NCBI GenBank assembly: GCA_035632635.1 | Contig: DASQGL010000074.1 | Coordinates: 4,601 to 68,600 of the forward strand | DNA length: 64,000 bases | Source of the DNA: Candidatus Limnocylindrales bacterium | GTDB taxonomy: Bacteria > Chloroflexota > Dormibacteria > CF-121 | Reading direction: 5' to 3' | Shown: positions 1 to 64,000 of the stretch, in pieces | How the letters are laid out: the number at the start of each line of letters is the position of its first letter | How positions within the stretch are numbered: position 1 is the stretch's first letter | Made by a program: the position numbers and the translations under genes | Notes under the pieces: generated by a model | Databases searched by the model: none | The model's input: the letters and a program-made list of their open reading frames with translations, nothing else | Told to the model about the DNA's origin: nothing

Positions 1-1436
1 CCTGGACCACCTACAACTACATGGCGCTCTGGATCGGCATGTCGCACAACATCCCGACCTACCTGCTGGCCTCCGGCCTGGTCGCGCTCGGCATGGCCTG
101 GTACCAGGCGATCTTGACCATCGCGCTGGCGAACGTCATCGTCCTCATCCCGATGCTGCTCAACAGCCACGCGGGCACGAAATACGGGATTCCCTATCCC
201 GTGTTCGCGCGGGCGTCCTTCGGCGTCTTCGGCGCCAACGTGGCGGCGCTGCTCCGGGCGGGAGTGGCCTGCGGCTGGTTCGGAATCCAGACCTGGATCG
301 GCGGCGGCGCGCTCTACACGCTGGCCGGCGCGCTCTTCGGCAGCGGCTGGACGAACGCCGGTGCCATCTTCGGCCACCCCTGGACGCAGTGGCTGAGCTT
401 CGCCATCTTCTGGGCGATCAACATCGCGATCATCGTCCGCGGCATGGACGCCGTGCGCCGCTTTGAGAACTGGGCCGCGCCCTTCGTCCTGATCGTCGCC
501 TTCGGGCTGCTCGCCTGGATGGTGACCAAGGCCGGCGGCTTCGGTCCGATCGTCAGCCAGGGCGGCACGATCGGCTGGGGTACCGACTTCTGGCTGAAGC
601 TCTTCCCGCCGTCGCTCATGGGCATGATCGCCTTCTGGTCGACGCTCTCCCTGAACATGCCCGACTTCACGCGCTTCGGCAAGAGCCAGCGGGCCCAGGC
701 GATCGGCCAGGTGCTCGGCCTTCCGACCACGATGACGATCTTCCCGCTGGTGGCCGTGCTGATCACGTCCGCGACGGTAGTCGTCTACGGCAAGGCGATC
801 TGGGACCCGGTGGTCCTGACCGGCAAGTTCACGAACCCGATCGTGATCGTCTTCGCGCTCTTCAGCCTGGCGGTCGCCACCCTGTCCGTGAACGTCGCGG
901 CGAACGTGGTCAGTCCCTCGTATGACTTCTCCAACGTCTGGCCCAAGCTGATCAGCTTCCGGACCGGTGGCCTGATCACCGGTGTGCTCGGGATCCTGAT
1001 CCAGCCCTGGCGCCTGCTCGAGAGCGCCAACGTCTACATCTTCACCTGGCTCGGCTTCTACGGCGGGGCGCTGGGCGCGATCGCCGGCGTCCTCATCGCC
1101 GACTACTGGGTCAGGCGGCAGACTCGGCTCAAGCTGGCCGACCTCTATAGAGAGAACGGCATCTACTCGTACACGGGCGGATTCAACCTGCGGGGGATCG
1201 CCGCGCTCCTGATCGGCGGGGTCCTCGCCGTGGGCGGGGCCTACTCGGCCCCGGGCAATGGGCCGTTCCCCGCGTCCGGAATCTTGCCACCCCTGTACAA
1301 CTTCCCGCTCATCCACCTGTACGACTACAGCTGGGTGGTCGGTTTGGTGGCGGCGTTCTTGAGCTACCTTGCCCTCTCGGCGATCTTCCCGGTCGGGCGC
1401 GTGGAACGGAGGGCGCAACCGGCGGCGGCGGTCTAG
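1..1436 (+). CDS. NCS1-family nucleobase/hydantoin:cation symporter (5' end outside window)
   Basis: The long hydrophobic ORF 21..1436 is still in frame back to position 1, so it is probably N-terminally truncated. It has a multi-TM profile typical of the cytosine/uracil/allantoin/hydantoin permease family. It is the first gene of an operon encoding hydantoinase-pathway enzymes. Confidence 0.8.
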   Translation, partial: WTTYNYMALWIGMSHNIPTYLLASGLVALGMAWYQAILTIALANVIVLIPMLLNSHAGTKYGIPYPVFARASFGVFGANVAALLRAGVACGWFGIQTWIGGGALYTLAGALFGSGWTNAGAIFGHPWTQWLSFAIFWAINIAIIVRGMDAVRRFENWAAPFVLIVAFGLLAWMVTKAGGFGPIVSQGGTIGWGTDFWLKLFPPSLMGMIAFWSTLSLNMPDFTRFGKSQRAQAIGQVLGLPTTMTIFPLVAVLITSATVVVYGKAIWDPVVLTGKFTNPIVIVFALFSLAVATLSVNVAANVVSPSYDFSNVWPKLISFRTGGLITGVLGILIQPWRLLESANVYIFTWLGFYGGALGAIAGVLIADYWVRRQTRLKLADLYRENGIYSYTGGFNLRGIAALLIGGVLAVGGAYSAPGNGPFPASGILPPLYNFPLIHLYDYSWVVGLVAAFLSYLALSAIFPVGRVERRAQPAAAV

Positions 1437-1513
1437 CTTCGCGAATCGACACGAGGTGGACTCCCTTCCTCGCGGCGGGGAGTCCACCAGCTTTTACGGG
1501 CAAGAGGAGGAGG

Positions 1514-2548
1514 ATGGCGAGACTCAGCTTCGGCGTCTGCTTCGCCCCGGACCCCCCGCCCTCGCGATGGGTGGATCTGACCAGGCTCGCCGAGCGGTGG
1601 GGCTTCGAATACGCCTGGCTGTTCGACTCACACGTCCTCTGGCACGAGGTCTATCCGATCTTCACCCTCATGGCGGCGGCGACGACCACCATCAAGATCG
1701 GCCCCTGCGTGACGAATCCCGCGACTCGAGATCCCACCGTGACCGCCAGCGTCATGGCGACCCTCAACGAGATCTCCCATGGCCGCATGGTGCTGGGCAT
1801 GGGGCGCGGCGACAGCGCCCAGCGCGTGCTCGGCCGCAAGCCGGTCCCGGTGGAGGACATGGAGGAGGATTGCCGGGTCATCCGCGCGCTCGCCCAGGGT
1901 CAGGAAGCGTCGGTCGACGGCCGGCCGGTCCGGATCAAGTGGGCCCACGGCGAGCTCCCGATCTGGGTGGCAGGCTACGGCCCCAAGGCGCTGCGTGCGG
2001 CGGGCCGGGTCGCGGACGGCGTGATCATCCAGCTCGCCGATCCGGCGATCATCCGCTGGTGCCTGCGGTTCGTTCGCGAAGGGGCGGAGGAGGCCGGGCG
2101 CGACTTCTCCTCGATCCAGGTGCAGGCGGCCGCCCCCGCCTTCATCGCCGACGATCTGCGCACGGCCCGTGAGCAGGTCCGCTGGTTTCCAGCGCTCGTC
2201 TCGAACCATGTGGTAGACCTGCTCAAGCGCTATGACCCGGGAGACCTGCCGGCCGCGCTCACCGACTACATCAAAGCGCGGGAGGACTACGACTACGATG
2301 AGCACGCGAAGCGGGGCGCCGCCCATGCGGAGTTCGTCCCGGACGACGTCGTCGATCGGTTCTGCGTGATCGGGAACGTGGCGCAAAGCCTCAACCGGGT
2401 CCAGGAACTGGTCGATGCGGGCGTGCACCAGTTCAACCTCTATCTGATGGTCGAGAACCCGCAATCCGTGATCGAGACCTACGGCCGGGAGATCATCCCG
2501 CACTTTCAGTCCCAGCTCGAATCGGCCGCGAGCTCAACCCGCGGCTAA
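1514..2548 (+). CDS. LLM-class (luciferase-like) F420-dependent oxidoreductase
   Basis: It is 344 aa. The N-terminal region (GFEYAWLFDSH...) and overall similarity match the luciferase-like monooxygenase / F420-dependent reductase family. Upstream lies an SD-like aggaggagg. Confidence 0.8.
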   Translation: MARLSFGVCFAPDPPPSRWVDLTRLAERWGFEYAWLFDSHVLWHEVYPIFTLMAAATTTIKIGPCVTNPATRDPTVTASVMATLNEISHGRMVLGMGRGDSAQRVLGRKPVPVEDMEEDCRVIRALAQGQEASVDGRPVRIKWAHGELPIWVAGYGPKALRAAGRVADGVIIQLADPAIIRWCLRFVREGAEEAGRDFSSIQVQAAAPAFIADDLRTAREQVRWFPALVSNHVVDLLKRYDPGDLPAALTDYIKAREDYDYDEHAKRGAAHAEFVPDDVVDRFCVIGNVAQSLNRVQELVDAGVHQFNLYLMVENPQSVIETYGREIIPHFQSQLESAASSTRG

Positions 2549-2566
2549 GAGAGGAGAGAAAAGGAT

Positions 2567-3412
2567 ATGGCGAAGATACGAGCCGCCCTGATCCAGGCTC
2601 ATGCGAACATGCCCAAGGAGGATGCGATCCGCAAACACGAGCAGCTGATCGGGAAGGCGGCGGCTGCGGGCGCCCAGATCACCTGCCTGCAGGAGATCTT
2701 TCACGGCCCCTATTTCTGCGCCGAGCAGGACCCGAAATGGTATGCGACGGCGGAGCGCGACGACGGTCCGACCGTCCGCCGCATGCAGGAGCTCGCCACA
2801 AAGCACAAGATGGCGCTGGTCGTTCCCTTCTACGAGGAGGCGCAGACCGGCGTCTACTACAACACGGCGATCCTGATCGAAAACGACGGTCGGGTGCTGG
2901 GCAAATATCGCAAGACCCATATCCCGCACGTGGGGCCGTGCTTCTGGGAGAAGTTCTACTTCAAGCCGGGCAACCTCGGCTACCCGGTCTGGGACACGTC
3001 GGTCGGCCGGATCGGAATCCTGATCTGCTACGACCGGCATTTTCCGGAGCCGGCCCGCGAACTGGGACTCAAGGGCGCCGAGCTCGTCTTCAACCCGTCG
3101 GCCACGGTCAAGTCGCTCTCCCGCTACCTCTGGGAGCTCGAACAGCCGGCCCATGCGGTCGCGAACGGCTACTTCATCGGGGCGATCAACCGGGTCGGCG
3201 TCGAGAAGCCGCTCAACGGCGCGGAGTTCTACGGTTCGAGCTACTTCTGCGACCCCCGGGGCCGCATCATCGCGAAAGCGTCGGAGACCGAAGACGAGGT
3301 GCTCGTCTGCGAGCTAGACCTCGACTTGATCCGCGAGGTCCGCAACACCTGGCAGTTCATGCGAGACCGGCGTCCAGAGACGTACCACGAGCTCGTGGAG
3401 CTGCTTCCATGA
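2567..3412 (+). CDS. beta-ureidopropionase / N-carbamoyl-amino-acid amidohydrolase (nitrilase superfamily)
   Basis: It is 281 aa and belongs to the CN-hydrolase family. The catalytic Cys lies in the ILICYD context, and the conserved Glu and Lys regions are present. Upstream lies an SD-like gagaggagag. Confidence 0.85.
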   Translation: MAKIRAALIQAHANMPKEDAIRKHEQLIGKAAAAGAQITCLQEIFHGPYFCAEQDPKWYATAERDDGPTVRRMQELATKHKMALVVPFYEEAQTGVYYNTAILIENDGRVLGKYRKTHIPHVGPCFWEKFYFKPGNLGYPVWDTSVGRIGILICYDRHFPEPARELGLKGAELVFNPSATVKSLSRYLWELEQPAHAVANGYFIGAINRVGVEKPLNGAEFYGSSYFCDPRGRIIAKASETEDEVLVCELDLDLIREVRNTWQFMRDRRPETYHELVELLP

Positions 3413-4788
3413 AGATCCTGATCAAGGGCGGCACCGTGGTCACCGCCAGCGAGACGGCCAGGGCGGACGTCCTCGTGGTGGACGAGAAGGTCGCCTCCAT
3501 CGGCTCCGGGCTCGACGGCAAGGCCGACCGGGTGATCGACGCCACCGGGCGGCTCGTGATGCCGGGCGGCATCGACGCGCATACCCACATGGAGCTGCCC
3601 TTCGGCGGTACCTTCGCCTCGGACGACTTCGCCACGGGCACGGCGGCGGCGGCCTGGGGCGGCACCACCACGATCGTGGACTTCGCGGTGCAGAGCTACG
3701 GCGAAAGCCTGGGCAAAGGTCTCGAAACCTGGATGAAGAAGGCGGCCGGCAAGGCGCACATCGACTACGGGTTCCACATGATCGTACGCGAGATCAACGA
3801 CGGAATCCTCAAGGAGATGGATGCGCTGGTCAGGCAAGGCGTGCCCTCCTTCAAGCTCTTCATGGCCTATCCCGGTGTCTTCATGCTCGACGACGCGTCC
3901 ATCTTCAAGGCCATGAGCCGGACGGCCCAAAACGGCGGGCTGATCATGATGCACGCCGAGAACGGCGGGGCGATCGACGTGCTCGTCCACCGCTACCTGG
4001 CGGAGAAGAAGACCGCCCCCATCAACCATGGGCTGACGCGGCCATCCTCGATGGAGGGAGAAGCCACCCATCGGGCGATCGCGCTGGCGCGGCTGGCGGA
4101 CGTGGCCGTGTATATCGTCCACCTCAGCTCGAAGGAGGCGCTCGATGCGGTGCGGGAGGCGCGCGACGACGGGGCGCCCGCGTATGCCGAAACCTGCCCC
4201 CAGTACCTCTACCTGAGCCTCGACGACCTCGGCCGCCCGGGCTTCGAAGGTGCGAAGTACGTCTGCTCCCCGCCGCTCCGCCCCCGACTCCACCAGGAAG
4301 AGCTCTGGAAGGGACTCTTGAAAGACGACCTGCAGATCGTCTCCACCGACCACTGCCCGTTCCACTACCGGAAGCAGAAGACGCTCGGCAGAGGCGACTT
4401 CTCCAAGATCCCGAACGGTCTCCCGGGGGTCGAGGATCGTTTCACCTTGATCTACGACGGCGGCGTGGCTCGAGGGCGGATCAGCCCGAACCGGTTCGTG
4501 GAACTGGTCTCCACCGCTCCGGCCCGCATGTTCGGGCTCTACCCCAAAAAGGGTACGATCGCGCCCGGCTCCGATGCCGACATCGTCGTCTTCAACCCCA
4601 GGGTGGAGCGGATGCTGTCGTCGAAGACGCACCATATGAACGTCGACTACTCGGCCTATGAGGGCCGCAAGGTCAAGGGAGTCCCCGAGGTGGTGATGCA
4701 GCGAGGCAAGGTGCTGGTCGAGAATGGGAAGTTCCACGGCCGCAGGGGGGACGGCCAGTTCCTGAAGCGGAACAGGTCCCAACCGTGA
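3409..4788 (+). CDS. dihydropyrimidinase / D-hydantoinase
   Basis: ATG 3409 overlaps the upstream TGA (ATGA). The protein is 460 aa. The N-terminus MKILIKGGTVV...GGIDAHTHMELPF is classic for cyclic amidohydrolases. Confidence 0.9.
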   Translation: MKILIKGGTVVTASETARADVLVVDEKVASIGSGLDGKADRVIDATGRLVMPGGIDAHTHMELPFGGTFASDDFATGTAAAAWGGTTTIVDFAVQSYGESLGKGLETWMKKAAGKAHIDYGFHMIVREINDGILKEMDALVRQGVPSFKLFMAYPGVFMLDDASIFKAMSRTAQNGGLIMMHAENGGAIDVLVHRYLAEKKTAPINHGLTRPSSMEGEATHRAIALARLADVAVYIVHLSSKEALDAVREARDDGAPAYAETCPQYLYLSLDDLGRPGFEGAKYVCSPPLRPRLHQEELWKGLLKDDLQIVSTDHCPFHYRKQKTLGRGDFSKIPNGLPGVEDRFTLIYDGGVARGRISPNRFVELVSTAPARMFGLYPKKGTIAPGSDADIVVFNPRVERMLSSKTHHMNVDYSAYEGRKVKGVPEVVMQRGKVLVENGKFHGRRGDGQFLKRNRSQP

Positions 4789-4807
4789 TTCGCGTAAGGA
4801 GGAGAAT

Positions 4808-6256
4808 ATGATCGCGACCAAGACGGTGTCCGCCTTCATCGGAGGTCGGTTCGAGGAGGCGCGTTCGAAGCAGGTCGATGAGATCCCCAATCCGGCGACC
4901 GGGGAGACCATCGCCCAGCTACCCCACTCGACGCCCGATGACATCAATCGGGCCGTTGAGGCGGCGGTCAAGGCTTTTCCCTCGTGGAGCGAGACGCCGG
5001 TTCCCGACCGGGCCCAGGTGCTGTTTCGCTTCAAGGCGCTCTTCGATCAGCACGTCGATGAGCTGGCCGCGATCGTGACCCGGGAAAATGGGAAGACGCT
5101 CGACGAATCGCGCGGCGAGGTCAAACGCGCGATCGAGGTCATCGATTTCGCCTGCGGCGCTCCGACCCTGATGATGGGGCAGAACCTCGACCAGATCGCC
5201 CGCGGCATCGACGAGGAGCTGACCCGCTTCCCGGTGGGCGTGGTGGCCGGCATCACGCCGTTCAACTTCCCGAACATGGTGCCGCTGTGGATGATCCCGG
5301 TGGCGCTCGCCTGCGGGAACACGTTCGTGCTCAAGCCCTCCCAGCTCACCCCGCTCTCCGCGATGCGGATCGCCGAGCTGCTGGTGGAGGCCGGGGTGCC
5401 GGACGGCGTCTTCAACGTCGTGCACGGCGCCAAGGACACGGTCGACGCCCTGCTCACCCATCCGGACGTCGCCGCCATCTCGTTCGTGGGCTCGGCCCAG
5501 GTCGCCGCCGAGATCTACCGCAACGGGGCGGCTCACGGGAAACGCGTACAGGCGCTCGGCGGCGCGAAGAATCACATCCTGGTCATGGACGACGCCGACC
5601 TCGAACGGTCGGCCCCGCACGTCGTCTCCTCGGCCTTCGGGAACGCCGGCCAGCGCTGCCTGGCCGGCAGCGTCGCGGTCGGAGTCGGCAAGGTCGGGGA
5701 CGCGCTCGTGTCCGAGCTGCGCAGCGAAGCGTCGAAGTTGCGGGTCGGGCCGGGGACCGATCCGAAGACCACCATGGGTCCGGTCATCCGCGGCGAGCGC
5801 AAGCGGCGTCTGATCGAGTACATCGACGAGGCGCAGGCGCAGGGCGCTCAGCTCGTCCAGGACGGACGGGACGGCGGGCCGAAAGACGGCTTCTTCCTCG
5901 GTCCCACGATCTTCGACCGGGTCACCCCGGACATGCGCATCTGGAAGGACGAGCTGTTCGGCCCCGTCCTTTCCGTGGTGCGGGCTGCCGACATCGACCA
6001 GGCGCTCGCGATCTTGAACTCGAGCACCTACGGCAACATGGCGTCGATCTTCACCACCTCGGGCAAGAATGCACGCGAGTTCAAGCGGCGGGCCGAGGCC
6101 GGCATGCTCGGCGTCAACATCGGGGTGGCGGCTCCGATGGCGTTCTTCCCGTTCACCGGCTGGAAGAACTCGTTCTTCGGAGACCTGCACGCCACCGGGA
6201 TGGACAGCGTGCGTTTCTACACGCGGCACAAGGTCACGACGACGCGATGGCTGTAA
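4808..6256 (+). CDS. mmsA: CoA-acylating methylmalonate/malonate-semialdehyde dehydrogenase
   Basis: It is 482 aa and belongs to the aldehyde dehydrogenase family. The MmsA-like N-terminus and the catalytic Cys context GQRCLA are present. Upstream lies the SD aggagga. Confidence 0.85.
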   Translation: MIATKTVSAFIGGRFEEARSKQVDEIPNPATGETIAQLPHSTPDDINRAVEAAVKAFPSWSETPVPDRAQVLFRFKALFDQHVDELAAIVTRENGKTLDESRGEVKRAIEVIDFACGAPTLMMGQNLDQIARGIDEELTRFPVGVVAGITPFNFPNMVPLWMIPVALACGNTFVLKPSQLTPLSAMRIAELLVEAGVPDGVFNVVHGAKDTVDALLTHPDVAAISFVGSAQVAAEIYRNGAAHGKRVQALGGAKNHILVMDDADLERSAPHVVSSAFGNAGQRCLAGSVAVGVGKVGDALVSELRSEASKLRVGPGTDPKTTMGPVIRGERKRRLIEYIDEAQAQGAQLVQDGRDGGPKDGFFLGPTIFDRVTPDMRIWKDELFGPVLSVVRAADIDQALAILNSSTYGNMASIFTTSGKNAREFKRRAEAGMLGVNIGVAAPMAFFPFTGWKNSFFGDLHATGMDSVRFYTRHKVTTTRWL

Positions 6257-7587
6257 AAGAGGCGGCGCCGCACGTGCTGAGCGCCGAAGAGATCGTTGCC
6301 ATGTGCCGGCGCTACACCCTCTACGACTGGATGGCGCAGTCGGCCGCCGACCCGATCCCGGTCGACCACGCGAAGGGTGTCTACTTCTACACCCCGGACG
6401 GCAAGCGTTACATCGACTTCAACAGTCAGCTGATGAGCGTGAATGCTGGCCACGGCCATCCGCGGATCATCGAGGCCATCACGCGCCAGGCAGAGAAGCT
6501 CGCCTTCGCCAATCCATTTATGGCGCACGAGCCGAGGGCGTTGCTCGGGCGCAAGCTCGTCGAGCTGCTGCCCGGCGACATCGACAAGGTGTTCTTCACC
6601 CTTGGCGGCGCGGAGGCGAACGAGAACGCGGTGAAGATCGCGCGGGCGGTTACCGGACGGCAGAAGATTGTGTCGCGGTACCGTTCCTACCACGGCGCGA
6701 CCGGCGCCGGCATCGGCATGACCGGCGACCCGCGCCGCTGGCCCAACGAGCTGGGGCTCTCCGGCTTCGTCCACGTCCTCGATCCCTACCACGGTCCGCA
6801 GCGTGAGGTCGACTCCACCGAAGACGCGCTCCGCTACCTGGACGAGACCATCCAGCTCGAGGGACCGCAGACGATCGCCGCCTTCGTCCTGGAAACGGTC
6901 ACCGGTACCAACGGCATCCTGATCCCTCCAGACGGCTACCTCCAGGGGGTTCGCGAACTCTGCGACCGGTACGGCATCTTGATGGTCTGCGACGAGGTGA
7001 TGGCCGGTTTCGGCCGCACCGGCGAATGGTTCGCGGTCGACCACTGGAAGGTCGTCCCAGACATCCTGACCATGGCCAAAGGCTTGACGAGCAGCGCCGT
7101 TCCGCTGGGTGCCGTGGGTATGCGCCGGCACGTCGCCGAGTACTTCGATACCCACACCTTCTGGGGCGGCCTCACCTACAACAGCCACCCGCTCGGCTGT
7201 GCGGCGGCGCTGGGCACGATCCAGGCCTATGAAGAGGACGACATGATCGGCAACGCCAGGCGGATGGGGGTCGTCATGCGACGCCACCACCTGGAGTTGC
7301 AGCGCAAGCACCCCTGCGTCGGGCTGGTCCGCAACATCGGACTGTTCGGGATTCTCGAGCTGGTGCGTAACCGCACGACGATGGAGCCGCTCGCGCCGTT
7401 CAACGGGACGTCCCCGGAGATGAAGGCGATCGCGGCTCACCTGCGCGAGCATGGCCTCTACACCTTCCTGCGCTGGCACACGATCATGACCAACCCGCCG
7501 CTCTGCATCACCGAAGCCGAGCTGGCCGAGGGGTTTGCCATTCTGGATTCGGCGCTCAGCATCGGCGACCAGGCTGTGACATCGTGA
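6247..7587 (+). CDS. class-III (omega) aminotransferase, beta-alanine/beta-aminoisobutyrate--pyruvate type
   Basis: ATG 6247 overlaps the mmsA 3' end. The protein is 447 aa. It is a PLP fold-type I class III aminotransferase, with the DEVMAGFGRTG region. Confidence 0.85.
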   Translation: MAVKEAAPHVLSAEEIVAMCRRYTLYDWMAQSAADPIPVDHAKGVYFYTPDGKRYIDFNSQLMSVNAGHGHPRIIEAITRQAEKLAFANPFMAHEPRALLGRKLVELLPGDIDKVFFTLGGAEANENAVKIARAVTGRQKIVSRYRSYHGATGAGIGMTGDPRRWPNELGLSGFVHVLDPYHGPQREVDSTEDALRYLDETIQLEGPQTIAAFVLETVTGTNGILIPPDGYLQGVRELCDRYGILMVCDEVMAGFGRTGEWFAVDHWKVVPDILTMAKGLTSSAVPLGAVGMRRHVAEYFDTHTFWGGLTYNSHPLGCAAALGTIQAYEEDDMIGNARRMGVVMRRHHLELQRKHPCVGLVRNIGLFGILELVRNRTTMEPLAPFNGTSPEMKAIAAHLREHGLYTFLRWHTIMTNPPLCITEAELAEGFAILDSALSIGDQAVTS

Positions 7588-7964
7588 CCAGGACGACCGA
7601 GGCGGAGGTGCAGGCTTTCCTGAAGGATTACCCGCCCGAGATTCGTGCGGTCGCCTTGCGCGCCCGCCAGCTGCTGGCCACCGAGATGCCGGACGCGGTG
7701 GAGCAGGTGAAGCCGGGCTGGAAGGTGATGCAGTACGGCGCGAATGCCTCGATGCAAGCGCAGCTCATCGTCATCCAGCCCCAGGCGAACTGGGTCAACC
7801 TCGGATTCGCACACGGGTCGGAGCTCCCGGATCCGGTGGGGCTGCTCGAGGGGACCGGCAAGGGCATCCGTCACGTCAAGCTGCGCACCGTCAAAGACGT
7901 CGAGCGCGAGCCGGTGCGGGCGCTGGTGAAGGCCGAAGTCCGCATCGCGGAGGCCGGCCGCTGA
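7584..7964 (+). CDS. DUF1801 domain protein (YdhG-like)
   Basis: A GTG start at 7584 overlaps the upstream stop (GTGA). The 126-aa sequence is typical of DUF1801. Confidence 0.6.
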   Translation: MTRTTEAEVQAFLKDYPPEIRAVALRARQLLATEMPDAVEQVKPGWKVMQYGANASMQAQLIVIQPQANWVNLGFAHGSELPDPVGLLEGTGKGIRHVKLRTVKDVEREPVRALVKAEVRIAEAGR

Positions 7965-7974
7965 CTCCCTCCCC

Positions 7975-8763
7975 ATGAAGGAGGATGGCGCGCGTCGCCG
8001 GGCCGGCCGCACCCTGATCCGGCGTGGGCTGCAGCGAGAGACCGCCGATCGGCGCCTCCTCCAGGCGGCCCCGCTGGACGATACGCTGCACACCGACCAG
8101 TGGCGGGTCCTGCGGATCATGGCCGAGTTCGTCGATGGGTTCGATGCGCTCGCTCGGGTGGGTCGCGCGGTCACCGTCTTCGGGTCCGCCCGCGTCCAGG
8201 ACGCCGACCCGATGTACGCTCAGGCCCGGCGGGTTGGCTCGGAGCTGGCCCGGCAGGGCTTCGCCGTCATCACCGGCGGAGGTCAGGGCATCATGGAGGC
8301 GGCCAACCGCGGTGCGCATGAGGCGGGCGGCCTGTCCGTCGGGTGCAACATCGAGCTCCCCTTCGAGCAGGAGTTCAACCCGTATGTCGACCTCGGTATC
8401 GAGTTCCATTACTTCTTCGTCCGCAAGATGATGTTCGTCAAGTACGCGGAAGGCTTCGTTATCTTCCCCGGCGGATTCGGCACCCTTGACGAGCTCTTCG
8501 AGTCGCTCACCCTCATCCAGACCGGCAAGATCACCCATTTCCCGGTGATCCTCTTCGGGTCCGACTACTGGCATGGGCTGCGGCAGTGGGTGAACGAGGT
8601 CGTGCTGGCGCAGGGCAAGATCTCGCCGTCCGACCTCGATCTGCTGACGGTCACCGACGATCCGGAGCACGTCGTCGCCGTGATGCAGCAGTTCCACGAA
8701 CGCAAGCTTCGGGAGGCGAACGCGGCGCCGGCGCCCCACCCGCGAAAGGGCGGCATGCAATGA
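7975..8763 (+). CDS. LOG-family protein (cytokinin riboside 5'-monophosphate phosphoribohydrolase / TIGR00730-like)
   Basis: Motifs ITGGGQGIMEAAN and PGGFGTLDELFE. Confidence 0.8.
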   Translation: MKEDGARRRAGRTLIRRGLQRETADRRLLQAAPLDDTLHTDQWRVLRIMAEFVDGFDALARVGRAVTVFGSARVQDADPMYAQARRVGSELARQGFAVITGGGQGIMEAANRGAHEAGGLSVGCNIELPFEQEFNPYVDLGIEFHYFFVRKMMFVKYAEGFVIFPGGFGTLDELFESLTLIQTGKITHFPVILFGSDYWHGLRQWVNEVVLAQGKISPSDLDLLTVTDDPEHVVAVMQQFHERKLREANAAPAPHPRKGGMQ

Positions 8764-9848
8764 CGGAGGAGGTGCTCGACGTCCGGCTCCTCACCGATGG
8801 CGGTCAGCGGGCCGAAGACGTGGCAGCGGAACTGGCTGCCTTTCTCGAGGCCGCCAGCGCCACGATCGAGATCGCGATCTACGACCTGAATCTATCTGGG
8901 CCGCCCGCAGCCGTGGTGGCCGCCGCCGTCCACGCAGCAACCGGCCGCGGGGTCAAGGTCCGCCTCGCCTACAACGTCGACTTTCCCGAGCCCATCCCGA
9001 TCCCTCCCCCGGCGCAGCCGGACCAGGCCTTCATCGACAGCCTGGGGGTTCCGGTACGAGGGATCGCCGGCGTGCCGGCGTTGATGCATCACAAGTACGC
9101 GATCCGGGATGCCGCGACCCCGAATGCGGCCGTCTGGACCGGGTCCACCAACTGGACGAACGATTCCTGGACCCGCGAGGAGAACGTGATCGTCCGGATC
9201 CTCTCACAGGCGCTTGCGGGGGAATACCGGCGCAACTTCGAGGAACTGTGGTCGACGGGACGGGTCGAGATCTCCGGCAAGTACGACCTGCCCCTGGTCG
9301 ACCTGGTCGACCGCCAGTGCGGGCCCGTCCGCGCCAGGGTGTACTTCTCGCCGGGTCGCGGCCGGCGCATGGCCCATCTGATCGCGGACCGCCTCGCCCA
9401 CGCCCGCCGGCGGATTCGCCTCTGCTCGCCGGTGATCAGCGATGGACCGATCCTGGGCACCCTCGCCGAGATGGTCGCGCACCCTCATCCCGATTTCAAA
9501 GGCGTCTATGACCGGACCCAGATGCAGGAGGTGCTCGCCCAGTGGCAGGTGAACCCGCACGCCGCCTGGAAGGCCCCCGCGTTCAAGACGGTCGCCGCCG
9601 GCCTTCCATTCGGATCCAAGGTCACCACGCCCTATTCGCCGACGAGCGTGCACGACTACATGCACGCCAAGGTCCTGGTCGTCGACGATACGGTGCTGAC
9701 CGGGAGCTACAACCTCTCGCACAGCGGCGAGGAGAATGCGGAGAACCTGCTGGAGCTCAAGAGTTCGGCCCTGGCCGACTTCTTCGCCGGCTTCATCGAC
9801 CAGCTGTACGCGCGGTACGCACCCGTCCCTGCGGCGGCCCCACAATGA
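8760..9848 (+). CDS. phospholipase D-like protein with two HKD motifs
   Basis: The ATG overlaps the LOG stop (ATGA). The protein is 363 aa. It carries two HxK(x4)D motifs (HHKYAIRD and HAKVLVVDD). No TM segment is evident. Confidence 0.75.
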   Translation: MTEEVLDVRLLTDGGQRAEDVAAELAAFLEAASATIEIAIYDLNLSGPPAAVVAAAVHAATGRGVKVRLAYNVDFPEPIPIPPPAQPDQAFIDSLGVPVRGIAGVPALMHHKYAIRDAATPNAAVWTGSTNWTNDSWTREENVIVRILSQALAGEYRRNFEELWSTGRVEISGKYDLPLVDLVDRQCGPVRARVYFSPGRGRRMAHLIADRLAHARRRIRLCSPVISDGPILGTLAEMVAHPHPDFKGVYDRTQMQEVLAQWQVNPHAAWKAPAFKTVAAGLPFGSKVTTPYSPTSVHDYMHAKVLVVDDTVLTGSYNLSHSGEENAENLLELKSSALADFFAGFIDQLYARYAPVPAAAPQ

Positions 9849-9852
9849 TCCC

Positions 9853-10554
9853 ATGACGCTCCTCGCGCGCGTCGCGCTCGAGATGCTGATCCTGGTGACC
9901 GCCCCCATCGTCGTCCTCGCGATCGGCCGTCACGGCTGGCATCGGAGCCACCTCGCCGGACATCCGGTGTTTGCGATCGTCGCGTTCAATGCCGCGCTGA
10001 TGGCGCTGATGGCGCCGCCGATCGTCCGCCTGACCGCCTCATCGACGCTCCTGCTCGGGCTGAGCCAGCTGGTGTTCCTGCTCGCCGCGATGGCGTTCTG
10101 GTGGCCGGTCTTGCGGCCGACGACGCGGGGCGGCCTGAGCCCGATGACGAAGATCGGGTATCTGTTCGTCGCCGGCGTTCCGCCGACCATCCCCGGTGTC
10201 GTGCTCGGGTTTTCGCGCGGGCTGCTCTACCCCGGGGTCCAGGCGAGCGGGGCCTTCGGACTGACGCCGCTCGAGGACCAGCAGCTCGCCGGGTTGCTGC
10301 TCTTCGCCACGGCGAAAGCGGTGCTCGTGACGCTGACCCTTTTCACGCTCTGGCGCCTGCTGGCTCAAGACGGGGAGCCGCCCGACGACTCATGGGATGA
10401 CGACACGATCGCGGCCGGGCCACCCGATACGCCCGCCTGGTTCCGCCGCCTCGACCAGGACCTGCCGCAGGAGCAGGCGGGAGCGAGGCCGATCGGCGCA
10501 CCCGGCGCGGATCGAGCGTGGGTGGGCGCCGGTCAGACGAGCGGCCAGGGGTAG
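9853..10554 (+). CDS. polytopic membrane protein (possibly cytochrome oxidase assembly CtaG-like; function tentative)
   Basis: It is about 234 aa with 5-6 predicted TM helices and a W/P-rich segment FWWPVLRP. The start lies 4 nt after the PLD stop. Confidence 0.5.
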   Translation: MTLLARVALEMLILVTAPIVVLAIGRHGWHRSHLAGHPVFAIVAFNAALMALMAPPIVRLTASSTLLLGLSQLVFLLAAMAFWWPVLRPTTRGGLSPMTKIGYLFVAGVPPTIPGVVLGFSRGLLYPGVQASGAFGLTPLEDQQLAGLLLFATAKAVLVTLTLFTLWRLLAQDGEPPDDSWDDDTIAAGPPDTPAWFRRLDQDLPQEQAGARPIGAPGADRAWVGAGQTSGQG

Positions 10555-11327
10555 GCCCAGCGCGAGCTCGGCTCCGGGTAACGGCCATCGCCCGCCACCC
10601 GTCGGGCCCGTCCCGCAAGGGCTCGGACCTCGGCGGGCGCGAGCAGCCGGGTGAGCGGCCTTGCCCAGGGGGCCTCCTGCTCGAGGTCCCGGGCCAGCCG
10701 GGCAGCGTCCTCGCGCAGCCGGGGCGGGATCTCTTCACGCGCGAACTCCCAGATCACCGTGCGAAGCTTGGGAAGCGGGTGGAACGTCAGCCCGTTGTCG
10801 ACGCCCCAGATATGGCCGTCCCCGTCGAGCAGGCAGTGCCCGCTCTTGCGGTCGGCATTGTTCACGATGCAGTCGAAAGCCGCCATCACCCGAAACGCGT
10901 CCGCGTGCGCCGCCAGCAGCGTGAAGTAGTGTTCCTGCAGATCGGCGCGGACGAACAGCTGGAGGGATCCGGGGCCGAGCGGCCCGTCGCCTCGGTAGAC
11001 GGTGGGTGGCACGATCTCCCAGCCCAGCGCGCGGTCGACCAGGTAGGCCGCGACCTCCCGCTTGCCCAGGGTGCCCGAGGGAAAGTCGCCGAGCGGGATC
11101 TCGCCGCGCATCGGTTTGTAGATTGCCAGCGTTTCCCGGTCGCCGTCCGGCGCGCAGACCTGGGCGAGATAGGTGTAGTTGGAACAGTCCGGCATCAGCC
11201 CTTTGACCGTGATCGCCCCGCGCCGCAGCAGCCGCAGCGCCGGCTGCGCATCCTCGACCGGGGTCACGCGTGGTGCCCGTTCAGCCGAGGGCAGATGCCT
11301 CCGTTGTGATCGCTCGGACCGCCGCAC
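10533..11327 (-). CDS. SCO1664-family protein (PI3/4-kinase-like, TIGR03843-like)
   Basis: It is 264 aa and matches the conserved actinobacterial/chloroflexal SCO1664 family. It lies immediately downstream of a DUF3090 gene, its usual partner. The start is uncertain because the long ORF overlaps the DUF3090 3' end by 63 nt. Confidence 0.7.
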   Translation of the reverse strand: MRRSERSQRRHLPSAERAPRVTPVEDAQPALRLLRRGAITVKGLMPDCSNYTYLAQVCAPDGDRETLAIYKPMRGEIPLGDFPSGTLGKREVAAYLVDRALGWEIVPPTVYRGDGPLGPGSLQLFVRADLQEHYFTLLAAHADAFRVMAAFDCIVNNADRKSGHCLLDGDGHIWGVDNGLTFHPLPKLRTVIWEFAREEIPPRLREDAARLARDLEQEAPWARPLTRLLAPAEVRALAGRARRVAGDGRYPEPSSRWAYPWPLV

Positions 11328-11761
11328 ATGGGACAGGGCGGTCTGCCGGCTGCCACCACGGCGATCGCGTGCTGCGCCAGGGCCTGCATCTGGCCGGCCT
11401 CGGCCAGGAACCTGCCGGTGGCCGGCTCGTCCCCCTCGGCCGTCAGCTCGACGAGGGTGACCTCGAAGAGGCGGTCGGCCTCGTCATAGGCCAGGGTCAT
11501 GGAGCCGATCCGCCAGGCCTCGTGAAGGGGCTCCTCCAGGGCGAGGTCGCCGATCAGCGCGCCCTCCGGCACCGACACGGTGGAGAGCAGCTGTTGCAGC
11601 CGATCGGCGAGCAGCTGGAGCTGCTGCTTCTCCATCGCCAGGCTGACGAGCTGCGTGCCCGCCCGCACCTGCAGGAAGAAGCTGCGCTTGCCCGGCGTGC
11701 CCACCGCGCCGGCCGTGACCCGGGTGACCCGCTCGAACTCGAAGCTCTGGGATGGCATCAC
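11264..11761 (-). CDS. DUF3090 family protein (TIGR03847-like) with C-terminal zinc ribbon
   Basis: The N-terminus FEFERVTRVTAGAVGTPGKRSFFLQVR and the C-terminal CPMCGGPSDHNGGICPRLNGH are characteristic of DUF3090. Confidence 0.75.
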   Translation of the reverse strand: MMPSQSFEFERVTRVTAGAVGTPGKRSFFLQVRAGTQLVSLAMEKQQLQLLADRLQQLLSTVSVPEGALIGDLALEEPLHEAWRIGSMTLAYDEADRLFEVTLVELTAEGDEPATGRFLAEAGQMQALAQHAIAVVAAGRPPCPMCGGPSDHNGGICPRLNGHHA

Positions 11762-11960
11762 CCCATTCTCCCCCGAAAAAAGTGCCCGCCGCTCGGGGGA
11801 GAGCGGCGGGCCGACGGGGGAGGGGGCGGAGGGGATCTCCGCTCCCTCCAGTTTGCGCAGACCGCGTCCGGCGGCGCCATCGGGCCAGCACCTGATAGCC
11901 CCCTAACGGCGCCCGACCTGCGTCACCCGATCGTGCCGGATCGCCTGCCTAGAATGAGTT

Positions 11961-12983
11961 GTGAGCTCGGTCCTGGATCCCCGTCGGTGGCATCGCGCCC
12001 TCACGACGTTTCAGAAAGTGGCGATCGCGAACAGCGCGATCATCATCGTGGGGGCGGTCGGCGGGCCCCTGATCGTCCTGAACGTCTCCGGTCAACGCCT
12101 CCCCTACCTCCTCCTCTTCCTGGCCGCCGGACTGCTCGCGATCCTGCTCGTGAACTTCGTGATCCTGCGGCTGGCGTTCCGGCCGCTGCGCGAGCTGGAG
12201 TCGACGATGACCCGGGTCCAACCGGGCCTGCAGGAGCAGCGTGCGCCGGACAACTTCGACGATCCGGACGTCCGGCGGATGGCCCAGGTCTTCAATTCCA
12301 TGCTGGACCGGCTCGAGCACGAGCGGCATGACGCGGCCCAGCGGGTGCTGCAGGCGCAGGAACGAGAGCGCCAGCGCGTCGCGCGGGAGCTCCACGATCA
12401 GACCGGCCAGGCGCTCACCCACGAGATCATCAGCCTGGATCTGCTCCGCGAGCGGACGACCGACCCCAAGGCGCGGCAGCAGCTCGAGGCGGTCAAGCGC
12501 ACGCTCGAGGAGACGCTGGAGGAGGTGCACCGCATGGCGCAGGACCTGCGGCCCTCCGTGCTCGACGACCTCGGGCTGGTTCCGGCGCTGCGCACCCTCG
12601 CCCGGCAGCGGAGCGGCCCGCGGGTCCGCCTGCAGACCGATGGCGTCCGCGATCGCTTCCCGGCCCCGATCGAGACCGCTCTCTACCGGATCGCCCAGGA
12701 GGCGGTGACGAACGCGAACAAGTACGCCCGGGCGTCCACGATCGAGATCGACCTCCGCTGCCGGAACGGCGGCCGCGTCGAACTCCGGGTTCGCGACGAT
12801 GGCATCGGATTCGACCCGGCGACGATCCCGGATCACCAGGCGCCGGGCCGGGCCGGACTGGGCCTGTTCGGCATGCGCGAGCGGGCCGCCCTCCTGCACG
12901 GCAGCGTCGAGGTGCGTTCCGCGCCGAACCGGGGGACGGAGGTGGTGGCCGAGCTTCCCCTGAGCGAGGTCGATGGTTACTGA
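11961..12983 (+). CDS. sensor histidine kinase (HisKA_3/NarL-type partner)
   Basis: It has two N-terminal TM segments, an H-box ELHDQTGQAL, and a HATPase_c region DDGIGFD...GLGLFGMRER. Confidence 0.8.
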   Translation: MSSVLDPRRWHRALTTFQKVAIANSAIIIVGAVGGPLIVLNVSGQRLPYLLLFLAAGLLAILLVNFVILRLAFRPLRELESTMTRVQPGLQEQRAPDNFDDPDVRRMAQVFNSMLDRLEHERHDAAQRVLQAQERERQRVARELHDQTGQALTHEIISLDLLRERTTDPKARQQLEAVKRTLEETLEEVHRMAQDLRPSVLDDLGLVPALRTLARQRSGPRVRLQTDGVRDRFPAPIETALYRIAQEAVTNANKYARASTIEIDLRCRNGGRVELRVRDDGIGFDPATIPDHQAPGRAGLGLFGMRERAALLHGSVEVRSAPNRGTEVVAELPLSEVDGY

Positions 12984-13635
12984 GCGGCGTCCCATCCGCG
13001 TCATGCTCGTCGAGGATCACAACCTCGTCCGGGCAGGCATTCGCGCGGTCATCGATGGGCAGAGCGACATCCAGGTGATCGCGGAGGCGACCGATGGGCG
13101 CGAGGCGGTTCACCTCGCCCGCCAGCGCTGCCCGGATGTCGCCGTGGTCGACGTCGCGATGCCCGGGATGTCCGGGATCGAGGCAACCCGGGAGATCCGC
13201 CGCCTGTGCCCGCAGGCGCAGGTCCTGATCCTCACGGCTCACGACAACGAGGAATATTTCTTCCAGACTCTCAAGGCGGGCGCCGTCGGCTACGTCTTGA
13301 AGAAGGCGGCCGCCAGCGACCTGATCGCCGCGATCGAGGCCGCCAGCCGCGGGGAGCCGTACCTGTACCCGTCCGTGGCGCGCCTGCTCGTCTCCGATTA
13401 CCTGCAGCGCGCGCCCGGGCGCGATACCTACGAGCCGCTCAGCGACCGCGAGCGGGAGGTGCTGCGGCTGGTCGCCGAGGGTCGGACGAACCGCCAGATC
13501 GCGGACACGCTGTTCCTGAGCATCAAGACGGTGCAGACCCACCGGGATCACATCATGAAGAAGCTCCGCATGCACGATCGCACCGAGCTCGTCAAGTACG
13601 CCATCCGCAAGGGGCTGATCGAAGCCGACGGATGA
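12973..13635 (+). CDS. LuxR/NarL-family response regulator
   Basis: It has a REC domain (VMLVEDH...D...) and a C-terminal LuxR HTH (LSDREREVLRLVAEGRTNRQIA). The start overlaps the kinase stop. Confidence 0.85.
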   Translation: MVTERRPIRVMLVEDHNLVRAGIRAVIDGQSDIQVIAEATDGREAVHLARQRCPDVAVVDVAMPGMSGIEATREIRRLCPQAQVLILTAHDNEEYFFQTLKAGAVGYVLKKAAASDLIAAIEAASRGEPYLYPSVARLLVSDYLQRAPGRDTYEPLSDREREVLRLVAEGRTNRQIADTLFLSIKTVQTHRDHIMKKLRMHDRTELVKYAIRKGLIEADG

Positions 13636-14645
13636 AGCTCGGGCTCTTCCTCCCGACCGAGACCGGTGTCGACCTGCCCGCGATGATCGCGCTCGCCCGT
13701 CGCGCGGAAGATCTCGGATATGACTCGGCCTGGGTGCCAGAAGCCTACGGCACGGATGCCGTCTCGATCCTGGGGGCGCTGGCCGCCACTACCTCAGGGA
13801 TAGGGCTGGGGACGGGCATCGTCAATGTCTTCAGTCGTACGCCGGCGCTGTTGGCGCAGACCGCCACCACGCTCGACCAGCTCTCCGGGGGACGGTTTCG
13901 CCTCGGGCTCGGGACCTCCGGTCACCAGGTGATCGCCGGCTGGCACGGCATGGCCTACGAGCACGCGGTGCGGCGCCTGCGCGAGGCGATCGAGATCGTG
14001 CGCACGGTCATGCGTCGGGATGCCGTTCGATACGAGGGCGAGATCTTCCATCTGGGCCAGGGCATCAAGCTGATGACCCATCCGATCCGCCCCAGGGTGC
14101 CCATCTATCTCGCCACGCTGACCCCGGCCGGCCTGCGCCTGACCGGCGAGCTGGCCGACGGCTGGATGCCGACCGTCTTCTCGCCCGATCACCTGGCGCT
14201 GTTCCGCTCGGACCTCGAGGCCGGGGCGCGGCTGCGGGGCGGGGGACTGGAGGGTCTCGACCTCGCCCCCAGCGTCCCGGTGGCGATCGACGACGATCGG
14301 TCCCGGGCTCGGGACGCCCTCCGGCCCTGGACGGCGCTCTACGTCGGGGGAATGGGCTCTCACGCCCGCAACTTCTACAACCAGACCGTCCGGCGCTACG
14401 GCTTCGAGCGAGAGGCCCTCGAGATCCAGCAGCTGTACCTGGGAGGCAAGAAGCTCGAGGCGATCGCGCGCGTGCCGGACGCGCTCGTCGACGCGATCGC
14501 GATCGCCGGCCCGCCGGGCTACGTGCGAGAGCGCCTGCAGGCGTATCGGGCCGTGGGCGTGACGAGCCTCCTGGCCCGCGTCCACGCGAAGGATCAGGCC
14601 GGCGCGTTGCGCGCCGTCGAGCTGCTGGCCGGGGCCAACCGCTAG
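13632..14645 (+). CDS. LLM-class F420-dependent oxidoreductase
   Basis: ATG 13632 overlaps the response-regulator TGA (ATGA). It is 338 aa and luciferase-like (GYDSAWVPE..., FRLGLGTSG). Confidence 0.8.
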   Translation: MKLGLFLPTETGVDLPAMIALARRAEDLGYDSAWVPEAYGTDAVSILGALAATTSGIGLGTGIVNVFSRTPALLAQTATTLDQLSGGRFRLGLGTSGHQVIAGWHGMAYEHAVRRLREAIEIVRTVMRRDAVRYEGEIFHLGQGIKLMTHPIRPRVPIYLATLTPAGLRLTGELADGWMPTVFSPDHLALFRSDLEAGARLRGGGLEGLDLAPSVPVAIDDDRSRARDALRPWTALYVGGMGSHARNFYNQTVRRYGFEREALEIQQLYLGGKKLEAIARVPDALVDAIAIAGPPGYVRERLQAYRAVGVTSLLARVHAKDQAGALRAVELLAGANR

Positions 14646-16057
14646 CCGGCGGCGGGTCCGGCGCCCAGTCCTGGCTCGGTCATGCGGGCCGGCTGCAGGA
14701 GGCGGTCGAGCTCGTCAGGCCGGAGCCCCGCACGCTCCGCCGCCACCTCGCGGATCGTCCGCCCGCTGCTCAGGGCTTCCTTGGCAATCGCGGCGGCGCG
14801 ATCGTACCCGATGGCGGGGGCGAGCGCGGTCGCCAGCATCAGGCCGCGCTCGACCATCTCCGGCCCGTGCTCGGTGGCGCGCAACCCACTCACGCACTGC
14901 TCCGCGAAGTTCTGCGCCGAGCGGGCCAGCAGGCTGATCGAGTGCAGGAGGTTGTAAGCGGCCACCGGCATCATCAGGTTCAGCTCGAAGATGCTGCCCG
15001 ACTGGGCCGCGATCGTGATGGTCAGGTCGTTGCCCAGCACCTGTGCGACGGCCATGGTCAGGGACTCGACGATGACCGGGTTCACCTTGCCGGGCATGAT
15101 CGAGCTGCCTGGCTGGACCTCGGGCAGCTTGAGCTCGCCGAGCCCGGCGCGCGGACCGGATCCCAGCCAGCGGATGTCGTTTCCGATCTTGTACAGGCTG
15201 ACCGCGATGGTGCGCAGCGCCCCGGCAGCCGCCAGCACCGAGTCGAGCGTGGCCTGCGCCTGGAAGTGATTGTCCGTCTCTTTCAAGGTGGCCCCCGTGC
15301 GGCGGGACAGGTGCGCCGCCACACGCCGGGCGAACTCCGGGTGCGCGTTGATGCCGGTGCCCACGGCCGTGCCGCCGAGGGGGAGCTCGGACAGCTCGAA
15401 GACGGCCGCCTGGGCACGGCGAATGCCTCGCACGAGCTGGCCGGCATAGCCCAGGAACTCCTGCCCCAGCCTGATGGGGGTGGCGTCCTGGAGGTGCGTC
15501 CGCCCGGTCTTGATCACCGGCATGAACTCGTCCGCCTTGGTGCGCAGCGCGCCGCCGAGCAGGTCCAGCGCCGGGATCAGGTCTTCAGTGATGGCGACCA
15601 GCGCCGAGAGCTGGATCGCCGTCGGGATGACGTCGTTGCTCGACTGGCAGAGGTTCACATGGTCGTTGGGATGCACCGGGCTCCGCGAGCCACGCTTGCT
15701 CCCGAGGATCTCGTTGGCTCGATTGGCGATGACCTCGTTCGCGTTCATGTTCGTCGAGGTCGCCGATCCCGTCTGAAAGACGTCGACCACGAACTGATCG
15801 TCGAACTGCCCGCCTTCGATCTCCTCGCAGGCCTGGACGATCGCGCCGCTCAGCCGCGCGTCCAGCAGGCCGAGCTCGGCATTGACGATCGCGGCGGCAC
15901 CCTTGATCTGGGCGAGCGATCGGATGAACCGGCGCGGCAGGCGCAGATCGCTGATGGGAAAGTTGCGCCGGGCGCGCTCCGTGCTGGCGCCATAATAGGC
16001 CGCTTCCGGAACGGCGAGCTCGCCCATCGAGTCCCGCTCCATCCGTTCCCCTCCCAT
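14642..16057 (-). CDS. class II fumarate hydratase / aspartate ammonia-lyase family enzyme (fumC-like)
   Basis: It carries the GSSIMPGKVNP signature, KTGRTHLQDATP and QSSNDVIPTA. The likely start is at MERDSMGEL (~16042). Confidence 0.85.
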   Translation of the reverse strand: MGGERMERDSMGELAVPEAAYYGASTERARRNFPISDLRLPRRFIRSLAQIKGAAAIVNAELGLLDARLSGAIVQACEEIEGGQFDDQFVVDVFQTGSATSTNMNANEVIANRANEILGSKRGSRSPVHPNDHVNLCQSSNDVIPTAIQLSALVAITEDLIPALDLLGGALRTKADEFMPVIKTGRTHLQDATPIRLGQEFLGYAGQLVRGIRRAQAAVFELSELPLGGTAVGTGINAHPEFARRVAAHLSRRTGATLKETDNHFQAQATLDSVLAAAGALRTIAVSLYKIGNDIRWLGSGPRAGLGELKLPEVQPGSSIMPGKVNPVIVESLTMAVAQVLGNDLTITIAAQSGSIFELNLMMPVAAYNLLHSISLLARSAQNFAEQCVSGLRATEHGPEMVERGLMLATALAPAIGYDRAAAIAKEALSSGRTIREVAAERAGLRPDELDRLLQPARMTEPGLGAGPAAG

Positions 16058-16108
16058 GCGTGGTCATCGTAACAAGCGGGCTCCCGGCGATCCCGTATCC
16101 TGTTCGCG

Positions 16109-16552
16109 ATGCAGGGGCGCGTCGCCGCCATTCAGGTCTGTCCGGGTCACCGCGAGCCCATGCGCGGCGTGAGCGTGGCGGAGTTGGACGCCGGGATGGG
16201 CCTGCGCGGCGACACGCACGCGAAGCCGGCCTCGAAGCGGCAGGTGCTGCTCGCGGACAAGGAAGCCCTGGACGCGCTCGGACTCCTGGCGGGCACGATC
16301 AAGGAGAACATCACGGTCGAGGGGGTCGACGTCATGCGGCTGTCCCCGGGCACCCGCCTGCGGCTCGGCGCGGCCGCGATGCTCGAGGTCACGACGGTGT
16401 GCGAGCCGTGTTTCCGCATGGACGAGATTCGCGCCGGCCTGCGCGCCGAGCTGGAGGGCCGGCGGGGCATGAACACGGTCGTGATCGAAGGAGGCCGGGT
16501 CGCGGTGGGTGATCGGGTGACCGTGCTCGAGCCCGGCCCGCTCTCCCCCTGA
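16109..16552 (+). CDS. MOSC domain protein (YiiM-like)
   Basis: It is 147 aa. The MOSC beta-barrel region is typical of the MoCo-sulfurase C-terminal domain family. Confidence 0.7.
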   Translation: MQGRVAAIQVCPGHREPMRGVSVAELDAGMGLRGDTHAKPASKRQVLLADKEALDALGLLAGTIKENITVEGVDVMRLSPGTRLRLGAAAMLEVTTVCEPCFRMDEIRAGLRAELEGRRGMNTVVIEGGRVAVGDRVTVLEPGPLSP

Positions 16553-16554
16553 CC

Positions 16555-17409
16555 GTGCCGGTCAGGGCGATCGATCTCCACGTCCACCTGCCCATGCAGG
16601 AATGGCTGGAGGGCAGCATGGGGCCGTACCGGGAGCCCGCTGAACGCTACTTCCGCACGCAGGTGCACGTCAAGACGGCCGACGAGCTCGCCGTCGAGTA
16701 CGCGCAGGAGGGGGTCTTCGGCATCCTCCTCGGCTGGGACGCCGAGACGGCGACCAGGCGGCCGCCGGTGAGCAACGACCTCGTGAGCGGCATCGTGAAG
16801 CGGCACCCACGCCGGTTCGCCTTCTTCGCCGGCGTCGACCCATGGAAGGGAGCGAGCGCCGTACGTGAGCTGGAGCGCTCGGTCAGGGAACTGGGCGCGA
16901 TCGGGGCCAAGTTCCATCCTTCGATGCAGGATTTCTTTCCCAGTGACGAGCGGCACTTCCCGCTCTGGGAGAAGGCGTCCGAGCTGCAGATCCCCTGTCT
17001 CTTCCACACGGGAACGAGCGGCATCGGCGCCGGCACGCCGGGCGGTCAGGGCATCCGCCTCGACCCCTCACGGCCGATCCACCTCGATGCGGTGGCCGCC
17101 CGCTTCCCCGACTTGCGCATCATTGCCGCCCATTTCGGCTGGCCCTGGCATCAGGAGCTGATCGCCATGGCGATCCACAAGCGGAACATCTACGTCGAGC
17201 TGTCCGGGTGGTCGCCGCGCTATTACCCCCCGGAGCTGGTGCGGGAGATCGGCGGCCGGCTCCAGGACCAGGCGCTCTTCGGCAGCGACTATCCGTTCAT
17301 CAAGCCGGCGCGCGTTCTCGAGGAGCTGGACGCGATCGGGCTGAGAGCCGAACCGAAGGTCAAGATCCTGCGCGAGAACGCTGCCAGGCTGCTCCGGCTG
17401 GAAGTGTGA
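16555..17409 (+). CDS. amidohydrolase-2 family (TIM-barrel metal-dependent hydrolase/decarboxylase)
   Basis: A GTG start lies 2 nt after the MOSC stop. The motifs IDLHVH (N-terminus) and HFGWPW are present. Confidence 0.75.
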   Translation: MPVRAIDLHVHLPMQEWLEGSMGPYREPAERYFRTQVHVKTADELAVEYAQEGVFGILLGWDAETATRRPPVSNDLVSGIVKRHPRRFAFFAGVDPWKGASAVRELERSVRELGAIGAKFHPSMQDFFPSDERHFPLWEKASELQIPCLFHTGTSGIGAGTPGGQGIRLDPSRPIHLDAVAARFPDLRIIAAHFGWPWHQELIAMAIHKRNIYVELSGWSPRYYPPELVREIGGRLQDQALFGSDYPFIKPARVLEELDAIGLRAEPKVKILRENAARLLRLEV

Positions 17410-18683
17410 AGCTGCCCCGCGGCTATCCGCGCTACGTCCTCGGGGTGATGGTCGCGATCACCTTCTTGAACTACGTCGACCGCTACGTGCTGCCGGCCGT
17501 GGCCATCCCCATCGAGCGTGAGTTCCACCTCAACGACGCGCAATTCGGCGCCCTGACCACCGCCTTCCTGCTCGTCTACGCGATCGCGGCCGTCCCGTTC
17601 GGGATCTGGGGCGACCGCGGGATTCGCCGGACGGTCATCGGCGTCGGGGTGACGATCTGGAGCGTCGCGACCCTGTTTACCGGGCTGGCCCGCAGCTTCG
17701 CTCAGCTGTTTGCGGCCCGCGCCCTGCTCGGCATCGGGGAGGCGGGCTACTTCCCGGCCGGGACCTCGCTGCTGGCCGACTACTTTCCGCCCTTGAGCCG
17801 CGGCCGGGCGATGTCGGTCTGGAGCGCGGGCAGTTTCCTGGGGATCGCGATCGGTTTCGCCGGGGGAGGCATCATCGCCAGCCGCTACGGGTGGCGCGTC
17901 GCCTTCTACCTGACCGCCATCCCGGGGCTGATCTGCGGGTTGCTGGCATTCCGGCTTCGGGAGCCGGTTCGCGGGGCGGCGGAGGCCAGCGGTCGTCAGG
18001 CGCAACCGATTGCCAGCGTGACCTTCGCCCATTTCCGGGCGCTGGCGACGATCCGCACGCTCCGGGCCACGATCGCGGCCGAGACCATCCTGTTCTTCGT
18101 CCTGGCCGGGGCGGCGGCCTGGCTGCCGACCTACCTCGGCCGCTCCTTCAACCTGGGAACCGCGGGGGCCGGGACCCTTGCGGGCGGCATCCTGGTCGTG
18201 GGCGGCCTGATCGGATGCCTGGCGGGCGGCGCGATCGCCGATCGGCGCGTCCGCCGGGTCGGCGCCCGGGGCAACCTCGAAGTCGGGCTCGCCGGGTTCG
18301 TGCTGGGCGCCGTCTTCGTGGTCATCGCGCTCGTCGCCTCATCGCTGGCGGTCTTCGTTCCCGCCCTGCTGGTGGGGGTCGTCGCGCTCTCCCTCTATAA
18401 CGGGCCCTACACCGCCATCAAGCAGGACGTCGTGGTGCCAACGCTGCGGGCCAGCGCGATCACCCTGGCCCTGCTCGTCGAGCATCTGCTGGGCGACTCG
18501 TATTCCCCGTTCGCGATCGGCCTGGTGTCGGACAGCCTGGGTAGCCTCCGGCTCGCGCTCATCCTGCTCCTGCCGCCGATGCTGCTGCTGGCCGCGGTGG
18601 CGGCGTCCTTCGGCCTGCGCTCCGCCGACCTCGATGCCGTCGCCATGGAGGCGCGTTGGGCTCGGGCGGAGCCGGTCGCCTGA
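17406..18683 (+). CDS. MFS transporter
   Basis: A GTG start overlaps the upstream TGA (GTGA). The protein has 12 TMs and an MFS motif-A-like GDRGIRR. Confidence 0.75.
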   Translation: MKLPRGYPRYVLGVMVAITFLNYVDRYVLPAVAIPIEREFHLNDAQFGALTTAFLLVYAIAAVPFGIWGDRGIRRTVIGVGVTIWSVATLFTGLARSFAQLFAARALLGIGEAGYFPAGTSLLADYFPPLSRGRAMSVWSAGSFLGIAIGFAGGGIIASRYGWRVAFYLTAIPGLICGLLAFRLREPVRGAAEASGRQAQPIASVTFAHFRALATIRTLRATIAAETILFFVLAGAAAWLPTYLGRSFNLGTAGAGTLAGGILVVGGLIGCLAGGAIADRRVRRVGARGNLEVGLAGFVLGAVFVVIALVASSLAVFVPALLVGVVALSLYNGPYTAIKQDVVVPTLRASAITLALLVEHLLGDSYSPFAIGLVSDSLGSLRLALILLLPPMLLLAAVAASFGLRSADLDAVAMEARWARAEPVA

Positions 18684-18693
18684 GCCTGGCCAG

Positions 18694-19455
18694 CTAGAGG
18701 CCGGCGAACAGATCCGTCTCCTCGAGCCGCGCCGGGGCCCCCGCGAGGGAGAAGAGCTCATGGGTTTCGTCCCCCGCGATGAACGCATCGAGCGGCTCCC
18801 ATTCCTGCGCCTGGCTGCGATGGCAGGCGAAGGCGCGACGCTTGTGCTCGACGTAGGCGCTCACCTCGATCCGGGTCGTGACCGGCGGCTGAGCGGGCAG
18901 CTTCAGCTCCGCCACCGTGCCCGCGCTGGCCGCCTGGAAGTACAGCTTGTGCGGCCGGAAGGCGCTGATGCCGACCGCGCGCAGCTGCGCCGGGTAATGA
19001 TCGGGGTCCCCGGCCTGCGGTGTGGCCTCCACCACCATTCGATGCAGCATCCGGTGGTCGGGGTGACCGTACCCGCCCTCCGGTCCAAAGGTCACGACCA
19101 CCTGCGGCCGGTGGGCTCGAATGCATCGCACGATGTCGGAGCAAAAGCGAGCCCGCACCTCGGGAACCTCTTCCACCCGCTCCAGCGCGCCATCCGGGTA
19201 GTCGAAGAGTTCGAGGAAAGTCACCCCGAGGAGATCCGCCGCCCGTCGCAGCTCCACTTCGCGGACGTCGGTCAGCCGGCGGAGGTCCCCGGCATCGTGA
19301 GCCTGCCACAAGCCGCCACCGCCCCGCGTCATCGTGACCAGGGAGACCGTGACCCCCTCGGCCGCATACCTGGCCATCGTCGCGCCGCAGCCGAAGCACT
19401 CGTCGTCGGGATGGGGCATGATCACCATCAGCCGCTTCCCGAGTCGACCGCCCAC
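18694..19455 (-). CDS. PIG-L/LmbE-family N-acetylglucosaminyl deacetylase (MshB/BshB/Mca-like)
   Basis: Motifs MPHPDDE and HPDH. The protein is 253 aa. Confidence 0.75.
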   Translation of the reverse strand: MGGRLGKRLMVIMPHPDDECFGCGATMARYAAEGVTVSLVTMTRGGGGLWQAHDAGDLRRLTDVREVELRRAADLLGVTFLELFDYPDGALERVEEVPEVRARFCSDIVRCIRAHRPQVVVTFGPEGGYGHPDHRMLHRMVVEATPQAGDPDHYPAQLRAVGISAFRPHKLYFQAASAGTVAELKLPAQPPVTTRIEVSAYVEHKRRAFACHRSQAQEWEPLDAFIAGDETHELFSLAGAPARLEETDLFAGL

Positions 19456-19475
19456 GGCTCGCCATAATAGGCGGA

Positions 19476-19853
19476 TTGAACTTGAACGATCCGGTCTTGA
19501 CCATCCATCGGAACCTCTTCGTGGCCGGCCTGCTGATCAGCCTCGTGGTCGGCGTCTGGGGGATCGTGACCTATCTGCGCAAGAGGATGGCCAGCGGTGC
19601 CCTGCGCTCGACCCTGGTCCTGACCGCCCTGCTCTTCACGGTGCAGGGGGCGATTGGGCTGGTCCTGTTCTTCACCGGGCACCCGCTGCGGGACAAGCTG
19701 CACTTCCTCTACGGGGTCCTGCTCGTGCTCGCCCTTCCGATCGCCGCCAGCTACGTCTCGCAGAACCGGCGACGGGAGCCCCTGATCTACGGCATCGTCG
19801 GGCTGATCATGGCGGCGCTGGCGATTCGGGCCTTCAGCACGGGCGGCGGCTGA
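19476..19853 (+). CDS. hypothetical small membrane protein (4 TM)
   Basis: A 125-aa ORF with four hydrophobic helices. It is followed by a hairpin at 19878-19901. Confidence 0.45.
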   Translation: MNLNDPVLTIHRNLFVAGLLISLVVGVWGIVTYLRKRMASGALRSTLVLTALLFTVQGAIGLVLFFTGHPLRDKLHFLYGVLLVLALPIAASYVSQNRRREPLIYGIVGLIMAALAIRAFSTGGG

Positions 19854-19865
19854 CGGCAACACCGC

Positions 19866-19901
19866 TGAAAAAACGAAGGAGAGAGGCCTCGGCCTCTCTC
19901 C
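19866..19901 (-). terminator. rho-independent terminator (minus-strand orientation; possibly bidirectional)
   Basis: The stem GGAGAGAGGCC/GGCCTCTCTCC is followed on the minus strand by TTCGTTTTTT. It sits directly downstream of the tiny basic ORF. Confidence 0.6.
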
Positions 19902-19921
19902 CGTACCCTAGTCCGTTTCGA

Positions 19922-19981
19922 CTAGCGGCTCTTGCGCGTCGCCTTCTTGGCCTTCTTGGTGGCCTTCTTCCGGGTCGCCAT
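19922..19981 (-). CDS. 19-aa lysine/alanine-rich basic peptide (MATRKKATKKAKKATRKSR)
   Basis: A consensus SD AAGGAGGTGA lies 4-6 nt upstream of the ATG. The stop is followed within ~20 nt by a strong terminator hairpin with a T-tract. Confidence 0.4.
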   Translation of the reverse strand: MATRKKATKKAKKATRKSR

Positions 19982-20095
19982 GCGTCACCTCCTTATCGCG
20001 TGAGCGGCGGACCGCGGCGCACTCGTCGCTGTGCGCTTACTGCAGATAACGCTCTGTGAAAATGGAACCTTGCGCGATTCGCTGCTTGCGAGCCG

Positions 20096-21073
20096 TCAGA
20101 ACATCGCGAGCTGCTGCGGCTGACGCAGCGGCGCCGCGCGCAGGCCGCGCCGCCGCAGGGCCAGCGCGAGGTCCTCGTCGAAGCCCAGCACCGTATACGT
20201 CATCTGCGGCGCGACCGCCTGCGCGAACTGGCAGAGCTCCTGGAAGTCGGCATGGTCGGAGAGCGGGAACGCCGCGTCGACCTGGAGCCGGTCTTTGAGA
20301 CCCGCGTCCATCGCCCAGCCGGTCAGCGCCGCGAAGCGAACGGTCGCATCAGCGCGAAGCGCCCACGCGCGTCCCGCAGACGGCGGCATGAGCAGCACGC
20401 TGCCCGCTGCCGCGGGCTGGTCGGGGCCCAGCCCCCCGGCGATCGTGCATCCGAGCTCCCGATACACGTCCGTCACGGCGTGCAGTGCCGGGTGCAACGC
20501 AAGCGTGAAGCCCGCGTCGCTCAATGCGGCGATGACCTCCTGCCCCTTGCCCAGGGAGTAGCCGAGCAGGGCCGGCGTCGCCCCCACGTTGAGGACGCCG
20601 CGGCACCAGGCGACCAGCGCCGCGATGACCTCGGCGTGGTCGGGAAACGTGTAGCGCGGCTTACCGAAGGTGCTCTCCAGGATGAGGACGTCGGCGGGGC
20701 GCGGACGGGCCGGGCTCGTCGTGTAGCCGGGCCGAACCTTGAGGTCGCCCGTGTACAGGACCCGGCCGAAATCGGTCTCCAGCAGCGTCTGGGCGGACCC
20801 GAGCACGTGGCCGGCCGAGTAGAAGGTGAGTCGCGTGCCGTCGAGGGCGAGCGGGGTCTCGTAGGGAACGGTGCGCAGGTCGTCGATCGTCACGCGGCGA
20901 TGGCTCACGAGCCGGCCGGTCTGCGGCGTCATGAAGGCGAGCGGGTGCGCCGCCACGTGGTCGCTGTGTGCATGGCTGATCACCGCCCGCGGCCTTCTGA
21001 GCTTGGGGTCGAGCCAGAGGCGTTGCTCCGGGAGATAGACGCCGCTATCCCAGAGGATCGGGTGCGAGATCAT
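20096..21073 (-). CDS. MBL-fold exonuclease, ligase-associated DNA-damage-response exonuclease-like (TIGR04122-like)
   Basis: It has the HAHSDH zinc motif near the N-terminus, and a C-terminal LSDHADFQEL resembling the beta-CASP tail. The protein is 325 aa. Confidence 0.6.
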   Translation of the reverse strand: MISHPILWDSGVYLPEQRLWLDPKLRRPRAVISHAHSDHVAAHPLAFMTPQTGRLVSHRRVTIDDLRTVPYETPLALDGTRLTFYSAGHVLGSAQTLLETDFGRVLYTGDLKVRPGYTTSPARPRPADVLILESTFGKPRYTFPDHAEVIAALVAWCRGVLNVGATPALLGYSLGKGQEVIAALSDAGFTLALHPALHAVTDVYRELGCTIAGGLGPDQPAAAGSVLLMPPSAGRAWALRADATVRFAALTGWAMDAGLKDRLQVDAAFPLSDHADFQELCQFAQAVAPQMTYTVLGFDEDLALALRRRGLRAAPLRQPQQLAMF

Positions 21074-21088
21074 CCCGGCCGAGTGAGA

Positions 21089-21391
21089 CTAATGGTGGGC
21101 GGCCGCGCTCGCGTCGAACAGCTCCTGCCTCAGCGCGCAGTGCATGCAGTAGCGGTGCCCCGGCGGGCCGGCGAAGACGCTGGTCTTGCCGCAGGTCGGA
21201 CAGGTCTCCTTCGCTTCCACGGCGGCGGGCGCCTCTTTCGCCGGTACCACGATCAGGGAGGTGGAGGCTGGCGGCACGTCGGCCGGACGGGTCGCTGCCG
21301 GGGAGGCGTCGGTGGCTGCCGCCGGGTCGCGAGCGTCGTCGCTCACGGCCCTGGCGCGATTGCCGAACAGTCGGGTCAGCCAGGCGAGCAC
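21089..21391 (-). CDS. hypothetical zinc-ribbon protein
   Basis: A 100-aa ORF with CPTCG...CMHC. It lies between the radical SAM and MBL genes on the same strand. Confidence 0.45.
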   Translation of the reverse strand: MLAWLTRLFGNRARAVSDDARDPAAATDASPAATRPADVPPASTSLIVVPAKEAPAAVEAKETCPTCGKTSVFAGPPGHRYCMHCALRQELFDASAAAHH

Positions 21392-21437
21392 TCGCGGCTA
21401 CGGTAGTCCCTTATCGCGTGCCTGTCAAATCGGCGGG

Positions 21438-22352
21438 TCAGGCGAGCAGGGCCAGCTGGGCCGGCTCGGGAGCCGGCTCGATGCGGAAAGCGCGGCGGTC
21501 CCGGATGCCGCGCTCGCGGCGCAGCCGCCCAACGGTCGCCTTGAGAGGGTCGCTGACGGCGTTCGGCGCGTAGGCGGCGGCCCCGGGGAACAGCTGCGCG
21601 TAGCGGGCGAGCAGGTGCGGATACTCGCGCGTGAGGAATTCCAGGTAGTGCTCCTTCGTCCCCGGCTTCAGGTAGACGACATTGGCCCAGACGAAGCACG
21701 CTCCGGCCTCGGCGGCCGCCGCGACCGTCCGATCGAGCTGGGCGGGCGCATCGCTCAGTCCCGGGAGGATGGGCGCCATCCCGACTCCCGCCTCGATGCC
21801 GGCATCGACCAGCCGCGTGAGGATGCGAAGCCTGGTGCGGGGTGGTGGCGTCGTCGGCTCGGTCTTCGCCCAGACCTCCTCATCGACCGTGGGGACGCTG
21901 AAGGTCACCGTCAGCCTGGCTCGCGAGGCGAGCTGCGTGAGCACGTCGAGATCGCGGACGATCATGGTGCCCTTCGTGATCAGGGAGACCGGGGTCCTGA
22001 AGTCGGAGAGCGCCTGAAGGCAGTGGCGGCTGAGGCGGTACCGGCCCTCCGCCGGCTGGTAGGGGTCGGTCGCGGTGCCGAAGGCGATCGTCTCCCGCTT
22101 CCAGGCCCGGCTCGACAGCTCACGTCTGAGGACCTGGGCGACGTTCACCTTGACGCCGATCCGGCTGGAGAACCCCTGTCCCGGATCCCGGTCGGCCAGC
22201 CTGGCGTGCGCGCGGGCGAAGCAGTACACGCAGCTGTGCACGCAGCCCTGATAGGGATTCAGCGACCAGCGGAATCCCATGTGCGCAACCCGGTTCAGGG
22301 CGCTCTTGCAGTCGATCTCGAAGTACTCGCGTTCGGGCATGGGGTGTTCCAT
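21438..22352 (-). CDS. radical SAM protein, SplB/DNA-photolyase-like (Rv2578c-like)
   Basis: It has a CxxxCxxC cluster (CVHSCVYC) near the N-terminus. The protein is ~300 aa. Confidence 0.75.
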   Translation of the reverse strand: MEHPMPEREYFEIDCKSALNRVAHMGFRWSLNPYQGCVHSCVYCFARAHARLADRDPGQGFSSRIGVKVNVAQVLRRELSSRAWKRETIAFGTATDPYQPAEGRYRLSRHCLQALSDFRTPVSLITKGTMIVRDLDVLTQLASRARLTVTFSVPTVDEEVWAKTEPTTPPPRTRLRILTRLVDAGIEAGVGMAPILPGLSDAPAQLDRTVAAAAEAGACFVWANVVYLKPGTKEHYLEFLTREYPHLLARYAQLFPGAAAYAPNAVSDPLKATVGRLRRERGIRDRRAFRIEPAPEPAQLALLA

Positions 22353-22379
22353 GATAGAACAAACGTTCGTAGCCGGGGG

Positions 22380-23057
22380 CTACCCGGGCAGCTGCCCGGC
22401 GGCGATCCGGGCGGCGAGCGCGAGGATGCCCTGCACGTACTGCTGCGTGCCGGCGTAGGGCCCGTCCGATTGCAGACTCGGCCCTCCCTGGTAGTAGGCG
22501 GCCAGCGCCGCCCCGGCCGACCCGTATGCGTGCAGGTTCTCCGCCAGGATGGCCGCGCCCAGATCCGTGTTGTCGTAGGGGTCCTGGAGGTCGACCGGCC
22601 TTAAGAGCAGCCGCGGCCCGTCCGCCGCCGCCGTCTGCGGCTCGATCTGCATCAGGCCGATCGCGCCGGTAGCCGAGACCTTCGACTGATCCCAGGCGCT
22701 CTCCCAGTAGGCCAGCGCCATCACGAGACTCGGATCGACGTCGTGACGTCGCGCCGCCGAGATCAGCAGCGCGATCGCCAGCTGGCGCTGATTGTGGCCG
22801 GTGGGGACGACGGCCGGCCGGGACCCGTCCGGCTGGACGTCCCACTCGCCGGAGCTTCGGCGAAGGGGGACGGCGGGAGGTGCCGGCAGGCGTGACAGCG
22901 GCCTGCCGGGCTCGAGCCGTATCCCGCTGAGCGGGCCCGCTGCCAGGTGACGCACGACCGCCATGGCGTCGTAGGGCGTGACCGCGTGGGGGGGCAGACT
23001 GACCGCCCCGCTCGCCACGCCGAGGAAGAGGCTCGCGCCAAGGCTGCGCAGACGCAT
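22380..23057 (-). CDS. secreted lytic transglycosylase (SLT domain)
   Basis: It has an N-terminal signal-like segment and the SLT motifs ESAWDQ...GAIGLMQI. Confidence 0.65.
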   Translation of the reverse strand: MRLRSLGASLFLGVASGAVSLPPHAVTPYDAMAVVRHLAAGPLSGIRLEPGRPLSRLPAPPAVPLRRSSGEWDVQPDGSRPAVVPTGHNQRQLAIALLISAARRHDVDPSLVMALAYWESAWDQSKVSATGAIGLMQIEPQTAAADGPRLLLRPVDLQDPYDNTDLGAAILAENLHAYGSAGAALAAYYQGGPSLQSDGPYAGTQQYVQGILALAARIAAGQLPG

Positions 23058-23152
23058 CCGCCCATGAAACCCAAACGGGCTTCACCGCCGCAAGCTCTGG
23101 CTCAGGCGGCGCCCGGGTCCGTGTCGTTGGCCATAATGGGGAGGTCCCTGCA

Positions 23153-23929
23153 ATGAATGTGGTCGTCTGCGTCAAACAGATTCCCGATCCGAACGCGCCC
23201 GGCAAGCTCGACGACGCCACCAGGCGGCTCACCCGGGATGGCGTCGACGTCGTGCTCGACCCGGGCGACGAGCACGCGGTGGAGGCCGCCCTGGTCGTGG
23301 CCGAGCAGCATGGCGGTGAGGTCACGGTGGTCTCGATGGGGCCGCCCCGCGCGGTGGACGCCATCCGCAAGGCGCTGTCCATGGGGGCCGCCCGGGGCGT
23401 GCACGTGCAGGATCCCGCGCTGCAAAACTCGGACGCGCTCTCGACGGCCCGCGTCCTGGCGGCGGCTGTCAAGGCGCAGCCCTTCGACCTGATCGTCACC
23501 GGCCAGGAGTCGACGGACGGCTATTCGGGCGCGGTCCCCGGTCAGATGGCCGAGCTGCTCGGCCTCCCGCTGCTCTCCTTCGCCAAGAAGCTCACCGTGG
23601 AGGGCGGCAAGGTCTTGATCCACCGCCAGACGGACGAGGGATACGACGTGGTCGAGGCGCCCCTGCCGGCCGTGGTCACCGTCACCGGGGGCATCAACGA
23701 GCCGCGCTACCCGTCGCTGCGCGGCATCATGCAGTCGAAGAACAAGGAGGTCAAGCAGCTCGCGCTCAAAGACCTCGGACTCGACGGCCAGGCTGGAGGC
23801 TCGGCCGCGACCCAGGAAGTGGTCGCACTCGAGGCCGCCCAGGCCCGCAAGGCGGGGCGTGTGATCGAGGACAAGGGCGAGGCGGCGAAGGAGATCGCCG
23901 ACTTCCTGGCCGGACTCAAGGTGATCTGA
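23153..23929 (+). CDS. etfB: electron transfer flavoprotein beta subunit
   Basis: The N-terminus MNVVVCVKQIPD is classic EtfB/FixA. A CATAAT -10 element and GGGGAGG SD lie upstream. Confidence 0.85.
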   Translation: MNVVVCVKQIPDPNAPGKLDDATRRLTRDGVDVVLDPGDEHAVEAALVVAEQHGGEVTVVSMGPPRAVDAIRKALSMGAARGVHVQDPALQNSDALSTARVLAAAVKAQPFDLIVTGQESTDGYSGAVPGQMAELLGLPLLSFAKKLTVEGGKVLIHRQTDEGYDVVEAPLPAVVTVTGGINEPRYPSLRGIMQSKNKEVKQLALKDLGLDGQAGGSAATQEVVALEAAQARKAGRVIEDKGEAAKEIADFLAGLKVI

Positions 23930-23931
23930 CC

Positions 23932-24900
23932 ATGGCTGCGGTCTGGGTCTTCGCGGAAACGACGGACGGCAAGCCGCGACCGATCGCGCTCGAGCTGCTC
24001 ACCAAGGCGCGCAGCCTGGGGGAGACCTCGGCCATCGCGCTCGGCCCCGGCGCGGCGCAGTCCGCGGAAGCACTCGGACAGTACGGCGCCGGCGTCGTCT
24101 ACGCGCATGAGGATCCGGCGTTTTCCGAGGTCCTGGCCCAACCGGCGGTGGACCTGCTCGCGAGTCTGGTACAGAAGCACAAGCCGGCCCTGCTCCTCTT
24201 CGGGATGACCTACGACGGCCGAGACATCGCGTCCCGCCTGAGCGCGCGGCTCGGCGCCCCCCTGATCGCAAACGCGACCGACATCGGGCCGCATGCCGGA
24301 GGCAGCTGGGCGGTGGTCTCCCCCCTCTTCGGCGGCTCGACCCTGGTCACCACCGTGCCCAAGGGCGATGGGCCGGCGATCGTGCTGGTCCGCCCCAAGG
24401 CCTTTACACCCGAGCCCCTGACCGGATCCGCGGCCCGGCTACAGAGGCTGACGGACCCGGTCGATCGGAGCCGGCCGTCCGCCCGAGTGGTCAGGCGGGA
24501 GACGGAACAGGCGCAGGGTCCCCGCCTCGAGGACGCCGCCATCATCGTGAGCGGCGGCCGCGGTCTGGGCGGCCCTGAGCACTTCAAGCTCGTCGACGAT
24601 CTCGCGGCCCAGCTCGGCGCCGCGGTCGGCGCCAGCCGGGCGGTGGTCGACGCCGGCTGGAAGCCCTATGCGTTCCAGGTCGGCCAGACCGGCAAGACCG
24701 TCAAACCATCCGTCTACATCGCGATCGGCATCTCCGGGGCGATGCAGCACACGGTGGGCATGAAGGGCGCCAGGACGATCATCGCGATCAACAAGGATCC
24801 CGAGGCGCCGATCTTCAAGCTCGTCGACCTGGGCGTGGTGGGCGACGTGCACAAGGTGGTGCCTCAGCTGACCGAGGAGCTTCGCAGGCGTAAGGCGTGA
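23932..24900 (+). CDS. etfA: electron transfer flavoprotein alpha subunit
   Basis: It has an EtfA FAD-binding C-terminal domain (SGAMQH...IAINKD). It starts 3 nt after etfB. Confidence 0.85.
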   Translation: MAAVWVFAETTDGKPRPIALELLTKARSLGETSAIALGPGAAQSAEALGQYGAGVVYAHEDPAFSEVLAQPAVDLLASLVQKHKPALLLFGMTYDGRDIASRLSARLGAPLIANATDIGPHAGGSWAVVSPLFGGSTLVTTVPKGDGPAIVLVRPKAFTPEPLTGSAARLQRLTDPVDRSRPSARVVRRETEQAQGPRLEDAAIIVSGGRGLGGPEHFKLVDDLAAQLGAAVGASRAVVDAGWKPYAFQVGQTGKTVKPSVYIAIGISGAMQHTVGMKGARTIIAINKDPEAPIFKLVDLGVVGDVHKVVPQLTEELRRRKA

Positions 24901-25742
24901 ACGAGCTCGGCCTGCTGGCGGTGCACGCGCACCCCGACGACGAGTCGATCACGATGGGTGGGACGCTGGCACGCTACGCGGCCCAGGGAGTCCGGACGAC
25001 CCTGGTGACGGCCACCCGCGGCGAGGTCGGGGAGATCCTGGACAAAGACCTCGATCCGAAGGAGGCGGCGCCCCGGCTTGGCCAGATCCGCGAGGCCGAG
25101 CTGCGCCGTGCCTGCGCCATCCTGGGCGTCGACGAGCTGATGTTCCTCGGCTACGAAGACTCCGGCATGATGGGCGAGCCTCGCAACCACGCCCCGGGGA
25201 CCTTCTGGCAGGCCGACGAGCACGAGGCGACCGCGCGCCTGATCGAGGTCGTCCGCCGGGTGCGCCCGCAGGTGATGGTCGCCTACAACGAGATCGGCGG
25301 CTACGGACACCCCGACCACATCATGGCTCACCGGGTCGCGATCATGGCCTTCTACCACGCCGACAACACCGAGCTGTTCCCCGGCGGAGAGCCGCACCGG
25401 GTCAGCAAGTTCTACTACACGGCGTTTCCGATCTCGCAGATGCGCGCGCTGGCGGAGCGGCTCAGGTCCGCCGGGGTCGAGAGCCCGTTCGAGTCGGACG
25501 GCGAGTCACTCTTCGGCGTGACCGACGACCGGGTGACCGCCCAGCTCGACGTCAGCGCGGAACTCGACAAGAAGATCGCCGCCATGCAGGCCCACCGGAC
25601 CCAGATCCCGCCCGACAGCTGGTTCATGCGGCTGCGCGCTGCGCTGGGCCGCGACGCCTGGAACCGCGAGGCGTTCGAGCGCGTCCGGACGCGGGTCGAC
25701 GCCCGGACGCCGGAGGACGACCTCTTCGAGGGCCTGCGCTAG
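24897..25742 (+). CDS. PIG-L/LmbE-family deacetylase/amidase (MshB/Mca-like paralogue)
   Basis: A GTG start overlaps the etfA TGA (GTGA). It has VHAHPDDE and HPDH motifs. The protein is 281 aa. Confidence 0.75.
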
Positions 25743-26380
25743 GGCGTCAGGGTGCCGGCCGCGTGCCCGTTCGGGGAGAAGTCGGCGTGCAGTGGCCGGG
25801 GCGCCCGCTCGACGATCCCGTCGATGACCCCGTAGTCTTTCGCCTGCTCCGGCGTCATGAAGAAGTCGCGTTCGACGTCGTGCGCGATCTTCTCCTTGGT
25901 CTGGCCGGTGTGGCGCGCGTAGATCTCGATCATGAGCTCGCGCATCCGGAGGATTTCACGGGCATGGATCTCGATGTCGGTGCTCTGGCCCTGTGCGCCG
26001 CCGCTCGGCTGGTGCAGCAGGATCTGTCCGTGCGGGAGGGAGAGTCGCCTGCCGGCGGCGCCGCCTGCGAGCACGAGCGATGCGGCGCTGGCCGCCATCC
26101 CGGTGCAGATCGTGGCGACCGACGGGTGCACGTAGGTCATGGTGTCGTAGATGGCGAGCCCTGCCGTCATCGAGCCGCCCGGGCTGTTGATGTAGATGGA
26201 GATTTCCTTGTCCGGGTCCTCGCTGTCGAGGAAGAGCAGCTGCGCGATGACCAGGTTGGCGACGTCGTCGTCGATGGGCGTGCCCAGGAAGATGATGCGG
26301 TCGCGCAACAGGCGTGAATAGATGTCGTAGGCGCGCTCGCCGCGCTGGGTGGTCTCGATCACGTTGGGAATCAGCATTGG
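25739..26380 (-). CDS. clpP: ATP-dependent Clp protease proteolytic subunit
   Basis: Motifs [23 protein letters not shown]...SPGGS and [10 protein letters not shown]. The likely start is MLIPNV at 26380; the longer ORF runs to 26464. Confidence 0.85.
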
Positions 26381-26387
26381 GGTCCTC

Positions 26388-26804
26388 CTAGAGAGTGAAT
26401 CCGATGCGCCGTCTCGGCGGGGCCGCCTGCGTCGCGGCGAGGTAGACACTGAAGTCGACGACACTGCGGAGCGCCGTGGGCCCCAGGCTCTGGGCGGCCA
26501 GCCGAAGCTGGGCGCGCGGGTCGGCGGGCCAGGAGCGCGGCGCGCCGGCGTCCGTCGTTCCGAGGGCGCGGGAGAGCTCGAGGTAGAAGTCTCCGGCGCT
26601 CAGGTCGAGGGCGTGGGCGAGGGCGACCAGCCGGTCGACGGAGACGTCCTTGAGCCCGCGCTCGATCTCGGACAGGAAAGCCGGTGAGCAGGCGGCCCGT
26701 CCCGCCAGCGCCACAAGACTCTGGCCGCGCTCCTCGCGGCGCCGGCGCAGCACCGAGCCGAGGGCCCGGCGGACGCGCATGGTTTCGCTACCAGCGTATG
26801 CCAT
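26388..26804 (-). CDS. XRE-family HTH regulator, ClgR-like (clp gene regulator)
   Basis: Its HTH_3 core [12 protein letters not shown] resembles ClgR LSEVERGQKEAS. It ends 8 nt before clpP on the same strand. The start could be 26804 or 26780. Confidence 0.6.
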
Positions 26805-26833
26805 TCGCTTGCGGCAAAAGCATAGCAGGATCG

Positions 26834-27136
26834 TCAGGAGACCGGGAAGGTCTGGCCGCAGGCCGGGCAGACGACCGGGTTCTGGCCCGGGGGCGCGCTG
26901 AAGAGTTCCTCGCAGGCAGGGCACGCGTAGTCCTCGAGCGGCTGGACTTCGGCCTCGTCATCGGCCGCCATGGCCGGCGCCACCTCGGCCAGGTCGACCG
27001 CCGGGCTCCCGCACGCGCTGCAGCGGTAGAGCGGCGCCTCGTCCGCACGGTGCTCGAGGTAGCGACCCTGCGCATCGACGAACACGGAGGCGTTCCAGAG
27101 TTCGAAGCGGTCGGCGCTGCAGCGATTGGGGCAGGC
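26834..27136 (-). CDS. hypothetical Cys-rich zinc-ribbon protein (~100 aa)
   Basis: A candidate GTG start lies 18 nt after the aminotransferase stop. It has four CxxC-type pairs (CPNRC, CSAC, CPAC, CPAC). The upstream part of the long ORF overlaps the aminotransferase in another frame and is discounted. Confidence 0.35.
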   Translation of the reverse strand, partial: ACPNRCSADRFELWNASVFVDAQGRYLEHRADEAPLYRCSACGSPAVDLAEVAPAMAADDEAEVQPLEDYACPACEELFSAPPGQNPVVCPACGQTFPVS

Positions 27137-27153
27137 GAGGAACACGGGCAGTC

Positions 27154-28329
27154 TCAGACCGGGAGCGGCTTGAACGCCCGCAGCCGCTCGGCCGCCCGTC
27201 GGAGCGTCTCCATCTTCTTGGGAAAGGAGAAGCGCAGCTGGCGGCGGCCGCGAGCCGGATCCAGGTAGAAGCTGCTGCCCGGTACGGTGGCAAGCCCGAC
27301 TTCGCGGATCATGCGGTGGGCGAGCGCGACGTCGTCCTCCTGGAAGCTGCTGATGTCGGTCATCACGTAGTAGGCGCCGTCCGGTGGGTAGGCGGCAAAG
27401 CCGGCGCCCTGCAGGATCTCCAGCATGAATTCGCGACGCTCGCGATAGGCGGCCAGCAGGTCGACGTAGTACTGGTCCGGAAAGTGCAGGGCCGTCGCCG
27501 CCGCGATCTGCAGGGGATGCGGCGCGCCGACGGTGACGAAGTCGTGGACCTTGCGGATCGCGTTCGTCATGGCCGGCGGCGCGATCGCGTAGGCGAGACG
27601 CCACCCGGTCACGCTGTAGGTCTTGGACAGGCCGCTGATCAAGACCGTGCGCTCCCGCATGCCGGGAAGCGTGGCGAGGGGGACGTGCTCGCCCGCATAG
27701 ACCAGGTGCTCATAGATCTCGTCGGTGATCGCGATCGCGTCGTGCTCCTGGCAGAGGTCGGCGATCAGATGGAGCTCGTCCCGTGAAAAAACCTTGCCGG
27801 TCGGATTGTGCGGCGTGTTCACGATGACCGCCCGGGTGCGCGCGGTGAAGGCCCGGCGAAGCTGGTCGGCGTCGATGGCCCAGCTGGGCGGGCGCAGCGG
27901 GATGATGCGTGGGGTGGCGCCGGCGAGGATGCAGTCCGGTCCGTAGTTCTCATAGAAGGGCTCGAAGACGATCACCTCGTCCCCCGCGTCGACCAGCGCA
28001 AGGATGGTGGAGAGCATCGCCTCGGTGACGCCGCAACAGACCGTCAGCTCCGTTTCCGGATCGACCCGCATCTGACGGAAGCGGTACTGCTTCTCGGCGA
28101 TCGCCTCCCGCATCGGCCGCGCCCCCCAGGTGGTCGCGTACTGGTTGTGGTCGGATCGGATGGCGAGGACGGCCGCCTCCTTCAGCTCGGCCGGAGCCGG
28201 GAAGTCGGGAAACCCCTGCGCCAGGTTGAGGCAATCCGCACCGTGCGTCTCGATGCAGAGCCGCGTCATCTCCCGGATCACCGACTCGGTGAACAGGCTC
28301 GCCTTGTGCGAGTGGAGTGGCCGGGCCAT
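27154..28329 (-). CDS. PLP-dependent class I/II aminotransferase (aspartate/kynurenine aminotransferase-like)
   Basis: It is 391 aa. It has a fold-type I PLP lysine region (SGLSKTYSVTGWRLAY). Confidence 0.8.
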   Translation of the reverse strand: MARPLHSHKASLFTESVIREMTRLCIETHGADCLNLAQGFPDFPAPAELKEAAVLAIRSDHNQYATTWGARPMREAIAEKQYRFRQMRVDPETELTVCCGVTEAMLSTILALVDAGDEVIVFEPFYENYGPDCILAGATPRIIPLRPPSWAIDADQLRRAFTARTRAVIVNTPHNPTGKVFSRDELHLIADLCQEHDAIAITDEIYEHLVYAGEHVPLATLPGMRERTVLISGLSKTYSVTGWRLAYAIAPPAMTNAIRKVHDFVTVGAPHPLQIAAATALHFPDQYYVDLLAAYRERREFMLEILQGAGFAAYPPDGAYYVMTDISSFQEDDVALAHRMIREVGLATVPGSSFYLDPARGRRQLRFSFPKKMETLRRAAERLRAFKPLPV

Positions 28330-28355
28330 GGGCGGACTAACCGTATCATGGGGCC

Positions 28356-29735
28356 GTGCAGGTCCTGGACACCATCCTGGACGCCGTCGGCGGGACGCCG
28401 CTGGTTCGCCTGCACCGCATCACGGCGTCGCTCAGACCGACCGTGCTGGCGAAGGTCGAAAGCCTGAACCCGGGCGGCAGCGTCAAGGATCGCATCGGGC
28501 TGCGCATGATCGAGGATGCGGAGCGCCGCGGCGTGCTCAAGCCGGGTGGCACGATCGTCGAGCCGACCTCGGGGAACACGGGACATGCGCTCGCCATCAC
28601 CGCGGCGATCAAGGGCTACCGGATGATCTTCGTCATGGCGGACAAGCAGTCGCCGGAGAAGATCGCGCTGCTCCGTGCCTACGGTGCCGAGGTCGTCGTC
28701 TGCCCGACCGCCGTACCGCGCGAGTCCCCGGAGAGCTACTACTCGGTCGCCGAGCGGCTCAGCCGCGAGATCCCCGGGGCGTACCAGCCGAACCAGTACT
28801 TCAATCCGGAGAATCCGCGGGCGCACTACGAGACCACCGGTCCGGAGATCTGGGAGCAGACGGACGGCCGGGTGGATGCCGTGGTCGGCGGGCTCGGGAC
28901 CGGCGGGACGATCACCGGCGTCGCGCGGTTCTTGAAGGAGCGCAAGCCGTCCGTGCAGATCATCGGGGCCGACCCCGAGGGCTCGCTCTACTCCGGCGAC
29001 ACCGTGCGCCCGTACAAGGTCGAAGGCATCGGCGAGGACTTCATCCCGGGAACCATCGATCTCGGCCTGATCGACCGCATCATCCGGGTCAGCGACCGGG
29101 ACTCGTTCCTGCTCGCCCGGCGCATCACGCGCGAGGAGGGCATCCTGGTGGGCGGCTCCGCCGGCACGGCGATGAAGGCGGCCCTCGAGGCCGCGGCCGG
29201 CATGGCCGAGGGAGAGCTGCTGGTGGTCATCCTGCCGGACACCGGCCGCAACAACCTGAGCAAGATCTACTCCGACGAGTGGATGCGGCAGAACGGCTTC
29301 CTCGAGCGCTTTCCCCGGCAACGCGTCCAGGACGTGGTCACGATGCGGGGGCGTGAGATCCCCGAGCTGATCACGGTCGCCTCGAACGAGAAGGTCGGAC
29401 GGGCGATCGACAGGCTGCAGGAATACGGGATCTCCCAGATGCCGGTCGTGCAGCCCGACGGCCGGGGCGCCGAGGTCAGCCTGGTGGGAAGCATCCAGGA
29501 ACGCACCCTGCTCGACCGCGTCTATCGCGATCCGGGCCTGATCGAGACCGAGGTGGGAGCCGCCATGGACGGCCCGTTCCCGACCATCAACGCGGGCGCC
29601 CACATCGACGAGGCGTTCAACACGCTGCTCAGCGGCGCGACCGCCGTGGTGGTGGTCGATGAGCGGAAGCCGGTCGGGATCATCACGCGGCTCGACCTCC
29701 TGGAGTTCATGGCGCACGCCCGCAGCTCCCCGTGA
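28356..29735 (+). CDS. cystathionine beta-synthase (PLP domain plus C-terminal CBS pair)
   Basis: It has a PLP-lysine region SLNPGGSVKDR, a tandem CBS domain at the C-terminus, and a GTG start. Confidence 0.85.
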   Translation: MQVLDTILDAVGGTPLVRLHRITASLRPTVLAKVESLNPGGSVKDRIGLRMIEDAERRGVLKPGGTIVEPTSGNTGHALAITAAIKGYRMIFVMADKQSPEKIALLRAYGAEVVVCPTAVPRESPESYYSVAERLSREIPGAYQPNQYFNPENPRAHYETTGPEIWEQTDGRVDAVVGGLGTGGTITGVARFLKERKPSVQIIGADPEGSLYSGDTVRPYKVEGIGEDFIPGTIDLGLIDRIIRVSDRDSFLLARRITREEGILVGGSAGTAMKAALEAAAGMAEGELLVVILPDTGRNNLSKIYSDEWMRQNGFLERFPRQRVQDVVTMRGREIPELITVASNEKVGRAIDRLQEYGISQMPVVQPDGRGAEVSLVGSIQERTLLDRVYRDPGLIETEVGAAMDGPFPTINAGAHIDEAFNTLLSGATAVVVVDERKPVGIITRLDLLEFMAHARSSP

Positions 29736-30889
29736 GCGAGCCCGAGTCCGGTTTCGCCACGCGGGCGATCCACGCCGGGCAGTCCCCGGACCCGTCGACC
29801 GGTGCGGTCGTCGTCCCCATCTACCAGACCTCGACCTATGCCCAGCCGGCGGTCGGCAAGCACCGGGGCTACGAGTATTCGAGGACGGCCAATCCGACCC
29901 GGACGGCGCTCGAGACCTGCCTCGCCGCGCTCGAGGGAGGGCGATTCGGTTTGGCCTTCGCCTCCGGCATGGCGGCGGAAGCGACCACCATGCGCCTGCT
30001 CTCCCCGGGCGATCACACGATCGCGGTCGACGACCTGTACGGGGGCACGTATCGCCTGTTCATGCGCGTGCTCGAGCCCATGGGGCTGGCCTTCAGCTTC
30101 GTCGACGGGTCACGACTCGAGTCGATCGAGAAGGCCTGGACGCCGCAGACCCGGATGGTCTGGATCGAGTCCCCGACGAACCCGCTGCTCAAGGTGGTCG
30201 ACATCCGGGCCATCAGCGACATCGCCCACCGACAGGGTGCCCTCCTCGTGGTCGACAACACGTTCTCGAGCCCATATTTTCAGCGCCCGCTCGCGCTCGG
30301 GGCGGACATCGTCGTCCACAGCGCCACCAAGTACCTGGGCGGTCACAGCGACACGATCGCGGGGGCCCTCGTCGTGGATCGCGAGGACCTGCGCGATCGC
30401 CTGGCCTTCTTCCAGAACGCCGCGGGCGCCGTGCCCGGGCCGATGGACGCCTGGCTCGTCCTGCGCGGGCTGAAGACGCTGGCGCTGCGCATGCAGGAGC
30501 ACGCGCGCAATGCCGCCGGGGTGGCCGAGTACTTGCGCGGGCACGCCCGAGTCGAACGCGTCTACTACCCGGGGCTCAAGGATCACCCGAACCACGCGCT
30601 CGCGCGGCGGCAGATGAGCGGATTCGGCGGGATGGTGTGCTTCGAGGTCACGGGCGGCCTGCCTGCGGCGCGCCGGGTGGTCGAGGCGACCCGGCTCTTC
30701 ACCCTGGCGGAAAGCCTCGGCGGGGTGGAGTCCCTGGTCGAGCTGCCCGCCGCCATGACCCATGCCTCGATCCCTCCCGAGGTGCGTCGGGCGCACGGCG
30801 TCGCGGACGGGCTGATCCGCCTCTCGGTCGGCATCGAGGATCTCGCCGATCTGATCTCGGACCTTGACCGGGCGCTCGCTGAAGCCTGA
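29732..30889 (+). CDS. cystathionine gamma-lyase / gamma-synthase family (Cys/Met metabolism PLP enzyme)
   Basis: A GTG start overlaps the CBS-synthase TGA. It has motifs AIHAGQ..., YSRTANPT and HSATKYLGGHSD. Confidence 0.85.
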   Translation: MSEPESGFATRAIHAGQSPDPSTGAVVVPIYQTSTYAQPAVGKHRGYEYSRTANPTRTALETCLAALEGGRFGLAFASGMAAEATTMRLLSPGDHTIAVDDLYGGTYRLFMRVLEPMGLAFSFVDGSRLESIEKAWTPQTRMVWIESPTNPLLKVVDIRAISDIAHRQGALLVVDNTFSSPYFQRPLALGADIVVHSATKYLGGHSDTIAGALVVDREDLRDRLAFFQNAAGAVPGPMDAWLVLRGLKTLALRMQEHARNAAGVAEYLRGHARVERVYYPGLKDHPNHALARRQMSGFGGMVCFEVTGGLPAARRVVEATRLFTLAESLGGVESLVELPAAMTHASIPPEVRRAHGVADGLIRLSVGIEDLADLISDLDRALAEA

Positions 30890-30913
30890 AGCTCAGGTGC
30901 TAGAGGTGAATGC

Positions 30914-31105
30914 ATGAGAGTGAACGTCAACTTCTCGAACATCCTGGTGGCGATCATCCTGCTCCTGCTGGGCCTGGCCGTCTTCACCCGTCACCGGGTG
31001 GCGTCCTACGTCGTCGGGGGCTTCCTGGCGGTGCTCGCCCTGCTCAGCATCCTGGCCTTCCTGCACATCCTGGTGGTGCAGAGCGGCCCGATCAACATCG
31101 GGTAG
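30914..31105 (+). CDS. hypothetical small membrane protein (2 TM, 63 aa)
   Basis: An SD-like GAGGTGA lies upstream of the ATG. It encodes two hydrophobic helices. Confidence 0.35.
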   Translation: MRVNVNFSNILVAIILLLLGLAVFTRHRVASYVVGGFLAVLALLSILAFLHILVVQSGPINIG

Positions 31106-31286
31106 GCGCCGTGCGCAGGCGCGAGCGACCGCCGGAGCCGGACGAGCCGGTCCCGGGTACGCACGGACCGCCTCGGCCGCCGCTGCCCGAGCCGCCGCGC
31201 CCGCCGCATCCGCCCATTCCCTGAGCCGTCACCGGTCTGTCACGATCGGCCGGCTGAGACCGAAAATGCCTGGGTAGACTCAGATC

Positions 31287-32159
31287 ATGCAGGTCCTCAA
31301 GATCACGCCGCGGGGGTACTGCCACGGCGTGGTCGAAGCGATCCGGGCTGCCAAGCAGACGGCGAAGGAGCGCCCGGGGGAGAAGATCGCGATGCTCGGC
31401 TACCTCGTCCACAACACGCACGTGACGGACGAGCTGCAGCAGCACGGCATCCAGCTGGTCGACGCGGACAACCGGTTGGAGGGACTCGACCAGGTCGCGG
31501 GCGGCACGGTCATCTTCACGGCGCACGGGGTCTCCCCGGCGGTCAAAGAGCGGGCTGCGGCCCGCGGGCTCAGCCTGGTGGACGCAACCTGCTCGGACGT
31601 GGTCGTCACCCACGACCTGGTCAAAGACCTCGCGGAGCGTGGCTACGACATCGTCTATATCGGTCGCCGAGGACATCCAGAGCCGGAAGGCGTGCTGGGG
31701 GAGGCCCCCGGGAGGGTCCATCTCGTCCAGGACCCCCAGGACGTCGATGAGCTGGACATCCGCAACGACAAGATCGCGGTGACCTGCCAGACGACGCTGA
31801 GCATCTGGGACACCGCCGCCATGATCAAGCGGGTTCGCGAGAAGTACCCGCAGACCGAGGCGTACAACGAGATCTGCCGCGCGACCCAGGATCGCCAGGA
31901 GGCGGCGGTCGAGGCCGCTAAAGAGTGTGACGTCGTCATCGTGGTCGGCAGCGAGCGGAGCTCGAACTCGCGCCGGCTCGTCCAGGTGGTCGAGGAGCTC
32001 GGGCACAAGCCCGCGCACCTGGTCGACACCGTCAAAGACATCAAGCTCGAGTGGCTTGAAGGCAAGAAGAAGGTCGGGGTGACCTCGGGCGCCTCGACCC
32101 CGACCCAGCTGACCCGCGAAGTCATCGAATACCTGGAAAAGCTGGACGTGCCCGCCTGA
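31287..32159 (+). CDS. ispH: 4-hydroxy-3-methylbut-2-enyl diphosphate reductase
   Basis: Motifs CHGV, TAHG and VVGSERSSNSRRL...GASTP. A TAGACT -10-like element lies 6 nt from the ATG. Confidence 0.9.
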   Translation: MQVLKITPRGYCHGVVEAIRAAKQTAKERPGEKIAMLGYLVHNTHVTDELQQHGIQLVDADNRLEGLDQVAGGTVIFTAHGVSPAVKERAAARGLSLVDATCSDVVVTHDLVKDLAERGYDIVYIGRRGHPEPEGVLGEAPGRVHLVQDPQDVDELDIRNDKIAVTCQTTLSIWDTAAMIKRVREKYPQTEAYNEICRATQDRQEAAVEAAKECDVVIVVGSERSSNSRRLVQVVEELGHKPAHLVDTVKDIKLEWLEGKKKVGVTSGASTPTQLTREVIEYLEKLDVPA

Positions 32160-32261
32160 CGGCTCCGAAGCGCCGGCCCGTCCCCTCGGGCGTCCCCTGA
32201 CTCCGCGGCGGCGATAGACTCGGCCTGTCTTCCCGTTGCACTCACGACAAGGGGGTTATCG

Positions 32262-32912
32262 ATGCGCTTCTATCCGGACCTGTACGGCCGTCGCTTTGCC
32301 TGGATGCTCGGCGACCTGGTGGCGCTCATCTGGACCGCGCTGTGGGTCGATGCCGGCCATATCGTGGAGCGCCTCTTCAGCCGGCTGGACGTGCTCGCGA
32401 CCGGCGTCATCAACGCTGGGCGCACGTTTGACGGCTGGATTCGCTCCTTCGAGAAAGCCGTGCCGTCCGGCGTGCCCTACCTCTCCGACTTCCTCCGCCA
32501 GGTCGCGAATGCGCTCAAGACCCACTCCGGCGATCCGCTGATCACGGCCGGCCAGACCGGCTACCAGGCGATCCACACGGTCGCTCTCCTGCTCGGGGTC
32601 CTGACCGCCGCCGTCCCGATCGCGATCCTCCTGATCGTCTACCTGCCCCGGCGGATCCGCCTCGTCTACGACATGCAGGGCGTGCACGTCACCCTGCGCC
32701 GGGCGCTCGCCCGGCCCGAGGTCGCCCCGCAGATGCTCGAGATCCTGGCCGGCCGGGCGATCTACACCATGCCCTACCACGAGCTCTTGCGCTACTCGCA
32801 CAACCCGGCGGAGGACTGGTACGCGAGGCGGTTCGACCGCCTGGCGCAGGCCGAGATGGCCCGCCACGGCCTGTCCGTTCAGCGGTATTTCGGCGACCGC
32901 CCGGCGGCCTAG
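32262..32912 (+). CDS. hypothetical membrane protein
   Basis: An SD AAGGGGG lies 6 nt upstream of ATG 32262. Two TM helices are present. I preferred it over the overlapping antisense ORF because of the SD and the hydrophobic helices. Confidence 0.5.
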   Translation: MRFYPDLYGRRFAWMLGDLVALIWTALWVDAGHIVERLFSRLDVLATGVINAGRTFDGWIRSFEKAVPSGVPYLSDFLRQVANALKTHSGDPLITAGQTGYQAIHTVALLLGVLTAAVPIAILLIVYLPRRIRLVYDMQGVHVTLRRALARPEVAPQMLEILAGRAIYTMPYHELLRYSHNPAEDWYARRFDRLAQAEMARHGLSVQRYFGDRPAA

Positions 32913-32959
32913 CGGCCTGGGGGCCTCCCGGGAAAGCAAGAAAGGCCCGACCCGGCCGG

Positions 32960-34315
32960 TTGCTTTCTACTGTGATCAACCGGCCAGACATGCCGGTCGG
33001 GCAGCCGCAGCCATACGCGGTGCAGCCCCCGTCGGCCCCTGCCGCCCCGGACTTCTTTCCCTCGGCCCCGGGCCGGGTGGAGGACTGCGGGCTGCCGGTG
33101 GCGCGCCTGGCCGACCTGTTGCTCAAGCACCTGTACTTCAAATCGCCGCTTTCGGCCAAGGACTGGGCGGCCATGGTCCGGCTACCCTACGCCACCATCG
33201 TCCCGGCGATCCAGAGCCTGGTCGAGCAGGGCTGGGCCCAGACCATCGGGCGGATGGGTCCCGCGGGCAACGGCGCCGAATTCGGGGAGTCGCTCGGATA
33301 CCTGATCAACGACCCGGGGCGGCAGCGCGCCCGGGACGTCCTGACCCGGGACCACTATGTCGGCCCGGCGCCGGTGACCTACGCGCAGTACGAGGAATCC
33401 GTGCGGGCGCAGGTCAGCCAGGTCGACGTGACCGCCGCCTGGCTCACCCGTGCCCTTCAGCATCTCACCCTCAGTCCCGAGATCCTGGTCCAGCTCGGGC
33501 CTCCGATCAACGCCCGCGCGCCGCTCTTCCTCTACGGCGCGCCCGGGAACGGCAAGACGAGCATCGCGGAGGCCTGTGCCGATCTGCTGGGAGCGCCGGT
33601 CTTCATCCCTTACGCGATCGACATCGAGGGCCAGATCATGCGCCTGTACGATCCGCTTCACCACGTCCAGATCAAGCGCGACATGCCGCCTCAGCTGGAC
33701 ACCCGGTGGGTGCTGGTCAAACGACCCTTCGTGAAGGTCGGAGGCGAGCTCACCCTCGCGCAGCTCTCGCCATCCTTCGATGCCCTGATGCGCTACTACG
33801 AAGCCCCCATCCACCTCAAGGCGAACCTGGGCATCTTCCTGCTTGACGACTTCGGCCGCCAGGACGCGCCGCCGCGCTCCCTGCTGAACCGGTTGATCGT
33901 GGCCCTGGAGCGGCGGGTCGACTACCTGAACCTGTCCGGCGCCGGGATGGCCGTGGCCGCGCCGTTCGAGGCCATGGTCGTCTTCAGCACCAACCTGGAG
34001 CCGGCCGATCTCGTGGACGAGGCCTTCCTGCGCCGGGTGCGGTACAAGATCCACGTCCCCGACCCCTCGGCGGAGGAGTTCCGCCAGATCTTCGAGCGGG
34101 CCTGCCGTGAATCCGAGATCGTCTTCAGCGAGGCCGGATACAACTACGTCGTCGACCGCTATTACAAGCCGTTCAAACGGCCGTTTCGTGGCTGCCAGCC
34201 GCGGGACATCCTGCAGCAGCTCGACGAGGCTGCCTACTTCCTGCAGCGCCCGCCGCTGCTGGAAAAGGACCTGATCGACCTGGCCTGCCGTTCCTACTTC
34301 GTCCAGACCGGCTAG
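32960..34315 (+). CDS. AAA+ ATPase with unique ~190-aa N-terminal domain (function unknown)
   Basis: It has a Walker A LYGAPGNGKTS and a Walker B IFLLDDFG. It has a sensor-1 VVFSTN and an Arg-rich FLRRVRYKIHV. The start is ambiguous (TTG 32960, GTG 32972 or ATG 32990). Confidence 0.7.
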   Translation: MLSTVINRPDMPVGQPQPYAVQPPSAPAAPDFFPSAPGRVEDCGLPVARLADLLLKHLYFKSPLSAKDWAAMVRLPYATIVPAIQSLVEQGWAQTIGRMGPAGNGAEFGESLGYLINDPGRQRARDVLTRDHYVGPAPVTYAQYEESVRAQVSQVDVTAAWLTRALQHLTLSPEILVQLGPPINARAPLFLYGAPGNGKTSIAEACADLLGAPVFIPYAIDIEGQIMRLYDPLHHVQIKRDMPPQLDTRWVLVKRPFVKVGGELTLAQLSPSFDALMRYYEAPIHLKANLGIFLLDDFGRQDAPPRSLLNRLIVALERRVDYLNLSGAGMAVAAPFEAMVVFSTNLEPADLVDEAFLRRVRYKIHVPDPSAEEFRQIFERACRESEIVFSEAGYNYVVDRYYKPFKRPFRGCQPRDILQQLDEAAYFLQRPPLLEKDLIDLACRSYFVQTG

Positions 34316-34336
34316 CCCGCGGGCCAGCCCGCGGCG

Positions 34337-34726
34337 TCAGCGGTGATTGTAGAACTCGATCTGCCAGCGCCACTCCGACCGGTCCGCCGCGTGCCACCAG
34401 GCTTTGAGGATGCCGGCCTCACCACCGGGAAGCAGCACCACCCGCCCGATGTCGGCGTCGGCCGGCCACCCGTCCTCCAGGCCGATGGCCTGACCCCGAC
34501 GGGTCAGGTAGCTCATCGGCCCTGGCTCGCCGCGCTTGAGGTTCGAGCCCCTGGCGACCACGTCGCCACGGGCGCCGAAGACCGTGACATCGAGGGAGGC
34601 GGGCGCCGCGTGGACGAGCAGGCGATCCCCCGCATCCTGGGCGTTGATCCGGCACCGCGCGAACGAAAGACCGCTGGCGCCGGGTCCCGGCATCCAGAGA
34701 TCCCAGACCTCGATGGAGCCGTCCAT
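34337..34726 (-). CDS. hypothetical protein (129 aa)
   Basis: The ORF converges on the end of the AAA+ gene. It is probably beta-rich and Trp-rich at its C-terminus (WWHAADRSEWRWQIEFY). No family recognised. Confidence 0.4.
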   Translation of the reverse strand: MDGSIEVWDLWMPGPGASGLSFARCRINAQDAGDRLLVHAAPASLDVTVFGARGDVVARGSNLKRGEPGPMSYLTRRGQAIGLEDGWPADADIGRVVLLPGGEAGILKAWWHAADRSEWRWQIEFYNHR

Positions 34727-34811
34727 TTCCGGATTATGCGCCGCGCAAATGCAAGAACGCCCGGGATTGCTCCCGGGCGCTCCTGCAGGAGGCGAGGCGT
34801 TCGGCGTGGGG

Positions 34812-35117
34812 TCAGGTTCGGATCTGCTTGATCAAGCGATCCTGAGCTTCGAAGATGATGTCCTGGATGTCCAGCGCATTGGCCCCGGACGCGTCCATCC
34901 GGTAGGCGAGCTGCTGGTCGACCGCCTCGACGATCTGCCGCAGCCGCGCCTGCATGTCGAGCGGGACTTCCATCACGTCCGTTTCGAGCAAGCGCTCGAC
35001 TTGCTCCAGCGCCTGGTAGAGCGAGTACCGAAGCGTGCGACGGGCGGACTCTTCCCGGCGCAGCTGGTTGAACCATTGATCCTGCTGGTTGATCATCCGG
35101 AGCGTGTTTCTGAGCAT
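34812..35117 (-). CDS. hypothetical protein (~101 aa, Gln/Glu/Leu-rich)
   Basis: ATG 35117 is preceded by the SD AGGGGGAG (5-nt spacer). Its composition is atypical for GC-artifact ORFs. A near-consensus promoter lies ~150 nt upstream. Confidence 0.45.
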   Translation of the reverse strand: MLRNTLRMINQQDQWFNQLRREESARRTLRYSLYQALEQVERLLETDVMEVPLDMQARLRQIVEAVDQQLAYRMDASGANALDIQDIIFEAQDRLIKQIRT

Positions 35118-35272
35118 CAGTTCTCCCCCTGGCTCACGCAAGCGCGACAACCGTGCGCTCGGCCGGCGTCTGCCGCCGCCGGTAAACCTTTTCGTTCCGG
35201 ATCCTTGGCTGGCAACCTCCCCTAGATGTTGGGCCCGACGCGTTTGTGGGGTACTAGATGTAGATTGGCCGC

Positions 35273-35301
35273 ATTCTATCGCTAGCCTTTGGGCCTGTCA
35301 A
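35273..35301 (-). promoter_or_regulatory. near-consensus sigma70-type promoter (TTGACA-17-TAGAAT) reading toward the hypothetical gene at 35117
   Basis: On the minus strand, TTGACA lies at 35301-35296 and TAGAAT at 35278-35273, with exactly a 17-nt spacer. It sits in an AT-richer intergenic region. Confidence 0.5.
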
Positions 35302-35497
35302 GGCGGACCCGGCGCTCCGCTGCGTCGTCCCCGCTGGAAGAGCCGTCCCTGACGTCGCCTCAAGCAGCAGAGCCATAAAATACGCGGGCCTCTTGAGGTC
35401 GTAAAGCCGGAACATTTGTTGCCCATTCTTTTCCACCGGCGACTAACAGGACGTGCATAACTGCTGTGGAAAAGCAGCGGATATCAGGACCGCGACG

Positions 35498-35818
35498 TCA
35501 TGCGGGGCGCCCTTCGTACTTCGCAAGCGTGTCATCGAGCGCGGTCGAGAGGTCCACCTCGAGGCTGTTCGCGAGCAGAACGACGATGAAAAGGACATCA
35601 CCGAGCTCATCAGCAATCGAGCGCGGCGTGTCCTTCGAGGTGCGTGGCTTGTCACCGAAGCGGTGGTTGAGCTCTCGACCCAGCTCTCCCACTTCTTCGA
35701 CCAGCCGCACGTACTGGGAGAGCGCCGACCAGTAGCGGCCGCGCGACCGGATCCAGGCATCCAGCTCGCGCTGCAGGTCGGAAAGCGTCCGAGGACTAGG
35801 CCGATTGGCGGGGGGCAT
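35498..35818 (-). CDS. MazG-like nucleotide pyrophosphohydrolase domain protein
   Basis: It has EEVGELGRE and DELGDVLF (the EExxE/DxxxD-type MazG helices). Its ATG overlaps the ligD TGA. Confidence 0.7.
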   Translation of the reverse strand: MPPANRPSPRTLSDLQRELDAWIRSRGRYWSALSQYVRLVEEVGELGRELNHRFGDKPRTSKDTPRSIADELGDVLFIVVLLANSLEVDLSTALDDTLAKYEGRPA

Positions 35819-38514
35819 CACAGCTTGGGCAGACGCTGATGCAAGGTGACGGCCTCACGGAACAGGTCGCCAACCTGCAAGAGGCGCTCCCCGATGGTCC
35901 GGATCGTCCACCGGTTCGGCGTCAGCGAGGGATCATCGAGCTCGGCCCAGCTAACCGGGGTCGAAACCGGCGCACCTGGGGCCGGGCGGACGGAGTATGG
36001 ACCGGCCAGCGTCTTGTTGATGACGTTCTGGGTGTAGTCGATCCGAATCTTGCCCGTGCGGCGGCTGACCTGCCAGTCTTCCGTCACGCGTTCGGGCATC
36101 AGCTGCGCGACCGTGCGGGCGAGGGCTTCGACGAATCCGCGGCTCTGTTCGTGCGTGTAGCGTCGCTCGATCGGAATGTAGATGTGCAGCCCGCTCTGGC
36201 CGGTCGTCTTGGCCACCGCCTTCAGCTCGAGGTGGTTGAGGGCGTCCTTGAGGACTTTGGCCAGCTCGACGACCTCCCGGAACGTAGCGCCCTCGGCAGG
36301 GTCGAGATCGATCACCGCCCAGTCGGGATACTCCGGCTTGTCCACGCGCGAGTACCAGGGATGCAGGTCGATTACCGCGTGGTTGGCCAGCCAGGCAAGG
36401 GTCGCCGTCTCCTCGATCAGGATCCAGTCCTTCTCGCTCTTCTGATCCTTGTATCGAAAGGTCGGAATCCAGTCGGGCGCGTAGGCCGGCTTGTCCTTCT
36501 GCCAGAAACTCTTGCCGTGGATGCCGTCCGGGTGCGGGTTCATCGAGAGTGGCCGGTCGCGGTAGTAGGGAATCAGAATGGACGCTACCTCGACGTAGTA
36601 GCGGATCAGGTCGCGCTTGCGCAGCGAATCCTCGGGGAAGAGCACCTTGTCCAGGTTGGTCAGGTGGACCGACCGGCCCGCGACCTCCCAGTCTCCCTGG
36701 TTGGGCAGCGCGTCGAGCGCGGCCAGCTCATCGACCGTGGCCGGCCTGATGCCCGAGCCTTTGCCGATCCGCGCCGCCGCCTGCATGAGCGCGCTGCCGG
36801 CCTGGTCTCGCCGGCCGGGCGCGGCCCGCGGGCTCAGCACCACCGACCGTCGGGCGGTGTGGGCCCGGCGCGTCCTGGCCGTTCCCCGGGTGGGGCGGGT
36901 TCGGCTCGCCGGCTTTGCTGCAGGCTGCGCGGTCTCGGCCTGCCGGCGCTGGCGGTCCGTGTCCTGTGGTTGCTCACGCCGGACGCTCCTGGGATCGACA
37001 TCGTCGCGCAAGCCGAGGAACACCGGCTGACGCATGAGACCATCCTTCGTCCACTCGGCGAACTTGACCTCCGCCACGAGCTGGGGCTTGACCCAGGTCG
37101 GCTTCTCGTTCGTCCGGGGCGGCTCGCCGGAAAACGGCGACTTCTTGACGCGCAGCTTCTGCAGCTGCTGGTACACGGTTTCGAGGCTTCGCTCGTCGAA
37201 GCCGCCGCCGACGTGGCCGGTGTAGACGAGGTTGCCATCGTCGTACACGCCGACGAGGAGCGCGCCAAAGTATTTGCGACTGTGGCGCGGTGCGGTGTAG
37301 CCACCGATCACCACCTCCTGCTGGGCAACCGTCTTGATCTTCAGCCAGCTGCTGCTGCGCACCCCGGGCAGGTAGGGACTGTCGCGGAGCTTGGCGACGA
37401 TGCCCTCGAGCCGCTTGGCCCTGGCCGCCTGGTAGAAAGCCTTGCCCTGCCCGATGATGTGGTCCGAGTAGCGCACCAGCGGCGATGGGCGCAGCCCGTT
37501 CTGCAGCAGGCGTTTTCGGTCCTCGAGCGGGACCTTGAAGAGGCGGCGGCCGTCCGCGTAGACGATGTCGAAGACCACGTATTGCAGGGTGACCGGCTGA
37601 TTGCCGCGGTTCTGCAGGAGCTGGAACGAGGGACGGCCCTCCTCGTCGAGCGCCACGACCTCCCCGTCGAGGACGGCCTCCTTCAGGCTGAGGAGATCCG
37701 GCAGGCCCTTGAGCTGTGGGTACTCGGCGTCGACCGACCGACCGCGGCGGGTCTGCAGGCTCACCTTCCCATCCCGGACGAAGCTGATCAGGCGGATCCC
37801 ATCCCATTTCACCTCGAAGAGCCAGCGGTCGTCGTCAAACGGCTGCTCGACCAGGCTCGCCTTCATCGGATCGAGCGAGGTCGGCATCGGACCCGGCTCC
37901 GCCTGCGCCAGGTCGATCAGGCCCCCCTGGCCCTCCGCTCTCGAGCTCGACCACACGGCGTCCTTGCCTTGCTCGATCTCCTCCTTCGTCCGCCCGGTCT
38001 TGACCGAGGTCCGAAACGCCTCGATGTCGAAGTTGGGATCGGCGGCCTCGTCGCGCTTCTTGATCAGCAGCCAGTCCTTCTCCGAACGCGTTCGCACCAG
38101 GGCGAACCGGCCGCGCAGCCGCTCGCCGTGCAAGCGAAACTTGATCTCGCCCCGGCGGAGCGACTCCGCGGGCGTGGACTCCTCGAGCTCGTAGGTGCCC
38201 CAGTCCCAGACCATCACGGTCCCCCCGCCGTACTCGCCTTTGGGAATCAGGCCTTCGAAGTCGTAGTAGCTCACCGGGTGATCCTCGACGTGAGCGGCGA
38301 GCCGCCGCTCGGCCGGATTCAAGGTCGGCCCCTTGGGGATCGCCCAGGAGACGAGCACGCCGTCCATCTCCAGGCGGAAGTCGTAGTGGAGGCGCGTGGC
38401 CCAGTGTTTCTGCACCACGAACCGGTTGTGACCGGTTGGCTCGGGCGTGCCCTTCGGCTCCGGAGTCCTGGAGAAATCGCGCTTCCGCTGATACTCCGCC
38501 AGCGATCGAGGCAT
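35818..38514 (-). CDS. ligD: multidomain ATP-dependent DNA ligase D (phosphoesterase-ligase-polymerase order)
   Basis: The N-terminal 3'-phosphoesterase domain has FVVQKHWATRLHYDFRLE. The central ligase adenylation domain has EVKWDG (KxDG). The C-terminal domain is a LigD primase-polymerase. The likely start is MPRSLAEY at 38514, although the ORF extends to 38661. Confidence 0.85.
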   Translation of the reverse strand: MPRSLAEYQRKRDFSRTPEPKGTPEPTGHNRFVVQKHWATRLHYDFRLEMDGVLVSWAIPKGPTLNPAERRLAAHVEDHPVSYYDFEGLIPKGEYGGGTVMVWDWGTYELEESTPAESLRRGEIKFRLHGERLRGRFALVRTRSEKDWLLIKKRDEAADPNFDIEAFRTSVKTGRTKEEIEQGKDAVWSSSRAEGQGGLIDLAQAEPGPMPTSLDPMKASLVEQPFDDDRWLFEVKWDGIRLISFVRDGKVSLQTRRGRSVDAEYPQLKGLPDLLSLKEAVLDGEVVALDEEGRPSFQLLQNRGNQPVTLQYVVFDIVYADGRRLFKVPLEDRKRLLQNGLRPSPLVRYSDHIIGQGKAFYQAARAKRLEGIVAKLRDSPYLPGVRSSSWLKIKTVAQQEVVIGGYTAPRHSRKYFGALLVGVYDDGNLVYTGHVGGGFDERSLETVYQQLQKLRVKKSPFSGEPPRTNEKPTWVKPQLVAEVKFAEWTKDGLMRQPVFLGLRDDVDPRSVRREQPQDTDRQRRQAETAQPAAKPASRTRPTRGTARTRRAHTARRSVVLSPRAAPGRRDQAGSALMQAAARIGKGSGIRPATVDELAALDALPNQGDWEVAGRSVHLTNLDKVLFPEDSLRKRDLIRYYVEVASILIPYYRDRPLSMNPHPDGIHGKSFWQKDKPAYAPDWIPTFRYKDQKSEKDWILIEETATLAWLANHAVIDLHPWYSRVDKPEYPDWAVIDLDPAEGATFREVVELAKVLKDALNHLELKAVAKTTGQSGLHIYIPIERRYTHEQSRGFVEALARTVAQLMPERVTEDWQVSRRTGKIRIDYTQNVINKTLAGPYSVRPAPGAPVSTPVSWAELDDPSLTPNRWTIRTIGERLLQVGDLFREAVTLHQRLPKL

Positions 38515-38542
38515 CCCATTTGCAGTTTGGCAGAATGGCCGG

Positions 38543-39706
38543 ATGCCGACGGCATTGAAGGAGGCGGTCGAACGTCGGGTAAAGGACCTGGTCGGCAGGC
38601 GCCGGCACTTCCACGCCGAGCCCGAGCTGTCCTTCCAGGAGCGCGAGACGGCCCGGGTCATTGCCGACCACCTGGGTCAATGGGGATTCGAGGTGCAGAC
38701 CGGCGTCGCCTCGACCGGGGTCGTCGGCTCACTCCGCGGTGGGCGACCGGGCAAGGGCGTCCTGGTCCGCGCCGACATGGATGGCCTCCCGCTCGAGGAA
38801 CGATCCGAGCTGCCCTTTCGGTCCATTCATCGCGGCGTCATGCAGGCCTGCGGCCACGACGTGCACATGGCCATCGCGCTGACCCTGGCCGAGCTGCTGG
38901 CCGAGCGGCGTGCGGAGCTTCCCGGGCTCGTCCGCTTCGCCTTCCAGCCGGCGGAGGAGGTTGCCGGCGGAGCCAAACCGATGGTCGAGGCAGGGGTGCT
39001 CGACGGCATCGACCGGGTGATCGGGCTCCACGTCTGGGCCGGGCTTGCGACCGGGCTCATCTGTGCTCGCCCGGGGCCGCTGATGGCGAGCGCGGATCAG
39101 TTCTCCCTGACCATCACCGGCAAAGGCGGCCACGGGGCGCTGCCCCACCTGACCGTCGATGCCGTCGTGATCGCGGCCCAGGTGATCACCGCGCTGCAGA
39201 CGCTGCGCAGCCGCGAGACGCCTCCGGCGGCGCCCATCGTCGTCACGCTCGGCAGCATCCACGGCGGAACCGCGCACAACATCATCGCCGGCGAGGTCGT
39301 GATCGAAGGCACGCTGCGCACGTTCGACTCCACGCTCCGGCAGCGGTTGCTGGGCCGGATCCAGGAGCTCGCCCAGGCGATCGCTTCGGGGATGGGCGGG
39401 GCTGCCACCTTCAGGCACCTCTCCGGGACCCCGCCGGTCGTCAACGACGCGGCGATGGCCGGGCTGGTGGCTGAGGCGGCGGAGGTTGTGGGAGCCGAGA
39501 ATGTCGTGTCGTTCGAGCCGTTGATGGTCGGCGAGGACTTCGCCTATTTCCTCGAGCAGCGTCCGGGATGCTTCTTCCTCCTGGGAGGGGCGCCGCCCGG
39601 CGGGCCGCGCGTCCACCACACGGCGGACTTCGCCGTCGACGAGGCCTGTTTGCCGATCGGTCTCGAGGTGCTCGGCGAGTCGGTGCTCCGAATGCTGAGC
39701 GACTAG
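38543..39706 (+). CDS. M20D-family amidohydrolase (N-acyl-amino acid amidohydrolase / hippurate hydrolase-like)
   Basis: It has metal-binding His/Asp/Glu motifs (ACGHD, FQPAEE). It is divergent from ligD across a 28-nt gap. Confidence 0.8.
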   Translation: MPTALKEAVERRVKDLVGRRRHFHAEPELSFQERETARVIADHLGQWGFEVQTGVASTGVVGSLRGGRPGKGVLVRADMDGLPLEERSELPFRSIHRGVMQACGHDVHMAIALTLAELLAERRAELPGLVRFAFQPAEEVAGGAKPMVEAGVLDGIDRVIGLHVWAGLATGLICARPGPLMASADQFSLTITGKGGHGALPHLTVDAVVIAAQVITALQTLRSRETPPAAPIVVTLGSIHGGTAHNIIAGEVVIEGTLRTFDSTLRQRLLGRIQELAQAIASGMGGAATFRHLSGTPPVVNDAAMAGLVAEAAEVVGAENVVSFEPLMVGEDFAYFLEQRPGCFFLLGGAPPGGPRVHHTADFAVDEACLPIGLEVLGESVLRMLSD

Positions 39707-40125
39707 ACGGAGGCTAGAATCGCGGCTTTCGGAGCGAGGGGCGCACCGTGTAGCCGATCAGCAGGAGGCTCAGCAGCAGGCCGATCAGCATGCTGAGCGG
39801 ATTGAGCGGCAGGCCGGCGACGGAGGCCAGCAGGCCCAGGGCCGAGAAGAGCAGGGCCGTCATGCCGACCAGCCGGACCAGCCGATTGAAGGGGCTGCGG
39901 AACGGGAAATGCAGTCGAGGCCGGATGGACGGCAGCCGCCGCGGCGCCGGGACCGGTTCTGTCGATTCCCCCTCGCGGGCAAGCGACCGTGCGAGATTCT
40001 CAGCCAACCCGCCAGTTATAACGCCGGCCGGCCGGTCGTTCCGTGACGTCCTCGTTACACCCGGCTCCCGAACAGGTGACACCCCACCGCCGGGAGGCTG
40101 AGGGAGGCCCTTACCTATAATTCCT

Positions 40126-40521
40126 GTGATGGCGCTGACGGCGGTGGACCTGGCCACGGTGGAATCCGCCATGTCCGGCCAGTTCCCCTTCTGCTTCCCC
40201 AATACCACGCTCGCCCAGGCCGCACGCATGATGGCGCAGAACCGGGTGCTCGAGCTCCCGGTGATCGTCGACCAGCGTTGCCTCGGCTACATCTCGTATC
40301 TCGACATCCTCCAGCGCTACGTGAAAGCCAGGCTCGAAGCCCGCGCGACCGATATCATCCGGACGCCGCTTCCGGAGGTCCGGATCACCACGCCGCTCAA
40401 GGAGGCCGTGCGCGTCCTCCGCGAGACGGGCCGGCAACTCGTCCTCGTGACCACGCCCGAGGGCATGCCGCTCGGCGCGCTCACCGTCAAGGACCTGGCC
40501 GGCGCGCTGGGACGCCGCTGA
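40126..40521 (+). CDS. CBS-pair domain protein
   Basis: It is 131 aa with two CBS motifs. A TATAAT lies 7 nt upstream of ATG 40129, which suggests a leaderless transcript. The GTG at 40126 is alternative. Confidence 0.65.
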   Translation: MMALTAVDLATVESAMSGQFPFCFPNTTLAQAARMMAQNRVLELPVIVDQRCLGYISYLDILQRYVKARLEARATDIIRTPLPEVRITTPLKEAVRVLRETGRQLVLVTTPEGMPLGALTVKDLAGALGRR

Positions 40522-42725
40522 TGCCCACCCTCAGCAAGGTCACCCGGCCGCTGCTGGCCACGATCGCGGCGCAGGAGAGTGCCGCCGGCGCGCTGGCGCG
40601 CCTGCGCGCCTCCGACGCCGAGGCGCTGCTCGTGGTCCGGGACGGCGAGATCGCAGGGGTCTTCGGACATCGCGAGGCGGTGCATGCGCTCCTCGACGGC
40701 GCGGAGCCGGTCGAGCGCTACATGCGGCAGCCTTTGCCGAGCCGCTCGGTCGCGGACTCGATGGAGGCCGGCGCCGACATCATGTTCCGCGAGGACACCC
40801 CGTACGTGATCCTGACCCAGGACGAGGGCCCGCTGTTCCGCAAGACCGCCAGGCCGGTCGGGATGATGACGGCGTTCGAGGTCCTGGAAGAGATCGGCCG
40901 GACGACCACGGACACGGCCGCGAACAAGGTGTTCCTGGGGCGCCGGGACCTCGGCCTCAACGTTCCCGTGTCGCCTTGCCAGCGCGCCTGCCCGATCCAC
41001 CAGGACATCGCGACCTACGTCGACTACGTGTCGCAGGGACGCTACCTCGACTCCTGGCTGGTGATCCATGAGACGAACCCGTTCCCGTCGATGCTGGGCC
41101 GGCTGTGCAACCACCCGTGCGAGACCGACTGCAAGCGCGGCTGGGTGCAGGGCCCGGAGAACGCGGTCTCGATCAAGTCGATCAAGCGCTTCGCGACCGA
41201 CTACGCCTTTGCCCGCGGGGTGAAGATCCGCCACCAGCTCGCACCGGAGAACGGCCGGCGCGTGGCCATCGTCGGATCGGGCCCGGCGGGGCTGACCGCC
41301 GCCCAGGACCTCCGCCTGATGGGTTATGGCGTCGACCTCTATGAGCGCGAGGCGAAGCTGGGCGGCCTGCTCTCGGCGAGCATCCCGCATTTCCGCTTCG
41401 AGATGGACCAGCTGCTCTGGGAGATCGACATGATCGTGCAGATGGGCGTCACCGTGCACCTCAACGCGAATGTGGGCAAGGAGATCCCGCTGAGCGACCT
41501 GCTGGCGAAATACGACGCGGTCTTCGTGGCCGTCGGCATGATGACCGGCCGCATCCTGCCCGTTCCAGGCTCGGACCTGCCCGAGGTCATCTCGGCCATG
41601 GAGTTCCTTCGGGTCCGGTCCTACGACCGGATCCCGGACAGCTTCCCGAAGGGAGGCGACGTCGTGGTCATCGGCGGCGGCGCCGTGGCGACCGATGCCG
41701 CCCAGACCTCGATCAAGAGCGGGGCGCGTAAGGTCTGGATGGTCTCCATCGAGCCCGCCGACCGTCTGCCGGCCTTCGGCAATGAGCTGGTCGAGGCCCG
41801 TGAGATCGGGCTGACCCTGCACACCGGGGTGATCGTCAACGCGATCAAGGCGGACGAGCAGGGTCATGTCAACGGGGTGGAGTTCATCCGCGTGGACGAG
41901 AGCAAGCTCGAATTCGACCCCGAGAGCGGCAAGCTGCTCATCAACACGGTCCAGAAGCTGCCGGGCACCGAGCATGTGATTCCCTGCAAGTACGCGATTT
42001 TCGCCTCCGGCCAGATCATGGACTTCCAGGACAAGGAAACCCCACTCACCCCGCGTAAATTGATCGAGGCGGATACCGGCGGTCACACCAGGGTCGGCAA
42101 GCTCTTCGCAGGCGGCGACTGCGTCGAAGGACCGTCCTTCATCGTCAACGCGGTGGGCTGGGGGCATCGGGTTGCGCGCGCCATCAACGAGTTCCTCGGG
42201 GCGTCCGTGCCGCGTGACGCGAAGGCCCTGACCGTCATCGAGGCGACCGACGACCACCGGGAGGCGGACTACTACAATCGCGAGGAGCCGCCTATCCTGC
42301 CGCCCGAAAAGCGCATGGACATGACGCCGGTCGAGCTGCCCTGGAACGACGAGCAGGCGATCACCGCGGCCCTGCGCTGCTTCCAGTGCGACACGGTCCA
42401 CCACGTGGACGAATCCACCTGTATCCTGTGCGGGGCCTGCGATGACGTGTGCCCGGAGAAGGCGCTGGACGTCGTGGTCTACGGCGAATCCCGCGATACC
42501 TCCAGTGGCGGCTTCGTCGAGATCTGCAACACGGTGGTCGGCGAGGAGTTCGGGGGCAAGGCCGGCAAGATTCTGGTGAACTACGATCGCTGTACGAACT
42601 GTCGCATCTGTGAGGACCATTGCCCTGTGAACTGCATCACCTTCCAGCGTGTCCGATTCCGCGACGACGCCATGCAGATCATCCCCCTGACGCCGGTCGC
42701 GACGAAAGCGCCGGCAGGCGTTTGA
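40521..42725 (+). CDS. CBS-pair / GltD-like NAD(P)H-FAD oxidoreductase / 2x[4Fe-4S] ferredoxin fusion protein
   Basis: The ATG overlaps the upstream TGA (TGATG). It encodes 734 aa. The N-terminus carries a CBS pair. A GltD/DPD-type Fe-S helical region follows (CQRACPIHQDI...CNHPCETDCKRG). Two Rossmann motifs are present (VAIVGSGPAGL and VVVIGGGAVA). The C-terminus carries two CxxCxxCxxxCP ferredoxin motifs. Confidence 0.8.
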   Translation: MPTLSKVTRPLLATIAAQESAAGALARLRASDAEALLVVRDGEIAGVFGHREAVHALLDGAEPVERYMRQPLPSRSVADSMEAGADIMFREDTPYVILTQDEGPLFRKTARPVGMMTAFEVLEEIGRTTTDTAANKVFLGRRDLGLNVPVSPCQRACPIHQDIATYVDYVSQGRYLDSWLVIHETNPFPSMLGRLCNHPCETDCKRGWVQGPENAVSIKSIKRFATDYAFARGVKIRHQLAPENGRRVAIVGSGPAGLTAAQDLRLMGYGVDLYEREAKLGGLLSASIPHFRFEMDQLLWEIDMIVQMGVTVHLNANVGKEIPLSDLLAKYDAVFVAVGMMTGRILPVPGSDLPEVISAMEFLRVRSYDRIPDSFPKGGDVVVIGGGAVATDAAQTSIKSGARKVWMVSIEPADRLPAFGNELVEAREIGLTLHTGVIVNAIKADEQGHVNGVEFIRVDESKLEFDPESGKLLINTVQKLPGTEHVIPCKYAIFASGQIMDFQDKETPLTPRKLIEADTGGHTRVGKLFAGGDCVEGPSFIVNAVGWGHRVARAINEFLGASVPRDAKALTVIEATDDHREADYYNREEPPILPPEKRMDMTPVELPWNDEQAITAALRCFQCDTVHHVDESTCILCGACDDVCPEKALDVVVYGESRDTSSGGFVEICNTVVGEEFGGKAGKILVNYDRCTNCRICEDHCPVNCITFQRVRFRDDAMQIIPLTPVATKAPAGV

Positions 42726-42727
42726 GC

Positions 42728-43729
42728 ATGGCCGAGATCAACGTGGTCGACCGGATGACGCCGCTTGAATCGGCGACCCTGACCCGTCCGGCGTTGACCG
42801 CCTGGCGCGTGCTGCCCGTCCCCTTCTACATCCTTGTCCTGGCGCTGATCCGCGGCGATCTCGCGCATCCGCTCAGCGCTCCGGGCGACCTCTCCCTGCA
42901 CCTGTACTTCGGCGCGCTCATCCTCTACCTGGGCGGGATGCTGGCCTTCTTCGCCTATTTCGCCTATCGGCAGGACCTGTTCCGCTGGGTGGGGCTGGCG
43001 TTGGTCGTGCCGGGGGCCGCCGTGCACCTGCTGGCGATCGTGTTTCGCGGATTCGCGGACGGACACTACCCGCTGGCCAACATGTACGAATACAGCTCCA
43101 TGCTGGCGCTGGTCGCGGTCGCGGTCTTCCTGCTCATGACGATCCGCTATCCGGTGGCGGCGCTCGCCGGCGGGCTGGCGCTCTTCGTGGTGGTCGCCCT
43201 GATGGGACTGGGCTTCGCCCTCTACCAGTCGCCGGAACCCCTCGTCCCGGCGCTGCAGAGTTACTGGCTGAAGATCCACGTCACGAGCATGATGGTCTCC
43301 TCCGGGGTGCTCGTTTCCAGCTTCGTGTTCGCGGCGCTGTACCTGGTCAAGGACCGCAGCCTGCAGGTGAAATCGTGGCTGCACGATTCGGCGGTGGCCG
43401 TCCGCCTCCCGTCGCTGGAGACGCTGGACCGGCTCACCTTCCGGGCTATCCTGCTCGGGTTCCCGATCTGGACGTTCGGCACCATGGCCGGGGCGATCTG
43501 GGGTGAGCATGCCTGGGGACGGTGGTGGGGCTGGGATCCGAAGGAGACCTGGGCCGCCATCACCTGGATCGTGTACGCGATCTACCTCCACGCGCACAGC
43601 CTGCGCGCCTGGCGGGGGCGGCGCACGGCGCTGATCGCCACCGCGGGGTTCATCTCGATCCTGGTGACGCTCTACGCCGTCAACCTCTGGATCGTGGGCC
43701 TGCACTCATACGCCCGGGGGGCGGGCTAG
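42728..43729 (+). CDS. CcsA/ResC-family cytochrome c assembly (heme-handling) membrane protein
   Basis: It has the W-rich WWD-like motif WGRWWGWDPKETW, multiple TMs and conserved His residues. It starts 3 nt after the upstream gene. Confidence 0.75.
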   Translation: MAEINVVDRMTPLESATLTRPALTAWRVLPVPFYILVLALIRGDLAHPLSAPGDLSLHLYFGALILYLGGMLAFFAYFAYRQDLFRWVGLALVVPGAAVHLLAIVFRGFADGHYPLANMYEYSSMLALVAVAVFLLMTIRYPVAALAGGLALFVVVALMGLGFALYQSPEPLVPALQSYWLKIHVTSMMVSSGVLVSSFVFAALYLVKDRSLQVKSWLHDSAVAVRLPSLETLDRLTFRAILLGFPIWTFGTMAGAIWGEHAWGRWWGWDPKETWAAITWIVYAIYLHAHSLRAWRGRRTALIATAGFISILVTLYAVNLWIVGLHSYARGAG

Positions 43730-43779
43730 CGAACCGCCGCGCTGGTGCGGAGCTGCCGATGGCGCATCGGCACCGATAA

Positions 43780-45030
43780 GTGAAGTTCAGGCCGCGGATC
43801 ATCCGGGCGGCGCCCAGCCACACCTCGGAGGCGCTCAGCCCGTCCTGGCGCACGAGCCTGTACGCGACCTGCTTCGCGCAGATGACCGCCATGCTCGCCT
43901 TCGGATTCGTCCTGCCCTTCCTCGCCCTCTACCTGAAGGAGCTTGGGGTCCAATCCGACCGGGCGATCGAGCTCTGGTCCGGCGCGCTGGTCGCCTCGAC
44001 CGCGGTCTCGCTGGCGATCTTCAGTCCGGTCTGGGGCGCGCTCGCCGACCGGCGGGGCCGCAAGCTCATGGTGCTGAGGGCGATGATCGCCGGCGGATTC
44101 GTGCTTGCCGCCATGGGATTCGTGCAGAACGTCTTTGAGTTGCTCGGACTGCGAATCCTGCAGGGAGCGGTGACCGGCACGGTCGCGGCCTCCACCGCCC
44201 TCGTCTCCACGATCGTGCCCAAAGATCGGCTCGCTTACAGCATGGGGTTGCTGCAGACCAGCATCTACCTGGGCATCTCGGGCGGTCCCGTGGTCGGCGG
44301 GGTGATCGCCGAGGCGGTCGGTATCCGCGGCACGTTCATCGTGGCCGGCATCCTGTTGGCCAGCGCCGGGCTGGCGATCTGGCTCTTCGTGCACGAGCAT
44401 TACCTGCCGCTCACGACCCAGCGGCGGCCTGGATTCTTGCAGTCGATGCGGGCCGGCCTCCAGTCCCAAACCCTGATGCCCCTGCTGGTGGTCGTCATGC
44501 TCATCCAGCTCAGTTCCGCGATCGTGTTTCCGATCCTGCCGCTGTTCGTGGCCAACATCAGCGGCCCGCAGGATCCGGTCAAGCTCTACTCGGGCCTGGC
44601 GTTTGGCGCAACCGCGGTCTTCAGCGCGCTGGCCGCGGTCTCCTACAGTCGCGTCGTCGAGCGGAGCGGGTATCGCCGGCTCCTCGTCTTCGCCGCCTTC
44701 GCCGCGGCCGCCTTCTTCCTCCCCCAGGCGTTCGTGCGGACGCCCGGCCAGCTGCTCTTGCTTCGAGCCGGGCTCGGGCTCTTCTTCGGCGTCCTGATCC
44801 CGGCCACCAACGCGATGGTGGGGCTGGGGACGCCGGGCAACCTTCGTGGGTCCGCCTACGGGTTGACCAGCAGCGCCACGGCGATGGGCAATGCGATCGG
44901 CCCACTGATCGGATCCGTGCTGGCAGCCACGCTCGGCCTGCGGGCGATCTTCATCGCCACGGCCGGCGTGCTCGCCCTGCTGGGGGTGTGGATCATCGGG
45001 CTCGTGCGCGAACCGGTCACGCCGGCGTGA
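43780..45030 (+). CDS. MFS transporter
   Basis: GTG start; 12 TMs; it has ADRRGRK (motif A-like). Confidence 0.75.
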   Translation: MKFRPRIIRAAPSHTSEALSPSWRTSLYATCFAQMTAMLAFGFVLPFLALYLKELGVQSDRAIELWSGALVASTAVSLAIFSPVWGALADRRGRKLMVLRAMIAGGFVLAAMGFVQNVFELLGLRILQGAVTGTVAASTALVSTIVPKDRLAYSMGLLQTSIYLGISGGPVVGGVIAEAVGIRGTFIVAGILLASAGLAIWLFVHEHYLPLTTQRRPGFLQSMRAGLQSQTLMPLLVVVMLIQLSSAIVFPILPLFVANISGPQDPVKLYSGLAFGATAVFSALAAVSYSRVVERSGYRRLLVFAAFAAAAFFLPQAFVRTPGQLLLLRAGLGLFFGVLIPATNAMVGLGTPGNLRGSAYGLTSSATAMGNAIGPLIGSVLAATLGLRAIFIATAGVLALLGVWIIGLVREPVTPA

Positions 45031-45057
45031 TCGCGCCGCCTCGCTAAACTCAGGCGG

Positions 45058-46473
45058 ATGGACCTGCTCGATCCGTCGCTGGCGGACTCGGTGATCCGCC
45101 GCGCGCTCCGCTCGGGAGCGGACTTCGCCGAGCTCTTCGTCGAGCGCAAGCGGAACCAGTCGGTCAGCGTCGAGGAAAGCCAGGTCCAGCGCGTCAATTC
45201 CGGGAACGACCGCGGAGCCGGGCTGCGGATCATCCACGGCGGCGTCGTCAGCTACATCTACACCGAGGACCTGTCGGAGGATGGCCTGCTGAAGACGGCT
45301 GACGTCGCCGCCTCGGTGGGGCGACGCGGGGGCGGGAGTTTCGCGCTGAGCGAGATCGCCGGCATGCCCCACAAGCCCCAGGCGGTCGAGGTCGACCCCC
45401 AGACGGTGGACGCGGAAGCGAAGATCGAGCTCCTGCTGGAGGCTGACCAGGCGGCCCGCGCCGCGGGTGGCGAAATCCGGCAGGTCGCGGTCGGCTACGG
45501 CGAGAGCCGCCAGGAGATCCTGGTCGTGACCTCCGAGGGCATCCGTCACCAGGATGCGCGCACGCGCGTTCGATTGATGGTCCATGCCGTCGCCGAGCGC
45601 AACGGCGAGATCCAGACCGCGATGGAGGCGCCCGGCGCCCAGCGCGGATTCGAATTCTTCGACGACACCTCCCCGGCCGACTACGCGCGCATGGCAGCCG
45701 AGCGCGCGCTGATGCTGCTCACCGCCGCACCGTCGCCCGCCGGCACCATGCCGGTCGTGGTGGGGAACGAGTTCGGCGGGGTGCTCTTTCATGAAGCCTG
45801 CGGGCACGGCCTGGAAGCCGACTTCGTGAGCAAGGGTTCCACCGTGTTCGCGGGCAAGATCGGCCAGCAGGTCGCGAGCCCGATCGTGACCGCGATCGAT
45901 GACGGCACGCTGCCGGCGCGCTGGGGCACGCTCGCCGTCGACGATGAGGGCGTTCCCACCCGGCGCAACGTGCTGATCCAGGATGGCGTGCTGGTCAGCT
46001 ACATGTTCGATCGCCTGCGGGCCGGTCAGCTGGCCCATCCTGCAACCGGCAACGGCCGGCGGCAGTCGTACCAGCACCTCCCGATCCCCCGGATGACGAA
46101 CACCTTCATCGCGCCCGGCGCGCATTCGGTCGAGGGCATCATCGCCGCCACCCCGCGCGGGCTGTACGCGCGCAAGCTCGGCGCCGGGCAGGTCGACGTC
46201 ATCACCGGCGATTTCGTCTTCGCCGTGACCGAGGGCTACCTGATCGAGGGCGGCCGGATCGGGCGTCCGGTCCGCGGGGCGACCATCGTCGGCAACGGGC
46301 CCCGCGCGCTGCACAAGATCGACATGGTCGGCAACGACCTCAAGCTCGCCCCCGGGACCTGCGGCAAGGAGGGCCAGGGCGTGCCGGTCTCGGTGGGTCA
46401 GCCGACCATCCGCATCAGCGAGCTGCTGGTCGGCGGAACGGGCGTGGTCCCGGCCGGCGCGATGCGTCCGTGA
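45058..46473 (+). CDS. tldD: TldD-family metalloprotease
   Basis: It has the HEACGH zinc motif and a length of 471 aa. Confidence 0.85.
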   Translation: MDLLDPSLADSVIRRALRSGADFAELFVERKRNQSVSVEESQVQRVNSGNDRGAGLRIIHGGVVSYIYTEDLSEDGLLKTADVAASVGRRGGGSFALSEIAGMPHKPQAVEVDPQTVDAEAKIELLLEADQAARAAGGEIRQVAVGYGESRQEILVVTSEGIRHQDARTRVRLMVHAVAERNGEIQTAMEAPGAQRGFEFFDDTSPADYARMAAERALMLLTAAPSPAGTMPVVVGNEFGGVLFHEACGHGLEADFVSKGSTVFAGKIGQQVASPIVTAIDDGTLPARWGTLAVDDEGVPTRRNVLIQDGVLVSYMFDRLRAGQLAHPATGNGRRQSYQHLPIPRMTNTFIAPGAHSVEGIIAATPRGLYARKLGAGQVDVITGDFVFAVTEGYLIEGGRIGRPVRGATIVGNGPRALHKIDMVGNDLKLAPGTCGKEGQGVPVSVGQPTIRISELLVGGTGVVPAGAMRP

Positions 46474-46477
46474 CGGC

Positions 46478-47815
46478 GTGAACGAGCTCGCGGAGCGGCT
46501 GCTGGCGCGGGCCCGCGCGCTCGGCGCCGAGGAGGCGGAGGTCTACCTGTCGCGCGGCTCCGAGTTCACGGTCAAGGTCTTCCAGGGCCGGGTCGAGTCG
46601 CTCGTGTCGGCGGACAGCCGCGGCCTGGGGCTGCGGACCTTCCGCGAGCGGCGGGTCGGCTTCGCGTACACGTCCGAGCTGGAACCGGCTGCCCTCGATG
46701 CGCTCGTCGAGGAGGCGATCGGCAACGGGCGCTACAACCACGCCGAGGAGGCGAACGTGCTGCCTGATCCGGAGCCGATCGAGCCGCTTCAGGGCGTCTA
46801 TGTGCCGGAGCTGCTGACCTACGACCCGGAGCGCAAGGTCGACTTCGCGCTGGCGCTCGAGCGGGTCGCGACCTCGCTGGATCCGCGGGTTACGCGGGTC
46901 AGCGATGCCGTCTACAGCGATGGCGCGGGTCGCGTCGAGCTGGCCAACAGCCGCGGTGTCGATGCGGCCTTCGAACGGACGGTCGCCTACGGCGTGATCG
47001 ATGCCATCGCCGAGCAGGACGGCGAGATGCAGTCCGGCTTCGCGTTCACCTACGGACGCGACCTCGAGGCGCTCGACGGGGTCGCCGCCGCGCGCGAGGC
47101 GGTCGACAACGCGACCGGCCTGCTGGGGGCTCGGCGGGCGAAGACGGCCCGGGTGCCGGTGGTGCTCCATCCGCATGCCGCCGCGATGCTGCTCGGCGTG
47201 ATCGGCAGCTCGTTCAGCGGCGACGCTGTGCTCAAGCGTCGCTCGCTCCTTGCCGGGAAGGTCGGGCAGGTGGTCGCCTCGACGCACGTGGCCATCGTGG
47301 ACGACGCCCGCCTGCCTACCGGCCTCGCCAGCCGTCCTTTCGATGGGGAAGGGGTAAGGGCCCGCCGCGTCGAGCTGATCACGGATGGCGTCCTGCGCGG
47401 CTACCTCCAGAACACCTATACCGCCCGGCGCAGCGGCGAGCGCTCCACGGGAAGCGCCGTCCGCACCTACAAGAGCGTGCCCGAGGTCGGCGTCACGAAC
47501 CTGATGCTGCAGCCCGGAGGCGAACGTCGCGAGGCGCTCCTCGCGCGGGTGTCGAACGGCCTGCACGTCGAGCAGCTGCACGGACTCAACACCGTCAATC
47601 CGGTCTCCGGTGAGTTCTCCTTCGGGGTCACCGGTCACTGGATTCGCGACGGCGCGCTGGCCGAGCCCGTCCGCGAGATGACGGTGGCCGGCAACCTGAT
47701 CAGTCTGCTGCGGTCAATCGTCGGCCTCGCCGACGATCTGCGGTTCCTCTTCGCCGGCGGTTTCTGCGGGTCGCCGAGCGTCCTGATCGAGGAGCTCCCG
47801 ATCGGCGGCGACTGA
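46478..47815 (+). CDS. pmbA: PmbA/TldE-family metalloprotease partner
   Basis: It is a 445-aa TldD/PmbA-fold protein lacking HExxH. It lies 5 nt after tldD. Confidence 0.8.
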   Translation: MNELAERLLARARALGAEEAEVYLSRGSEFTVKVFQGRVESLVSADSRGLGLRTFRERRVGFAYTSELEPAALDALVEEAIGNGRYNHAEEANVLPDPEPIEPLQGVYVPELLTYDPERKVDFALALERVATSLDPRVTRVSDAVYSDGAGRVELANSRGVDAAFERTVAYGVIDAIAEQDGEMQSGFAFTYGRDLEALDGVAAAREAVDNATGLLGARRAKTARVPVVLHPHAAAMLLGVIGSSFSGDAVLKRRSLLAGKVGQVVASTHVAIVDDARLPTGLASRPFDGEGVRARRVELITDGVLRGYLQNTYTARRSGERSTGSAVRTYKSVPEVGVTNLMLQPGGERREALLARVSNGLHVEQLHGLNTVNPVSGEFSFGVTGHWIRDGALAEPVREMTVAGNLISLLRSIVGLADDLRFLFAGGFCGSPSVLIEELPIGGD

Positions 47816-48544
47816 CGTCGCGTCCCGCAGGGCCTCGGGGGCGGTGGAGCAGAGCGTGGTGAACGCGGTCATGCCGGCGATCACGTCGCTCCGATCGATG
47901 CCGCTCCGCCCCGCCGCCGCCGCGCGGGCCATGGCGATGACCTGGGCGCTGAAGCTCGCGTAGCTCATCAGCATGGTGCCCCGCACGGGGTGGAGCTTCT
48001 CGCTCGTGACGGCGGCCTCGACCGCGCCGAGCAGCCGGGCGGCACGCCGCAGAACCGGATAGGCGTCGTCACGGGTGAGCGCTACCCGGCGTAGACGATG
48101 GAAGAAGGCGGCATCCGGCTCAGCCGGCTGCCTCGCTTCGAGGAAGCGGTCCGCGCCGGCGAGCAGGCGCAGCATCGCCGCGTAGGTGACCTGAAGTCGC
48201 GCCTGGCCGGTCCGCTCCTGCGTGTGCCCGTAGTGCCAGAGGACGACGGCGTCGGCGAACGAGAAGAAGACGTTGCGATAGAGCGTTTCGCCACGCAGCG
48301 TCGCCATCAGCGCGTTGTGCAGCTCCGCGCGAGCCAGCTTGAGCAGCGGCCGCTCGAAGAGGTCGTCGACCATCCCCGCCCACTGGGGGCGGGCGGCCAG
48401 GGACGCCGTCGCCATGGTCCGAAAGGCGGGGAGATCGCGCAGTCCTTCGATCGAGACCGCAAGCGACGCGGCCTCGCGGCCGGCAGCCTCGAGGAGACCG
48501 GCGCGCGCCTCGACGATGGCGGCGGTCGGTGCGCTGGCGCTCAT
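47714..48544 (-). CDS. hypothetical Ala-rich protein
   Basis: ATG 48544 overlaps the PHP gene TGA (ATGA). Its 3' end overlaps the pmbA 3' end by ~100 nt. No family recognised. Confidence 0.35.
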   Translation of the reverse strand: MSASAPTAAIVEARAGLLEAAGREAASLAVSIEGLRDLPAFRTMATASLAARPQWAGMVDDLFERPLLKLARAELHNALMATLRGETLYRNVFFSFADAVVLWHYGHTQERTGQARLQVTYAAMLRLLAGADRFLEARQPAEPDAAFFHRLRRVALTRDDAYPVLRRAARLLGAVEAAVTSEKLHPVRGTMLMSYASFSAQVIAMARAAAAGRSGIDRSDVIAGMTAFTTLCSTAPEALRDATSVAADRELLDQDARRPAETAGEEEPQIVGEADD

Positions 48545-49374
48545 CCGGTCGCCTCCAGCGCCGGCCATTCGATCCGGGCCTCAAGCCGCTCCAGGTAGCG
48601 CGGGTCGATCGTCTGCGTGGGCGCCGCGTACGGCTCGTCGCTGAAGCCGTGGAAATCCGTGCCCACCGTCCAGGGCAGACCGCTTCGACGTGCCATCTCC
48701 TCGTAGACCGGGATCTGCTCGGGCTTGTGCCGCCGCGTGTACACCTCGATGCCGTCGACCAGCTGGAGCACCTCTTTCAAGAGGTCCTGGTCCGGGACGG
48801 AGCCCGGGTGGGCGGCGACCGCGAGCCCGCCCGCGGCATGGATCGCTTCGACCGCCTCGGCCGGCGAGGCCATCGGCGCGTAGACCTCCGCCGGCAGGAA
48901 ATCGACGGCCTCGCGAACGCTCTGCCAGGCCTCCTTCTCCGGCATCAGCCGGTGCTGGAGGACGAGCTTGAGCACGGCGCCGGGCATCACCATCGGCTTG
49001 TGGGCGAAGGCGTCGAGCCCGAGCACCCGTCCGAATCCACGTTCGCGCAGCACCGCGATCCAGGCCTCGGTCTGGCGCCGGAGGACGCCCTGGTTGCGGT
49101 GGAGGAGCGCGAGCAGCTCAGGGTTGCGCATGTCGACGCCGTGACCGAGGATGTGCCGCATCTGCAGGGGCGGGTACGTGGTGACCTCGACCGCCGGCAC
49201 GTAGCCGAGCCCCCGCGCGTGGGCGACGGCACGAGCGCGCAGGACCCCGTAGAACGAGTCGTGGTCGGTGAGCGCCATGACGCGCACCCCGTGGTCGGCA
49301 GCCAGGTGGGCGACCTCGTCCGGGTCTCGCCATCCGTCACTGACGGTGGAATGCATATGGAGGTCTGCCAGCAC
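48541..49374 (-). CDS. PHP-domain metal-dependent phosphoesterase
   Basis: The N-terminus is DLHMHSTVSDG, with His/Asp metal ligands along the protein (277 aa). Confidence 0.75.
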   Translation of the reverse strand: MLADLHMHSTVSDGWRDPDEVAHLAADHGVRVMALTDHDSFYGVLRARAVAHARGLGYVPAVEVTTYPPLQMRHILGHGVDMRNPELLALLHRNQGVLRRQTEAWIAVLRERGFGRVLGLDAFAHKPMVMPGAVLKLVLQHRLMPEKEAWQSVREAVDFLPAEVYAPMASPAEAVEAIHAAGGLAVAAHPGSVPDQDLLKEVLQLVDGIEVYTRRHKPEQIPVYEEMARRSGLPWTVGTDFHGFSDEPYAAPTQTIDPRYLERLEARIEWPALEATG

Positions 49375-49501
49375 CGCTCCAGTCTACGGATCGAGGTGCG
49401 CGCCGCCTCTTCCCAGGCGACGAGCCGGTTTTCGAGGTGGTGACGGTTTTTCGGGCGTGCCGCGTTGGGTGGAATAACGGCAGTCGGCAAACCGCGGTTG
49501 T

Positions 49502-49756
49502 ATGGAGAGGATGACGATGCTTGGGGAACGTGAGCTGGTCGCACTGATCGAGGCCAACGACTATCCCGCCAGGGTGATCGAGACCGGGCTCGTCTGGGTC
49601 GAGCTGGAGATCGTCGACGGGAGGTCCAACACCCTGACCCGGAGGCGCCTGTCCAAGTCGGCCTTCGCCGACCTGATCCTCGACTGGCGCGAGCGGCGCA
49701 CGGCGAAGACGCGGGAGCTCAGCCCCGCGCTGCGCAAGATCGGCATCGCCGCCTAG
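49502..49756 (+). CDS. hypothetical small protein (~80 aa)
   Basis: An SD GGAGAGG lies upstream of ATG 49502/49511. It is followed by the repeat region. Confidence 0.4.
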   Translation: MERMTMLGERELVALIEANDYPARVIETGLVWVELEIVDGRSNTLTRRRLSKSAFADLILDWRERRTAKTRELSPALRKIGIAA

Positions 49757-49945
49757 CTATAGGCGCGAAAGCGCGGCTCGCCTGGCGGCTCGCTCTCATG
49801 CTTCGCCGGGCATCCGCGAAAGCGCGACTCGCCCTGCGGGCTCGCCGCGCTGCGGCGGCGGCTCGCTCTCATGCTTCGCCGGCCATCCGCGAAAGCGCGA
49901 CATACGCGCGAAAGCACGGCTCGCCCTGCGGGCTCGTGGCGCCGG
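49757..49945. repeat. intergenic tandem repeat array (~73-bp period, 2 copies) containing four GCGC-GAAA-GCGC type hairpins
   Basis: The 45-nt unit GGCGGCTCGCTCTCATGCTTCGCCGG(G/C)CATCCGCGAAAGCGCGAC occurs at 49784-49828 and 49857-49901. TCGCCCTGCGGGCTCG occurs twice. GCGCGAAAGC(G/A)CGGCTCGCC occurs twice. Confidence 0.7.
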
Positions 49946-49966
49946 CTCCGGTAAAATGACGGGGTC

Positions 49967-50941
49967 ATGCGGGTATCACGCTTTCTGTCAGCGAGGCTAT
50001 CGTCGGGCTTGCTCGTCGCCGGTCTGCTGGCAGCCTGCGGCTCGGAGGCGCCCGCCTCGGCGCCCACCCCCACCCCGACTCCGGCCCGGCCCGGACCGGC
50101 CATGGTCCAGGTCGAGAACTCGATCCAGGCCCGACCCCAATCCGGCCTGCAGCAGGCCGACCTCGTCTTCGAATACCTGGCGGAGGGCGGCATCACGCGC
50201 ATGACGGTGATCTACTTCAAGCCGGGCGGGCAGACGAAGATCGGCCCGGTGCGCAGCGCCCGACCGGTCACGATCCGCCTCCAGAAGGCGTACCAGGGCC
50301 TCATCTTCTTCAGCGGCGCGAACCAGAAGGTGCTGGACGAGATCGCCAGCCAGGGCATCCCGGCGCTCTCGGAGTCATCCGACGGCGGCCAGTACTTCTT
50401 CCGCGACCACAGCCGGCTGCCGCCGCACAACCTGTACACGACCGGGGACCGGCTCGCCTTCGGCGTCGAGCGACACGCACCCAGGATCACCTACCATCTG
50501 CCGTCACCCGGCGCTCCCTCCGCCAGCCCGGCGCCCGGGCAGGCCGTCCGGGTGCAGTTCGACCAGACGAGCTTCCACCGGGTCATCTATACGTACTCGG
50601 CTGCGGCCAATGCCTACGTCTACAACACCGTGATGGGGCCGCTGATCGACGCGTCGACCGGGCAGGGGATCCAGGCGGTCAACGTCATCCTCCTCCAGGT
50701 GGCCCACCACGACGCCGGCTTCACGGACGTGCTCGGCGCCCCCGCCCAGGACTTCGACCTGCAGGGGCAGGGCCCTGCCGACCTCTTCACCGGCGGCCGT
50801 CACTACGCCATCACCTGGGACCTCCGGGACCCGACCCAGCCGCTGCGATTCCTCGACGCCGCGGGCAGGCTGGTGCACCTCCCGGCGGGGCTGACCTGGG
50901 TGCACCTGGTCGACCCCGGCACGCCGATCAGCGTGTCCTGA
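49967..50941 (+). CDS. DUF3048-domain lipoprotein (YerB-like)
   Basis: It has a signal peptide with a lipobox (LLAACGS) and a Pro/Thr linker. The body resembles DUF3048. Confidence 0.7.
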   Translation: MRVSRFLSARLSSGLLVAGLLAACGSEAPASAPTPTPTPARPGPAMVQVENSIQARPQSGLQQADLVFEYLAEGGITRMTVIYFKPGGQTKIGPVRSARPVTIRLQKAYQGLIFFSGANQKVLDEIASQGIPALSESSDGGQYFFRDHSRLPPHNLYTTGDRLAFGVERHAPRITYHLPSPGAPSASPAPGQAVRVQFDQTSFHRVIYTYSAAANAYVYNTVMGPLIDASTGQGIQAVNVILLQVAHHDAGFTDVLGAPAQDFDLQGQGPADLFTGGRHYAITWDLRDPTQPLRFLDAAGRLVHLPAGLTWVHLVDPGTPISVS

Positions 50942-51074
50942 CGCCGGCGCCCAGGTCCTGACCAGGGCCTGCTGACGCGCGTTCCCCGCGGCGCATCCCG
51001 CTCGGGCTGGACAGTCGGCGCTCTGGGTGCTATACCGCTTACGGCAGGCGGAATCGGTCTAAGGAGGGATGCCC

Positions 51075-51578
51075 ATGCGTCAGCGGGTCTCGATGACCAT
51101 CAACGGCGCGCGCTACGAGCACGAGGTCGAGCCTCGGACGCTCCTCGTCCATTACATCCGGGAGCAGGCGGGCCTCACGGGAACCCACATCGGCTGCGAC
51201 ACCAGCAACTGCGGCGCCTGCACGATCGAGATGGACGGTCACAGCGTGAAGTCCTGCACCGTCTTCGCGGTCCAGGCCAACGGCAGTCAGCTCCTCACCA
51301 TCGAGGGACTCGCCAACGGGACCCAGCTGCACCCGTTGCAGCAGGCGTTCTGGGACGAGCACGGCCTGCAGTGCGGCTACTGCACTCCGGGCATGATCAT
51401 GGCCGCCCGCCAGCTGCTGGCGCGGAATCCGAACCCGAGCGAGCGGGAGATCCGGCTCGGAATCGAAGGTAATCTCTGCCGCTGCACCGGATACCACAAC
51501 ATCGTCAAAGCGATCCAGACGGCCGCCCGGGTCATGGGCGAGGGCGCCAAGCGGAAATCGCCGGCCACGGTTTCGTGA
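51075..51578 (+). CDS. coxS: [2Fe-2S]-binding small subunit of a molybdenum hydroxylase (CoxS/CutS-like)
   Basis: Motifs [10 protein letters not shown] and CGYCTPG...CRCTGY. An SD AAGGAGGG lies 6 nt upstream of the ATG. Confidence 0.85.
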
Positions 51579-51596
51579 GCGCGGGAGGGATGTGAA

Positions 51597-53948
51597 ATGG
51601 CTGTCTCCCAGATGATCGGCGCCTCCATCAAGCGTCGCGAGGATCCCGAGCTGGTGACGGGTACCGGCTCCTTCGTCGACGACCTGCCCCAGACGGCGGT
51701 CCTCTACATGCACGTCGTGCGCAGCACCGAGCCTCACGCGCGCATCCTTGGAATCGAGACGGCGCGGGCGAAGGAAGCCGGCGGCGTGGTGGCCATCTAC
51801 ACCGGGAAGGACCTGCGCCAGGAATTCCAGTCGCCGCTCCCGGTGACCGTGACCTTCGTCCCCGAGAAGAAGGTCCCCGACCAGTACCCGATCGCGGTTG
51901 ACAAGGTGCGCTATGTGGGGGAGCCGGTCGCCATCGTGCTGGCCACAAGCCGCGCCGCCGCCGAAGACGCCGCCGAGCGGGTCGAGGTCCGCTACGAGGC
52001 GCTCCCCGCCGTGACCGACATCGAGGCCGCGATCGCCAAGGGCGCGCCGGTGATCCACGAGAGTCTCGGCTCCAACCTGTCCTATGACGTGCAGCGGTCG
52101 GCCGGCGACATCGATGCTGCCTTCCGCGAGGCCGAGGTGACGGTCAAGCAGCGGCTCCAGCAGCAGCGGCTGATCCCGATCGCGGTCGAGACCCGTGGCG
52201 TCGTCGCCGACTACCGGCGCTTCGCCAACAGCCTGACCGTCTGGTCCTCGACCCAGATCCCGCACTTCGTCAAGGTCTGGCTGGCGGTCATCCTGGGCAT
52301 CCCGGAGAGCCAGGTGCGCGTGGTCGCGCCCGACGTGGGCGGCGGCTTCGGTTCGAAGATCCGGGTCTACCCCGAGGAAGTGCTGACCGCGCTGGCGTCG
52401 CGCAAGGCCGGCCGGCCGGTCAAGTGGATCGAGGACCGCGAGGAGAACATGCGCGCGACCCACCACGGCCGCTCCCAGATCTGGGACGTCGAGATCGCGG
52501 CCAAGAAGGACGGGACCGTCCTCGGGCTGCGGGCCACCCAATGGCTCGACCTGGGCGCCTACTGCTCGCAATTCGGCACCTTCCAGACGATCGGCCTGCT
52601 GGTCGTGCAGGGTCCCTACCGCCTCAAGGCTCTCGACGGGCGGCTGGTTGGCATCTTCACGAACCGGACTCCGACGGACGCCTATCGCGGGGCCGGCCGG
52701 CCGGAGGCGACCTATGTCATCGAGCGCGTCATGGACCTCGTCGCCCAGGCCACGGGACTCGACCCGGCGGCCGTGCGGCGCAAGAACCTGGTGCGAGCGG
52801 ACGAGCAGCCATTCACCAGCCTGCTCGGCTTCACTTACGACTCGGGTGACTACAGGGCCGGGCTCGACCGTGCCCTCGAGCTGGTCGGCTACGAGAAGCT
52901 GCGCCAGGAACAGGCCGAGGGACGCAAGCATGGACGGTACATGGGCATCGGGCTGGCCAGCTATCTCGAGATCTGCGGGCTCGGCCCCGCCGCGCCGACC
53001 CAGGCCAACACGGGCGTCTCCCTGTGGGGCATGGGGGTGGTCCGCCTGCACTTCACCGGCAAGGCCACCGCGATCACGGGCAGCTCACCCCACGGCCAGG
53101 GGCACGAGACCACGTTCTCGCAGATCGTGTCCGATGTCATCGGCATTCCACCCGAGGACGTGGACGTGATCCATGGCGACACCGCGAACGGGCCGATGGG
53201 CATGAACACGTACGGCAGCCGCAGCACCGCCCTGGACGGGAACGCGGTGCACATCTCGGCCACCCGGGTTCGGGACAAGGCCAAGAAGATCGCGGCCCAT
53301 CTGCTCGAGGCCGCCGAGGACGACATCGTCTACGAGCAGGGCAAGGCGTTCGTCAAGGGGTCGCCGTCGAAATCGGTGACGATCCAGGAAATCGCGATGG
53401 CGTCCTTCCAGACGAACCGGATCCCCCCGGGTATGGAGGGCGGACTCGAGGCGACGACCTTCTACGATCCCACGAACTTCGTCTGGCCGTTCGGGACGCA
53501 TGTCTGCGTGGTGGAGGTCGATCCACAGACGGGCGCCGTGCGCATCGCGCGCTACCTGGCGCTCGACGACTGCGGCACCCGGATCAACCCGATGGTGGTC
53601 AACGGGCAGATCCACGGAGGGATCGCCCAGGGCATCGGCCAGGCGTTGCTCGAGGAGGGGGTGTACGGCGACGACGGCCAGCTGAAGACGGGCACGCTCG
53701 TCGACTACCTGATCCCGAGTGCCGCGGACCTTCCCTTCTTCGAGCTCACGGAGACGATCACCCCGAGCCCGGTCAACCCGCTCGGGGTCAAGGGCATTGG
53801 GGAGGCGGGCACGATCGCCTCGACGGCGGCAACCATCAACGCCGTGGTCGACGCCCTGCAGCCGTTCGGCGTCAAAGACGTCGACATGCCGGCGAGCCCG
53901 GCGAAGGTCTGGCAGCTGATGCATCGCAACGGAGGGAAGAAAGCATGA
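51597..53948 (+). CDS. coxL: molybdopterin-binding large subunit, form-II CoxL-like (AYRGAGR active-site loop)
   Basis: It is 783 aa and belongs to the xanthine dehydrogenase family. Its loop TDAYRGAGRPE matches the form-II/putative CODH type rather than form-I VAYRCSFR. An SD GGGAGGGA is present. Confidence 0.85.
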   Translation: MAVSQMIGASIKRREDPELVTGTGSFVDDLPQTAVLYMHVVRSTEPHARILGIETARAKEAGGVVAIYTGKDLRQEFQSPLPVTVTFVPEKKVPDQYPIAVDKVRYVGEPVAIVLATSRAAAEDAAERVEVRYEALPAVTDIEAAIAKGAPVIHESLGSNLSYDVQRSAGDIDAAFREAEVTVKQRLQQQRLIPIAVETRGVVADYRRFANSLTVWSSTQIPHFVKVWLAVILGIPESQVRVVAPDVGGGFGSKIRVYPEEVLTALASRKAGRPVKWIEDREENMRATHHGRSQIWDVEIAAKKDGTVLGLRATQWLDLGAYCSQFGTFQTIGLLVVQGPYRLKALDGRLVGIFTNRTPTDAYRGAGRPEATYVIERVMDLVAQATGLDPAAVRRKNLVRADEQPFTSLLGFTYDSGDYRAGLDRALELVGYEKLRQEQAEGRKHGRYMGIGLASYLEICGLGPAAPTQANTGVSLWGMGVVRLHFTGKATAITGSSPHGQGHETTFSQIVSDVIGIPPEDVDVIHGDTANGPMGMNTYGSRSTALDGNAVHISATRVRDKAKKIAAHLLEAAEDDIVYEQGKAFVKGSPSKSVTIQEIAMASFQTNRIPPGMEGGLEATTFYDPTNFVWPFGTHVCVVEVDPQTGAVRIARYLALDDCGTRINPMVVNGQIHGGIAQGIGQALLEEGVYGDDGQLKTGTLVDYLIPSAADLPFFELTETITPSPVNPLGVKGIGEAGTIASTAATINAVVDALQPFGVKDVDMPASPAKVWQLMHRNGGKKA

Positions 53949-54805
53949 TTCCGGCGGCCTTCGATTACGTGGCGCCGCGCACCCTGCCCGAGGCGGTCGC
54001 CGAGCTGGTCAAGCACGGCTCGGAAGCCAAGGTGCTGGCCGGCGGGCACAGCCTGATCCCCCTCATGAAGCTGCGGCTGAGCACCCCGTCGTTTCTGGTC
54101 GACATCGGGCATATCAAGGACCTCAGCTACATCCGCGAACAGGACGGCCACATCGTGCTCGGCGCCCTGACCACGCATCACGACATCGAGTTCTCCGACC
54201 TGATCGTTGCGAAGCTACCCCTCCTGCAGCGGGCCGCCACCCAGATCGGCGACCCCCAGGTCCGCAACCGCGGCACCGTCGGCGGCGCCGCCGCGCACGC
54301 CGATCCGAACGGGGACTTCCCGACCTGTCTGCTGGCGCTGGACGCGGAGTTCGTGGCGGTGGGTCCGCGCGGGGACCGCCTGATCAAGGCCCGCGACTTC
54401 TTCGTCGATACGTTCACGTCGGCGCTGGAGCCGGACGAGGTGTTGCGCGAGATTCGCATCCCGACGCCGCCCGCCGGTACCCGATCCACCTACGTCAAGT
54501 TCAGCCGGCGATCCCAGGACTGGGCGATCGTGGCCGTGGCCGCCCAGGTCACGGTCCGGGATGGGAAGGTCGAGCGGGTCGCGGTCGGACTGACCGGCAT
54601 GGGCCCGACGCCGCTGCGCGCGGCCGCGACCGAACGGGCGCTCGCCGGCAAACCGGCCACGCCACAGGCGCTCTCCGAGGCGGCGGGCCACGCCGCCGAC
54701 GGGATGGAGCCGCCGGAGGACCTGAACGGCACGCCCGAGTATCGCCGCCATCTGGCATCGGTCCTCACCCGTCGCGCGCTGGAGGAGCTGACCGCGTCGA
54801 AGTAG
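53945..54805 (+). CDS. coxM: FAD-binding medium subunit (CoxM/CutM-like)
   Basis: The ATG overlaps the coxL TGA (ATGA). It has an FAD_binding_5 domain with AGGHSL. S-L-M gene order is typical of form II. Confidence 0.85.
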   Translation: MIPAAFDYVAPRTLPEAVAELVKHGSEAKVLAGGHSLIPLMKLRLSTPSFLVDIGHIKDLSYIREQDGHIVLGALTTHHDIEFSDLIVAKLPLLQRAATQIGDPQVRNRGTVGGAAAHADPNGDFPTCLLALDAEFVAVGPRGDRLIKARDFFVDTFTSALEPDEVLREIRIPTPPAGTRSTYVKFSRRSQDWAIVAVAAQVTVRDGKVERVAVGLTGMGPTPLRAAATERALAGKPATPQALSEAAGHAADGMEPPEDLNGTPEYRRHLASVLTRRALEELTASK

Positions 54806-54827
54806 CCATCTCGAACAGGCGCTCGTG

Positions 54828-54859
54828 AAGCCGGCGGCCTCGCCGCCGGCTTTTCATTC
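54828..54859 (+). terminator. rho-independent terminator after coxM
   Basis: The stem AAGCCGGCGG/CCGCCGGCTT has a 5-nt loop and is followed by TTCATTC. Confidence 0.6.
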
Positions 54860-54901
54860 GCGTCGCCCCGTGCGGTGGCGTCAGCCCGCCGTCTCCGCGA
54901 C

Positions 54902-56605
54902 CTAGCCCACCAGCGCGGGGCCCGCGGCGGCCGGCAGGCGCAGGATGCTTCCGCTCGCCTGGAGCGCGACAAGCGGCGGGCCGACGTGGTGCAAGGTCCG
55001 GTGGGACGCGGACGTGACCGGCTTGGGAAAGGTGGTCAGCGGGTGCCGGAGTACGGTCTTCTCGACACCTTCGAGCATGGCGGTGTTGTGCACGAAGCCC
55101 GCGCCGCTCTGGATGTCGGCCGCGCTGGTGGACGGGTGGCCCCCCCACGGCGTCCCGATGCCGAAGCCCCAGGCTGCCCACAGGTTCAGGCTGACGGTTC
55201 CGTAGCGCAGATCCACCAGCGCCTGCTCGAGGGCGACTGCGACCCGGGGGTCACGCAGGCTCCGGGGCGACACGACCACGGTCGCGCTCAGCGTGCCCCA
55301 GACCCGCTCGTTGAGGAAACGGACCGCCTGCTCGAGAAAGGCGACCGGGTCGTCCGCGGGCAGCGACGTGTGGGAGAGGATGGCGCAGAACGGCTCGCGC
55401 CGGAAGGCCACCTCGTCGTCCGCCGCAGGATCGAGGTCGGGGAGCAGCGTCCAGGGCAGCGCGCCGTCCGCTGCGCCCGGGGAGGCGGTCACCGTGCGAT
55501 GCCGCGCGGTCAGCTCGCGCCACCGTTCCTCGGACCCCGGGTAGTACGCCTGGCGAACCGGGGTCCGGGCGAGCGCCGCCTCGATGCCGCGAAGCAGCTC
55601 AGGTCCCTGGCCGAAGCCGCGGGCCGTCACCAGCAGCTTGTTCGCGTTGCAGTTGAAGGACGCGTTGTTCGTCACGCCGCCCGCGATGTGGTCGGCCTGC
55701 CACTGCAGCTGACGCGGCCGGTAGTCCCCGGGGACGACGATGACCGGCGAGATGCTCCCCAGCTCCGCCGTGACCGGCTTGGAGAGCACCGGCCGCCGCT
55801 GCGCCTTGCGCAGCTCCTGCTCGGGACCCGGCGGGCCGAACACCAGCGCCTCGTAGGTCCGGTCGGAGCCCGTGATGTGAATCTCGTCCACCGCCGGGTG
55901 GGCGGCGAGGTAGGCGCCCTCCTCCGCGCCGCCGTAGACGATGGCGAGGAATCGCTGGCGAATGGCATGCTCGAATGCCTGCTCCAGGAGCGGCCCGAGG
56001 TAGGCGTTGACCGGGTGCATCTTCAGGATGCACACCTTCCCCTCGTTGAACAGCTTCGTCGCCACGTCGAGTGGCGGGATCGCGTTGACGTTGCCGGCGC
56101 CGAGCACCAGGACGCAGGCCGGTCGCCCCGCATGGCCGTCCCGGTAGAAGGACGCGCGCTGGTCGGCGGCCGCCCCGCGGCGCAGGTGCACCTCGGCCCG
56201 CAGCGAGGGGAAGACCGCCCAGTCCAGCGCGCCGCCCGGGTAGACGCGCACCGACACGCGGGAGTCGATGGTTTCCCGAAGGCCCCCGACGCGCGTCGAG
56301 CCCGTCCGCGCGATGGCTCGCAGCGCGTCGTGCCATTGCCGCAGGAGGGTCAGGGTGATGACCGGACCCGAAAGCCATTCCTCGCCTTCGGCAGGCGTGC
56401 CCAGGGGAATCCGTTTCGCCAGGCAGGCGAGGTGGACGCTCGGCTTGGCAATGCCCGCGTAGCCGCGGCGCATGGACTCGACCAGCGCGATCCGCTGGGT
56501 GATGGGCAGCCGCACGAAGGCGGCCGCCCCCTCCTGGAGCCGCGCCAGCGCGGCGTCCATCGCGGCCTGCCGCGTCGGGCCGGGCGCAGCAACCGTAGCA
56601 GCCAT
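54902..56605 (-). CDS. aldehyde dehydrogenase superfamily protein (atypical, 567 aa)
   Basis: It has ELGSISP (ELGGKSP-like) and a catalytic-Cys region NASFNCNANK. The start is either 56605 or MDAAL at ~56560. Confidence 0.65.
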   Translation of the reverse strand: MAATVAAPGPTRQAAMDAALARLQEGAAAFVRLPITQRIALVESMRRGYAGIAKPSVHLACLAKRIPLGTPAEGEEWLSGPVITLTLLRQWHDALRAIARTGSTRVGGLRETIDSRVSVRVYPGGALDWAVFPSLRAEVHLRRGAAADQRASFYRDGHAGRPACVLVLGAGNVNAIPPLDVATKLFNEGKVCILKMHPVNAYLGPLLEQAFEHAIRQRFLAIVYGGAEEGAYLAAHPAVDEIHITGSDRTYEALVFGPPGPEQELRKAQRRPVLSKPVTAELGSISPVIVVPGDYRPRQLQWQADHIAGGVTNNASFNCNANKLLVTARGFGQGPELLRGIEAALARTPVRQAYYPGSEERWRELTARHRTVTASPGAADGALPWTLLPDLDPAADDEVAFRREPFCAILSHTSLPADDPVAFLEQAVRFLNERVWGTLSATVVVSPRSLRDPRVAVALEQALVDLRYGTVSLNLWAAWGFGIGTPWGGHPSTSAADIQSGAGFVHNTAMLEGVEKTVLRHPLTTFPKPVTSASHRTLHHVGPPLVALQASGSILRLPAAAGPALVG

Positions 56606-56612
56606 TGCTACG
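56594..56612. promoter_or_regulatory. 19-bp palindrome CGTAGCA-N5-TGCTACG (copy 1) at the ALDH start / ATPase stop
   Basis: The site lies in the context GCAACCGTAGCAgccatTGCTACG. The arms are perfect 7-bp inverted repeats. Confidence 0.5.
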
Positions 56613-56615
56613 AGC

Positions 56616-57800
56616 CTAGCCCTCGACGCCCTGGCGGAGCAGGAAGTCGCGATAGAGCGGGAGGCTGAACGCGACCTCTCCCCGCTCGGCCGGCCGGTAC
56701 AGCTGGCCCCGCTCGACCAGCCGCGCGATCGAGGCCCGCAGCAGCGCCCGGCTCCCCGGCCAGGTGACGGCTTCGATCCGGGCGCGCTCGCCGACCCGGG
56801 CGATCGCCAGCAGCGCCTCCCGCTCGGCCCGCGGGAGCTTGCGGAAACGCCCTTCGAAGAAGCTCTCGTCCAGCTCGTTCAGGAGCAGCGGCCGGAGCAG
56901 CTCCAGGGCGTCGACGTCGAATCGATCCTCGTCGGGGACGCTCTCGATCAGGAAGGAGGCATAGTACTGGAGGAAGTAGGGATACCCACGCGTCTCGGCC
57001 ACGATCCGCTCGATCAGCGCCGGTGAGAAGGTCACCGACGAACGGCCCAGCGGACGCGTGATCGCGGCCCGGGCGTCGGTGGGCTCGAGATTGTCCAGGC
57101 GAAAGACGACCAGGTCCCGCTCGAGGTAGCTGCGACTCTTCACGATGTTGGGAATGACGGTCGGCAGGCCGCTGACCACGAGGACGACCGGCAGCCCCTT
57201 CAGTTGGACGCGCTTGACCGCGTTGAAAAGCGTGGCCAGGGGCGCCTGGCCCTTGCGGCGGCCATCCCAGACTTCGTGGAACTCGTCGTAGAAGAGCAGG
57301 AGACCCTTGTGCTGATGACGGACGACCGGCATCAGCTCGTCGAACATCCGGACCAGCCGGTCGGTGGGGGGCGCGGGCGGCTCCTTCGCATAAGCCGGAC
57401 TGTAGGTGATGCCCCAGGCGGCGACGTCCTTGGGCCGGAACGTCTCGACCAGGCGGCGGCCGGTCCGGCGCATGCGCAGTGCGAGCGAGGCGCCCGTCCC
57501 CACCCGCAGGAGATCGCTGGCGGTCGCGCGCACGAGCGCCGCCGTCTCGTTCAGGGTCTCGTCGAGCTCGCGCTCTGCCGAGAGCCAGCCGTTCAGCTGG
57601 GCCAGCTTGCGGAACTCTCCGAGCAGGACGGTCTTCCCCGTCCCGCGCAGTCCGGTGAGCACCACGTGGCGCGGCACACGCGTGGCGCGCTTCAGGTGCC
57701 GTTCGAAGGCTCCGAGCATCGCATCTCGACCGGCGAGGAAGGGTGGAGGGTAGCCGGCCCCCGGCGTGAACGGGTCGCGGATCGCTCGCGGGCTCGCCAC
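56616..57800 (-). CDS. Orc1/Arch-type AAA ATPase (Arch_ATPase/DUF234-like)
   Basis: It has a Walker A GLRGTGKT and a Walker B LLFYDEF, with a C-terminal winged-helix-like region. The start is GTG 57800. The alternative overlapping frame 56608..57816 is Arg/Pro-rich and was rejected. Confidence 0.7.
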   Translation of the reverse strand: MASPRAIRDPFTPGAGYPPPFLAGRDAMLGAFERHLKRATRVPRHVVLTGLRGTGKTVLLGEFRKLAQLNGWLSAERELDETLNETAALVRATASDLLRVGTGASLALRMRRTGRRLVETFRPKDVAAWGITYSPAYAKEPPAPPTDRLVRMFDELMPVVRHQHKGLLLFYDEFHEVWDGRRKGQAPLATLFNAVKRVQLKGLPVVLVVSGLPTVIPNIVKSRSYLERDLVVFRLDNLEPTDARAAITRPLGRSSVTFSPALIERIVAETRGYPYFLQYYASFLIESVPDEDRFDVDALELLRPLLLNELDESFFEGRFRKLPRAEREALLAIARVGERARIEAVTWPGSRALLRASIARLVERGQLYRPAERGEVAFSLPLYRDFLLRQGVEG

Positions 57801-57808
57801 GTAGCAAC

Positions 57809-57827
57809 CGTAGCACGCGTTGCTACG
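57809..57827. promoter_or_regulatory. 19-bp palindrome CGTAGCA-N5-TGCTACG (copy 2) in the divergent ATPase / coxD promoter region
   Basis: The site lies in the context GCAACCGTAGCAcgcgtTGCTACG, 9 nt upstream of the ATPase GTG start and ~20 nt upstream of the TAGAAT element of coxD. Confidence 0.5.
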
Positions 57828-57860
57828 GGCATTGGCTGGTCACCTTAGAATGGGTGGGCG

Positions 57861-58757
57861 ATGGAAGGCCTGCCGTTTTCGACCATCGAGGAGGTCGAAG
57901 ACGCCCTCCGCGAGCATCATTACGTCGCCGGGCGCGAGCTTGCCACCACGATCTTCCTGGGCCTCAAGCTCGACAAGCCGCTCCTGCTCGAGGGGGAGGC
58001 CGGCGTGGGCAAGACGGAGGTCGGCAAAGTGCTCGCCGACATCCTCCAGGCCGACCTGATCCGCCTGCAGTGCTACGAGGGCATCGACATCAACAACGCC
58101 GTCTACGAATGGGCGTACGCGCGCCAGATGCTGCACATCCGGCTGCTCGAAACCCAGGCCGCCGATCGCGCCGCGATGGAACGCGAGATCTTCAGCCCCA
58201 GCTTCCTGGTCAAGCGCCCGCTGCTCCAGGCGATCGAGCACGGCGGCGCGCGACCACCCGTGCTCCTGATCGACGAGATCGACCGGTCGGACGACGAATT
58301 CGAGGCGTTCCTGCTCGAGCTGCTCTCGGACTTCCAGATTTCGATCCCCGAGATCGGGACGATCCGGGCGGAGCGTCCGCCCGCGGTGGTGATCACCTCC
58401 AACCGCACCCGCGAGATCCATGACGCGCTCAAGCGGCGGTGCCTCTACTTCTGGATCGACTATCCGAGCGTCGACCGGGAATTCGAGATCGTCCAGGCCA
58501 GGATCCCGGACGTGCCGCGACGGCTCAACCGCCAGGTGACCCGGTTCATCGCCCAGGTCCGCCAGCTCGACCTCTACAAGCTGCCCGGCATCGCCGAGAC
58601 CCTGGACTGGACCCGCGCCCTGCTGGCCCTGGGCGAGACCGAGCTGAGCGAGCACGCGGTGCAGGCCACCCTGGGGTCGATCGTCAAGTACCAGGAGGAT
58701 CTCGCCCGGTTGCGCGGCGAGCAGACCCGGACGCTGCTCAAGGCCTCGGGTGCCTGA
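57861..58757 (+). CDS. coxD: MoxR-family AAA ATPase (CoxD-like)
   Basis: It has a Walker A LEGEAGVGKT and a Walker B LLIDEIDR. A TAGAAT lies 9 nt upstream of the ATG. Confidence 0.85.
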   Translation: MEGLPFSTIEEVEDALREHHYVAGRELATTIFLGLKLDKPLLLEGEAGVGKTEVGKVLADILQADLIRLQCYEGIDINNAVYEWAYARQMLHIRLLETQAADRAAMEREIFSPSFLVKRPLLQAIEHGGARPPVLLIDEIDRSDDEFEAFLLELLSDFQISIPEIGTIRAERPPAVVITSNRTREIHDALKRRCLYFWIDYPSVDREFEIVQARIPDVPRRLNRQVTRFIAQVRQLDLYKLPGIAETLDWTRALLALGETELSEHAVQATLGSIVKYQEDLARLRGEQTRTLLKASGA

Positions 58758-59931
58758 GCCGGGCCGCACGTTCGTCCGGAACTGGCTCTGGTTCGGGAGC
58801 CTGCTGCGCGGTCTCGGGTTCGACGCCGGGCCGGTGCGGACGCTGGGATTCCTTCGCGCGCTGACGCTGATCGATCCCGCCAACGAGTCCGACCTGCGAA
58901 CCGTGGTCCGGGCGCATTTCGCTCGACGGCGAGAGGATCACCCGGTCCTCGATCGGGCGCTGACTCTCTTTCTCGCCCGGGCGAGCGCGCTGGAGTCGGC
59001 GGCTGAAGGGCCGGCGGGCTCGGAGGCCGGATCCGAGGTCTCGGACTGGCCCGCCGACGCCGCCCGCCAGCTGAGCGTCCTCGACGGCGACGAGACGGTG
59101 GATGATGCCGAAGAGCTTCCGGTGGCCAGCTTCTCCGCAACCGATCGATTGCGGCACAAGGACTTCGACACCATGACCGATGCCGAGCTCAGTGAGATCC
59201 GGCGCCTGATCCGGATCATGCGGATTCCGGCGGGCCTTCGCCGATCCCGGCGTTTCAAGCGCGGAGGCGACGAGCGGCTCGACCTGCGCCAGCTGCTGCG
59301 CAACAGCCTTCGCTTCGGCGGCGAGCCTCTGCAGTTCTCCTTCCGACGGCCGCGGCTCAAGTCGCGCCCCCTCGTGCTCATCTGCGACATCAGCGGCTCG
59401 ATGGAACGCTACACGCGAGTCCTCCTGAACTTCGCCTACGCGATCGAGAATGCGACCGACCGGGTCGAGGCCTTCGTCTTCGCCACCCGGTTGACGCGGA
59501 TCACGCGCATGCTGCGGAGCCACGACGCGGATGCCGCGCTCGACCGGGTGACCAGCGCCGTCCAGGACTGGTCCGGCGGGACCCGCATCGGGGAGGCGAT
59601 CGCCACCTTCAACCGGCGCTATGGCCGCCGGGTGCTGGCCCATGGAGCGACCGTGGTGCTGATCAGCGACGGCTGGGACCGGGGCGACCCGCGCGAGCTG
59701 CGCGATGCGGTGGCCCACCTCCAGCGCTCCTGCTACCGGCTGATCTGGATGAATCCGCTGATGGGCGCGGCAGACTACGAGCCGCTCACCATGGGACTGC
59801 AGGCGGCCCTCCCCTACGTCGATGATTTCCTGCCCTGCCACGACCTGGCCAGCCTCGAGGCGCTGGGGCGGCTGCTGCTCGAGACGCAGGTGCGGCGGCC
59901 GGTGAGGCGGCAGGCCCAGATCGTGGCCTGA
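58750..59931 (+). CDS. coxE: VWA-domain protein (CoxE-like)
   Basis: A GTG start overlaps the coxD 3' end. It has the MIDAS motif DISGSM and a C-terminal VWA domain. Confidence 0.8.
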   Translation: MPEPGRTFVRNWLWFGSLLRGLGFDAGPVRTLGFLRALTLIDPANESDLRTVVRAHFARRREDHPVLDRALTLFLARASALESAAEGPAGSEAGSEVSDWPADAARQLSVLDGDETVDDAEELPVASFSATDRLRHKDFDTMTDAELSEIRRLIRIMRIPAGLRRSRRFKRGGDERLDLRQLLRNSLRFGGEPLQFSFRRPRLKSRPLVLICDISGSMERYTRVLLNFAYAIENATDRVEAFVFATRLTRITRMLRSHDADAALDRVTSAVQDWSGGTRIGEAIATFNRRYGRRVLAHGATVVLISDGWDRGDPRELRDAVAHLQRSCYRLIWMNPLMGAADYEPLTMGLQAALPYVDDFLPCHDLASLEALGRLLLETQVRRPVRRQAQIVA

Positions 59932-59962
59932 AAGCGCCCGGCGGGCTGGGTACACTCGATCC

Positions 59963-60955
59963 ATGCGGGACGTGCTCGAGGACGTCAGGTCGTGGATTTT
60001 GGCGCAGGACCCGGTCGCGCTGGCGACGGTGATCAGCACCTGGGGCAGCGCGCCCCGTCCGGCCGGATCGCGGATGGCGATCAGCCGGTCGGGCAAGATC
60101 GCGGGCTCGGTCAGCGGCGGATGCCTCGAGGGCGAAGTCTTCGAACAGGCGCAGCTGGTCCTCAAGGGCAAGCCGGCGCAGGTGTTCCATTACGGCGTCA
60201 GCGATGACCTGGCCTTCTCCGTCGGGCTGAGCTGCGGGGGTGAGGTGGACGTCCTGGTCGAGCCGCTCTCGGACGTCCACCGTGGCCTGATCGAGGCGCT
60301 GGAACACGAGCGACCGGTCGTGCTCGAAACGGTGCTGGAGGGGACGCCGGGAGCGCGCCGGCTGTTGCCTGTGGACGAGCCCGGCTCCGCCGCCATCCTG
60401 GCGGGCGAGATGCCCCAGCGGCGCGACGGCGTCTTCCTGGAGCCGTTTCCCCGCCCGCACGAGCTGATCATCGTCGGCGGATCCCACGTCGCGATCCCGC
60501 TCACCCGCCTGGCGAAGGACCTCGGGTTCCGCGTCACCGTGATCGATGCGCGGGCGACGTTCGCCGACCCGAGCCGTTTTCCGGGCGCGGATTCCGTCAT
60601 CCACGGCTGGCCGGACGAGGCGCTCAACCGGTTGACGATCGACCGGTCGACCTACGTCGTCGTCCTCACCCATGACCCGAAGTTCGATGATCCGGCCATC
60701 CGGGCGGCGCTCAGCGGCGGCGCACGGTACGTGGGCGCGATCGGCAGCCGGAAGACGCACACGCAACGGATTGCCCGGCTCTTGCAGGCTGGAGTACCCG
60801 GCGCGCAGCTGGAGACGGTGCATGCGCCGATCGGTCTGGACCTGGGCGCGCAGACCGCGGAAGAGACGGCGCTCGCCATCCTGAGCGAGGTGGTGGCGGT
60901 GCGTCACGGGCGCACCGGCGGCCCGATGCGGGCGGCGGCGGCCGCACCGGCATGA
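59963..60955 (+). CDS. XdhC/CoxI-family molybdenum cofactor insertion factor
   Basis: It has an XdhC_CoxI N-terminal domain plus a Rossmann-like C-terminal domain (IVGGSHVAIPL). Confidence 0.8.
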   Translation: MRDVLEDVRSWILAQDPVALATVISTWGSAPRPAGSRMAISRSGKIAGSVSGGCLEGEVFEQAQLVLKGKPAQVFHYGVSDDLAFSVGLSCGGEVDVLVEPLSDVHRGLIEALEHERPVVLETVLEGTPGARRLLPVDEPGSAAILAGEMPQRRDGVFLEPFPRPHELIIVGGSHVAIPLTRLAKDLGFRVTVIDARATFADPSRFPGADSVIHGWPDEALNRLTIDRSTYVVVLTHDPKFDDPAIRAALSGGARYVGAIGSRKTHTQRIARLLQAGVPGAQLETVHAPIGLDLGAQTAEETALAILSEVVAVRHGRTGGPMRAAAAAPA

Positions 60956-61989
60956 GAGCCGAGGCGCTCGCCGGCGCGCGGCTGACCGGCGAAGCCATCG
61001 CCGGCGCGATCCTCGCGCAGACGCTCCAGGACCCCGCGGATCATCACCGGCCGCTGCTCCACAAGGGGCGGCGCCTGCAGCCGGACGACCTGGCCCTGGT
61101 CCGGCGCGCCGGAGTCAGTGAGCTGCACGTCGTACGGATGGACGTGGACGACGTGCACGAGGATGATGCCGCCCGCCGCCTGGCGGCGCTGGTGGCCGGT
61201 GAAGGCATCGCCGTGCACGGTCCGGTGGAGAGCCAGATGCGCTTGGCGGCCGACACGAACGGGATCTTCCAGGTCGACATCCGGCGGCTCGAGGCCTTGA
61301 ACGCGATCGAGGACATCTGCGTGTTCACCCTGTTCGACGGGCAGCTGGTGCCCCGCGGCAAAACCGTGGCGGGCGTCAAGGTCACCCCGTTCGCCCTGCC
61401 GCGCGCGCGGCTCGAAGAGGCCGAGCGCCAGGTCGCGGGATCCGACGGGGTCGTGCGGGTGCGCGCCTTCAGGCCGATGCGGGTGGGCGTGCTGGTGCGC
61501 GAGCGGCTGGACGCCTCCGCCCGCGAGAGGTTCCAGGCCTCGATCGAGGCCAAGGTGGCCTGGTTCGGCTCTCGGCTTACGGCCATCCAGTACGTGGCCG
61601 ACGACGCCGGACTCGTCGCCGCGTCCCTGCGCCAGCTGGCCTCGCAGGCCGATCTCGTGCTGACCGCGGGAGCGAACGCGACCGATCCGCTCGATCCCAC
61701 GCTGATCGCGCTGGCGGCGATCGGGGCAAAGATGGAGAAGCAGGGTGCGCCGGCGCATCCCGGGAGCGCCGTCTGGCTCGCCTACCTGGGCGACGTGCCG
61801 ATCTTTGGCGTGGCCGCCTGCGGCATGTTCTCGCGTGCGACCGTGCTCGACCTGCTCCTGCCCCGCCTGTTCACCGGGGTCAGGCTGTCGGCCGGCGACT
61901 TTACCGGGCTCGGCCACGGCGGCCTCCTGTCCCGCGACATGGCCTTCCGCTTTCCCTCCTACGGCGCATCCGATACGCTGGACGCATGA
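60952..61989 (+). CDS. MoeA/CinA-like molybdopterin-binding domain protein
   Basis: The ATG overlaps the upstream TGA. It has a MoCF-biosynthesis-like domain (LVLTAGANATDPLD). Confidence 0.6.
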   Translation: MRAEALAGARLTGEAIAGAILAQTLQDPADHHRPLLHKGRRLQPDDLALVRRAGVSELHVVRMDVDDVHEDDAARRLAALVAGEGIAVHGPVESQMRLAADTNGIFQVDIRRLEALNAIEDICVFTLFDGQLVPRGKTVAGVKVTPFALPRARLEEAERQVAGSDGVVRVRAFRPMRVGVLVRERLDASARERFQASIEAKVAWFGSRLTAIQYVADDAGLVAASLRQLASQADLVLTAGANATDPLDPTLIALAAIGAKMEKQGAPAHPGSAVWLAYLGDVPIFGVAACGMFSRATVLDLLLPRLFTGVRLSAGDFTGLGHGGLLSRDMAFRFPSYGASDTLDA

Positions 61990-62447
61990 TTCTCACGACA
62001 ACCTTTCAGGTCGACGCTCCTCTGTCCCCGGTGTGGACGTACATGCTCGATGTCCCGCGGATCGCCCACTGCGTCCCCGGCGCCCAGCTGACCGAGGTGA
62101 TCGACGAGCGCACTTACGCCGGGAAGATCGAGGTCAAGCTGGGCCCGATCGGCGTCGCCTACAAGGGTCGCCTTCACCTCGAAGAGGTCGACGAGGAGGC
62201 GCACACCGTGAAGCTTCGCGCCGAGGGCAACGAGTCGCGCGGGCGGGGTGGCGCCTCCGCCAGGGTGAAGGCCAGCTTGAGCGAGGCGGATGGGAAGACG
62301 ACCGTGATCATGGAGTCGGACGTCGCCGTCAGCGGGCTGGTCGCCCAGTTCGGACGGTCCGCGATCATGCAGGAGGTCTCGCAGCGCCTCGCGCAGCGGT
62401 TTGCCAACTGCCTCGAACAGGAGCTTCGGGCTCAGTCCACCCGGTGA
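61986..62447 (+). CDS. coxG: SRPBCC-family CoxG protein
   Basis: The ATG overlaps the upstream TGA. It is 153 aa and matches the CoxG family. Confidence 0.8.
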   Translation: MILTTTFQVDAPLSPVWTYMLDVPRIAHCVPGAQLTEVIDERTYAGKIEVKLGPIGVAYKGRLHLEEVDEEAHTVKLRAEGNESRGRGGASARVKASLSEADGKTTVIMESDVAVSGLVAQFGRSAIMQEVSQRLAQRFANCLEQELRAQSTR

Positions 62448-63010
62448 TCCCGGCGATCCTGCTGGCCGCCGGGCAGGCGAGCCGGTACGGACGCCCCAAG
62501 CTGCTCGAACCGTTCCAGGGGGAGACGCTCCTGCGCCGCGCCGCCCGGACCCTGCGCGGCGCGGGCTGCGACCCGCTGATCGTCGTGGTGGCCCCTTCAC
62601 AGGCGCTGCGCGCGGAGGTCGACGATCTCCATCCGATCCTGGTCGAGAATCCGTCCCATGCGCTCGGAATCTCGCACTCGATCGCCCTGGGAGTCGAGGC
62701 GCTGCCCGCCGGGGCCGAGGCGGTGCTGATCGCGGTCGCGGACCAGCCGCTCGTCTCCGAGGACGTCATCCGCGCGCTGCTCCGGGCGTTCGAGCCAGGT
62801 CTGATCGTGGCGCCGCGCTACGGCGCGGATCGAGGCAACCCACGCGTCTACGACCGTCGGTTCTTCGCCGAGCTATCGGAGCTCCAGGGGGATCGCGGAG
62901 CGCAGACGCTGGCCGACCGCCACCCGGAAGCCGTGCGGGAGGTGGCGCTGGCGGAGCGCCACGGTCTCGACATCGACACGCCGGACGACTGGCGAAAGCT
63001 CGCACGCTAG
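62444..63010 (+). CDS. MobA-like NTP transferase, probable molybdenum cofactor cytidylyltransferase (MocA-like)
   Basis: A GTG start overlaps the coxG TGA. Its N-terminus is AILLAAGQASRYGRPKLL. Confidence 0.75.
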   Translation: MIPAILLAAGQASRYGRPKLLEPFQGETLLRRAARTLRGAGCDPLIVVVAPSQALRAEVDDLHPILVENPSHALGISHSIALGVEALPAGAEAVLIAVADQPLVSEDVIRALLRAFEPGLIVAPRYGADRGNPRVYDRRFFAELSELQGDRGAQTLADRHPEAVREVALAERHGLDIDTPDDWRKLAR

Positions 63011-63201
63011 CCGGTACAGCAGACCGATCACGGTGCCGATCACCAGGGCGTCGATCCGCCAGCCGAACAGGGATCCGTAGACGGCCAGGTTCTCGCTGAT
63101 CGATCGTATGCCGTTCATCTTGCTCTCTCCGACCTGCGCTCAGCATCGGCCCGGCCGCTGAGAGGGATGACGGAGACGGCTGAGAAACGCCTGAGAACGG
63201 G

Positions 63202-64000
63202 TCAGCCGGCGCTCGACAGCTCCGACGGCGCGCGTTCCGCCTCTTTCAGGATCTGCGCGAAGCGGTCCACCAGCCGCCGCTCCCACTGGCTGCCGGCGCC
63301 CTGGCGGAGGACCTCGAGCGCCTGCGCGGGTGACCGACGGGGCCGGTAGGGCCGATCGCTGGTGATGGCGACGAACGCGTCGGCCACCGCCAGGATCCGG
63401 GCGAAGAGCGGGATCCGGTCGCCCACGAGCCCGTCCGGATAGCCGGAGCCGTCGACCCGCTCGTGATGATGACGGACCGCCGGCAGAACCCGGTCGGCGT
63501 CCGGAATCGCCCGCAGGAGCCGTTCACCCTCCTCCGGATGGCGCATCACCTGGCTGAACTCGGCGGCATCCAGCGGGCCGGGCTTGGCGACGATGCTTCG
63601 CGGCACGGCAACCATGCCCAGGTCGTGCAGCAGCGCGGCGCGGTACAGCGGCGTGAGCTCGGTGTCGCTCAACCCGACGCCCGACCCGAGCTGGGTCGCC
63701 CAGTGTGCGACTCGCTCCGCCTGACCGCCGGCTGTGCCGTCGCGGTCGTCGACGGCCCGCGACAGGAGGACGACGAGATCTTCGAGATCGGCGATCTGTC
63801 GCTGGAGGCGGCGCAGCTGCAGACGGGCGTCGATCAGCGCCAGCACCATGCCGCGATCGACGGGACTGGAGGCCACGTCGTCGGCGCCGGCCTGACGGGC
63901 GCGATCCCGCGCGCCGGCATCATCCGAATCCGTAAGGAGGATTACGGGGATCGACCTCGTCGCCGGAGCGTCCTTGATCGAACGGCAGAGCTCGCTGCCC
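63202..64000 (-). CDS. response regulator with REC and HD-GYP domains (5' end outside window)
   Basis: It has the HD-GYP motifs HHERVDGSGYP and HD...H. The upstream in-frame sequence IPVILLTDSDDAGARDRARQAGADD is a receiver-domain C-terminus that runs to the window edge. Confidence 0.75.
   Translation of the reverse strand, partial: GSELCRSIKDAPATRSIPVILLTDSDDAGARDRARQAGADDVASSPVDRGMVLALIDARLQLRRLQRQIADLEDLVVLLSRAVDDRDGTAGGQAERVAHWATQLGSGVGLSDTELTPLYRAALLHDLGMVAVPRSIVAKPGPLDAAEFSQVMRHPEEGERLLRAIPDADRVLPAVRHHHERVDGSGYPDGLVGDRIPLFARILAVADAFVAITSDRPYRPRRSPAQALEVLRQGAGSQWERRLVDRFAQILKEAERAPSELSSAG

Follow-up and report, generated by a model that had tools for sequence, protein, structure and literature searches.

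The window analysed here, a 64-kb stretch of a Candidatus Limnocylindrales MAG, belongs to a clade of Limnocylindria-like uncultured soil Chloroflexota. On its minus strand lies a gene for a three-domain DNA ligase D, followed directly by a gene for a small MazG-type NTP pyrophosphohydrolase and then by two further genes downstream (Table 1). By Pfam, the neighbours are an M20 peptidase, a DUF7712 protein and an AAA ATPase. The GC content of the ligD-mazG region does not depart strongly from that of the rest of the window, and a search of the whole window against Rfam at the gathering threshold returned no matches.

Table 1. Features of the ligD-mazG locus, in positions of the 64-kb window
Feature	Position	Strand	Description	Basis
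Candidate promoter element ATTCTGCCAAACT	38524..38536	-	9 nt upstream of the LigD ATG	Alignment of LigD upstream regions
ligD	35818..38514	-	898 aa, PE-Lig-Pol order	Pfam, NCBIfam, PDB alignments (1vs0, 5dmu, 2iru, 2fao, 3n9b)
LigD 3'-phosphoesterase domain	38047..38502	-	aa 5-156	TIGR02777, 217 bits vs cut-off 144
LigD ATP-dependent ligase domain	36979..37860	-	aa 219-512, motif I EVKWDG	TIGR02779, 318 bits vs 228; 1vs0 alignment
Lig-Pol linker of LigD	36685..36972	-	aa 515-610, basic Arg/Pro/Ala-rich low-complexity	Translation
LigD primase-polymerase domain	35857..36669	-	aa 616-886, IDLDP catalytic motif	TIGR02778, 248 bits vs 215; five solved PolDoms
ligD/mazG junction GTGATG	35816..35821	-		Sequence; relatives' junctions
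mazG	35498..35821	-	Predicted YpjD-type single-domain MazG NTP pyrophosphohydrolase, 106/107 aa	PF03819, PDB matches, invariant columns
Sigma-70-type promoter of next gene, TTGACA-17-TAGAAT	35273..35301	-		Scan, 11/12 positions matched
p101	34812..35117	-	101-aa lineage-specific helical protein, own transcription unit downstream of mazG	tblastn, 87-96% identity
DUF7712 protein	34337..34726	-	Downstream of p101	PF24822, E 2e-59

The LigD translation begins with MPRSLAEY, and Pfam (PF13298, PF01068, PF04679 and PF21686) recognises in it LigD_N/PE at aa 35-141 (E 1e-44), DNA_ligase_A_M plus A_C at aa 221-505 and LigD_Prim-Pol at aa 633-885 (E 7e-87). All four NCBIfam models (TIGR02776, TIGR02777, TIGR02778 and TIGR02779) score above their cut-offs, with 545 bits against 373 for TIGR02776. 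A phosphoesterase, an ATP-dependent ligase and a primase-polymerase are combined in one polypeptide, as expected of a DNA ligase D. The catalytic motifs of such an enzyme are also present: the KxDG lysine of ligase motif I lies in EVKWDG, opposite EGKWDG of the Mtb LigD ligase domain (1vs0), and the acidic DxD of the polymerase lies in IDLDP, opposite FDLDP, VDLDP and LDLDP of five solved LigD polymerase domains, with which the SG..GLH and DY/W..N stretches are conserved as well. Residues of the phosphoesterase domain were judged by domain score alone. The original prediction of a PE-Lig-Pol enzyme is thus borne out, with three domains that appear intact by Pfam, NCBIfam and alignment to solved structures. 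The protein resembles the three-domain LigD of the Pseudomonas type (PRK05972, TIGR02776) in domain order, in having all three domains above curated cut-offs and in its visible catalytic motifs. Unlike that enzyme, it has no adjacent Ku, carries a long basic low-complexity linker between ligase and polymerase, and is followed immediately downstream by mazG. Its length varies among relatives from 861 to 908 aa.

The product of mazG scores 44.3 bits against PF03819 (gathering score 22) and matches the solved YpjD and BA-MazG structures over its full length (5ie9, E 2e-24, query 11-105; 2gta, E 5e-23, query 9-105). The metal site EExxE...ExxD is represented by E42, E43, E46, E72 and D75 and is invariant in 19 sequences that are 39-70% identical to the window protein; Y30, R49, N52 and K58 are likewise invariant and are found in Bacillus family members too. 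By these matches, and with some 45-47% identity to Bacillus-type members, the protein is an ordinary member and orthologue of the widespread YpjD family. The MazG-type NTP pyrophosphohydrolase originally proposed is therefore supported by a PF03819 score above the gathering score and an intact metal site, its activity being predicted from sequence. With B. subtilis YpjD (2gta) and B. anthracis MazG (5ie9) it shares a single MazG domain of about 100-120 aa and the EExxE...ExxD motif; the B. anthracis protein is the 'Bacillus-conserved MazG' of Kim and Hong 2016, as cited in PMC10014863. In the Bacillales the gene heads a ypjD-dapB-mgsA-bshB1-bshA-cca-birA cluster, whereas here mazG comes last in a ligD operon. 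The E. coli enzyme shares the MazG fold family of its catalytic domain (PF03819), but is a tandem-domain protein encoded downstream of mazEF; the window protein has one domain and 107 aa, falls far below the models for the tandem type (TIGR00444, 22.4 bits vs 148.3; PRK09562, 31.6 vs 208), and has no MazE or MazF family reported among its neighbours. M. tuberculosis MazG (Rv1021) is a housecleaning NTP-PPase acting on 5-OH-dCTP (PMC10014863; PMC12848934). It has in common with the window protein the superfamily and the presumed removal of mutagenic nucleotides in stressed, non-growing cells; it differs in being larger, in belonging to another subfamily and in having no genetic linkage to ligD or ku, and the papers we found report no functional tie between it and NHEJ.

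The two genes meet in the sequence ...CTG TGA TG CCC. A GTG start for MazG (35821-35819) overlaps the LigD TGA (35820-35818) by 4 nt, and an alternative ATG start (35818-35816) overlaps it by 1 nt, so the stop/start overlap originally proposed is read directly from the sequence with either codon. The ATG start fits the NCBI protein (P0001), which has 106 aa. There is no Shine-Dalgarno-like GGAGG just upstream of the MazG start in the window. Compact genomes of high GC content often have overlapping stop and start codons, and finding a 4-nt overlap in one genome is nothing unusual. However, across the 22 related loci, at least 12 of which are distinct, the distance from the LigD stop to the MazG start always lies between -4 and +7 nt, and this constancy exceeds chance. 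The geometry differs among lineages, with GTGA, TGATG and gaps of 2-7 nt all represented.

The element upstream of ligD, ATTCTGCCAAACT, does not vary across relatives except at position 7 (G/C), and this holds also for loci that lack the divergent M20 gene. We regard it as a candidate promoter (possibly an extended -10) that would give rise to a leaderless or short-leader ligD-mazG transcript. On the other side, 13 of 14 loci searched carry the sigma-70-type promoter of the next gene, whose -35 never varies and whose -10 does. As this gene has a separate promoter, the ligD-mazG unit ends before it.

Within the clade, divergence among the loci is considerable (dS 0.8-2.7) and omega lies between 0.08 and 0.43; by this pattern of substitution MazG is under purifying selection. 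LigD lies within 10 kb of a YpjD-type mazG in all five species representatives of the clade. The coupling is not unique to the source genome: all 22 clade loci retain it, with invariant catalytic residues. Given a junction held within -4 to +7 nt at dS values of about 1 or more, we take the operon to be real and conserved under purifying selection. Around this stable pair other genes come and go: one locus (L007) lacks the M20 gene and DUF7712, another (L018) lacks DUF7712, and two (L008 and L012) carry insertions. Across the clade, synteny is kept throughout the Fer4/CBS-LytB block, divergently transcribed genes included. An apparent second, very divergent Pol-MazG-p101-DUF7712 module in L102 would have meant deep conservation, but the two halves of that locus are inverted copies of each other, 94.8% identical and differing by many indels, and it was discarded as a fold-back assembly artefact.

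Outside the clade the pairing did not recur in the loci sampled. In four sister-clade loci (L098, L103, L106 and L107) MazG is 58-59% identical to that of the window, and LigD is absent beside it in all four. In three of them (L098, L103 and L106) neighbours known from the window can be recognised: CBS and Fer4/Pyr_redox to one side, p101 and LytB to the other. Because mazG stands there without an adjacent LigD among shared neighbours, it seems either that LigD took up its position just upstream of MazG in the window clade, or that the sister clade has lost it. The one sister-clade mazG checked (L098) has its own Shine-Dalgarno sequence, GGAGGAGG. A MazG-centred profile scan of contigs covered 75 YpjD-type loci of other phyla, and not one of these has LigD within 10 kb; there the family sits in housekeeping contexts such as the Brevibacillus ypjD-dapB-mgsA-bshB1-bshA-cca-birA cluster. 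When 1.84 billion representatives were scanned with MazG by HMMER, 901 matched, and the best 150 include no LigD-sized fusion. The YpjD-type family is carried by 17 of 72,556 plasmids, and the genera of these 17 include none of the ten most frequent Ku-bearing plasmid genera. We found no paper in which MazG or a pyrophosphohydrolase is described as a partner of LigD.

As originally noted, Ku is missing from the window: an HMM built from six Ku proteins, run with --max on six-frame ORFs of at least 40 aa, gave a best E of 2.8. Nor was Ku found in 14 related loci totalling 126 kb. The Mtb Ku probe was validated by tblastn, in which it matched 710 plasmids, many of them annotated 'Ku protein'. 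The arrangement of a two-component NHEJ system with Ku within 10 kb of ligD is thus absent from the neighbourhood, which is the extent these searches covered. Ku lies within 10 kb of LigD in 75% of genomes with conventional NHEJ and further away in about 25% (Sharda et al., bioRxiv 10.1101/869602), so that its absence nearby is not remarkable. In the same survey, 90% of LigD-only genomes were without POL and PE (bioRxiv 10.1101/869602).

Based on these results, we consider it probable (roughly 60%) that ligD and a YpjD-type mazG form a two-gene operon only in one Limnocylindria-like Chloroflexota clade, MazG being a housekeeping orthologue whose benefit is most likely generic. In this arrangement mazG would be transcribed from the ligD promoter and MazG translated by termination-reinitiation after the LigD stop, so that MazG would be made whenever LigD is made. 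As the lineage's orthologue of housekeeping YpjD, it would convert (d)NTPs to (d)NMPs and PPi, presumably favouring non-canonical nucleotides. The likeliest benefit would be nucleotide-pool sanitation, co-expressed with a repair polymerase/ligase that works in non-growing cells, and MazG would not be a dedicated, general NHEJ accessory. Since the coupled operon is found in one clade only, it is better seen as a local gene arrangement than as a new general part of bacterial end-joining. The link could still be more specific than 'generic', because a junction kept tight despite saturated synonymous sites, together with the apparent loss of MazG initiation signals, is what selection for co-expression would be expected to leave. 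The wider neighbourhood is also syntenic, however, and phylogenetic inertia is therefore not separable from selection.

A dedicated role is the main alternative, and one that we think unlikely without dismissing it. Here MazG would be made stoichiometrically with LigD and would clean or shape the nucleotide supply of an error-prone polymerase; its targets might be 8-oxo-(r/d)GTP or dUTP, it might be a physical partner of LigD, and the route might not need Ku. LigD polymerases are known to prefer rNTPs and to have low fidelity, which is consistent with such a role. The MazG catalytic site is intact, no clade locus has Ku next to the pair, and in all 22 loci the junction has stayed closed although dS is about 1 or more and there have been local rearrangements, while the Shine-Dalgarno sequence seen in the sister-clade orthologue of L098 is missing from the window gene. 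These observations have to be set against the restriction of the pairing to one clade, its absence from the other-phyla loci, the fusion search and the sister clade, the plasmid distribution, the silence of the literature, and a MazG sequence in which nothing is distinct from housekeeping YpjD. The new accessory of bacterial NHEJ proposed in the original prediction is, on the same grounds, possible but doubtful. A stronger form, in which the clade recruited MazG as a true LigD partner, co-translated and perhaps LigD-bound, removing oxidised or otherwise mutagenic (r/d)NTPs where the LigD polymerase fills in, strikes us as distinctly improbable; it would make the pair a fidelity module that serves end-healing or gap repair while soil bacteria are dormant, possibly with no Ku adjacent, or none at all.

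The opposite possibility is that the adjacency is incidental, a single rearrangement perpetuated by inertia, with mazG perhaps expressed independently from signals in the 3' end of ligD and the pairing functionally meaningless. The synteny of the whole Fer4/CBS-LytB block, the general frequency of overlapping codons and a sister-clade MazG that functions without an adjacent LigD are all consistent with this. We nonetheless find it rather unlikely, as the junction varies and yet never opens up, no clade locus has gained an intergenic region or a visible Shine-Dalgarno, and the genes flanking the pair are in flux. MazG-like proteins are also known from phages and, in E. coli, from a position downstream of mazEF, and the window protein has a weak PHROG match to 'MazG-like pyrophosphatase' (E 1e-4), which might suggest a mazEFG-like toxin-antitoxin system or an anti-phage or phage-derived nucleotide-depletion module. 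This is hardly credible given the single-domain architecture, the absence of any PADLOC match for LigD, MazG, p101 or DUF7712, the Pfam families of the neighbours and the unexceptional GC content.

Were MazG to serve LigD, bacterial end-joining would have its first assigned enzyme of the nucleotide pool, and there would be a hint of how an error-prone, ribonucleotide-using repair polymerase avoids damaged nucleotides in non-growing cells. We favour the more modest reading of a housekeeping gene drawn into a repair operon in one abundant, uncultured soil lineage. The locus also invites caution, as a conserved overlapping gene pair may resemble a functional module; it was the sampling of the sister clade and other phyla that showed the pairing to be local.

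The small protein encoded downstream of the operon, p101, gave no significant match in a fold search against the PDB, and its leader showed no convincing covariation (RNAalifold on a MAFFT alignment). Its AF2 model is well defined (pLDDT 94.5), and its 81 homologues all fall within this lineage.

The gene pair has the anatomy that the original prediction had described, a three-domain DNA ligase D (LigD) whose stop codon overlaps the start of a MazG-like NTP pyrophosphohydrolase gene, as Pfam and NCBIfam searches and the junction sequence confirm. The plausible ATG within the 947-aa LigD open reading frame gives a protein of 898 aa (N-terminus MPRSLAEY), in which a 3'-phosphoesterase is followed by an ATP-dependent ligase (adenylation and OB) and a primase-polymerase, and which exceeds the curated NCBIfam cut-offs of the DNA ligase D model and of each of the three domain models. 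Alignment shows that the motif I lysine is kept (EVKWDG, against EGKWDG in the ligase-domain structure of M. tuberculosis LigD), as is the catalytic DLDP when compared with five solved LigD polymerase domains. Ligase and polymerase are joined by a basic, low-complexity linker of ~95 aa (aa 515-610), rich in Arg, Pro, Ala and Thr. The relatives' LigD proteins are 861-908 aa long, a variation probably owing to this linker.

The 107-aa open reading frame after ligD scores 44.3 bits against Pfam MazG (gathering score 22), and NCBI's annotation of the contig gives it 106 aa, consistent with the ATG start. The same protein, at 100% identity, occurs in a metagenome-assembled genome of Candidatus Limnocylindrales (Chloroflexota). 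By sequence it classifies as a single-domain MazG of the YpjD type, matching over its full length the solved structures of the B. anthracis 'Bacillus-conserved MazG' (5ie9, E 2e-24) and of B. subtilis YpjD (2gta, E 5e-23), whereas its score falls far under the cut-offs for the E. coli-type tandem-domain MazG. The metal-binding residues E42, E43, E46, E72 and D75, together with Y30, R49, N52 and K58, are invariant in an alignment of proteins 39-70% identical to that of the window, which makes it very probable that the enzyme is active. One protein of the representative library (P0145, 1591 aa) is 38% identical to the window MazG and carries 10 separate MazG-like stretches, which would make it a MazG polyprotein of many repeats.

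Coordinates of the features discussed, in the window unless another locus is named
Feature	Locus	Coordinates	Strand
LigD open reading frame	window	35818-38661	-
ligD from its plausible ATG (38514)	window	35818-38514	-
LigD linker	window	36685-36972	-
ligD ATG (38514, -) and M20 peptidase ATG (38543, +)	window	38512-38545	
mazG	window	35498-35821	-
Inverted repeat, two arms	window	35465-35473 and 35429-35437	-
Cheo/LexA-like box	window	35409-35422	-
p101 leader	window	35115-35272	-
p101 gene (101 aa, downstream of mazG)	window	34812-35117	-
AAA-type ATPase and protein without family match	window	32160-34315	+
Exact palindrome	window	22357-22368	
Radical SAM gene	window	21438-22352	-
p101 gene	L001 (clade)	6742-7047	
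Cheo/LexA-like box	L098 (sister clade)	about 7720-7733	
MazG/HhH-GPD pair	L098 (sister clade)	1193-2114	
MazG/HhH-GPD pair	L103 (sister clade)	2357-3185	
MazG/HhH-GPD pair	L106 (sister clade)	7001-7946	
MazG/HhH-GPD pair	L107 (sister clade)	1046-2024	

The original prediction would have been refuted by a coupling unique to this genome combined with a MazG inactive on nucleotides; we found the coupling in all 22 clade loci counted, the window included (at least 12 different sequences). LigD lies directly upstream of MazG in all six relatives looked up (MazG 67-73% identical to the window's), in two further relatives reached via other queries, and in all five GTDB species representatives that carry a MazG of this subfamily. 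These assemblies bear different NCBI labels (Limnocylindrales, Chloroflexi, Dormibacteraeota, Eisenbacteria), but their common synteny, and the 87-96% identity that one neighbouring protein keeps among them, indicate a single lineage. Pairwise dS values of the clade MazG genes of 0.8-2.7, at or near saturation, with omega of 0.08-0.43, show that the lineages are old and that MazG is constrained. The genes flanking the pair do change, one locus (L007) lacking both the M20 peptidase and the DUF7712 gene, another (L018) lacking DUF7712, and two more (L008 and L012) carrying additional genes inserted around ligD-mazG. However, synteny across the clade also extends over the broader block, Fer4/CBS genes through LytB, so that the pairing could conceivably have been retained by inertia.

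The most telling comparison is with a sister clade of four loci, whose MazG proteins (58-59% identical to the window's) form the nearest cluster outside the clade. Three of these have recognisable window neighbours: Cytochrome-C-assembly, Fer4/Pyr_redox and CBS genes on one side in L106, and p101 and LytB on the other in L098 and L103, with Cys/Met and PALP genes also in L098. The fourth, the short contig L107, has in common with the others only the local arrangement of MazG, HhH-GPD, SDR and luciferase-like genes. LigD, the M20 peptidase and DUF7712 are absent from all four loci, so MazG needs no adjacent LigD. Instead, mazG lies tail-to-tail with an HhH-GPD (Nth/MutY-type) DNA glycosylase gene in all four, the 3' ends overlapping by ~120-170 nt, and an Arg/Pro-rich C-terminal tail of MazG is encoded within the overlap. 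The L098 mazG has its own ribosome-binding site, GGAGGAGG, and a GTG start. Two histories would fit: LigD came to lie immediately ahead of MazG in the window clade, or the sister clade lost it.

Further afield, a genome scan gave 75 other YpjD-type loci (38-52% identity to the window MazG) from Bacillota, Gemmatimonadota, Armatimonadota, Planctomycetota, Myxococcota, Patescibacteria and Ktedonobacteraceae. In none of them did the flanks, up to 10 kb on each side, contain a LigD domain, and none matched the Ku profile. HMMER, run without filters over 1.84 billion representative proteins, returned 901 family members, with no LigD-sized MazG fusion among the best 150. The family occurs on 17 of 72,556 plasmids, in genera outside the ten most frequent Ku-bearing plasmid genera, and the Brevibacillus orthologue is the first gene of a ypjD-dapB-mgsA-bshB1-bshA-cca-birA cluster, a housekeeping setting. 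The pairing is thus conserved inside the clade and not outside it. The proposal of a new accessory of bacterial NHEJ is supported in part only, in that the operon exists and is kept, though within a single clade and not as a general NHEJ accessory. As our literature search found no paper linking LigD with MazG or any pyrophosphohydrolase, the arrangement is undescribed; each of the two genes is nonetheless an ordinary representative of a known family.

At the junction (CTG TGA TG CCC), the LigD TGA shares 4 nt with a GTG start of MazG and 1 nt with an ATG start, and no Shine-Dalgarno-like sequence precedes the MazG start in the window. Across the clade the distance from stop to start takes four forms, -4 (GTGA), -1 (TGATG), +2 to +4, and +6 or +7 nt, and the lack of space for separate MazG initiation signals is kept. 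The ligD and divergent M20 peptidase ATGs are 28 nt apart, a spacing identical in relatives, and between them sits an invariant ATTCTG(G/C)CAAACT, which in the window is 9 nt ahead of the LigD start codon and is kept where the M20 gene is absent. This spacing, with the motif in between, suggests that both transcripts are leaderless or have a very short leader. We infer that ligD and mazG share one transcript, which may start at this motif, and that MazG would be translated by termination-reinitiation, making a nucleotide-pool sanitiser obligatorily co-expressed with LigD. A preference for rNTPs and low fidelity are established properties of the LigD repair polymerase, and such a sanitiser would make sense beside it; the data point to nothing more specific than co-expression. 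The unit ends before the gene for p101, a 101-aa protein predicted to be helical, since that gene has its own promoter (TTGACA-17-TAGAAT). A search of 14 loci located this promoter in 13, among them L098, whose -10 is weaker. Directly after the MazG stop lies an inverted repeat (TTTTCCACA ... GGTGGAAAA, arms ~27 nt apart), kept across the clade and followed by no T-tract terminator, which could be an operator or a 3' end structure of the ligD-mazG transcript.

The absence of Ku from the window was likewise upheld. Our Ku HMM was built from six sequences, M. tuberculosis Ku (validated by tblastn matches to 710 plasmids, many annotated 'Ku protein') and five plasmid Ku genes. With all filters off it found nothing among six-frame open reading frames of at least 40 aa in the window (best E 2.8), nor in 126 kb of related loci. 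According to Sharda et al. (bioRxiv 10.1101/869602), 75% of conventional-NHEJ genomes carry Ku no more than 10 kb from LigD, and POL and PE domains are missing from 90% of 'LigD-only' genomes. A three-domain LigD with no Ku nearby is thus unremarkable. A Ku gene is probably present elsewhere in the source genome.

The p101 protein has no match in Pfam, NCBIfam, PADLOC or PHROG, and its 81 homologues, all annotated hypothetical, are confined to this lineage. It is 87-96% identical across loci whose MazG proteins are only 65-73% identical. The AF2 model predicts a confident helical bundle (pLDDT 94.5), for which a PDB fold search gave no significant match (best E 0.8). Upstream of p101 lies a Cheo/LexA-like box, GCAACAAATGTTCC (GAAC-N4-GTTC with one mismatch), present in 10 of 10 aligned clade loci with a single base difference in L009, and a promoter-like T[TG]GACG-17-TAnnnT begins 4 nt after it. 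The box recurs in L098, where MazG is 6 kb away, and is not found upstream of ligD; p101 may therefore be SOS-regulated, judging from this sequence element. The window has a single exact GAAC-N4-GTTC, the perfect palindrome GAACAAACGTTC, and 4 nt separate it from the ATG of the gene downstream, a radical SAM gene of the Rv2578c/PA0069 family. In other bacteria this family is part of LexA regulons, which supports the idea of the Cheo-type box as the SOS box of the source organism. Between the TTGACA-17-TAGAAT promoter and the p101 gene, the leader of ~150 nt holds near-invariant blocks (CCTATATCT, CCCCAnATnTAGGGGGAGGTA, CCAAGG and a hairpin CCGGCG-GCGGCAGA-CGCCGG) and a second hairpin whose sequence differs among loci with self-complementarity kept. 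It may be a structured cis-regulatory RNA; Rfam gave no hit, and there was little covariation when a MAFFT alignment was folded with RNAalifold.

An apparently duplicated module in L102 (JGI 3300024330 Ga0137417_1504820) was rejected as a fold-back assembly artefact: its two halves repeat each other in inverted orientation at 94.8% identity, and the many indels between them yield frameshifted 'paralogues' of Pol, MazG, p101 and DUF7712. Throughout the clade, the ligD-mazG-p101-DUF7712 block is adjoined by a 451-aa AAA-type ATPase, of which only the P-loop segments match known families, and by a protein without family match of up to 250 aa, called as 218 aa in relatives.

Follow-up and report, generated by a model that had tools for sequence, protein, structure and literature searches.

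A probably NADH-linked iron-sulfur flavoprotein with CBS modules encoded in an operon of soil Chloroflexota

The NAD(P) oxidoreductase subunit of Rieske/cytochrome b complexes is built from a flavoprotein body, a linker and a ferredoxin (PMC12954380), and its role in these complexes has been discussed (PMC12954380, PMC5600118). DsrL is arranged as an N-terminal Fe-S domain, an FAD domain with an embedded NAD(P) domain, a linker and a C-terminal 2x[4Fe-4S] ferredoxin, and an S/T-x-E pattern marks its NADH-preferring form, DsrL-1 (PMC7596348). In StnC, K170 has been described as a lysine cluster ligand (PMC10482914). The locus presented here, which lies in a 64-kb window (the whole stretch of DNA that was analysed), is a soil Chloroflexota operon for a probably NADH-linked iron-sulfur flavoprotein with CBS modules. 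Rather than a new system, it is a variant of an enzyme type already known: a flavoprotein of that kind has gained two CBS modules, presumably nucleotide-sensing, and a class-limited adjacency to ccsA.

The three open reading frames called in the first-pass annotation are all present, genuine and tightly spaced on the + strand: a 131-aa stand-alone CBS-pair (Bateman) protein (40126..40521), the 734-aa flavoprotein (40521-42725) and a 333-aa CcsA/ResC protein, a system II cytochrome c synthase subunit (42728..43729). The stop codon of the stand-alone CBS gene overlaps the start of the flavoprotein gene (TGATG), the co-oriented CcsA gene starts at 42728 after a 2-nt spacer, and no terminator-like site was found between 40126 and 44762. 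A gene for an MFS transporter (43780..45030, +; Pfam MFS_1) begins 50 nt downstream of the CcsA gene and occurs at most, not all, Limnocylindria-type loci in the synteny table; it is probably co-transcribed with the operon, of which it is not obviously a functional part.

Pfam identifies Fer4_20 (residues 151-232), Pyr_redox_2 (247-546) and two Fer4 domains (628-707) in the flavoprotein, and no TIM-barrel domain, so that the earlier description of a helical Fe-S domain, FAD and NAD(P)H Rossmann folds and a double ferredoxin lacking a TIM barrel is correct. The GltD/NfnB-type helical Fe-S domain (residues 150-232; 40968..41216, +), which also aligns with 9bov_A, spans only profile positions 30-111 of Fer4_20. 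Within it C153, C157, C196, C200 and C204 are invariant (alignments A1 and A4), leaving just two cysteines for a distal cluster. The linker that follows the flavin domain (residues 561-628; 42201..42404, +) contains a motif, R619-C620-x-x-C623, which Pfam does not recognize as part of Fer4_20 but which aligns with RCLEC of 9bov_A and is invariant family-wide, across 52 sequences with identities as low as about 30%; C620 and C623 may thus be cluster ligands that complete the distal cluster. The FAD and NAD(P)H Rossmann domains (residues 245-560; 41253..42200, +), delimited by Pyr_redox_2 and by alignment to the NADPH-binding 9bov_A, are modelled by AF2 with pLDDT above 90. Here S409-I410-E411 stands in place of the YRR 2'-phosphate motif, so that NADH is probably preferred over NADPH. 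The C-terminal 2x[4Fe-4S] ferredoxin domain (42405..42650, +; Pfam Fer4, Fer4_7 and Fer4_10) retains two invariant sets of cysteines, C634/637/640/644 and C691/694/697/701, and contains an insert of about 46 residues. K222 aligns with the lysine ligand of the FAD-proximal cluster in StnC (K170), as R292 does with StnC R239, and K222 and the cofactor ligands are invariant across the 52 sequences. The AF2 model of residues 136-734 (pLDDT 88.8, pTM 0.89) aligns in Foldseek over ~615-650 columns with the StnC/NfnABC subunits 9bov_A, 8oh5_C and 9n5u_A (TMq 0.71).

Residues 150-708 align with NCBIfam NF009410/PRK12771 over model positions 47-562 of 566 at 393.8 bits, a score that does not reach the curated membership cut-off of 516 bits despite the end-to-end alignment; judged by this score, the flavoprotein is a divergent relative of NF009410 and not a certified member. 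The first-pass annotation could not match the architecture to any described system, and stated that an end-to-end match to an established family that already includes the C-terminal ferredoxin would argue against it. Because NF009410, DsrL and the Rieske/cytochrome b subunit already share this layout, such a match largely exists for residues 150-708, with only the CBS modules falling outside it, and the whole of residues 150-734 follows the known plan of PRK12771, DsrL, StnC-type proteins and the Rieske/cytochrome b subunit. The best solved relatives by sequence are 9bov_A, 8oh5_C (StnC) and 9n5u_A (199-222 bits); NfnB and GltD score 160-199 bits and DPD 83 bits.

What sets the clade of Limnocylindria-type Chloroflexota and Dormibacteria apart is a divergent CBS pair fused to the flavoprotein and a translationally coupled stand-alone CBS protein. 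The stand-alone protein, whose start was placed by a gene caller at an ATG at 40129 on an identical public contig (130 aa), matches Pfam PF00571 CBS in two stretches with 68.9 bits (cut-off 24) and is therefore a CBS pair. Its second CBS motif carries the ribose-binding pattern G-h-h-T-x-x-D/E in all relatives, its first reads G-h-h-S-x-x-D in the Limnocylindria-type group, and G54, Y55, D60, G117 and T120 are invariant in alignment A3. A homologous CBS reading frame ends within a few nucleotides of the flavoprotein start at 75 of 75 informative Limnocylindria-type and Dormibacteria loci, in a set drawn from 136 species-level genomes. The fused pair (residues 1-135; 40521..40925, +) scores below the cut-off against Pfam alone (15.2 bits, E 0.027), but its presence, as first annotated, is supported by hhalign of its family profile to the stand-alone CBS proteins (115 columns, probability 96.2%, E 2.4e-9), by matches of that profile to solved CBS proteins (best E 1.9e-11) and by an AlphaFold model with two beta-alpha-beta-beta-alpha units (pLDDT 82-90). 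It is far more variable than the catalytic body (alignments A1/A2), and its ligand motifs are partly degenerate, with G46-x-x-G49 instead of G-x-x-S/T; it may be purely structural. This domain is confined to the clade: one 50%-identity representative spans it, and all other matches begin at about residue 150. A regulatory role for this N-terminal position is plausible, as one homologue has a response-regulator receiver domain at the equivalent position and a homologue from Nitrospirae is preceded by a separate CBS gene. Our literature search yielded no report of a GltD/NfnB-type flavoprotein with a fused CBS pair.

The reading we lean towards, at somewhat better than even chances, is a CBS-gated "electron-wire" flavoprotein of the GltD/NfnB body, linker and ferredoxin type with a clade-specific CBS add-on. 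Electrons would pass singly between NAD(H) and a partner by way of FAD, two N-terminal clusters and the two C-terminal [4Fe-4S] clusters, the partner docking on the ferredoxin domain. The enzyme is probably non-bifurcating, given the lysine in place of the glutamate ligand of NfnB. The gene overlap and the CBS motifs suggest that the degenerate fused pair and the canonical stand-alone protein form a hetero-Bateman module, which would bind an adenosine-type ligand (AMP, ADP, ATP or SAM) and gate the enzyme. By analogy with relatives, the leading candidate for the physiological acceptor is possibly a membrane haem protein. Elsewhere in the family, several of the nearest relatives belong to Rieske/cytochrome b operons, among them a Brocadiaceae-like one whose operon reads Rieske-flavoprotein-cytochrome b-multihaem; fusions to 2-oxoacid:ferredoxin oxidoreductase domains occur in others, and DsrL docks on DsrAB (PMC7596348), which suggests modular partner use. 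No redox partner gene is conserved beside the flavoprotein gene in both groups of our synteny sample of 80 related loci, group A being Limnocylindria-type (28) and group B Dormibacteria (50); the conserved neighbours are CBS, ccsA or deaminase genes.

An alternative that we consider unlikely makes the flavoprotein a cytoplasmic subunit whose gene has become detached from those for the rest of its complex, a Rieske/cytochrome b or another cytochrome b complex encoded at a different place in the genome; it would connect the quinone pool with NAD(H), a function that has been proposed for the anammox complexes. P0249, P0274, P0408 and P0263, which are among the relatives beyond the clade that score best, and all eight of the eight close metagenome loci adjoin Rieske and/or cytochrome b genes, and members with such neighbours score ~245-295 bits to the query, two outliers excepted, versus 184-238 bits for other full-length members. 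Against this, the best single match, P0245 from Scalindua, does not adjoin these genes, and in the tree the clade does not fall within the Rieske/cytochrome b group, though the position of the clade within the family has only 22% bootstrap support. Rieske and cytochrome b genes are also absent from the 64-kb window and from the 8 kb around the flavoprotein gene in 79 of the 80 related loci; the remaining locus has an unrelated cytochrome b 5 kb upstream.

The downstream CcsA protein invites a second, quite unlikely proposal. By sequence it appears to be an ordinary, canonical CcsA/ResC: it matches Pfam Cytochrom_C_asm (E 1.4e-47) and TIGR03144 (232.6 bits versus a cut-off of 187.6), and the WWD motif (W258-G264-W267-D270-P271-K272-E273) and H100, H113, H184, H288 and H326 are invariant. 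The original assignment to the CcsA family without a nearby ResB/CcsB is thus confirmed, no ResB, hemA or hemC family being found by Pfam among the roughly 55 window ORFs scanned, nor any ResB/CcsB in the annotated related neighbourhoods. The accompanying "HemX-like" label is unsupported: a gene for a Bacillus-type HemX would be expected beside hemA/hemC, and with no hem genes in the window or at related loci, the annotation's own caveat of a conserved hemX in that setting falls as well. According to the proposal, the ferredoxin domain would dock on the cytoplasmic face of CcsA and pass electrons from NADH to haem at the transmembrane His site, so that the haem iron is kept in its ferrous state while haem is exported and the thioether bonds form; this would be a variant of system II without an adjacent ResB. 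CcsBA and CcmF do bind haem b through transmembrane His residues. The ccsA gene lies directly downstream of the flavoprotein gene at all 28 Limnocylindria-type loci and again at the 70%-identity locus L004, despite different upstream genes there; 23 of 32 spacers measure -1 to +2 nt, with no terminator between the genes in the window. Further support comes from related operons in which a cytochrome b gene follows the flavoprotein gene, either directly or with one gene in between, and from three other contexts, among more distant orthologues, in which this CcsA subfamily has no adjacent ResB. However, ccsA lies close by at none of the 50 Dormibacteria loci, where it is located elsewhere with a ResA-like thioredoxin; since the two genes are co-transcribed in Limnocylindria only, CcsA is not an obligate partner. 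The group A genomes are also closely related (81-88% identity), so their shared synteny may be plain inheritance, and the canonical appearance of CcsA itself speaks against a specialized partnership. In its most specific form, which we rate as distinctly doubtful, the CBS-gated flavoprotein of Limnocylindria would provide the cytoplasmic reductant that is otherwise missing from a ResB-independent system II, docking on CcsA as its homologues are modelled to do on cytochrome b, and reducing CcsA-bound haem with NADH under adenylate control. The broader suggestion of a membrane or haem-linked electron module, made in the first-pass annotation, is retained as a minority reading: the cytochrome b genes next to those of related flavoproteins favour it indirectly, and the restriction of the CcsA adjacency to one class weakens it.

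Assignment as a bifurcating NfnB-type transhydrogenase subunit, or as the beta subunit of an NADP-dependent formate dehydrogenase as in some automatic annotations, is improbable. The JGI names for homologues do include "formate dehydrogenase (NADP+) beta subunit", and NfnB chains match well in structure (TMt about 0.8), but K222 occupies the position of the NfnB glutamate ligand, S-I-E stands where YRR would be expected, and no NfnA-like or formate dehydrogenase alpha gene occurs in any neighbourhood; the NCBIfam glutamate synthase, AegA, YgfT and YgfK models all score far under their cut-offs. The other identity first proposed, the PreT-like half of a dihydropyrimidine dehydrogenase serving a reductive pyrimidine pathway, can be set aside as highly improbable: although the flavoprotein has the fold of DPD domains I-III and the window starts with a pyrimidine cluster (21-6256) containing an NCS1 permease, dihydropyrimidinase, carbon-nitrogen hydrolase and methylmalonate-semialdehyde dehydrogenase without PreT/PreA, this cluster is 35 kb away and holds its own TIGR03842 F420-dependent oxidoreductase (441 bits), which suits the role of the missing reductase better, the match to DPD is distant (83 bits as against 199-222 for the StnC/Nfn type), the conserved neighbours are those given above, and a search for a PreA-like gene encoding the FMN TIM-barrel partner found none in the window or in the 80 related loci.

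Among described systems, the anammox Rieske/cytochrome b subunit (Kustd1480-1485, Kuste4569-4574 type) has the same layout, FAD, nucleotide site and four Cys clusters, from the FAD/NAD(P) body through to the terminal ferredoxin; it is 30-37% identical over residues 150-715 and has the same glutamate at the third YRR position in the family consensus. It differs in its operon, as the flavoprotein described here has no Rieske/cytochrome b genes nearby and has instead a CBS pair and a coupled CBS protein. The host lineages of the flavoprotein operon are generally described as aerobic soil bacteria, whereas the anammox-type hosts are anaerobes. The flavoprotein follows the domain order given for DsrL (criterion 2 of PMC7596348), including the linker and the 2x[4Fe-4S] ferredoxin, with an extra CBS pair in front, and its S-I-E fits NADH-type DsrL-1. 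Unlike DsrL, it has a shorter linker (about 68 versus about 100 aa), misses the first two cysteine positions of the N-terminal domain altogether, these not being substituted, and carries CBS modules; no sulfite-reductase family (dsr) gene was found among the scanned window ORFs or the annotated related loci. The large subunits of StnC/NfnABC (8oh5_C, 9bov_A, 9n5u_A; PMC10482914) are the best matches to solved proteins in both sequence and fold and share the lysine ligand position (K170 to K222), the arginine (R239 to R292) and RC-x-x-C after the flavin domain; the NuoG/formate dehydrogenase-like extension, initial [2Fe-2S] domain, NADPH binding (YRR) and HydBC-like partners are features of their own. 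NfnB/SudA, GltD and DPD I-III (PreT) share with the flavoprotein the pair of FAD and NAD(P)H Rossmann domains as well as the helical Fe-S domain (TMt 0.77-0.80 for NfnB and GltD chains), but they have neither the linker nor a fused C-terminal ferredoxin; NfnB has its glutamate ligand and YRR, and DPD inserts an FMN TIM barrel. The CcsA protein resembles system II CcsA/ResC in exceeding the curated TIGR03144 cut-off and in keeping the WWD motif and flanking His residues, and differs in having no adjacent ResB/CcsB, here or at the three more distant orthologues, and in being preceded in Limnocylindria by the flavoprotein gene. Bateman modules such as those of AMPK gamma, IMPDH and the plant CBSX proteins consist of two tandem CBS motifs each. 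The stand-alone protein, with its ribose-binding G-h-h-S/T-x-x-D motifs, is of this kind, and the pairing of a degenerate with a canonical module resembles other hetero-assemblies.

The flavoprotein encoded at 40521-42725 (+) is a known kind of iron-sulfur flavoprotein that carries a clade-specific, two-part CBS sensor. The protein is 100% identical to P0001, and the window, of 65-72% G+C, matches a metagenome-assembled genome of Candidatus Limnocylindrales (Chloroflexota) and has an identical counterpart among public contigs. Its gene is the second of three co-oriented genes spanning window positions 40126-43729. The first gene (40126-40521, +) encodes a stand-alone CBS protein of 131 aa with two CBS motifs (Pfam, 68.9 bits), and its stop codon is overlapped by the ATG of the 734-aa flavoprotein (TGATG); the third (42728-43729, +) starts 2 nt past the flavoprotein stop codon and encodes a 333-aa Cytochrom_C_asm protein, CcsA. 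The promoter and terminator scan returned no site above chance and no terminator-like site between the three genes, and because these tightly packed ORFs share one orientation with no such site separating them, the three-gene arrangement noted in the first-pass annotation is confirmed. MFS, TldD and PmbA genes come next downstream on the same strand. A perfect TATAAT lies 4 nt before a GTG at 40126 and 7 nt before an ATG at 40129 (window 40117-40129); because it is so close to both starts, the transcript from which the CBS gene is translated may be leaderless or nearly so. This hexamer was not reported by the consensus promoter scan because it lacks a -35 match. A divergent gene just ahead of the CBS gene, at 39714-40007 (-), encodes a small protein that has no Pfam family and whose C-terminal tail is hydrophobic; it is conserved over ~97 residues at 50-63% identity in 30/30 Limnocylindria-type loci, is weak in the 70%-identity locus L004, and was not found in the Dormibacteria loci.

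Pfam places Fer4_20 at residues 151-232 of the flavoprotein, Pyr_redox_2 at 247-546 and two 4Fe-4S motifs at 628-707, with no TIM barrel, bearing out the earlier description of DPD-type domains I-III joined to a double ferredoxin without the barrel. The accompanying claim that this architecture could not be matched does not hold, as NCBIfam NF009410/PRK12771 aligns residues 150 to 708, C-terminal ferredoxin included, with positions 47-562 of its 566 (393.8 bits, under its cut-off of 516), and DsrL is defined by the same domain order as residues 150-734 (PMC7596348). Among solved structures, sequence similarity is highest to the GltD-like parts of 9bov_A, 9n5u_A and 8oh5_C (StnC) (199-222 bits), followed by NfnB and GltD (160-199 bits), with DPD reaching just 83 bits. 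AlphaFold was first run on the full-length sequence and 30 close homologues; the core had a mean pLDDT of 59, and the CBS domain alone was usable. A second run, on residues 136-734 with a 52-sequence alignment, was confident (pLDDT 88.8, pTM 0.89). In Foldseek comparisons the latter model aligned with StnC/NfnABC chains over ~615-650 columns, spanning body, linker and ferredoxin, and with NfnB, GltD and DPD over ~430-450 columns.

The labels NfnB and formate dehydrogenase beta subunit were both rejected for this protein, as it lacks the defining residues and no partner genes lie in its neighbourhoods. The suggestion that it is the PreT-like half of a pyrimidine reductase fails on similarity (the 83-bit DPD score), on context and on distance. 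The reductive pyrimidine-catabolism cluster lies at window 21-6256 and comprises an NCS1 nucleobase permease, an F420-dependent LLM oxidoreductase (TIGR03842, 441 bits vs a cut-off of 295) beside a dihydropyrimidinase (TIGR02033, 609 bits), a carbon-nitrogen hydrolase and a methylmalonate-semialdehyde dehydrogenase. No PreT or PreA is present in this cluster, where the F420-type enzyme is a candidate reductase that may replace dihydropyrimidine dehydrogenase. Window 51069-61989 carries a Mo-hydroxylase cluster with a CoxS-like [2Fe-2S] subunit, a large subunit, and accessory genes for an AAA protein (CoxD-like), a CoxE-like VWA protein and an XdhC/CoxF-like protein; the large subunit scores best against the models for glyceraldehyde dehydrogenase alpha (748 bits) and aerobic CO dehydrogenase (709 bits), both times under the cut-off, and the medium FAD subunit was not located.

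Residues C153, C157, C196, C200 and C204, the linker motif R619-C620-x-x-C623 and both C-x2-C-x2-C-x3-C-P motifs of the ferredoxin domain are invariant from the clade of CBS-fused proteins down to relatives of ~30% identity. In the N-terminal Fe-S domain the canonical motif is missing its first two Cys, the Pfam match starting at profile position 30, and we infer from their invariance that C620 and C623 would complete the cluster of this domain; Pfam gives the linker RCFQC segment no match as a relocated Fer4_20 motif. K222, invariant within the clade and nearly so family-wide, aligns with K170 in the alignment to 9bov_A; K170 is a ligand of the FAD-proximal cluster in StnC, which is non-bifurcating, and NfnB has Glu at this position (PMC10482914). 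S409-I410-E411 stands in place of the NADPH-phosphate motif YRR, in line with the S/T-x-E pattern that NADH-preferring DsrL-1 enzymes are reported to have (PMC7596348). By these residues, the flavoprotein is probably NADH-linked and non-bifurcating.

The N-terminal CBS pair proposed earlier is marginal by Pfam alone (15.2 bits), but is otherwise supported as a divergent CBS pair. Precomputed CBS hits are present in six homologues, and a profile of residues 1-135 matches solved CBS proteins with E down to 1.9e-11 and, by hhalign, the upstream stand-alone CBS proteins with 96.2% probability over both motifs. In the first AlphaFold run the domain was predicted as two beta-alpha-beta-beta-alpha units (pLDDT 82-90). 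The top solved matches, 9sr9 and 9znf among them, matter as CBS folds only; they include archaeal ribosome hibernation factors, as a check of 9sr9 showed. Mean column identity is 55% in this domain vs 75% in the body, and the G-h-h-S/T-x-x-D motifs of the fused domain are partly degenerate; the stand-alone CBS protein retains them, with G54, Y55, D60, G117 and T120 invariant. No description of a CBS-fused member of this flavoprotein family was found in the literature searched. A further CBS pair of the window belongs to a cystathionine beta-synthase (with a PALP domain); its gene and an adjoining cystathionine gamma-lyase-type gene, whose start overlaps its end by 4 nt, occupy 28356-30889 and look like a reverse transsulfuration pair.

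In the protein library clustered at 50% identity, the whole CBS-fused clade is one representative; all other matches score at most 314 bits, are 30-40% identical and align from roughly query residue 150 onward. With each species represented by one genome, a scan detected a relative in 136 genomes, from which 80 loci were retained. The 30 Limnocylindria-type loci (81-88% identity) have the order LigD(-), M20, CBS, flavoprotein, CcsA, (MFS), TldD, PmbA, and the 50 Dormibacteria loci (55-61% identity) the order amino-acid permease(-), unknown soluble protein, CBS, flavoprotein, cytidine/tRNA-type deaminase. In 69 of the 75 informative loci the stand-alone CBS ORF overlaps the start of the flavoprotein gene, its end falling there or shortly beyond; in the remaining 6 it stops 3-4 nt short of that start. 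CcsA is directly downstream in 28/28 Limnocylindria-type loci with downstream sequence, and also in L004, where the upstream genes differ; in most cases the two genes are -1 to +2 nt apart. It follows the flavoprotein in 0/50 Dormibacteria loci. These counts therefore define the conserved unit as CBS plus CBS-flavoprotein, the CcsA link being class-specific. In Dormibacteria, a conserved protein of 210-306 aa with no Pfam family is encoded directly ahead of the CBS gene (L002 6821-7453, L003 6417-7337 and 48 further loci); it is soluble and highly charged, and is not a membrane partner.

With 232.6 bits vs a cut-off of 187.6, CcsA passes the equivalog model TIGR03144, and the WWD motif and His residues are kept in orthologues down to 50% identity; it is a normal subunit for haem handling in system II. 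The HemX-like label was dropped on this ground and because no hem genes adjoin it. The reported absence of a ResB partner was borne out, no ResB being found among window ORFs scanned against Pfam. Distant orthologues of 44-48% identity (L005 7001-8475; L174 7001-8029) are likewise not adjacent to ResB, one overlapping a following ResA-like thioredoxin gene and the other standing alone; genes of this subfamily may as a rule lie away from ResB, or their products may work without it. The window also carries a Caa3_CtaG gene, a hint that c-type cytochromes are produced. A functional NADH-to-haem link between flavoprotein and CcsA in Limnocylindria is improbable; if real, it would bear on how system II cytochrome c maturation keeps haem reduced.

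No Rieske or cytochrome b genes were found in the window, nor within 8 kb in 79 of 80 loci, and the best single match outside the clade, from Scalindua, also stands apart from such genes. Other relatives have them: in Nitrospirae P0249 the order is CBS, flavoprotein, Rieske, cytochrome b, Thermincola P0274 precedes Rieske, cytochrome b and cytochrome c genes, and a Rieske/cytochrome b context also occurs in 8/8 close metagenome loci. An upstream stand-alone CBS gene is not general in the family, because outside the clade it is confined to the Nitrospirae group (L008, L009, L092). One member has an N-terminal response-regulator receiver domain where the CBS pair sits, with a cytochrome b gene directly downstream (L175 1429-4477), and others begin with 2-oxoacid:ferredoxin oxidoreductase domains (POR_N, TPP_enzyme_C); members with these two kinds of addition are P0263, P0282 and P0312. 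The N-terminal position is an attachment place for regulatory domains. In a neighbour-joining tree (100 bootstraps) the query clade is supported (100%) but its position is not (22%).

These comparisons point to a family of body-linker-ferredoxin flavoproteins acting as plug-in NAD(P)H wires with varied partners, among them DsrAB, Rieske/cytochrome b complexes and 2-oxoacid oxidoreductases. The clade, with 136 species-level genomes, shows how widely such a wire is spread among abundant lineages of soil and freshwater, where it has gained a two-part CBS sensor of its own. Should ligand gating prove real, the clade would clearly exemplify control of an electron wire of this type by a metabolite, and would provide a tractable soluble model for a poorly understood subunit of anammox-type complexes; otherwise, the practical gain is an annotation that improves on 'formate dehydrogenase beta subunit' or 'FAD-dependent oxidoreductase'. 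The gene arrangement of a Brocadiaceae-like relative (Rieske, flavoprotein, cytochrome b, subunit IV-like, multihaem cytochromes) is the same as that of the Kuenenia Rieske/cytochrome b complexes, whose NAD(P) oxidoreductase subunit is placed by modelling at the cytoplasmic face, its four clusters forming a path to FAD (PMC12954380; PMC5600118).

Follow-up and report, generated by a model that had tools for sequence, protein, structure and literature searches.

Initiator proteins such as the Rep proteins of iteron plasmids (pPS10 RepA, F RepE, RK2 TrfA) and DnaA repress their own synthesis through an inverted repeat that lies over their own promoter. The same winged-helix proteins bind direct repeats elsewhere, and their specificity varies by lineage. 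The archaeal Orc1/Cdc6 proteins combine an AAA+ domain, a lid and a winged helix, and short inverted and direct repeats, the ORBs (20-35 bp), lie immediately beside their own genes. An ATPase domain and a DNA-binding domain are also joined in the STAND/LAL regulator MalT, an ATP-dependent transcription factor whose boxes are asymmetric 10-mers. PABY2304 (2qen) and SSO1545 (2fna), to which Pfam PF01637 (ATPase_2) applies, are archaeal AAA+/winged-helix ATPases of unknown function, and no report of a cognate DNA element for either protein was found in the literature.

The locus considered here lies in a window of 64,000 nucleotides, the term denoting the whole stretch of DNA that was analysed, and comprises an ATPase gene within a cox cluster and arrays of 7-bp half-sites at both of its ends. 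The autoregulatory logic of the iteron Rep proteins and DnaA matches the arrangement that we propose for the ATPase and its sites. Rep proteins, however, consist of WH1-WH2 and have no P-loop ATPase domain, whereas the window protein is an AAA_16 ATPase, and iterons measure 17-22 bp whereas the repeats of the window form 9-bp units. With archaeal Orc1/Cdc6 (2v1u, 2qby), the best Foldseek matches, the window protein shares the predicted AAA+/lid/winged-helix fold and the repeats next to its own gene. It differs from them in that its host is bacterial, no Cdc6/ORC Pfam family is among its Pfam matches, it is the gene itself that the sites flank, the 7-bp half-sites are tightly spaced (12-bp/9-bp geometry), and no AT-rich unwinding element is visible beside the arrays. 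MalT (8bob) is among the fold matches and has an AAA_16 domain as well, but the window protein is much smaller (394 aa), has no sensor/TPR arm and ends in a winged helix rather than a LuxR HTH. PABY2304 and SSO1545 agree with it in size and domain order and are strong Foldseek matches, although the window protein itself does not match PF01637, which is matched by a few of its homologs.

Two arrays at the ends of an ATPase gene

The palindrome CGTAGCA-N5-TGCTACG occurs in two exact copies in the 64-kb window, at 56594-56612 (copy 1, CGTAGCA GCCAT TGCTACG) and at 57809-57827 (copy 2, CGTAGCA CGCGT TGCTACG), as had been noted in the preliminary description. The expected number is 0, and none of 100 dinucleotide-preserving shuffles of the window contained a match. 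No third copy was found in the window even when up to 3 mismatches were allowed. The extension that had been described as common to the two copies is real and longer than was thought: a direct repeat of 31 nt (56585-56615 and 57800-57830) is identical at 26 of 31 positions, with four of the five mismatches within the 5-nt spacer, and contains three half-sites, CG(C/T)AGCA-AC-CGTAGCA-N5-TGCTACG.

The gene between the copies encodes the AAA_16 ATPase (56616..57800, minus strand, GTG start) and is exactly bracketed by them, an arrangement that had previously been overlooked. Read on the gene strand, the upstream element (57800..57827, minus strand) consists of copy 2 and the third half-site (57800-57806) in the order CGTAGCA-ACGCG-TGCTACG-GT-TGCTACG, and its final base is the G of the GTG start codon, a 1-base overlap. 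It is conserved in the related loci L001-L003. The downstream element (56585..56612, minus strand), CGTAGCA-ATGGC-TGCTACG-GT-TGCTGCG, consists of copy 1 and a degenerate third half-site and lies 3' of the ATPase stop codon (56616-56618), which is separated from copy 1 by 3 nt; a downstream copy is also found in L002, L004, L005 and L091. Gene callers place the start of the ATPase at M28 (P0001).

The placement of the copies relative to the neighbouring genes is as first described. Copy 1 covers the start of an ALDH-like gene (acyl-CoA-reductase-like aldehyde dehydrogenase, 54902..56605, minus strand), the first ATG of which (56603-56605, minus strand) falls inside the copy 1 spacer, and the downstream element supplies its opening codons (MAATVAA). 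Copy 2 is close to the ATPase GTG within the 60-bp divergent region between the ATPase gene and coxD, 18 nt from the -10-like box of coxD, TAGAAT (57846..57851, plus strand), which ends 9 nt before the coxD ATG (57861). In this position it could affect the ATPase start as well as the divergent coxD -35 region. A TANNNT hexamer (TACGGT, in relatives TACGTT) is present 6 nt 5' of the ATPase GTG; a promoter scan of 56400-58000 yielded no sigma-70 consensus promoter.

The element among related loci

Linkage was assessed in the loci whose ATPase homolog is 57% or more identical and can be read at its 5' end (the window, L001-L007, L088-L091, L098 and L099), and the element was present at the 5' end of the ATPase gene in 14 of these 14 loci. 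They share a common geometry, an inverted pair with a 5-bp gap and direct copies in a 9-bp register; the N5 gap is constant in all half-site classes, and neighbouring direct copies are invariably 2 bp apart. The surroundings of the 14 loci include cox clusters, T4SS/T4CP genes, a Replic_Relax relaxase, ParB, a DNA methylase and a serine integrase with a tRNA gene. Close homologs lie between the T4CP and Replic_Relax genes or beside a serine integrase and tRNA-Ala, and those in conjugative elements carry the element, with other half-sites, in the absence of cox and ALDH genes. In the loci examined, the ATPase gene is the only one that constantly accompanies the element, and in the related loci the palindrome is found solely at the flanks of that gene.

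Within the cox clade (the window and L001-L003), where the ATPase gene has a dS of 0.7-1.1, not one of the 14 positions in the palindrome arms varies, whereas each of the 5 spacer positions does (ACGCG, AGAAA, GGACG, GCACC). The third half-site is identical in three of the loci and carries a single change in L001 (TGATACG). Judged from these alignments, the palindrome has the conservation pattern of an operator among orthologs: conserved arms, fixed spacing and a free spacer. The data support the notion that the element acts like a sequence-specific protein-binding site, and they disfavour both a palindrome that arose by chance and one that merely forms a hairpin. The operator proposed in the preliminary description stands insofar as the motif behaves as a protein site, but not in its assignment to the ALDH and cox genes, as discussed below.

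The downstream copy is less constant. It is absent in L001, L003, L007 and L098, and of about 11 distinct lineages only 5 have it. The upstream element is not always at the same distance from the called start: in L098 it lies 21 nt upstream, in L006 and L091 within the first ~20 codons. In a family-wide survey that covered 91 loci, inverted repeats of 7 bp or more were found in 42% of the 5' regions and in 14% of the control windows, and direct repeats of at least 8 bp in 29% and 10%, respectively. The ATPase family has 595 or more occurrences in GTDB species-representative genomes, and 97 plasmid records carry a member. A scan of the GTDB species representatives retrieved only relatives of at most 37% identity, which indicates that close orthologs are absent from these genomes; a metagenome scan with a profile of the close subfamily yielded only 5 loci and a scan of viral contigs none.

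Several other identities of the repeats were considered and rejected: a REP- or MITE-like repeat because only two copies occur in 64 kb at up to 3 mismatches, an intrinsic terminator for want of a U-tract, an integron attC site because the 19-bp core is far too short and there is no integrase, and a target-site duplication because of the divergence pattern, in which the arms are conserved and the spacer is free.

The ATPase and the covariation of its winged helix with the half-sites

The ATPase belongs to Pfam AAA_16 (PF13191), with a score of 48.6 bits against a cut-off of 32.6. Its Walker A motif (GLRGTGKT, residues 50-57; 57630..57653, minus strand) and Walker B residues D172-E173 are invariant in the homolog alignment. 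In the AF2 model (pLDDT 87.8), an AAA+ domain is followed by a lid and, at the C-terminus, by a winged helix, which according to the secondary structure of the model, the alignment and the covariation described below is encoded by 56619..56840 on the minus strand (residues ~321-394). The top Foldseek matches to the model were 1fnn (E = 9e-11), 2v1u (4e-10) and 2qby (8e-10), these three with full-length alignments, as well as 1w5t, 2qen and 2fna; 2v1u and 2qby are archaeal Cdc6/Orc1 DNA complexes, 2qen and 2fna the AAA+/winged-helix ATPases mentioned above. In a profile search against the PDB, by contrast, 2v1u was reached only with E = 0.0019 and only over the N-terminal residues 15-95. The predicted structure is thus that of the three-domain Orc1/Cdc6 fold, whereas the sequence does not place the protein in the Orc1/Cdc6 family. 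Some of the homologs match MarR_2 of Pfam. The preliminary description stated that no regulator gene was adjacent; the modelled winged helix makes the bracketed ATPase, which always accompanies the element, a candidate DNA binder.

In the cox clade, at a dS of 0.7-1.1, the dN/dS of 0.08-0.11 indicates that the ATPase gene is under purifying selection. Its GC3 of 0.90 is host-like, its divergence parallels that of the cox genes, and its vicinity is free of relaxase, T4SS and integrase genes. An exact look-up of the window ATPase gave no match. PADLOC provided only a P-loop-level match to mad8 (E = 0.003) and no membership of a defence system, and neither PADLOC nor PHROGs nor NCBIfam supplied an informative name. 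Literature searches on bacterial conjugative proteins that are Cdc6-like and have a winged helix, on the cox clusters of Dormibacterota and on autoregulation by AAA_16 proteins revealed nothing on the ATPase family or the element. Members of the family are annotated merely as "ATP-binding protein" or "AAA family ATPase", and the tie to a defined, co-varying DNA element offers the first testable function for them.

Seven half-site classes were distinguished: TGCTACG, TGTTACG, TGTTATG, TGAAACG, TGCTGCG, TGCTGCA and TGTTGCG. The class shifts by lineage; all copies in a locus shift alike and the arms symmetrically, and the direct copies without a hairpin partner, in arrays of the 1+2 type, vary together with the arms. 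In a tree of the AAA+ domain, the TGC-type classes are polyphyletic. The winged helix of the window protein is 73-74% identical to those of P0012 and P0014, as compared with 53-57% for the AAA+ part, whereas relative to P0005 the winged helix is 66% and the AAA+ part 70% identical. Within the putative recognition helix (residues 351-363; 56712-56750, minus strand), the residue that follows the invariant L354-R355, Ala356 in the window protein, is consistently Ala among the TGC-type classes, and all TGT- and TGA-type classes have Val or Thr there. In the homologs compared, winged-helix similarity and this one helix residue track the half-site class. The seven classes and one candidate specificity residue form a compact natural series on the evolution of winged-helix specificity.

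Proposed function and alternative explanations

Linkage, fold and covariation, the last of these drawn from only about eight lineages, suggest that the ATPase binds the elements. On balance, the palindromes are probably the cognate sites of the ATPase that they bracket and serve its autoregulation, with any effect on neighbouring genes being secondary. Each site is an array of 7-bp half-sites (TGCTACG in the window), an inverted pair 5 bp apart followed at a distance of 2 bp by one or more direct copies, which creates the 9-bp register. Through its winged helix, the ATPase would bind the half-sites in dimeric or higher oligomeric form, perhaps under the influence of its nucleotide state. The upstream array extends into the ATPase start codon and, as we conjecture, over the likely core promoter, such that its occupancy would autoregulate the ATPase gene, most likely by repression. 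It would also cover the divergent coxD promoter at position -35, and the downstream array covers the ATPase stop and the ALDH start, so that occupancy could secondarily gate the neighbours or help to form a repression loop. The module of ATPase and sites probably derives from a family on conjugative and integrative elements and was vertically retained inside the cox cluster, in a lineage probably related to Candidatus Dormibacterota. For CO-oxidising soil bacteria, this makes the ATPase a candidate for a local regulator that resides within the cox genes. Arguing against autoregulation is that AAA_16/STAND-type ATPases are not typical simple repressors, and it leaves the role of the downstream copy unexplained.

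The same binder could serve another purpose. The repeats might be sites akin to iterons or ORBs, part of a module for replication or maintenance in which the ATPase acts as an initiator of the Orc1/Cdc6 kind or as a relaxosome or partition accessory of an integrative conjugative element (ICE); the cox cluster would then have kept its copy as a relic. The fold, the arrays in 9-bp register, the resemblance of gene-flanking sites to the ORBs beside orc1/cdc6, the proximity of close homologs to T4CP/Replic_Relax or to serine integrase and tRNA-Ala, and the plasmid-borne family members all fit such a purpose. Yet the gene of the cox clade has diverged in step with the cox genes, has host-like GC3 and a dN/dS of about 0.1, and has no relaxase, T4SS or integrase gene near it; no AT-rich stretch was seen beside either array on reading the sequence, and membership of Orc1/Cdc6 is not apparent at the sequence level. 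This purpose is distinctly unlikely. A broader proposal, also unlikely though less so, is that a widespread, so far uncharacterised bacterial family of Orc1/Cdc6-like ATPases (AAA_16 plus winged helix) with specificity-matched flanking arrays constitutes a self-contained replication, maintenance or regulatory module of ICEs that was domesticated in the aerobic CO-dehydrogenase cluster of a Dormibacterota-like lineage as an ATP-dependent switch for the divergent maturation genes coxDEF and the adjacent ALDH gene. Quite improbable is a function as an mRNA or ssDNA hairpin, acting on translation or mRNA stability, marking the transcript end after the ATPase gene, or representing an oriT or ssDNA signal of an ancestral conjugative element. 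The arms can give stable hairpins in RNA fold prediction: the 7-bp stems are perfect, 2+2 arrays yield hairpins of 16-17 bp, and the predicted folds reach -25 kcal/mol (z = -2.8) for copy 2 of the window and -34.5 kcal/mol (z = -3.7) for L007. Moreover, class changes are symmetric and preserve pairing, several deviations are compatible with G-U pairs, and on conjugative elements the gene adjoins relaxase and T4CP genes. However, the 14 stem positions in the cox clade show no compensatory or wobble change at a dS of 0.7-1.1, which implies that the sequence and not pairing alone is conserved, and the direct copy, which has no pairing partner, changes along with the arms. The fixed 5-nt gap and the 2-nt spacing of the direct copies point to the geometry of DNA binding, the distance from the start codon is variable, and the cox context contains no relaxase. 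Copy 1 folds no better than shuffled sequence (z = -0.8), no intrinsic terminator or U-tract was found by a terminator scan of 56400-58000, and there was no Rfam 15 covariance-model match in 56300-58100 at E <= 1.

That the copies are the ends, recombination sites or target-site duplication of a small mobile ATPase cassette is extremely improbable. Direct repeats bracket exactly one gene, flanking copies also occur in L004, L005 and L091, and the ATPase is present in some cox clusters and absent from others. But the arms are conserved while the spacers have diverged in both copies, which reflects functional constraint rather than duplication history; four loci lack the downstream copy, the ATPase-less loci have no clean single-site scar, the cox context no recombinase, and the ATPase is host-like in composition and has co-diverged with its neighbours. 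The preliminary description took the palindrome for the operator of a dimeric transcription factor encoded elsewhere, under whose joint control ALDH, the ATPase and probably coxDE would stand. The conserved arms and free spacer, the proximity of copy 2 to TAGAAT in the divergent region and the location of copy 1 at the ALDH start agree with this idea, which has nevertheless become very unlikely and is corrected here. The half-site co-varies with the winged helix of the ATPase, and the element follows the ATPase gene into conjugative contexts devoid of cox and ALDH genes. There is no further copy in 64 kb and hence no sign of a wider regulon. In L003, the ATPase and ALDH genes are both present but the ALDH copy is missing. 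Conversely, L095, L096 and L097 have kept ALDH and the cox genes, coxD included, and lack both the ATPase and the palindrome, and the TAGAAT box is kept in all cox loci irrespective of the element. With the upstream site directly adjoining the gene, however, the joint loss in L095-L097 may be a trivial one. The ATPase-bearing L003 has its closest relative in L095 (coxD 95%, coxM 91%), which identifies the absence of the ATPase as a loss.

In the alignment of the ATPase-less loci, the spot homologous to the element is decayed and non-palindromic. The sequence GTTGTAAC(G/T)TA(G/C)GTT(C/G)CGTGG aligns there as a conceivable relic and bears only a weak similarity to the element.

Repeat elements around the ATPase gene of the cox cluster

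An identical palindrome, CGTAGCA-N5-TGCTACG, had been reported in two copies in the preliminary description. A pattern search of the 64-kb window found exactly these two, at 56594-56612 and 57809-57827, and none in 100 dinucleotide-preserving shuffles; with up to three mismatches allowed, no stray copy was found in the window beyond these ATPase-flanking sites. The 5' extension ascribed to both copies is longer than described and forms part of a 31-nt direct repeat (56585-56615 and 57800-57830) with 26/31 identical positions, four of the five differences falling inside the 5-nt spacer. Each element consists of the inverted pair and, in a 9-bp register with it, a third half-site in direct orientation. 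On the minus (gene) strand the upstream element (57800-57827) reads CGTAGCA-ACGCG-TGCTACG-GT-TGCTACG, the final base being the G of the ATPase GTG start codon, and the downstream element (56585-56612) reads CGTAGCA-ATGGC-TGCTACG-GT-TGCTGCG and starts 3 nt past the ATPase TAG stop codon. Exactly one gene is bracketed by both, the ATPase ORF (56616-57800, 394 aa). The aldehyde dehydrogenase (ALDH)-like ORF (54902-56605, minus strand) has its first ATG inside the spacer of the downstream element. Gene callers start the protein at M16 (P0121, 552 aa), but the peptide upstream of M16 (..PT(S/R)xQA(A)MDAAL; window 56560-56605) is kept in relatives, which makes a start within the spacer plausible. 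The first ALDH codons (MAATVAA) are encoded by the downstream element.

Three metagenomic contigs, L002, L003 and L001, carry an ATPase ortholog in the same spot between coxM and coxD, with protein identities of 89%, 88% and 85% in the homolog search, and in all three the upstream element immediately precedes the GTG. Across the four loci of this cox clade the 14 palindrome-arm positions are invariant and the third half-site is the same except for a single change in L001 (TGATACG), whereas the spacer has no invariant position (ACGCG, AGAAA, GGACG, GCACC) and the surrounding intergenic sequence has diverged. The ATPase genes show a dS of 0.7-1.1 and a dN/dS of 0.08-0.11; neutral sites in the clade have therefore largely turned over. 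In global pairwise alignments the ATPase (84-88%) is as well conserved as the neighbouring coxE (76-80%), coxF (75-78%) and coxM (79-86%), and its GC3 (0.90) matches that of the host. In the cox clade the ATPase is a selected, vertically inherited gene. The downstream element is less constant than the upstream element: L002 has it (spacer GTGGC), L003 lacks it and its ATPase and ALDH genes overlap by GTGA, and L001 lacks both it and ALDH. In L001 an AMP-binding (acyl-CoA-synthetase-like) gene (4397-5962) is located between ATPase and coxD. Just 38 nt separate it from the start of the ATPase, and the promoter of this AMP-binding gene must overlap either the element or the coding sequence of the ATPase. 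A relationship of the organism to Candidatus Dormibacterota is probable, on the sole basis of the nearest named ALDH homologs.

The nearest ALDH homologs beyond the cox clade, P0123 (L095/L096) and P0124 (L097), are encoded between coxM and coxD in clusters devoid of the ATPase. Neither the palindrome nor variants of it were found in the coxD-ALDH intergenic regions of these three loci. Among relatives the motif recurs before the ATPase orthologs and is missing on the ALDH side of L003 and in L095-L097. The proposed ALDH/cox regulon does not agree with these loci, since L003 has ALDH without the downstream copy and L095-L097 keep ALDH and coxD without the palindrome. The ATPase-bearing L003 has its closest relative in L095 (coxD 95%, coxM 91%, ALDH 84%), from which it follows that ATPase and element were lost jointly; as the upstream site abuts the ATPase, the same deletion could have removed both. 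A TAGAAT box before coxD is kept in every cox locus compared, with or without ATPase and palindrome, which suggests that the coxD mRNA is near-leaderless and its promoter independent of the element. This -10-like box (window 57846-57851) lies 9-10 nt before the coxD ATG in the window, L002, L003 and L095-L097. At a position homologous to the element, L095 (5933-6000) and L097 (1890-1968) contain a conserved non-palindromic stretch, GTTGTAAC(G/T)TA(G/C)GTT(C/G)CGTGG, with a GTG after it that shares the ALDH reading frame. The stretch may be a degenerate remnant of the element, ALDH now using what was once the ATPase start, or it may be an unrelated promoter.

Distant homologs on mobile elements

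ATPase homologs of 57-69% identity occur outside cox clusters, in the setting of conjugative or integrative elements: flanked by a TrwB/TraG-type coupling protein (T4CP) and a Replic_Relax relaxase, ParB, SLT and VirB4-like genes being close by (L007, L098, L099), after a DNA methylase (L004, L091), or beside a large serine recombinase (L005). The T4CP-ATPase-relaxase synteny is conserved in L007, L098 and L099, with ParB_N and DUF4417 following the relaxase in L007 and L098; the ATPase of these elements may be part of the relaxosome or transfer operon. The L005 recombinase ORF (4324-5921), which the gene caller had overlooked, has Resolvase, Recombinase and Zn_ribbon_recom domains. It directly follows the ATPase homolog and abuts tRNA-Ala(GGC), where the integrated conjugative element ends.

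The same architecture with another half-site is present at the 5' end of every distant homolog gene compared. Read on the gene strand, it is CGTAACA-N5-TGTTACG-TT-TGTTACG-TT-TGTTGCG in L004, CATAACG-N5-CGTTACG-TT-TGTTATG in L005, CGTTTCA-N5-TGAAACG-TT-TGAAACG in L006, L088 and L089, CGCAGCA-GA-CGCAGCA-N5-TGCTGCG-TT-TGCTGCG in L007 and L090, TGCAGCA-AG-TGCAGCA-N5-CGCTGCA-TT-TGCTGCA in L098, CGTAGCA-AA-CGTAGCG-N5-TGCTACG-CC-TGCTACG in L091, and two tandem units of CGCAACA-AA-CGCAACA-N5-TGTTGCG in L099, where the entire 2+1 array is duplicated upstream of the ATPase homolog (about 1230-1320). The element is found in 14/14 loci with a readable ATPase 5' end, and the 5-bp gap and 9-bp register are constant across its seven half-site classes. 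A further copy lies just past the stop codon in L004, L005 and L091. The N-terminal extensions called for P0008, P0009, P0011 and P0015 are literal translations of the repeat (..FETFET.., RRVANVAGAATPAT, RRAANAANPAATAA; L006 about 1290-1320, L091 about 1600-1640); either their start codons have been called wrongly, or in those lineages the 5' end of the coding sequence contains the element.

The ATPase as candidate reader of the sites

The ATPase matches Pfam AAA_16 above threshold, with weaker similarity to nSTAND1, AAA_22 and TniB. NCBIfam, PADLOC and PHROGs yield no functional name, public annotations read merely 'ATP-binding protein' or 'AAA family ATPase', and neither the family nor its element was found described in the searchable literature. 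An AlphaFold2 model based on 26 homologs was confident, with pLDDT 87.8 and pTM 0.83. The solved structures that match it best are those of archaeal Cdc6/Orc1 proteins (1fnn, 2v1u, 2qby, 1w5t), 2v1u and 2qby being DNA complexes; the next best, the archaeal AAA+/winged-helix ATPases 2qen and 2fna, align full-length. The winged helix comprises the C-terminal 70 residues, some homologs have a precomputed MarR_2 match, and the alignment shows no variation in the Walker A and B motifs. The earlier statement that no regulator gene is adjacent thus overlooked a DNA-binding candidate between both sites.

In the 1+2 arrays the direct copies have no pairing partner, yet they change jointly with the arms; spacings are fixed and arms do not drift inside a half-site class. 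All this speaks for an oligomeric protein that recognises duplex DNA in a sequence-specific manner and co-evolves with its site, rather than for a structure under selection for pairing alone. The ATPase is the sole gene that always accompanies the element. A tree computed from the AAA+ part, residues 9-320, shows the TGC-type classes to be polyphyletic, with the window clade as sister to P0005 (TGTTACG), P0011 (TGCTACG) as sister to P0009 (TGAAACG), and P0012 (TGCTGCG) and P0014 (TGCTGCA) branching outside. The window protein is 73-74% identical to P0012/P0014 in the winged helix and 53-57% in the AAA+ part, as opposed to 66% and 70% for P0005. The position that follows the invariant L354-R355 pair in the predicted recognition helix holds Ala in every TGC-type lineage and either Val or Thr in every lineage of the TGT/TGA type, implying at least three concordant switches over eight lineages. 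The covariation of winged helix and half-site is suggestive, in a small sample and without formal phylogenetic correction.

Proposed mechanism, alternatives and the wider family

The most likely reading, somewhat more probable than not, is that the ATPase binds the arrays via its winged helix and autoregulates. The upstream array covers the start codon and also a TANNNT hexamer 6 nt before it (TACGGT in the window, TACGTT in relatives), an arrangement that would fit, as a conjecture, a leaderless transcript with the operator over the -10 region; a consensus promoter scan around ATPase and elements was negative. On the other strand the palindrome ends 18 nt before the coxD TAGAAT box, i.e. at the -35 position, and in L001 it lies 11 nt away from where the divergent AMP-binding gene starts, so that a secondary effect on the divergent operon is plausible. 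The downstream array, dispensable in several lineages, might control read-through into the gene that follows or block it; in the window, L002 and L091 the spacer holds the start codon of that gene. The downstream array might also pair with the upstream array in a loop.

Of the dimeric-factor operator postulated earlier, a protein operator is likely, but its regulon of ALDH and coxDE is not supported, given the ATPase-less clusters without palindrome. A separate transcription factor for ALDH and coxD would be expected to keep its operator after ATPase loss; the operator's absence there, its travel with the ATPase into mobile contexts and the winged-helix/half-site covariation make such a factor quite improbable. 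A hairpin in RNA or single-stranded DNA would account for the stable folds predicted for some copies and for the pairing preserved by changes between classes. We regard it as unlikely, as the arms are invariant at a dS near 1, the unpaired direct copy co-varies with them, spacing is fixed, the distance to the start codon varies, and neither a U-tract nor an Rfam match was found. In a further reading, the repeats would be iteron- or ORB-like sites, again bound by the ATPase, that serve a module for replication or maintenance. This would agree with the fold of the ATPase and with the mobile contexts of its homologs, but would leave unexplained why it has been kept vertically for so long in a chromosome-like cox cluster that has no transfer genes; this reading is similarly doubtful. 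That the repeats are cassette ends or a target-site duplication is at odds with the divergence pattern and very improbable.

Under autoregulation by the ATPase, the module would work like an autoregulated winged-helix initiator or regulator. Orc1/Cdc6, with ORBs beside its own gene, is comparable, although the ATPase is not a member of that family at the sequence level; iteron Rep proteins share the inverted-repeat operator but have a WH1-WH2 architecture that the ATPase lacks; and MalT-type AAA_16 regulators are a comparable case, except that the sensor domains of STAND regulators are absent. All functional steps beyond the sequence pattern are still inferred. The pattern seen on comparison is clean and provides a testable function for a widespread ATPase family that had no name.

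A wider survey covered 91 loci with homologs about 30-35% identical to the query, close homologs included. Inverted and direct repeats are enriched two- to three-fold in the 5' regions (inverted repeats of at least 7 bp in 42% versus 14% of control windows; direct repeats of at least 8 bp in 29% versus 10%). A large subgroup has CTAAATTTAG twice, 18 bp apart, in several phyla. A second, widely transferred specificity class is seen in a large subgroup of distant members from several phyla (L015, L017, L021, L042, L046, L048, L051 and L060), where (C)TAAATTTA(G) occurs twice with 18-bp spacing about 100 nt before the ATPase homolog.
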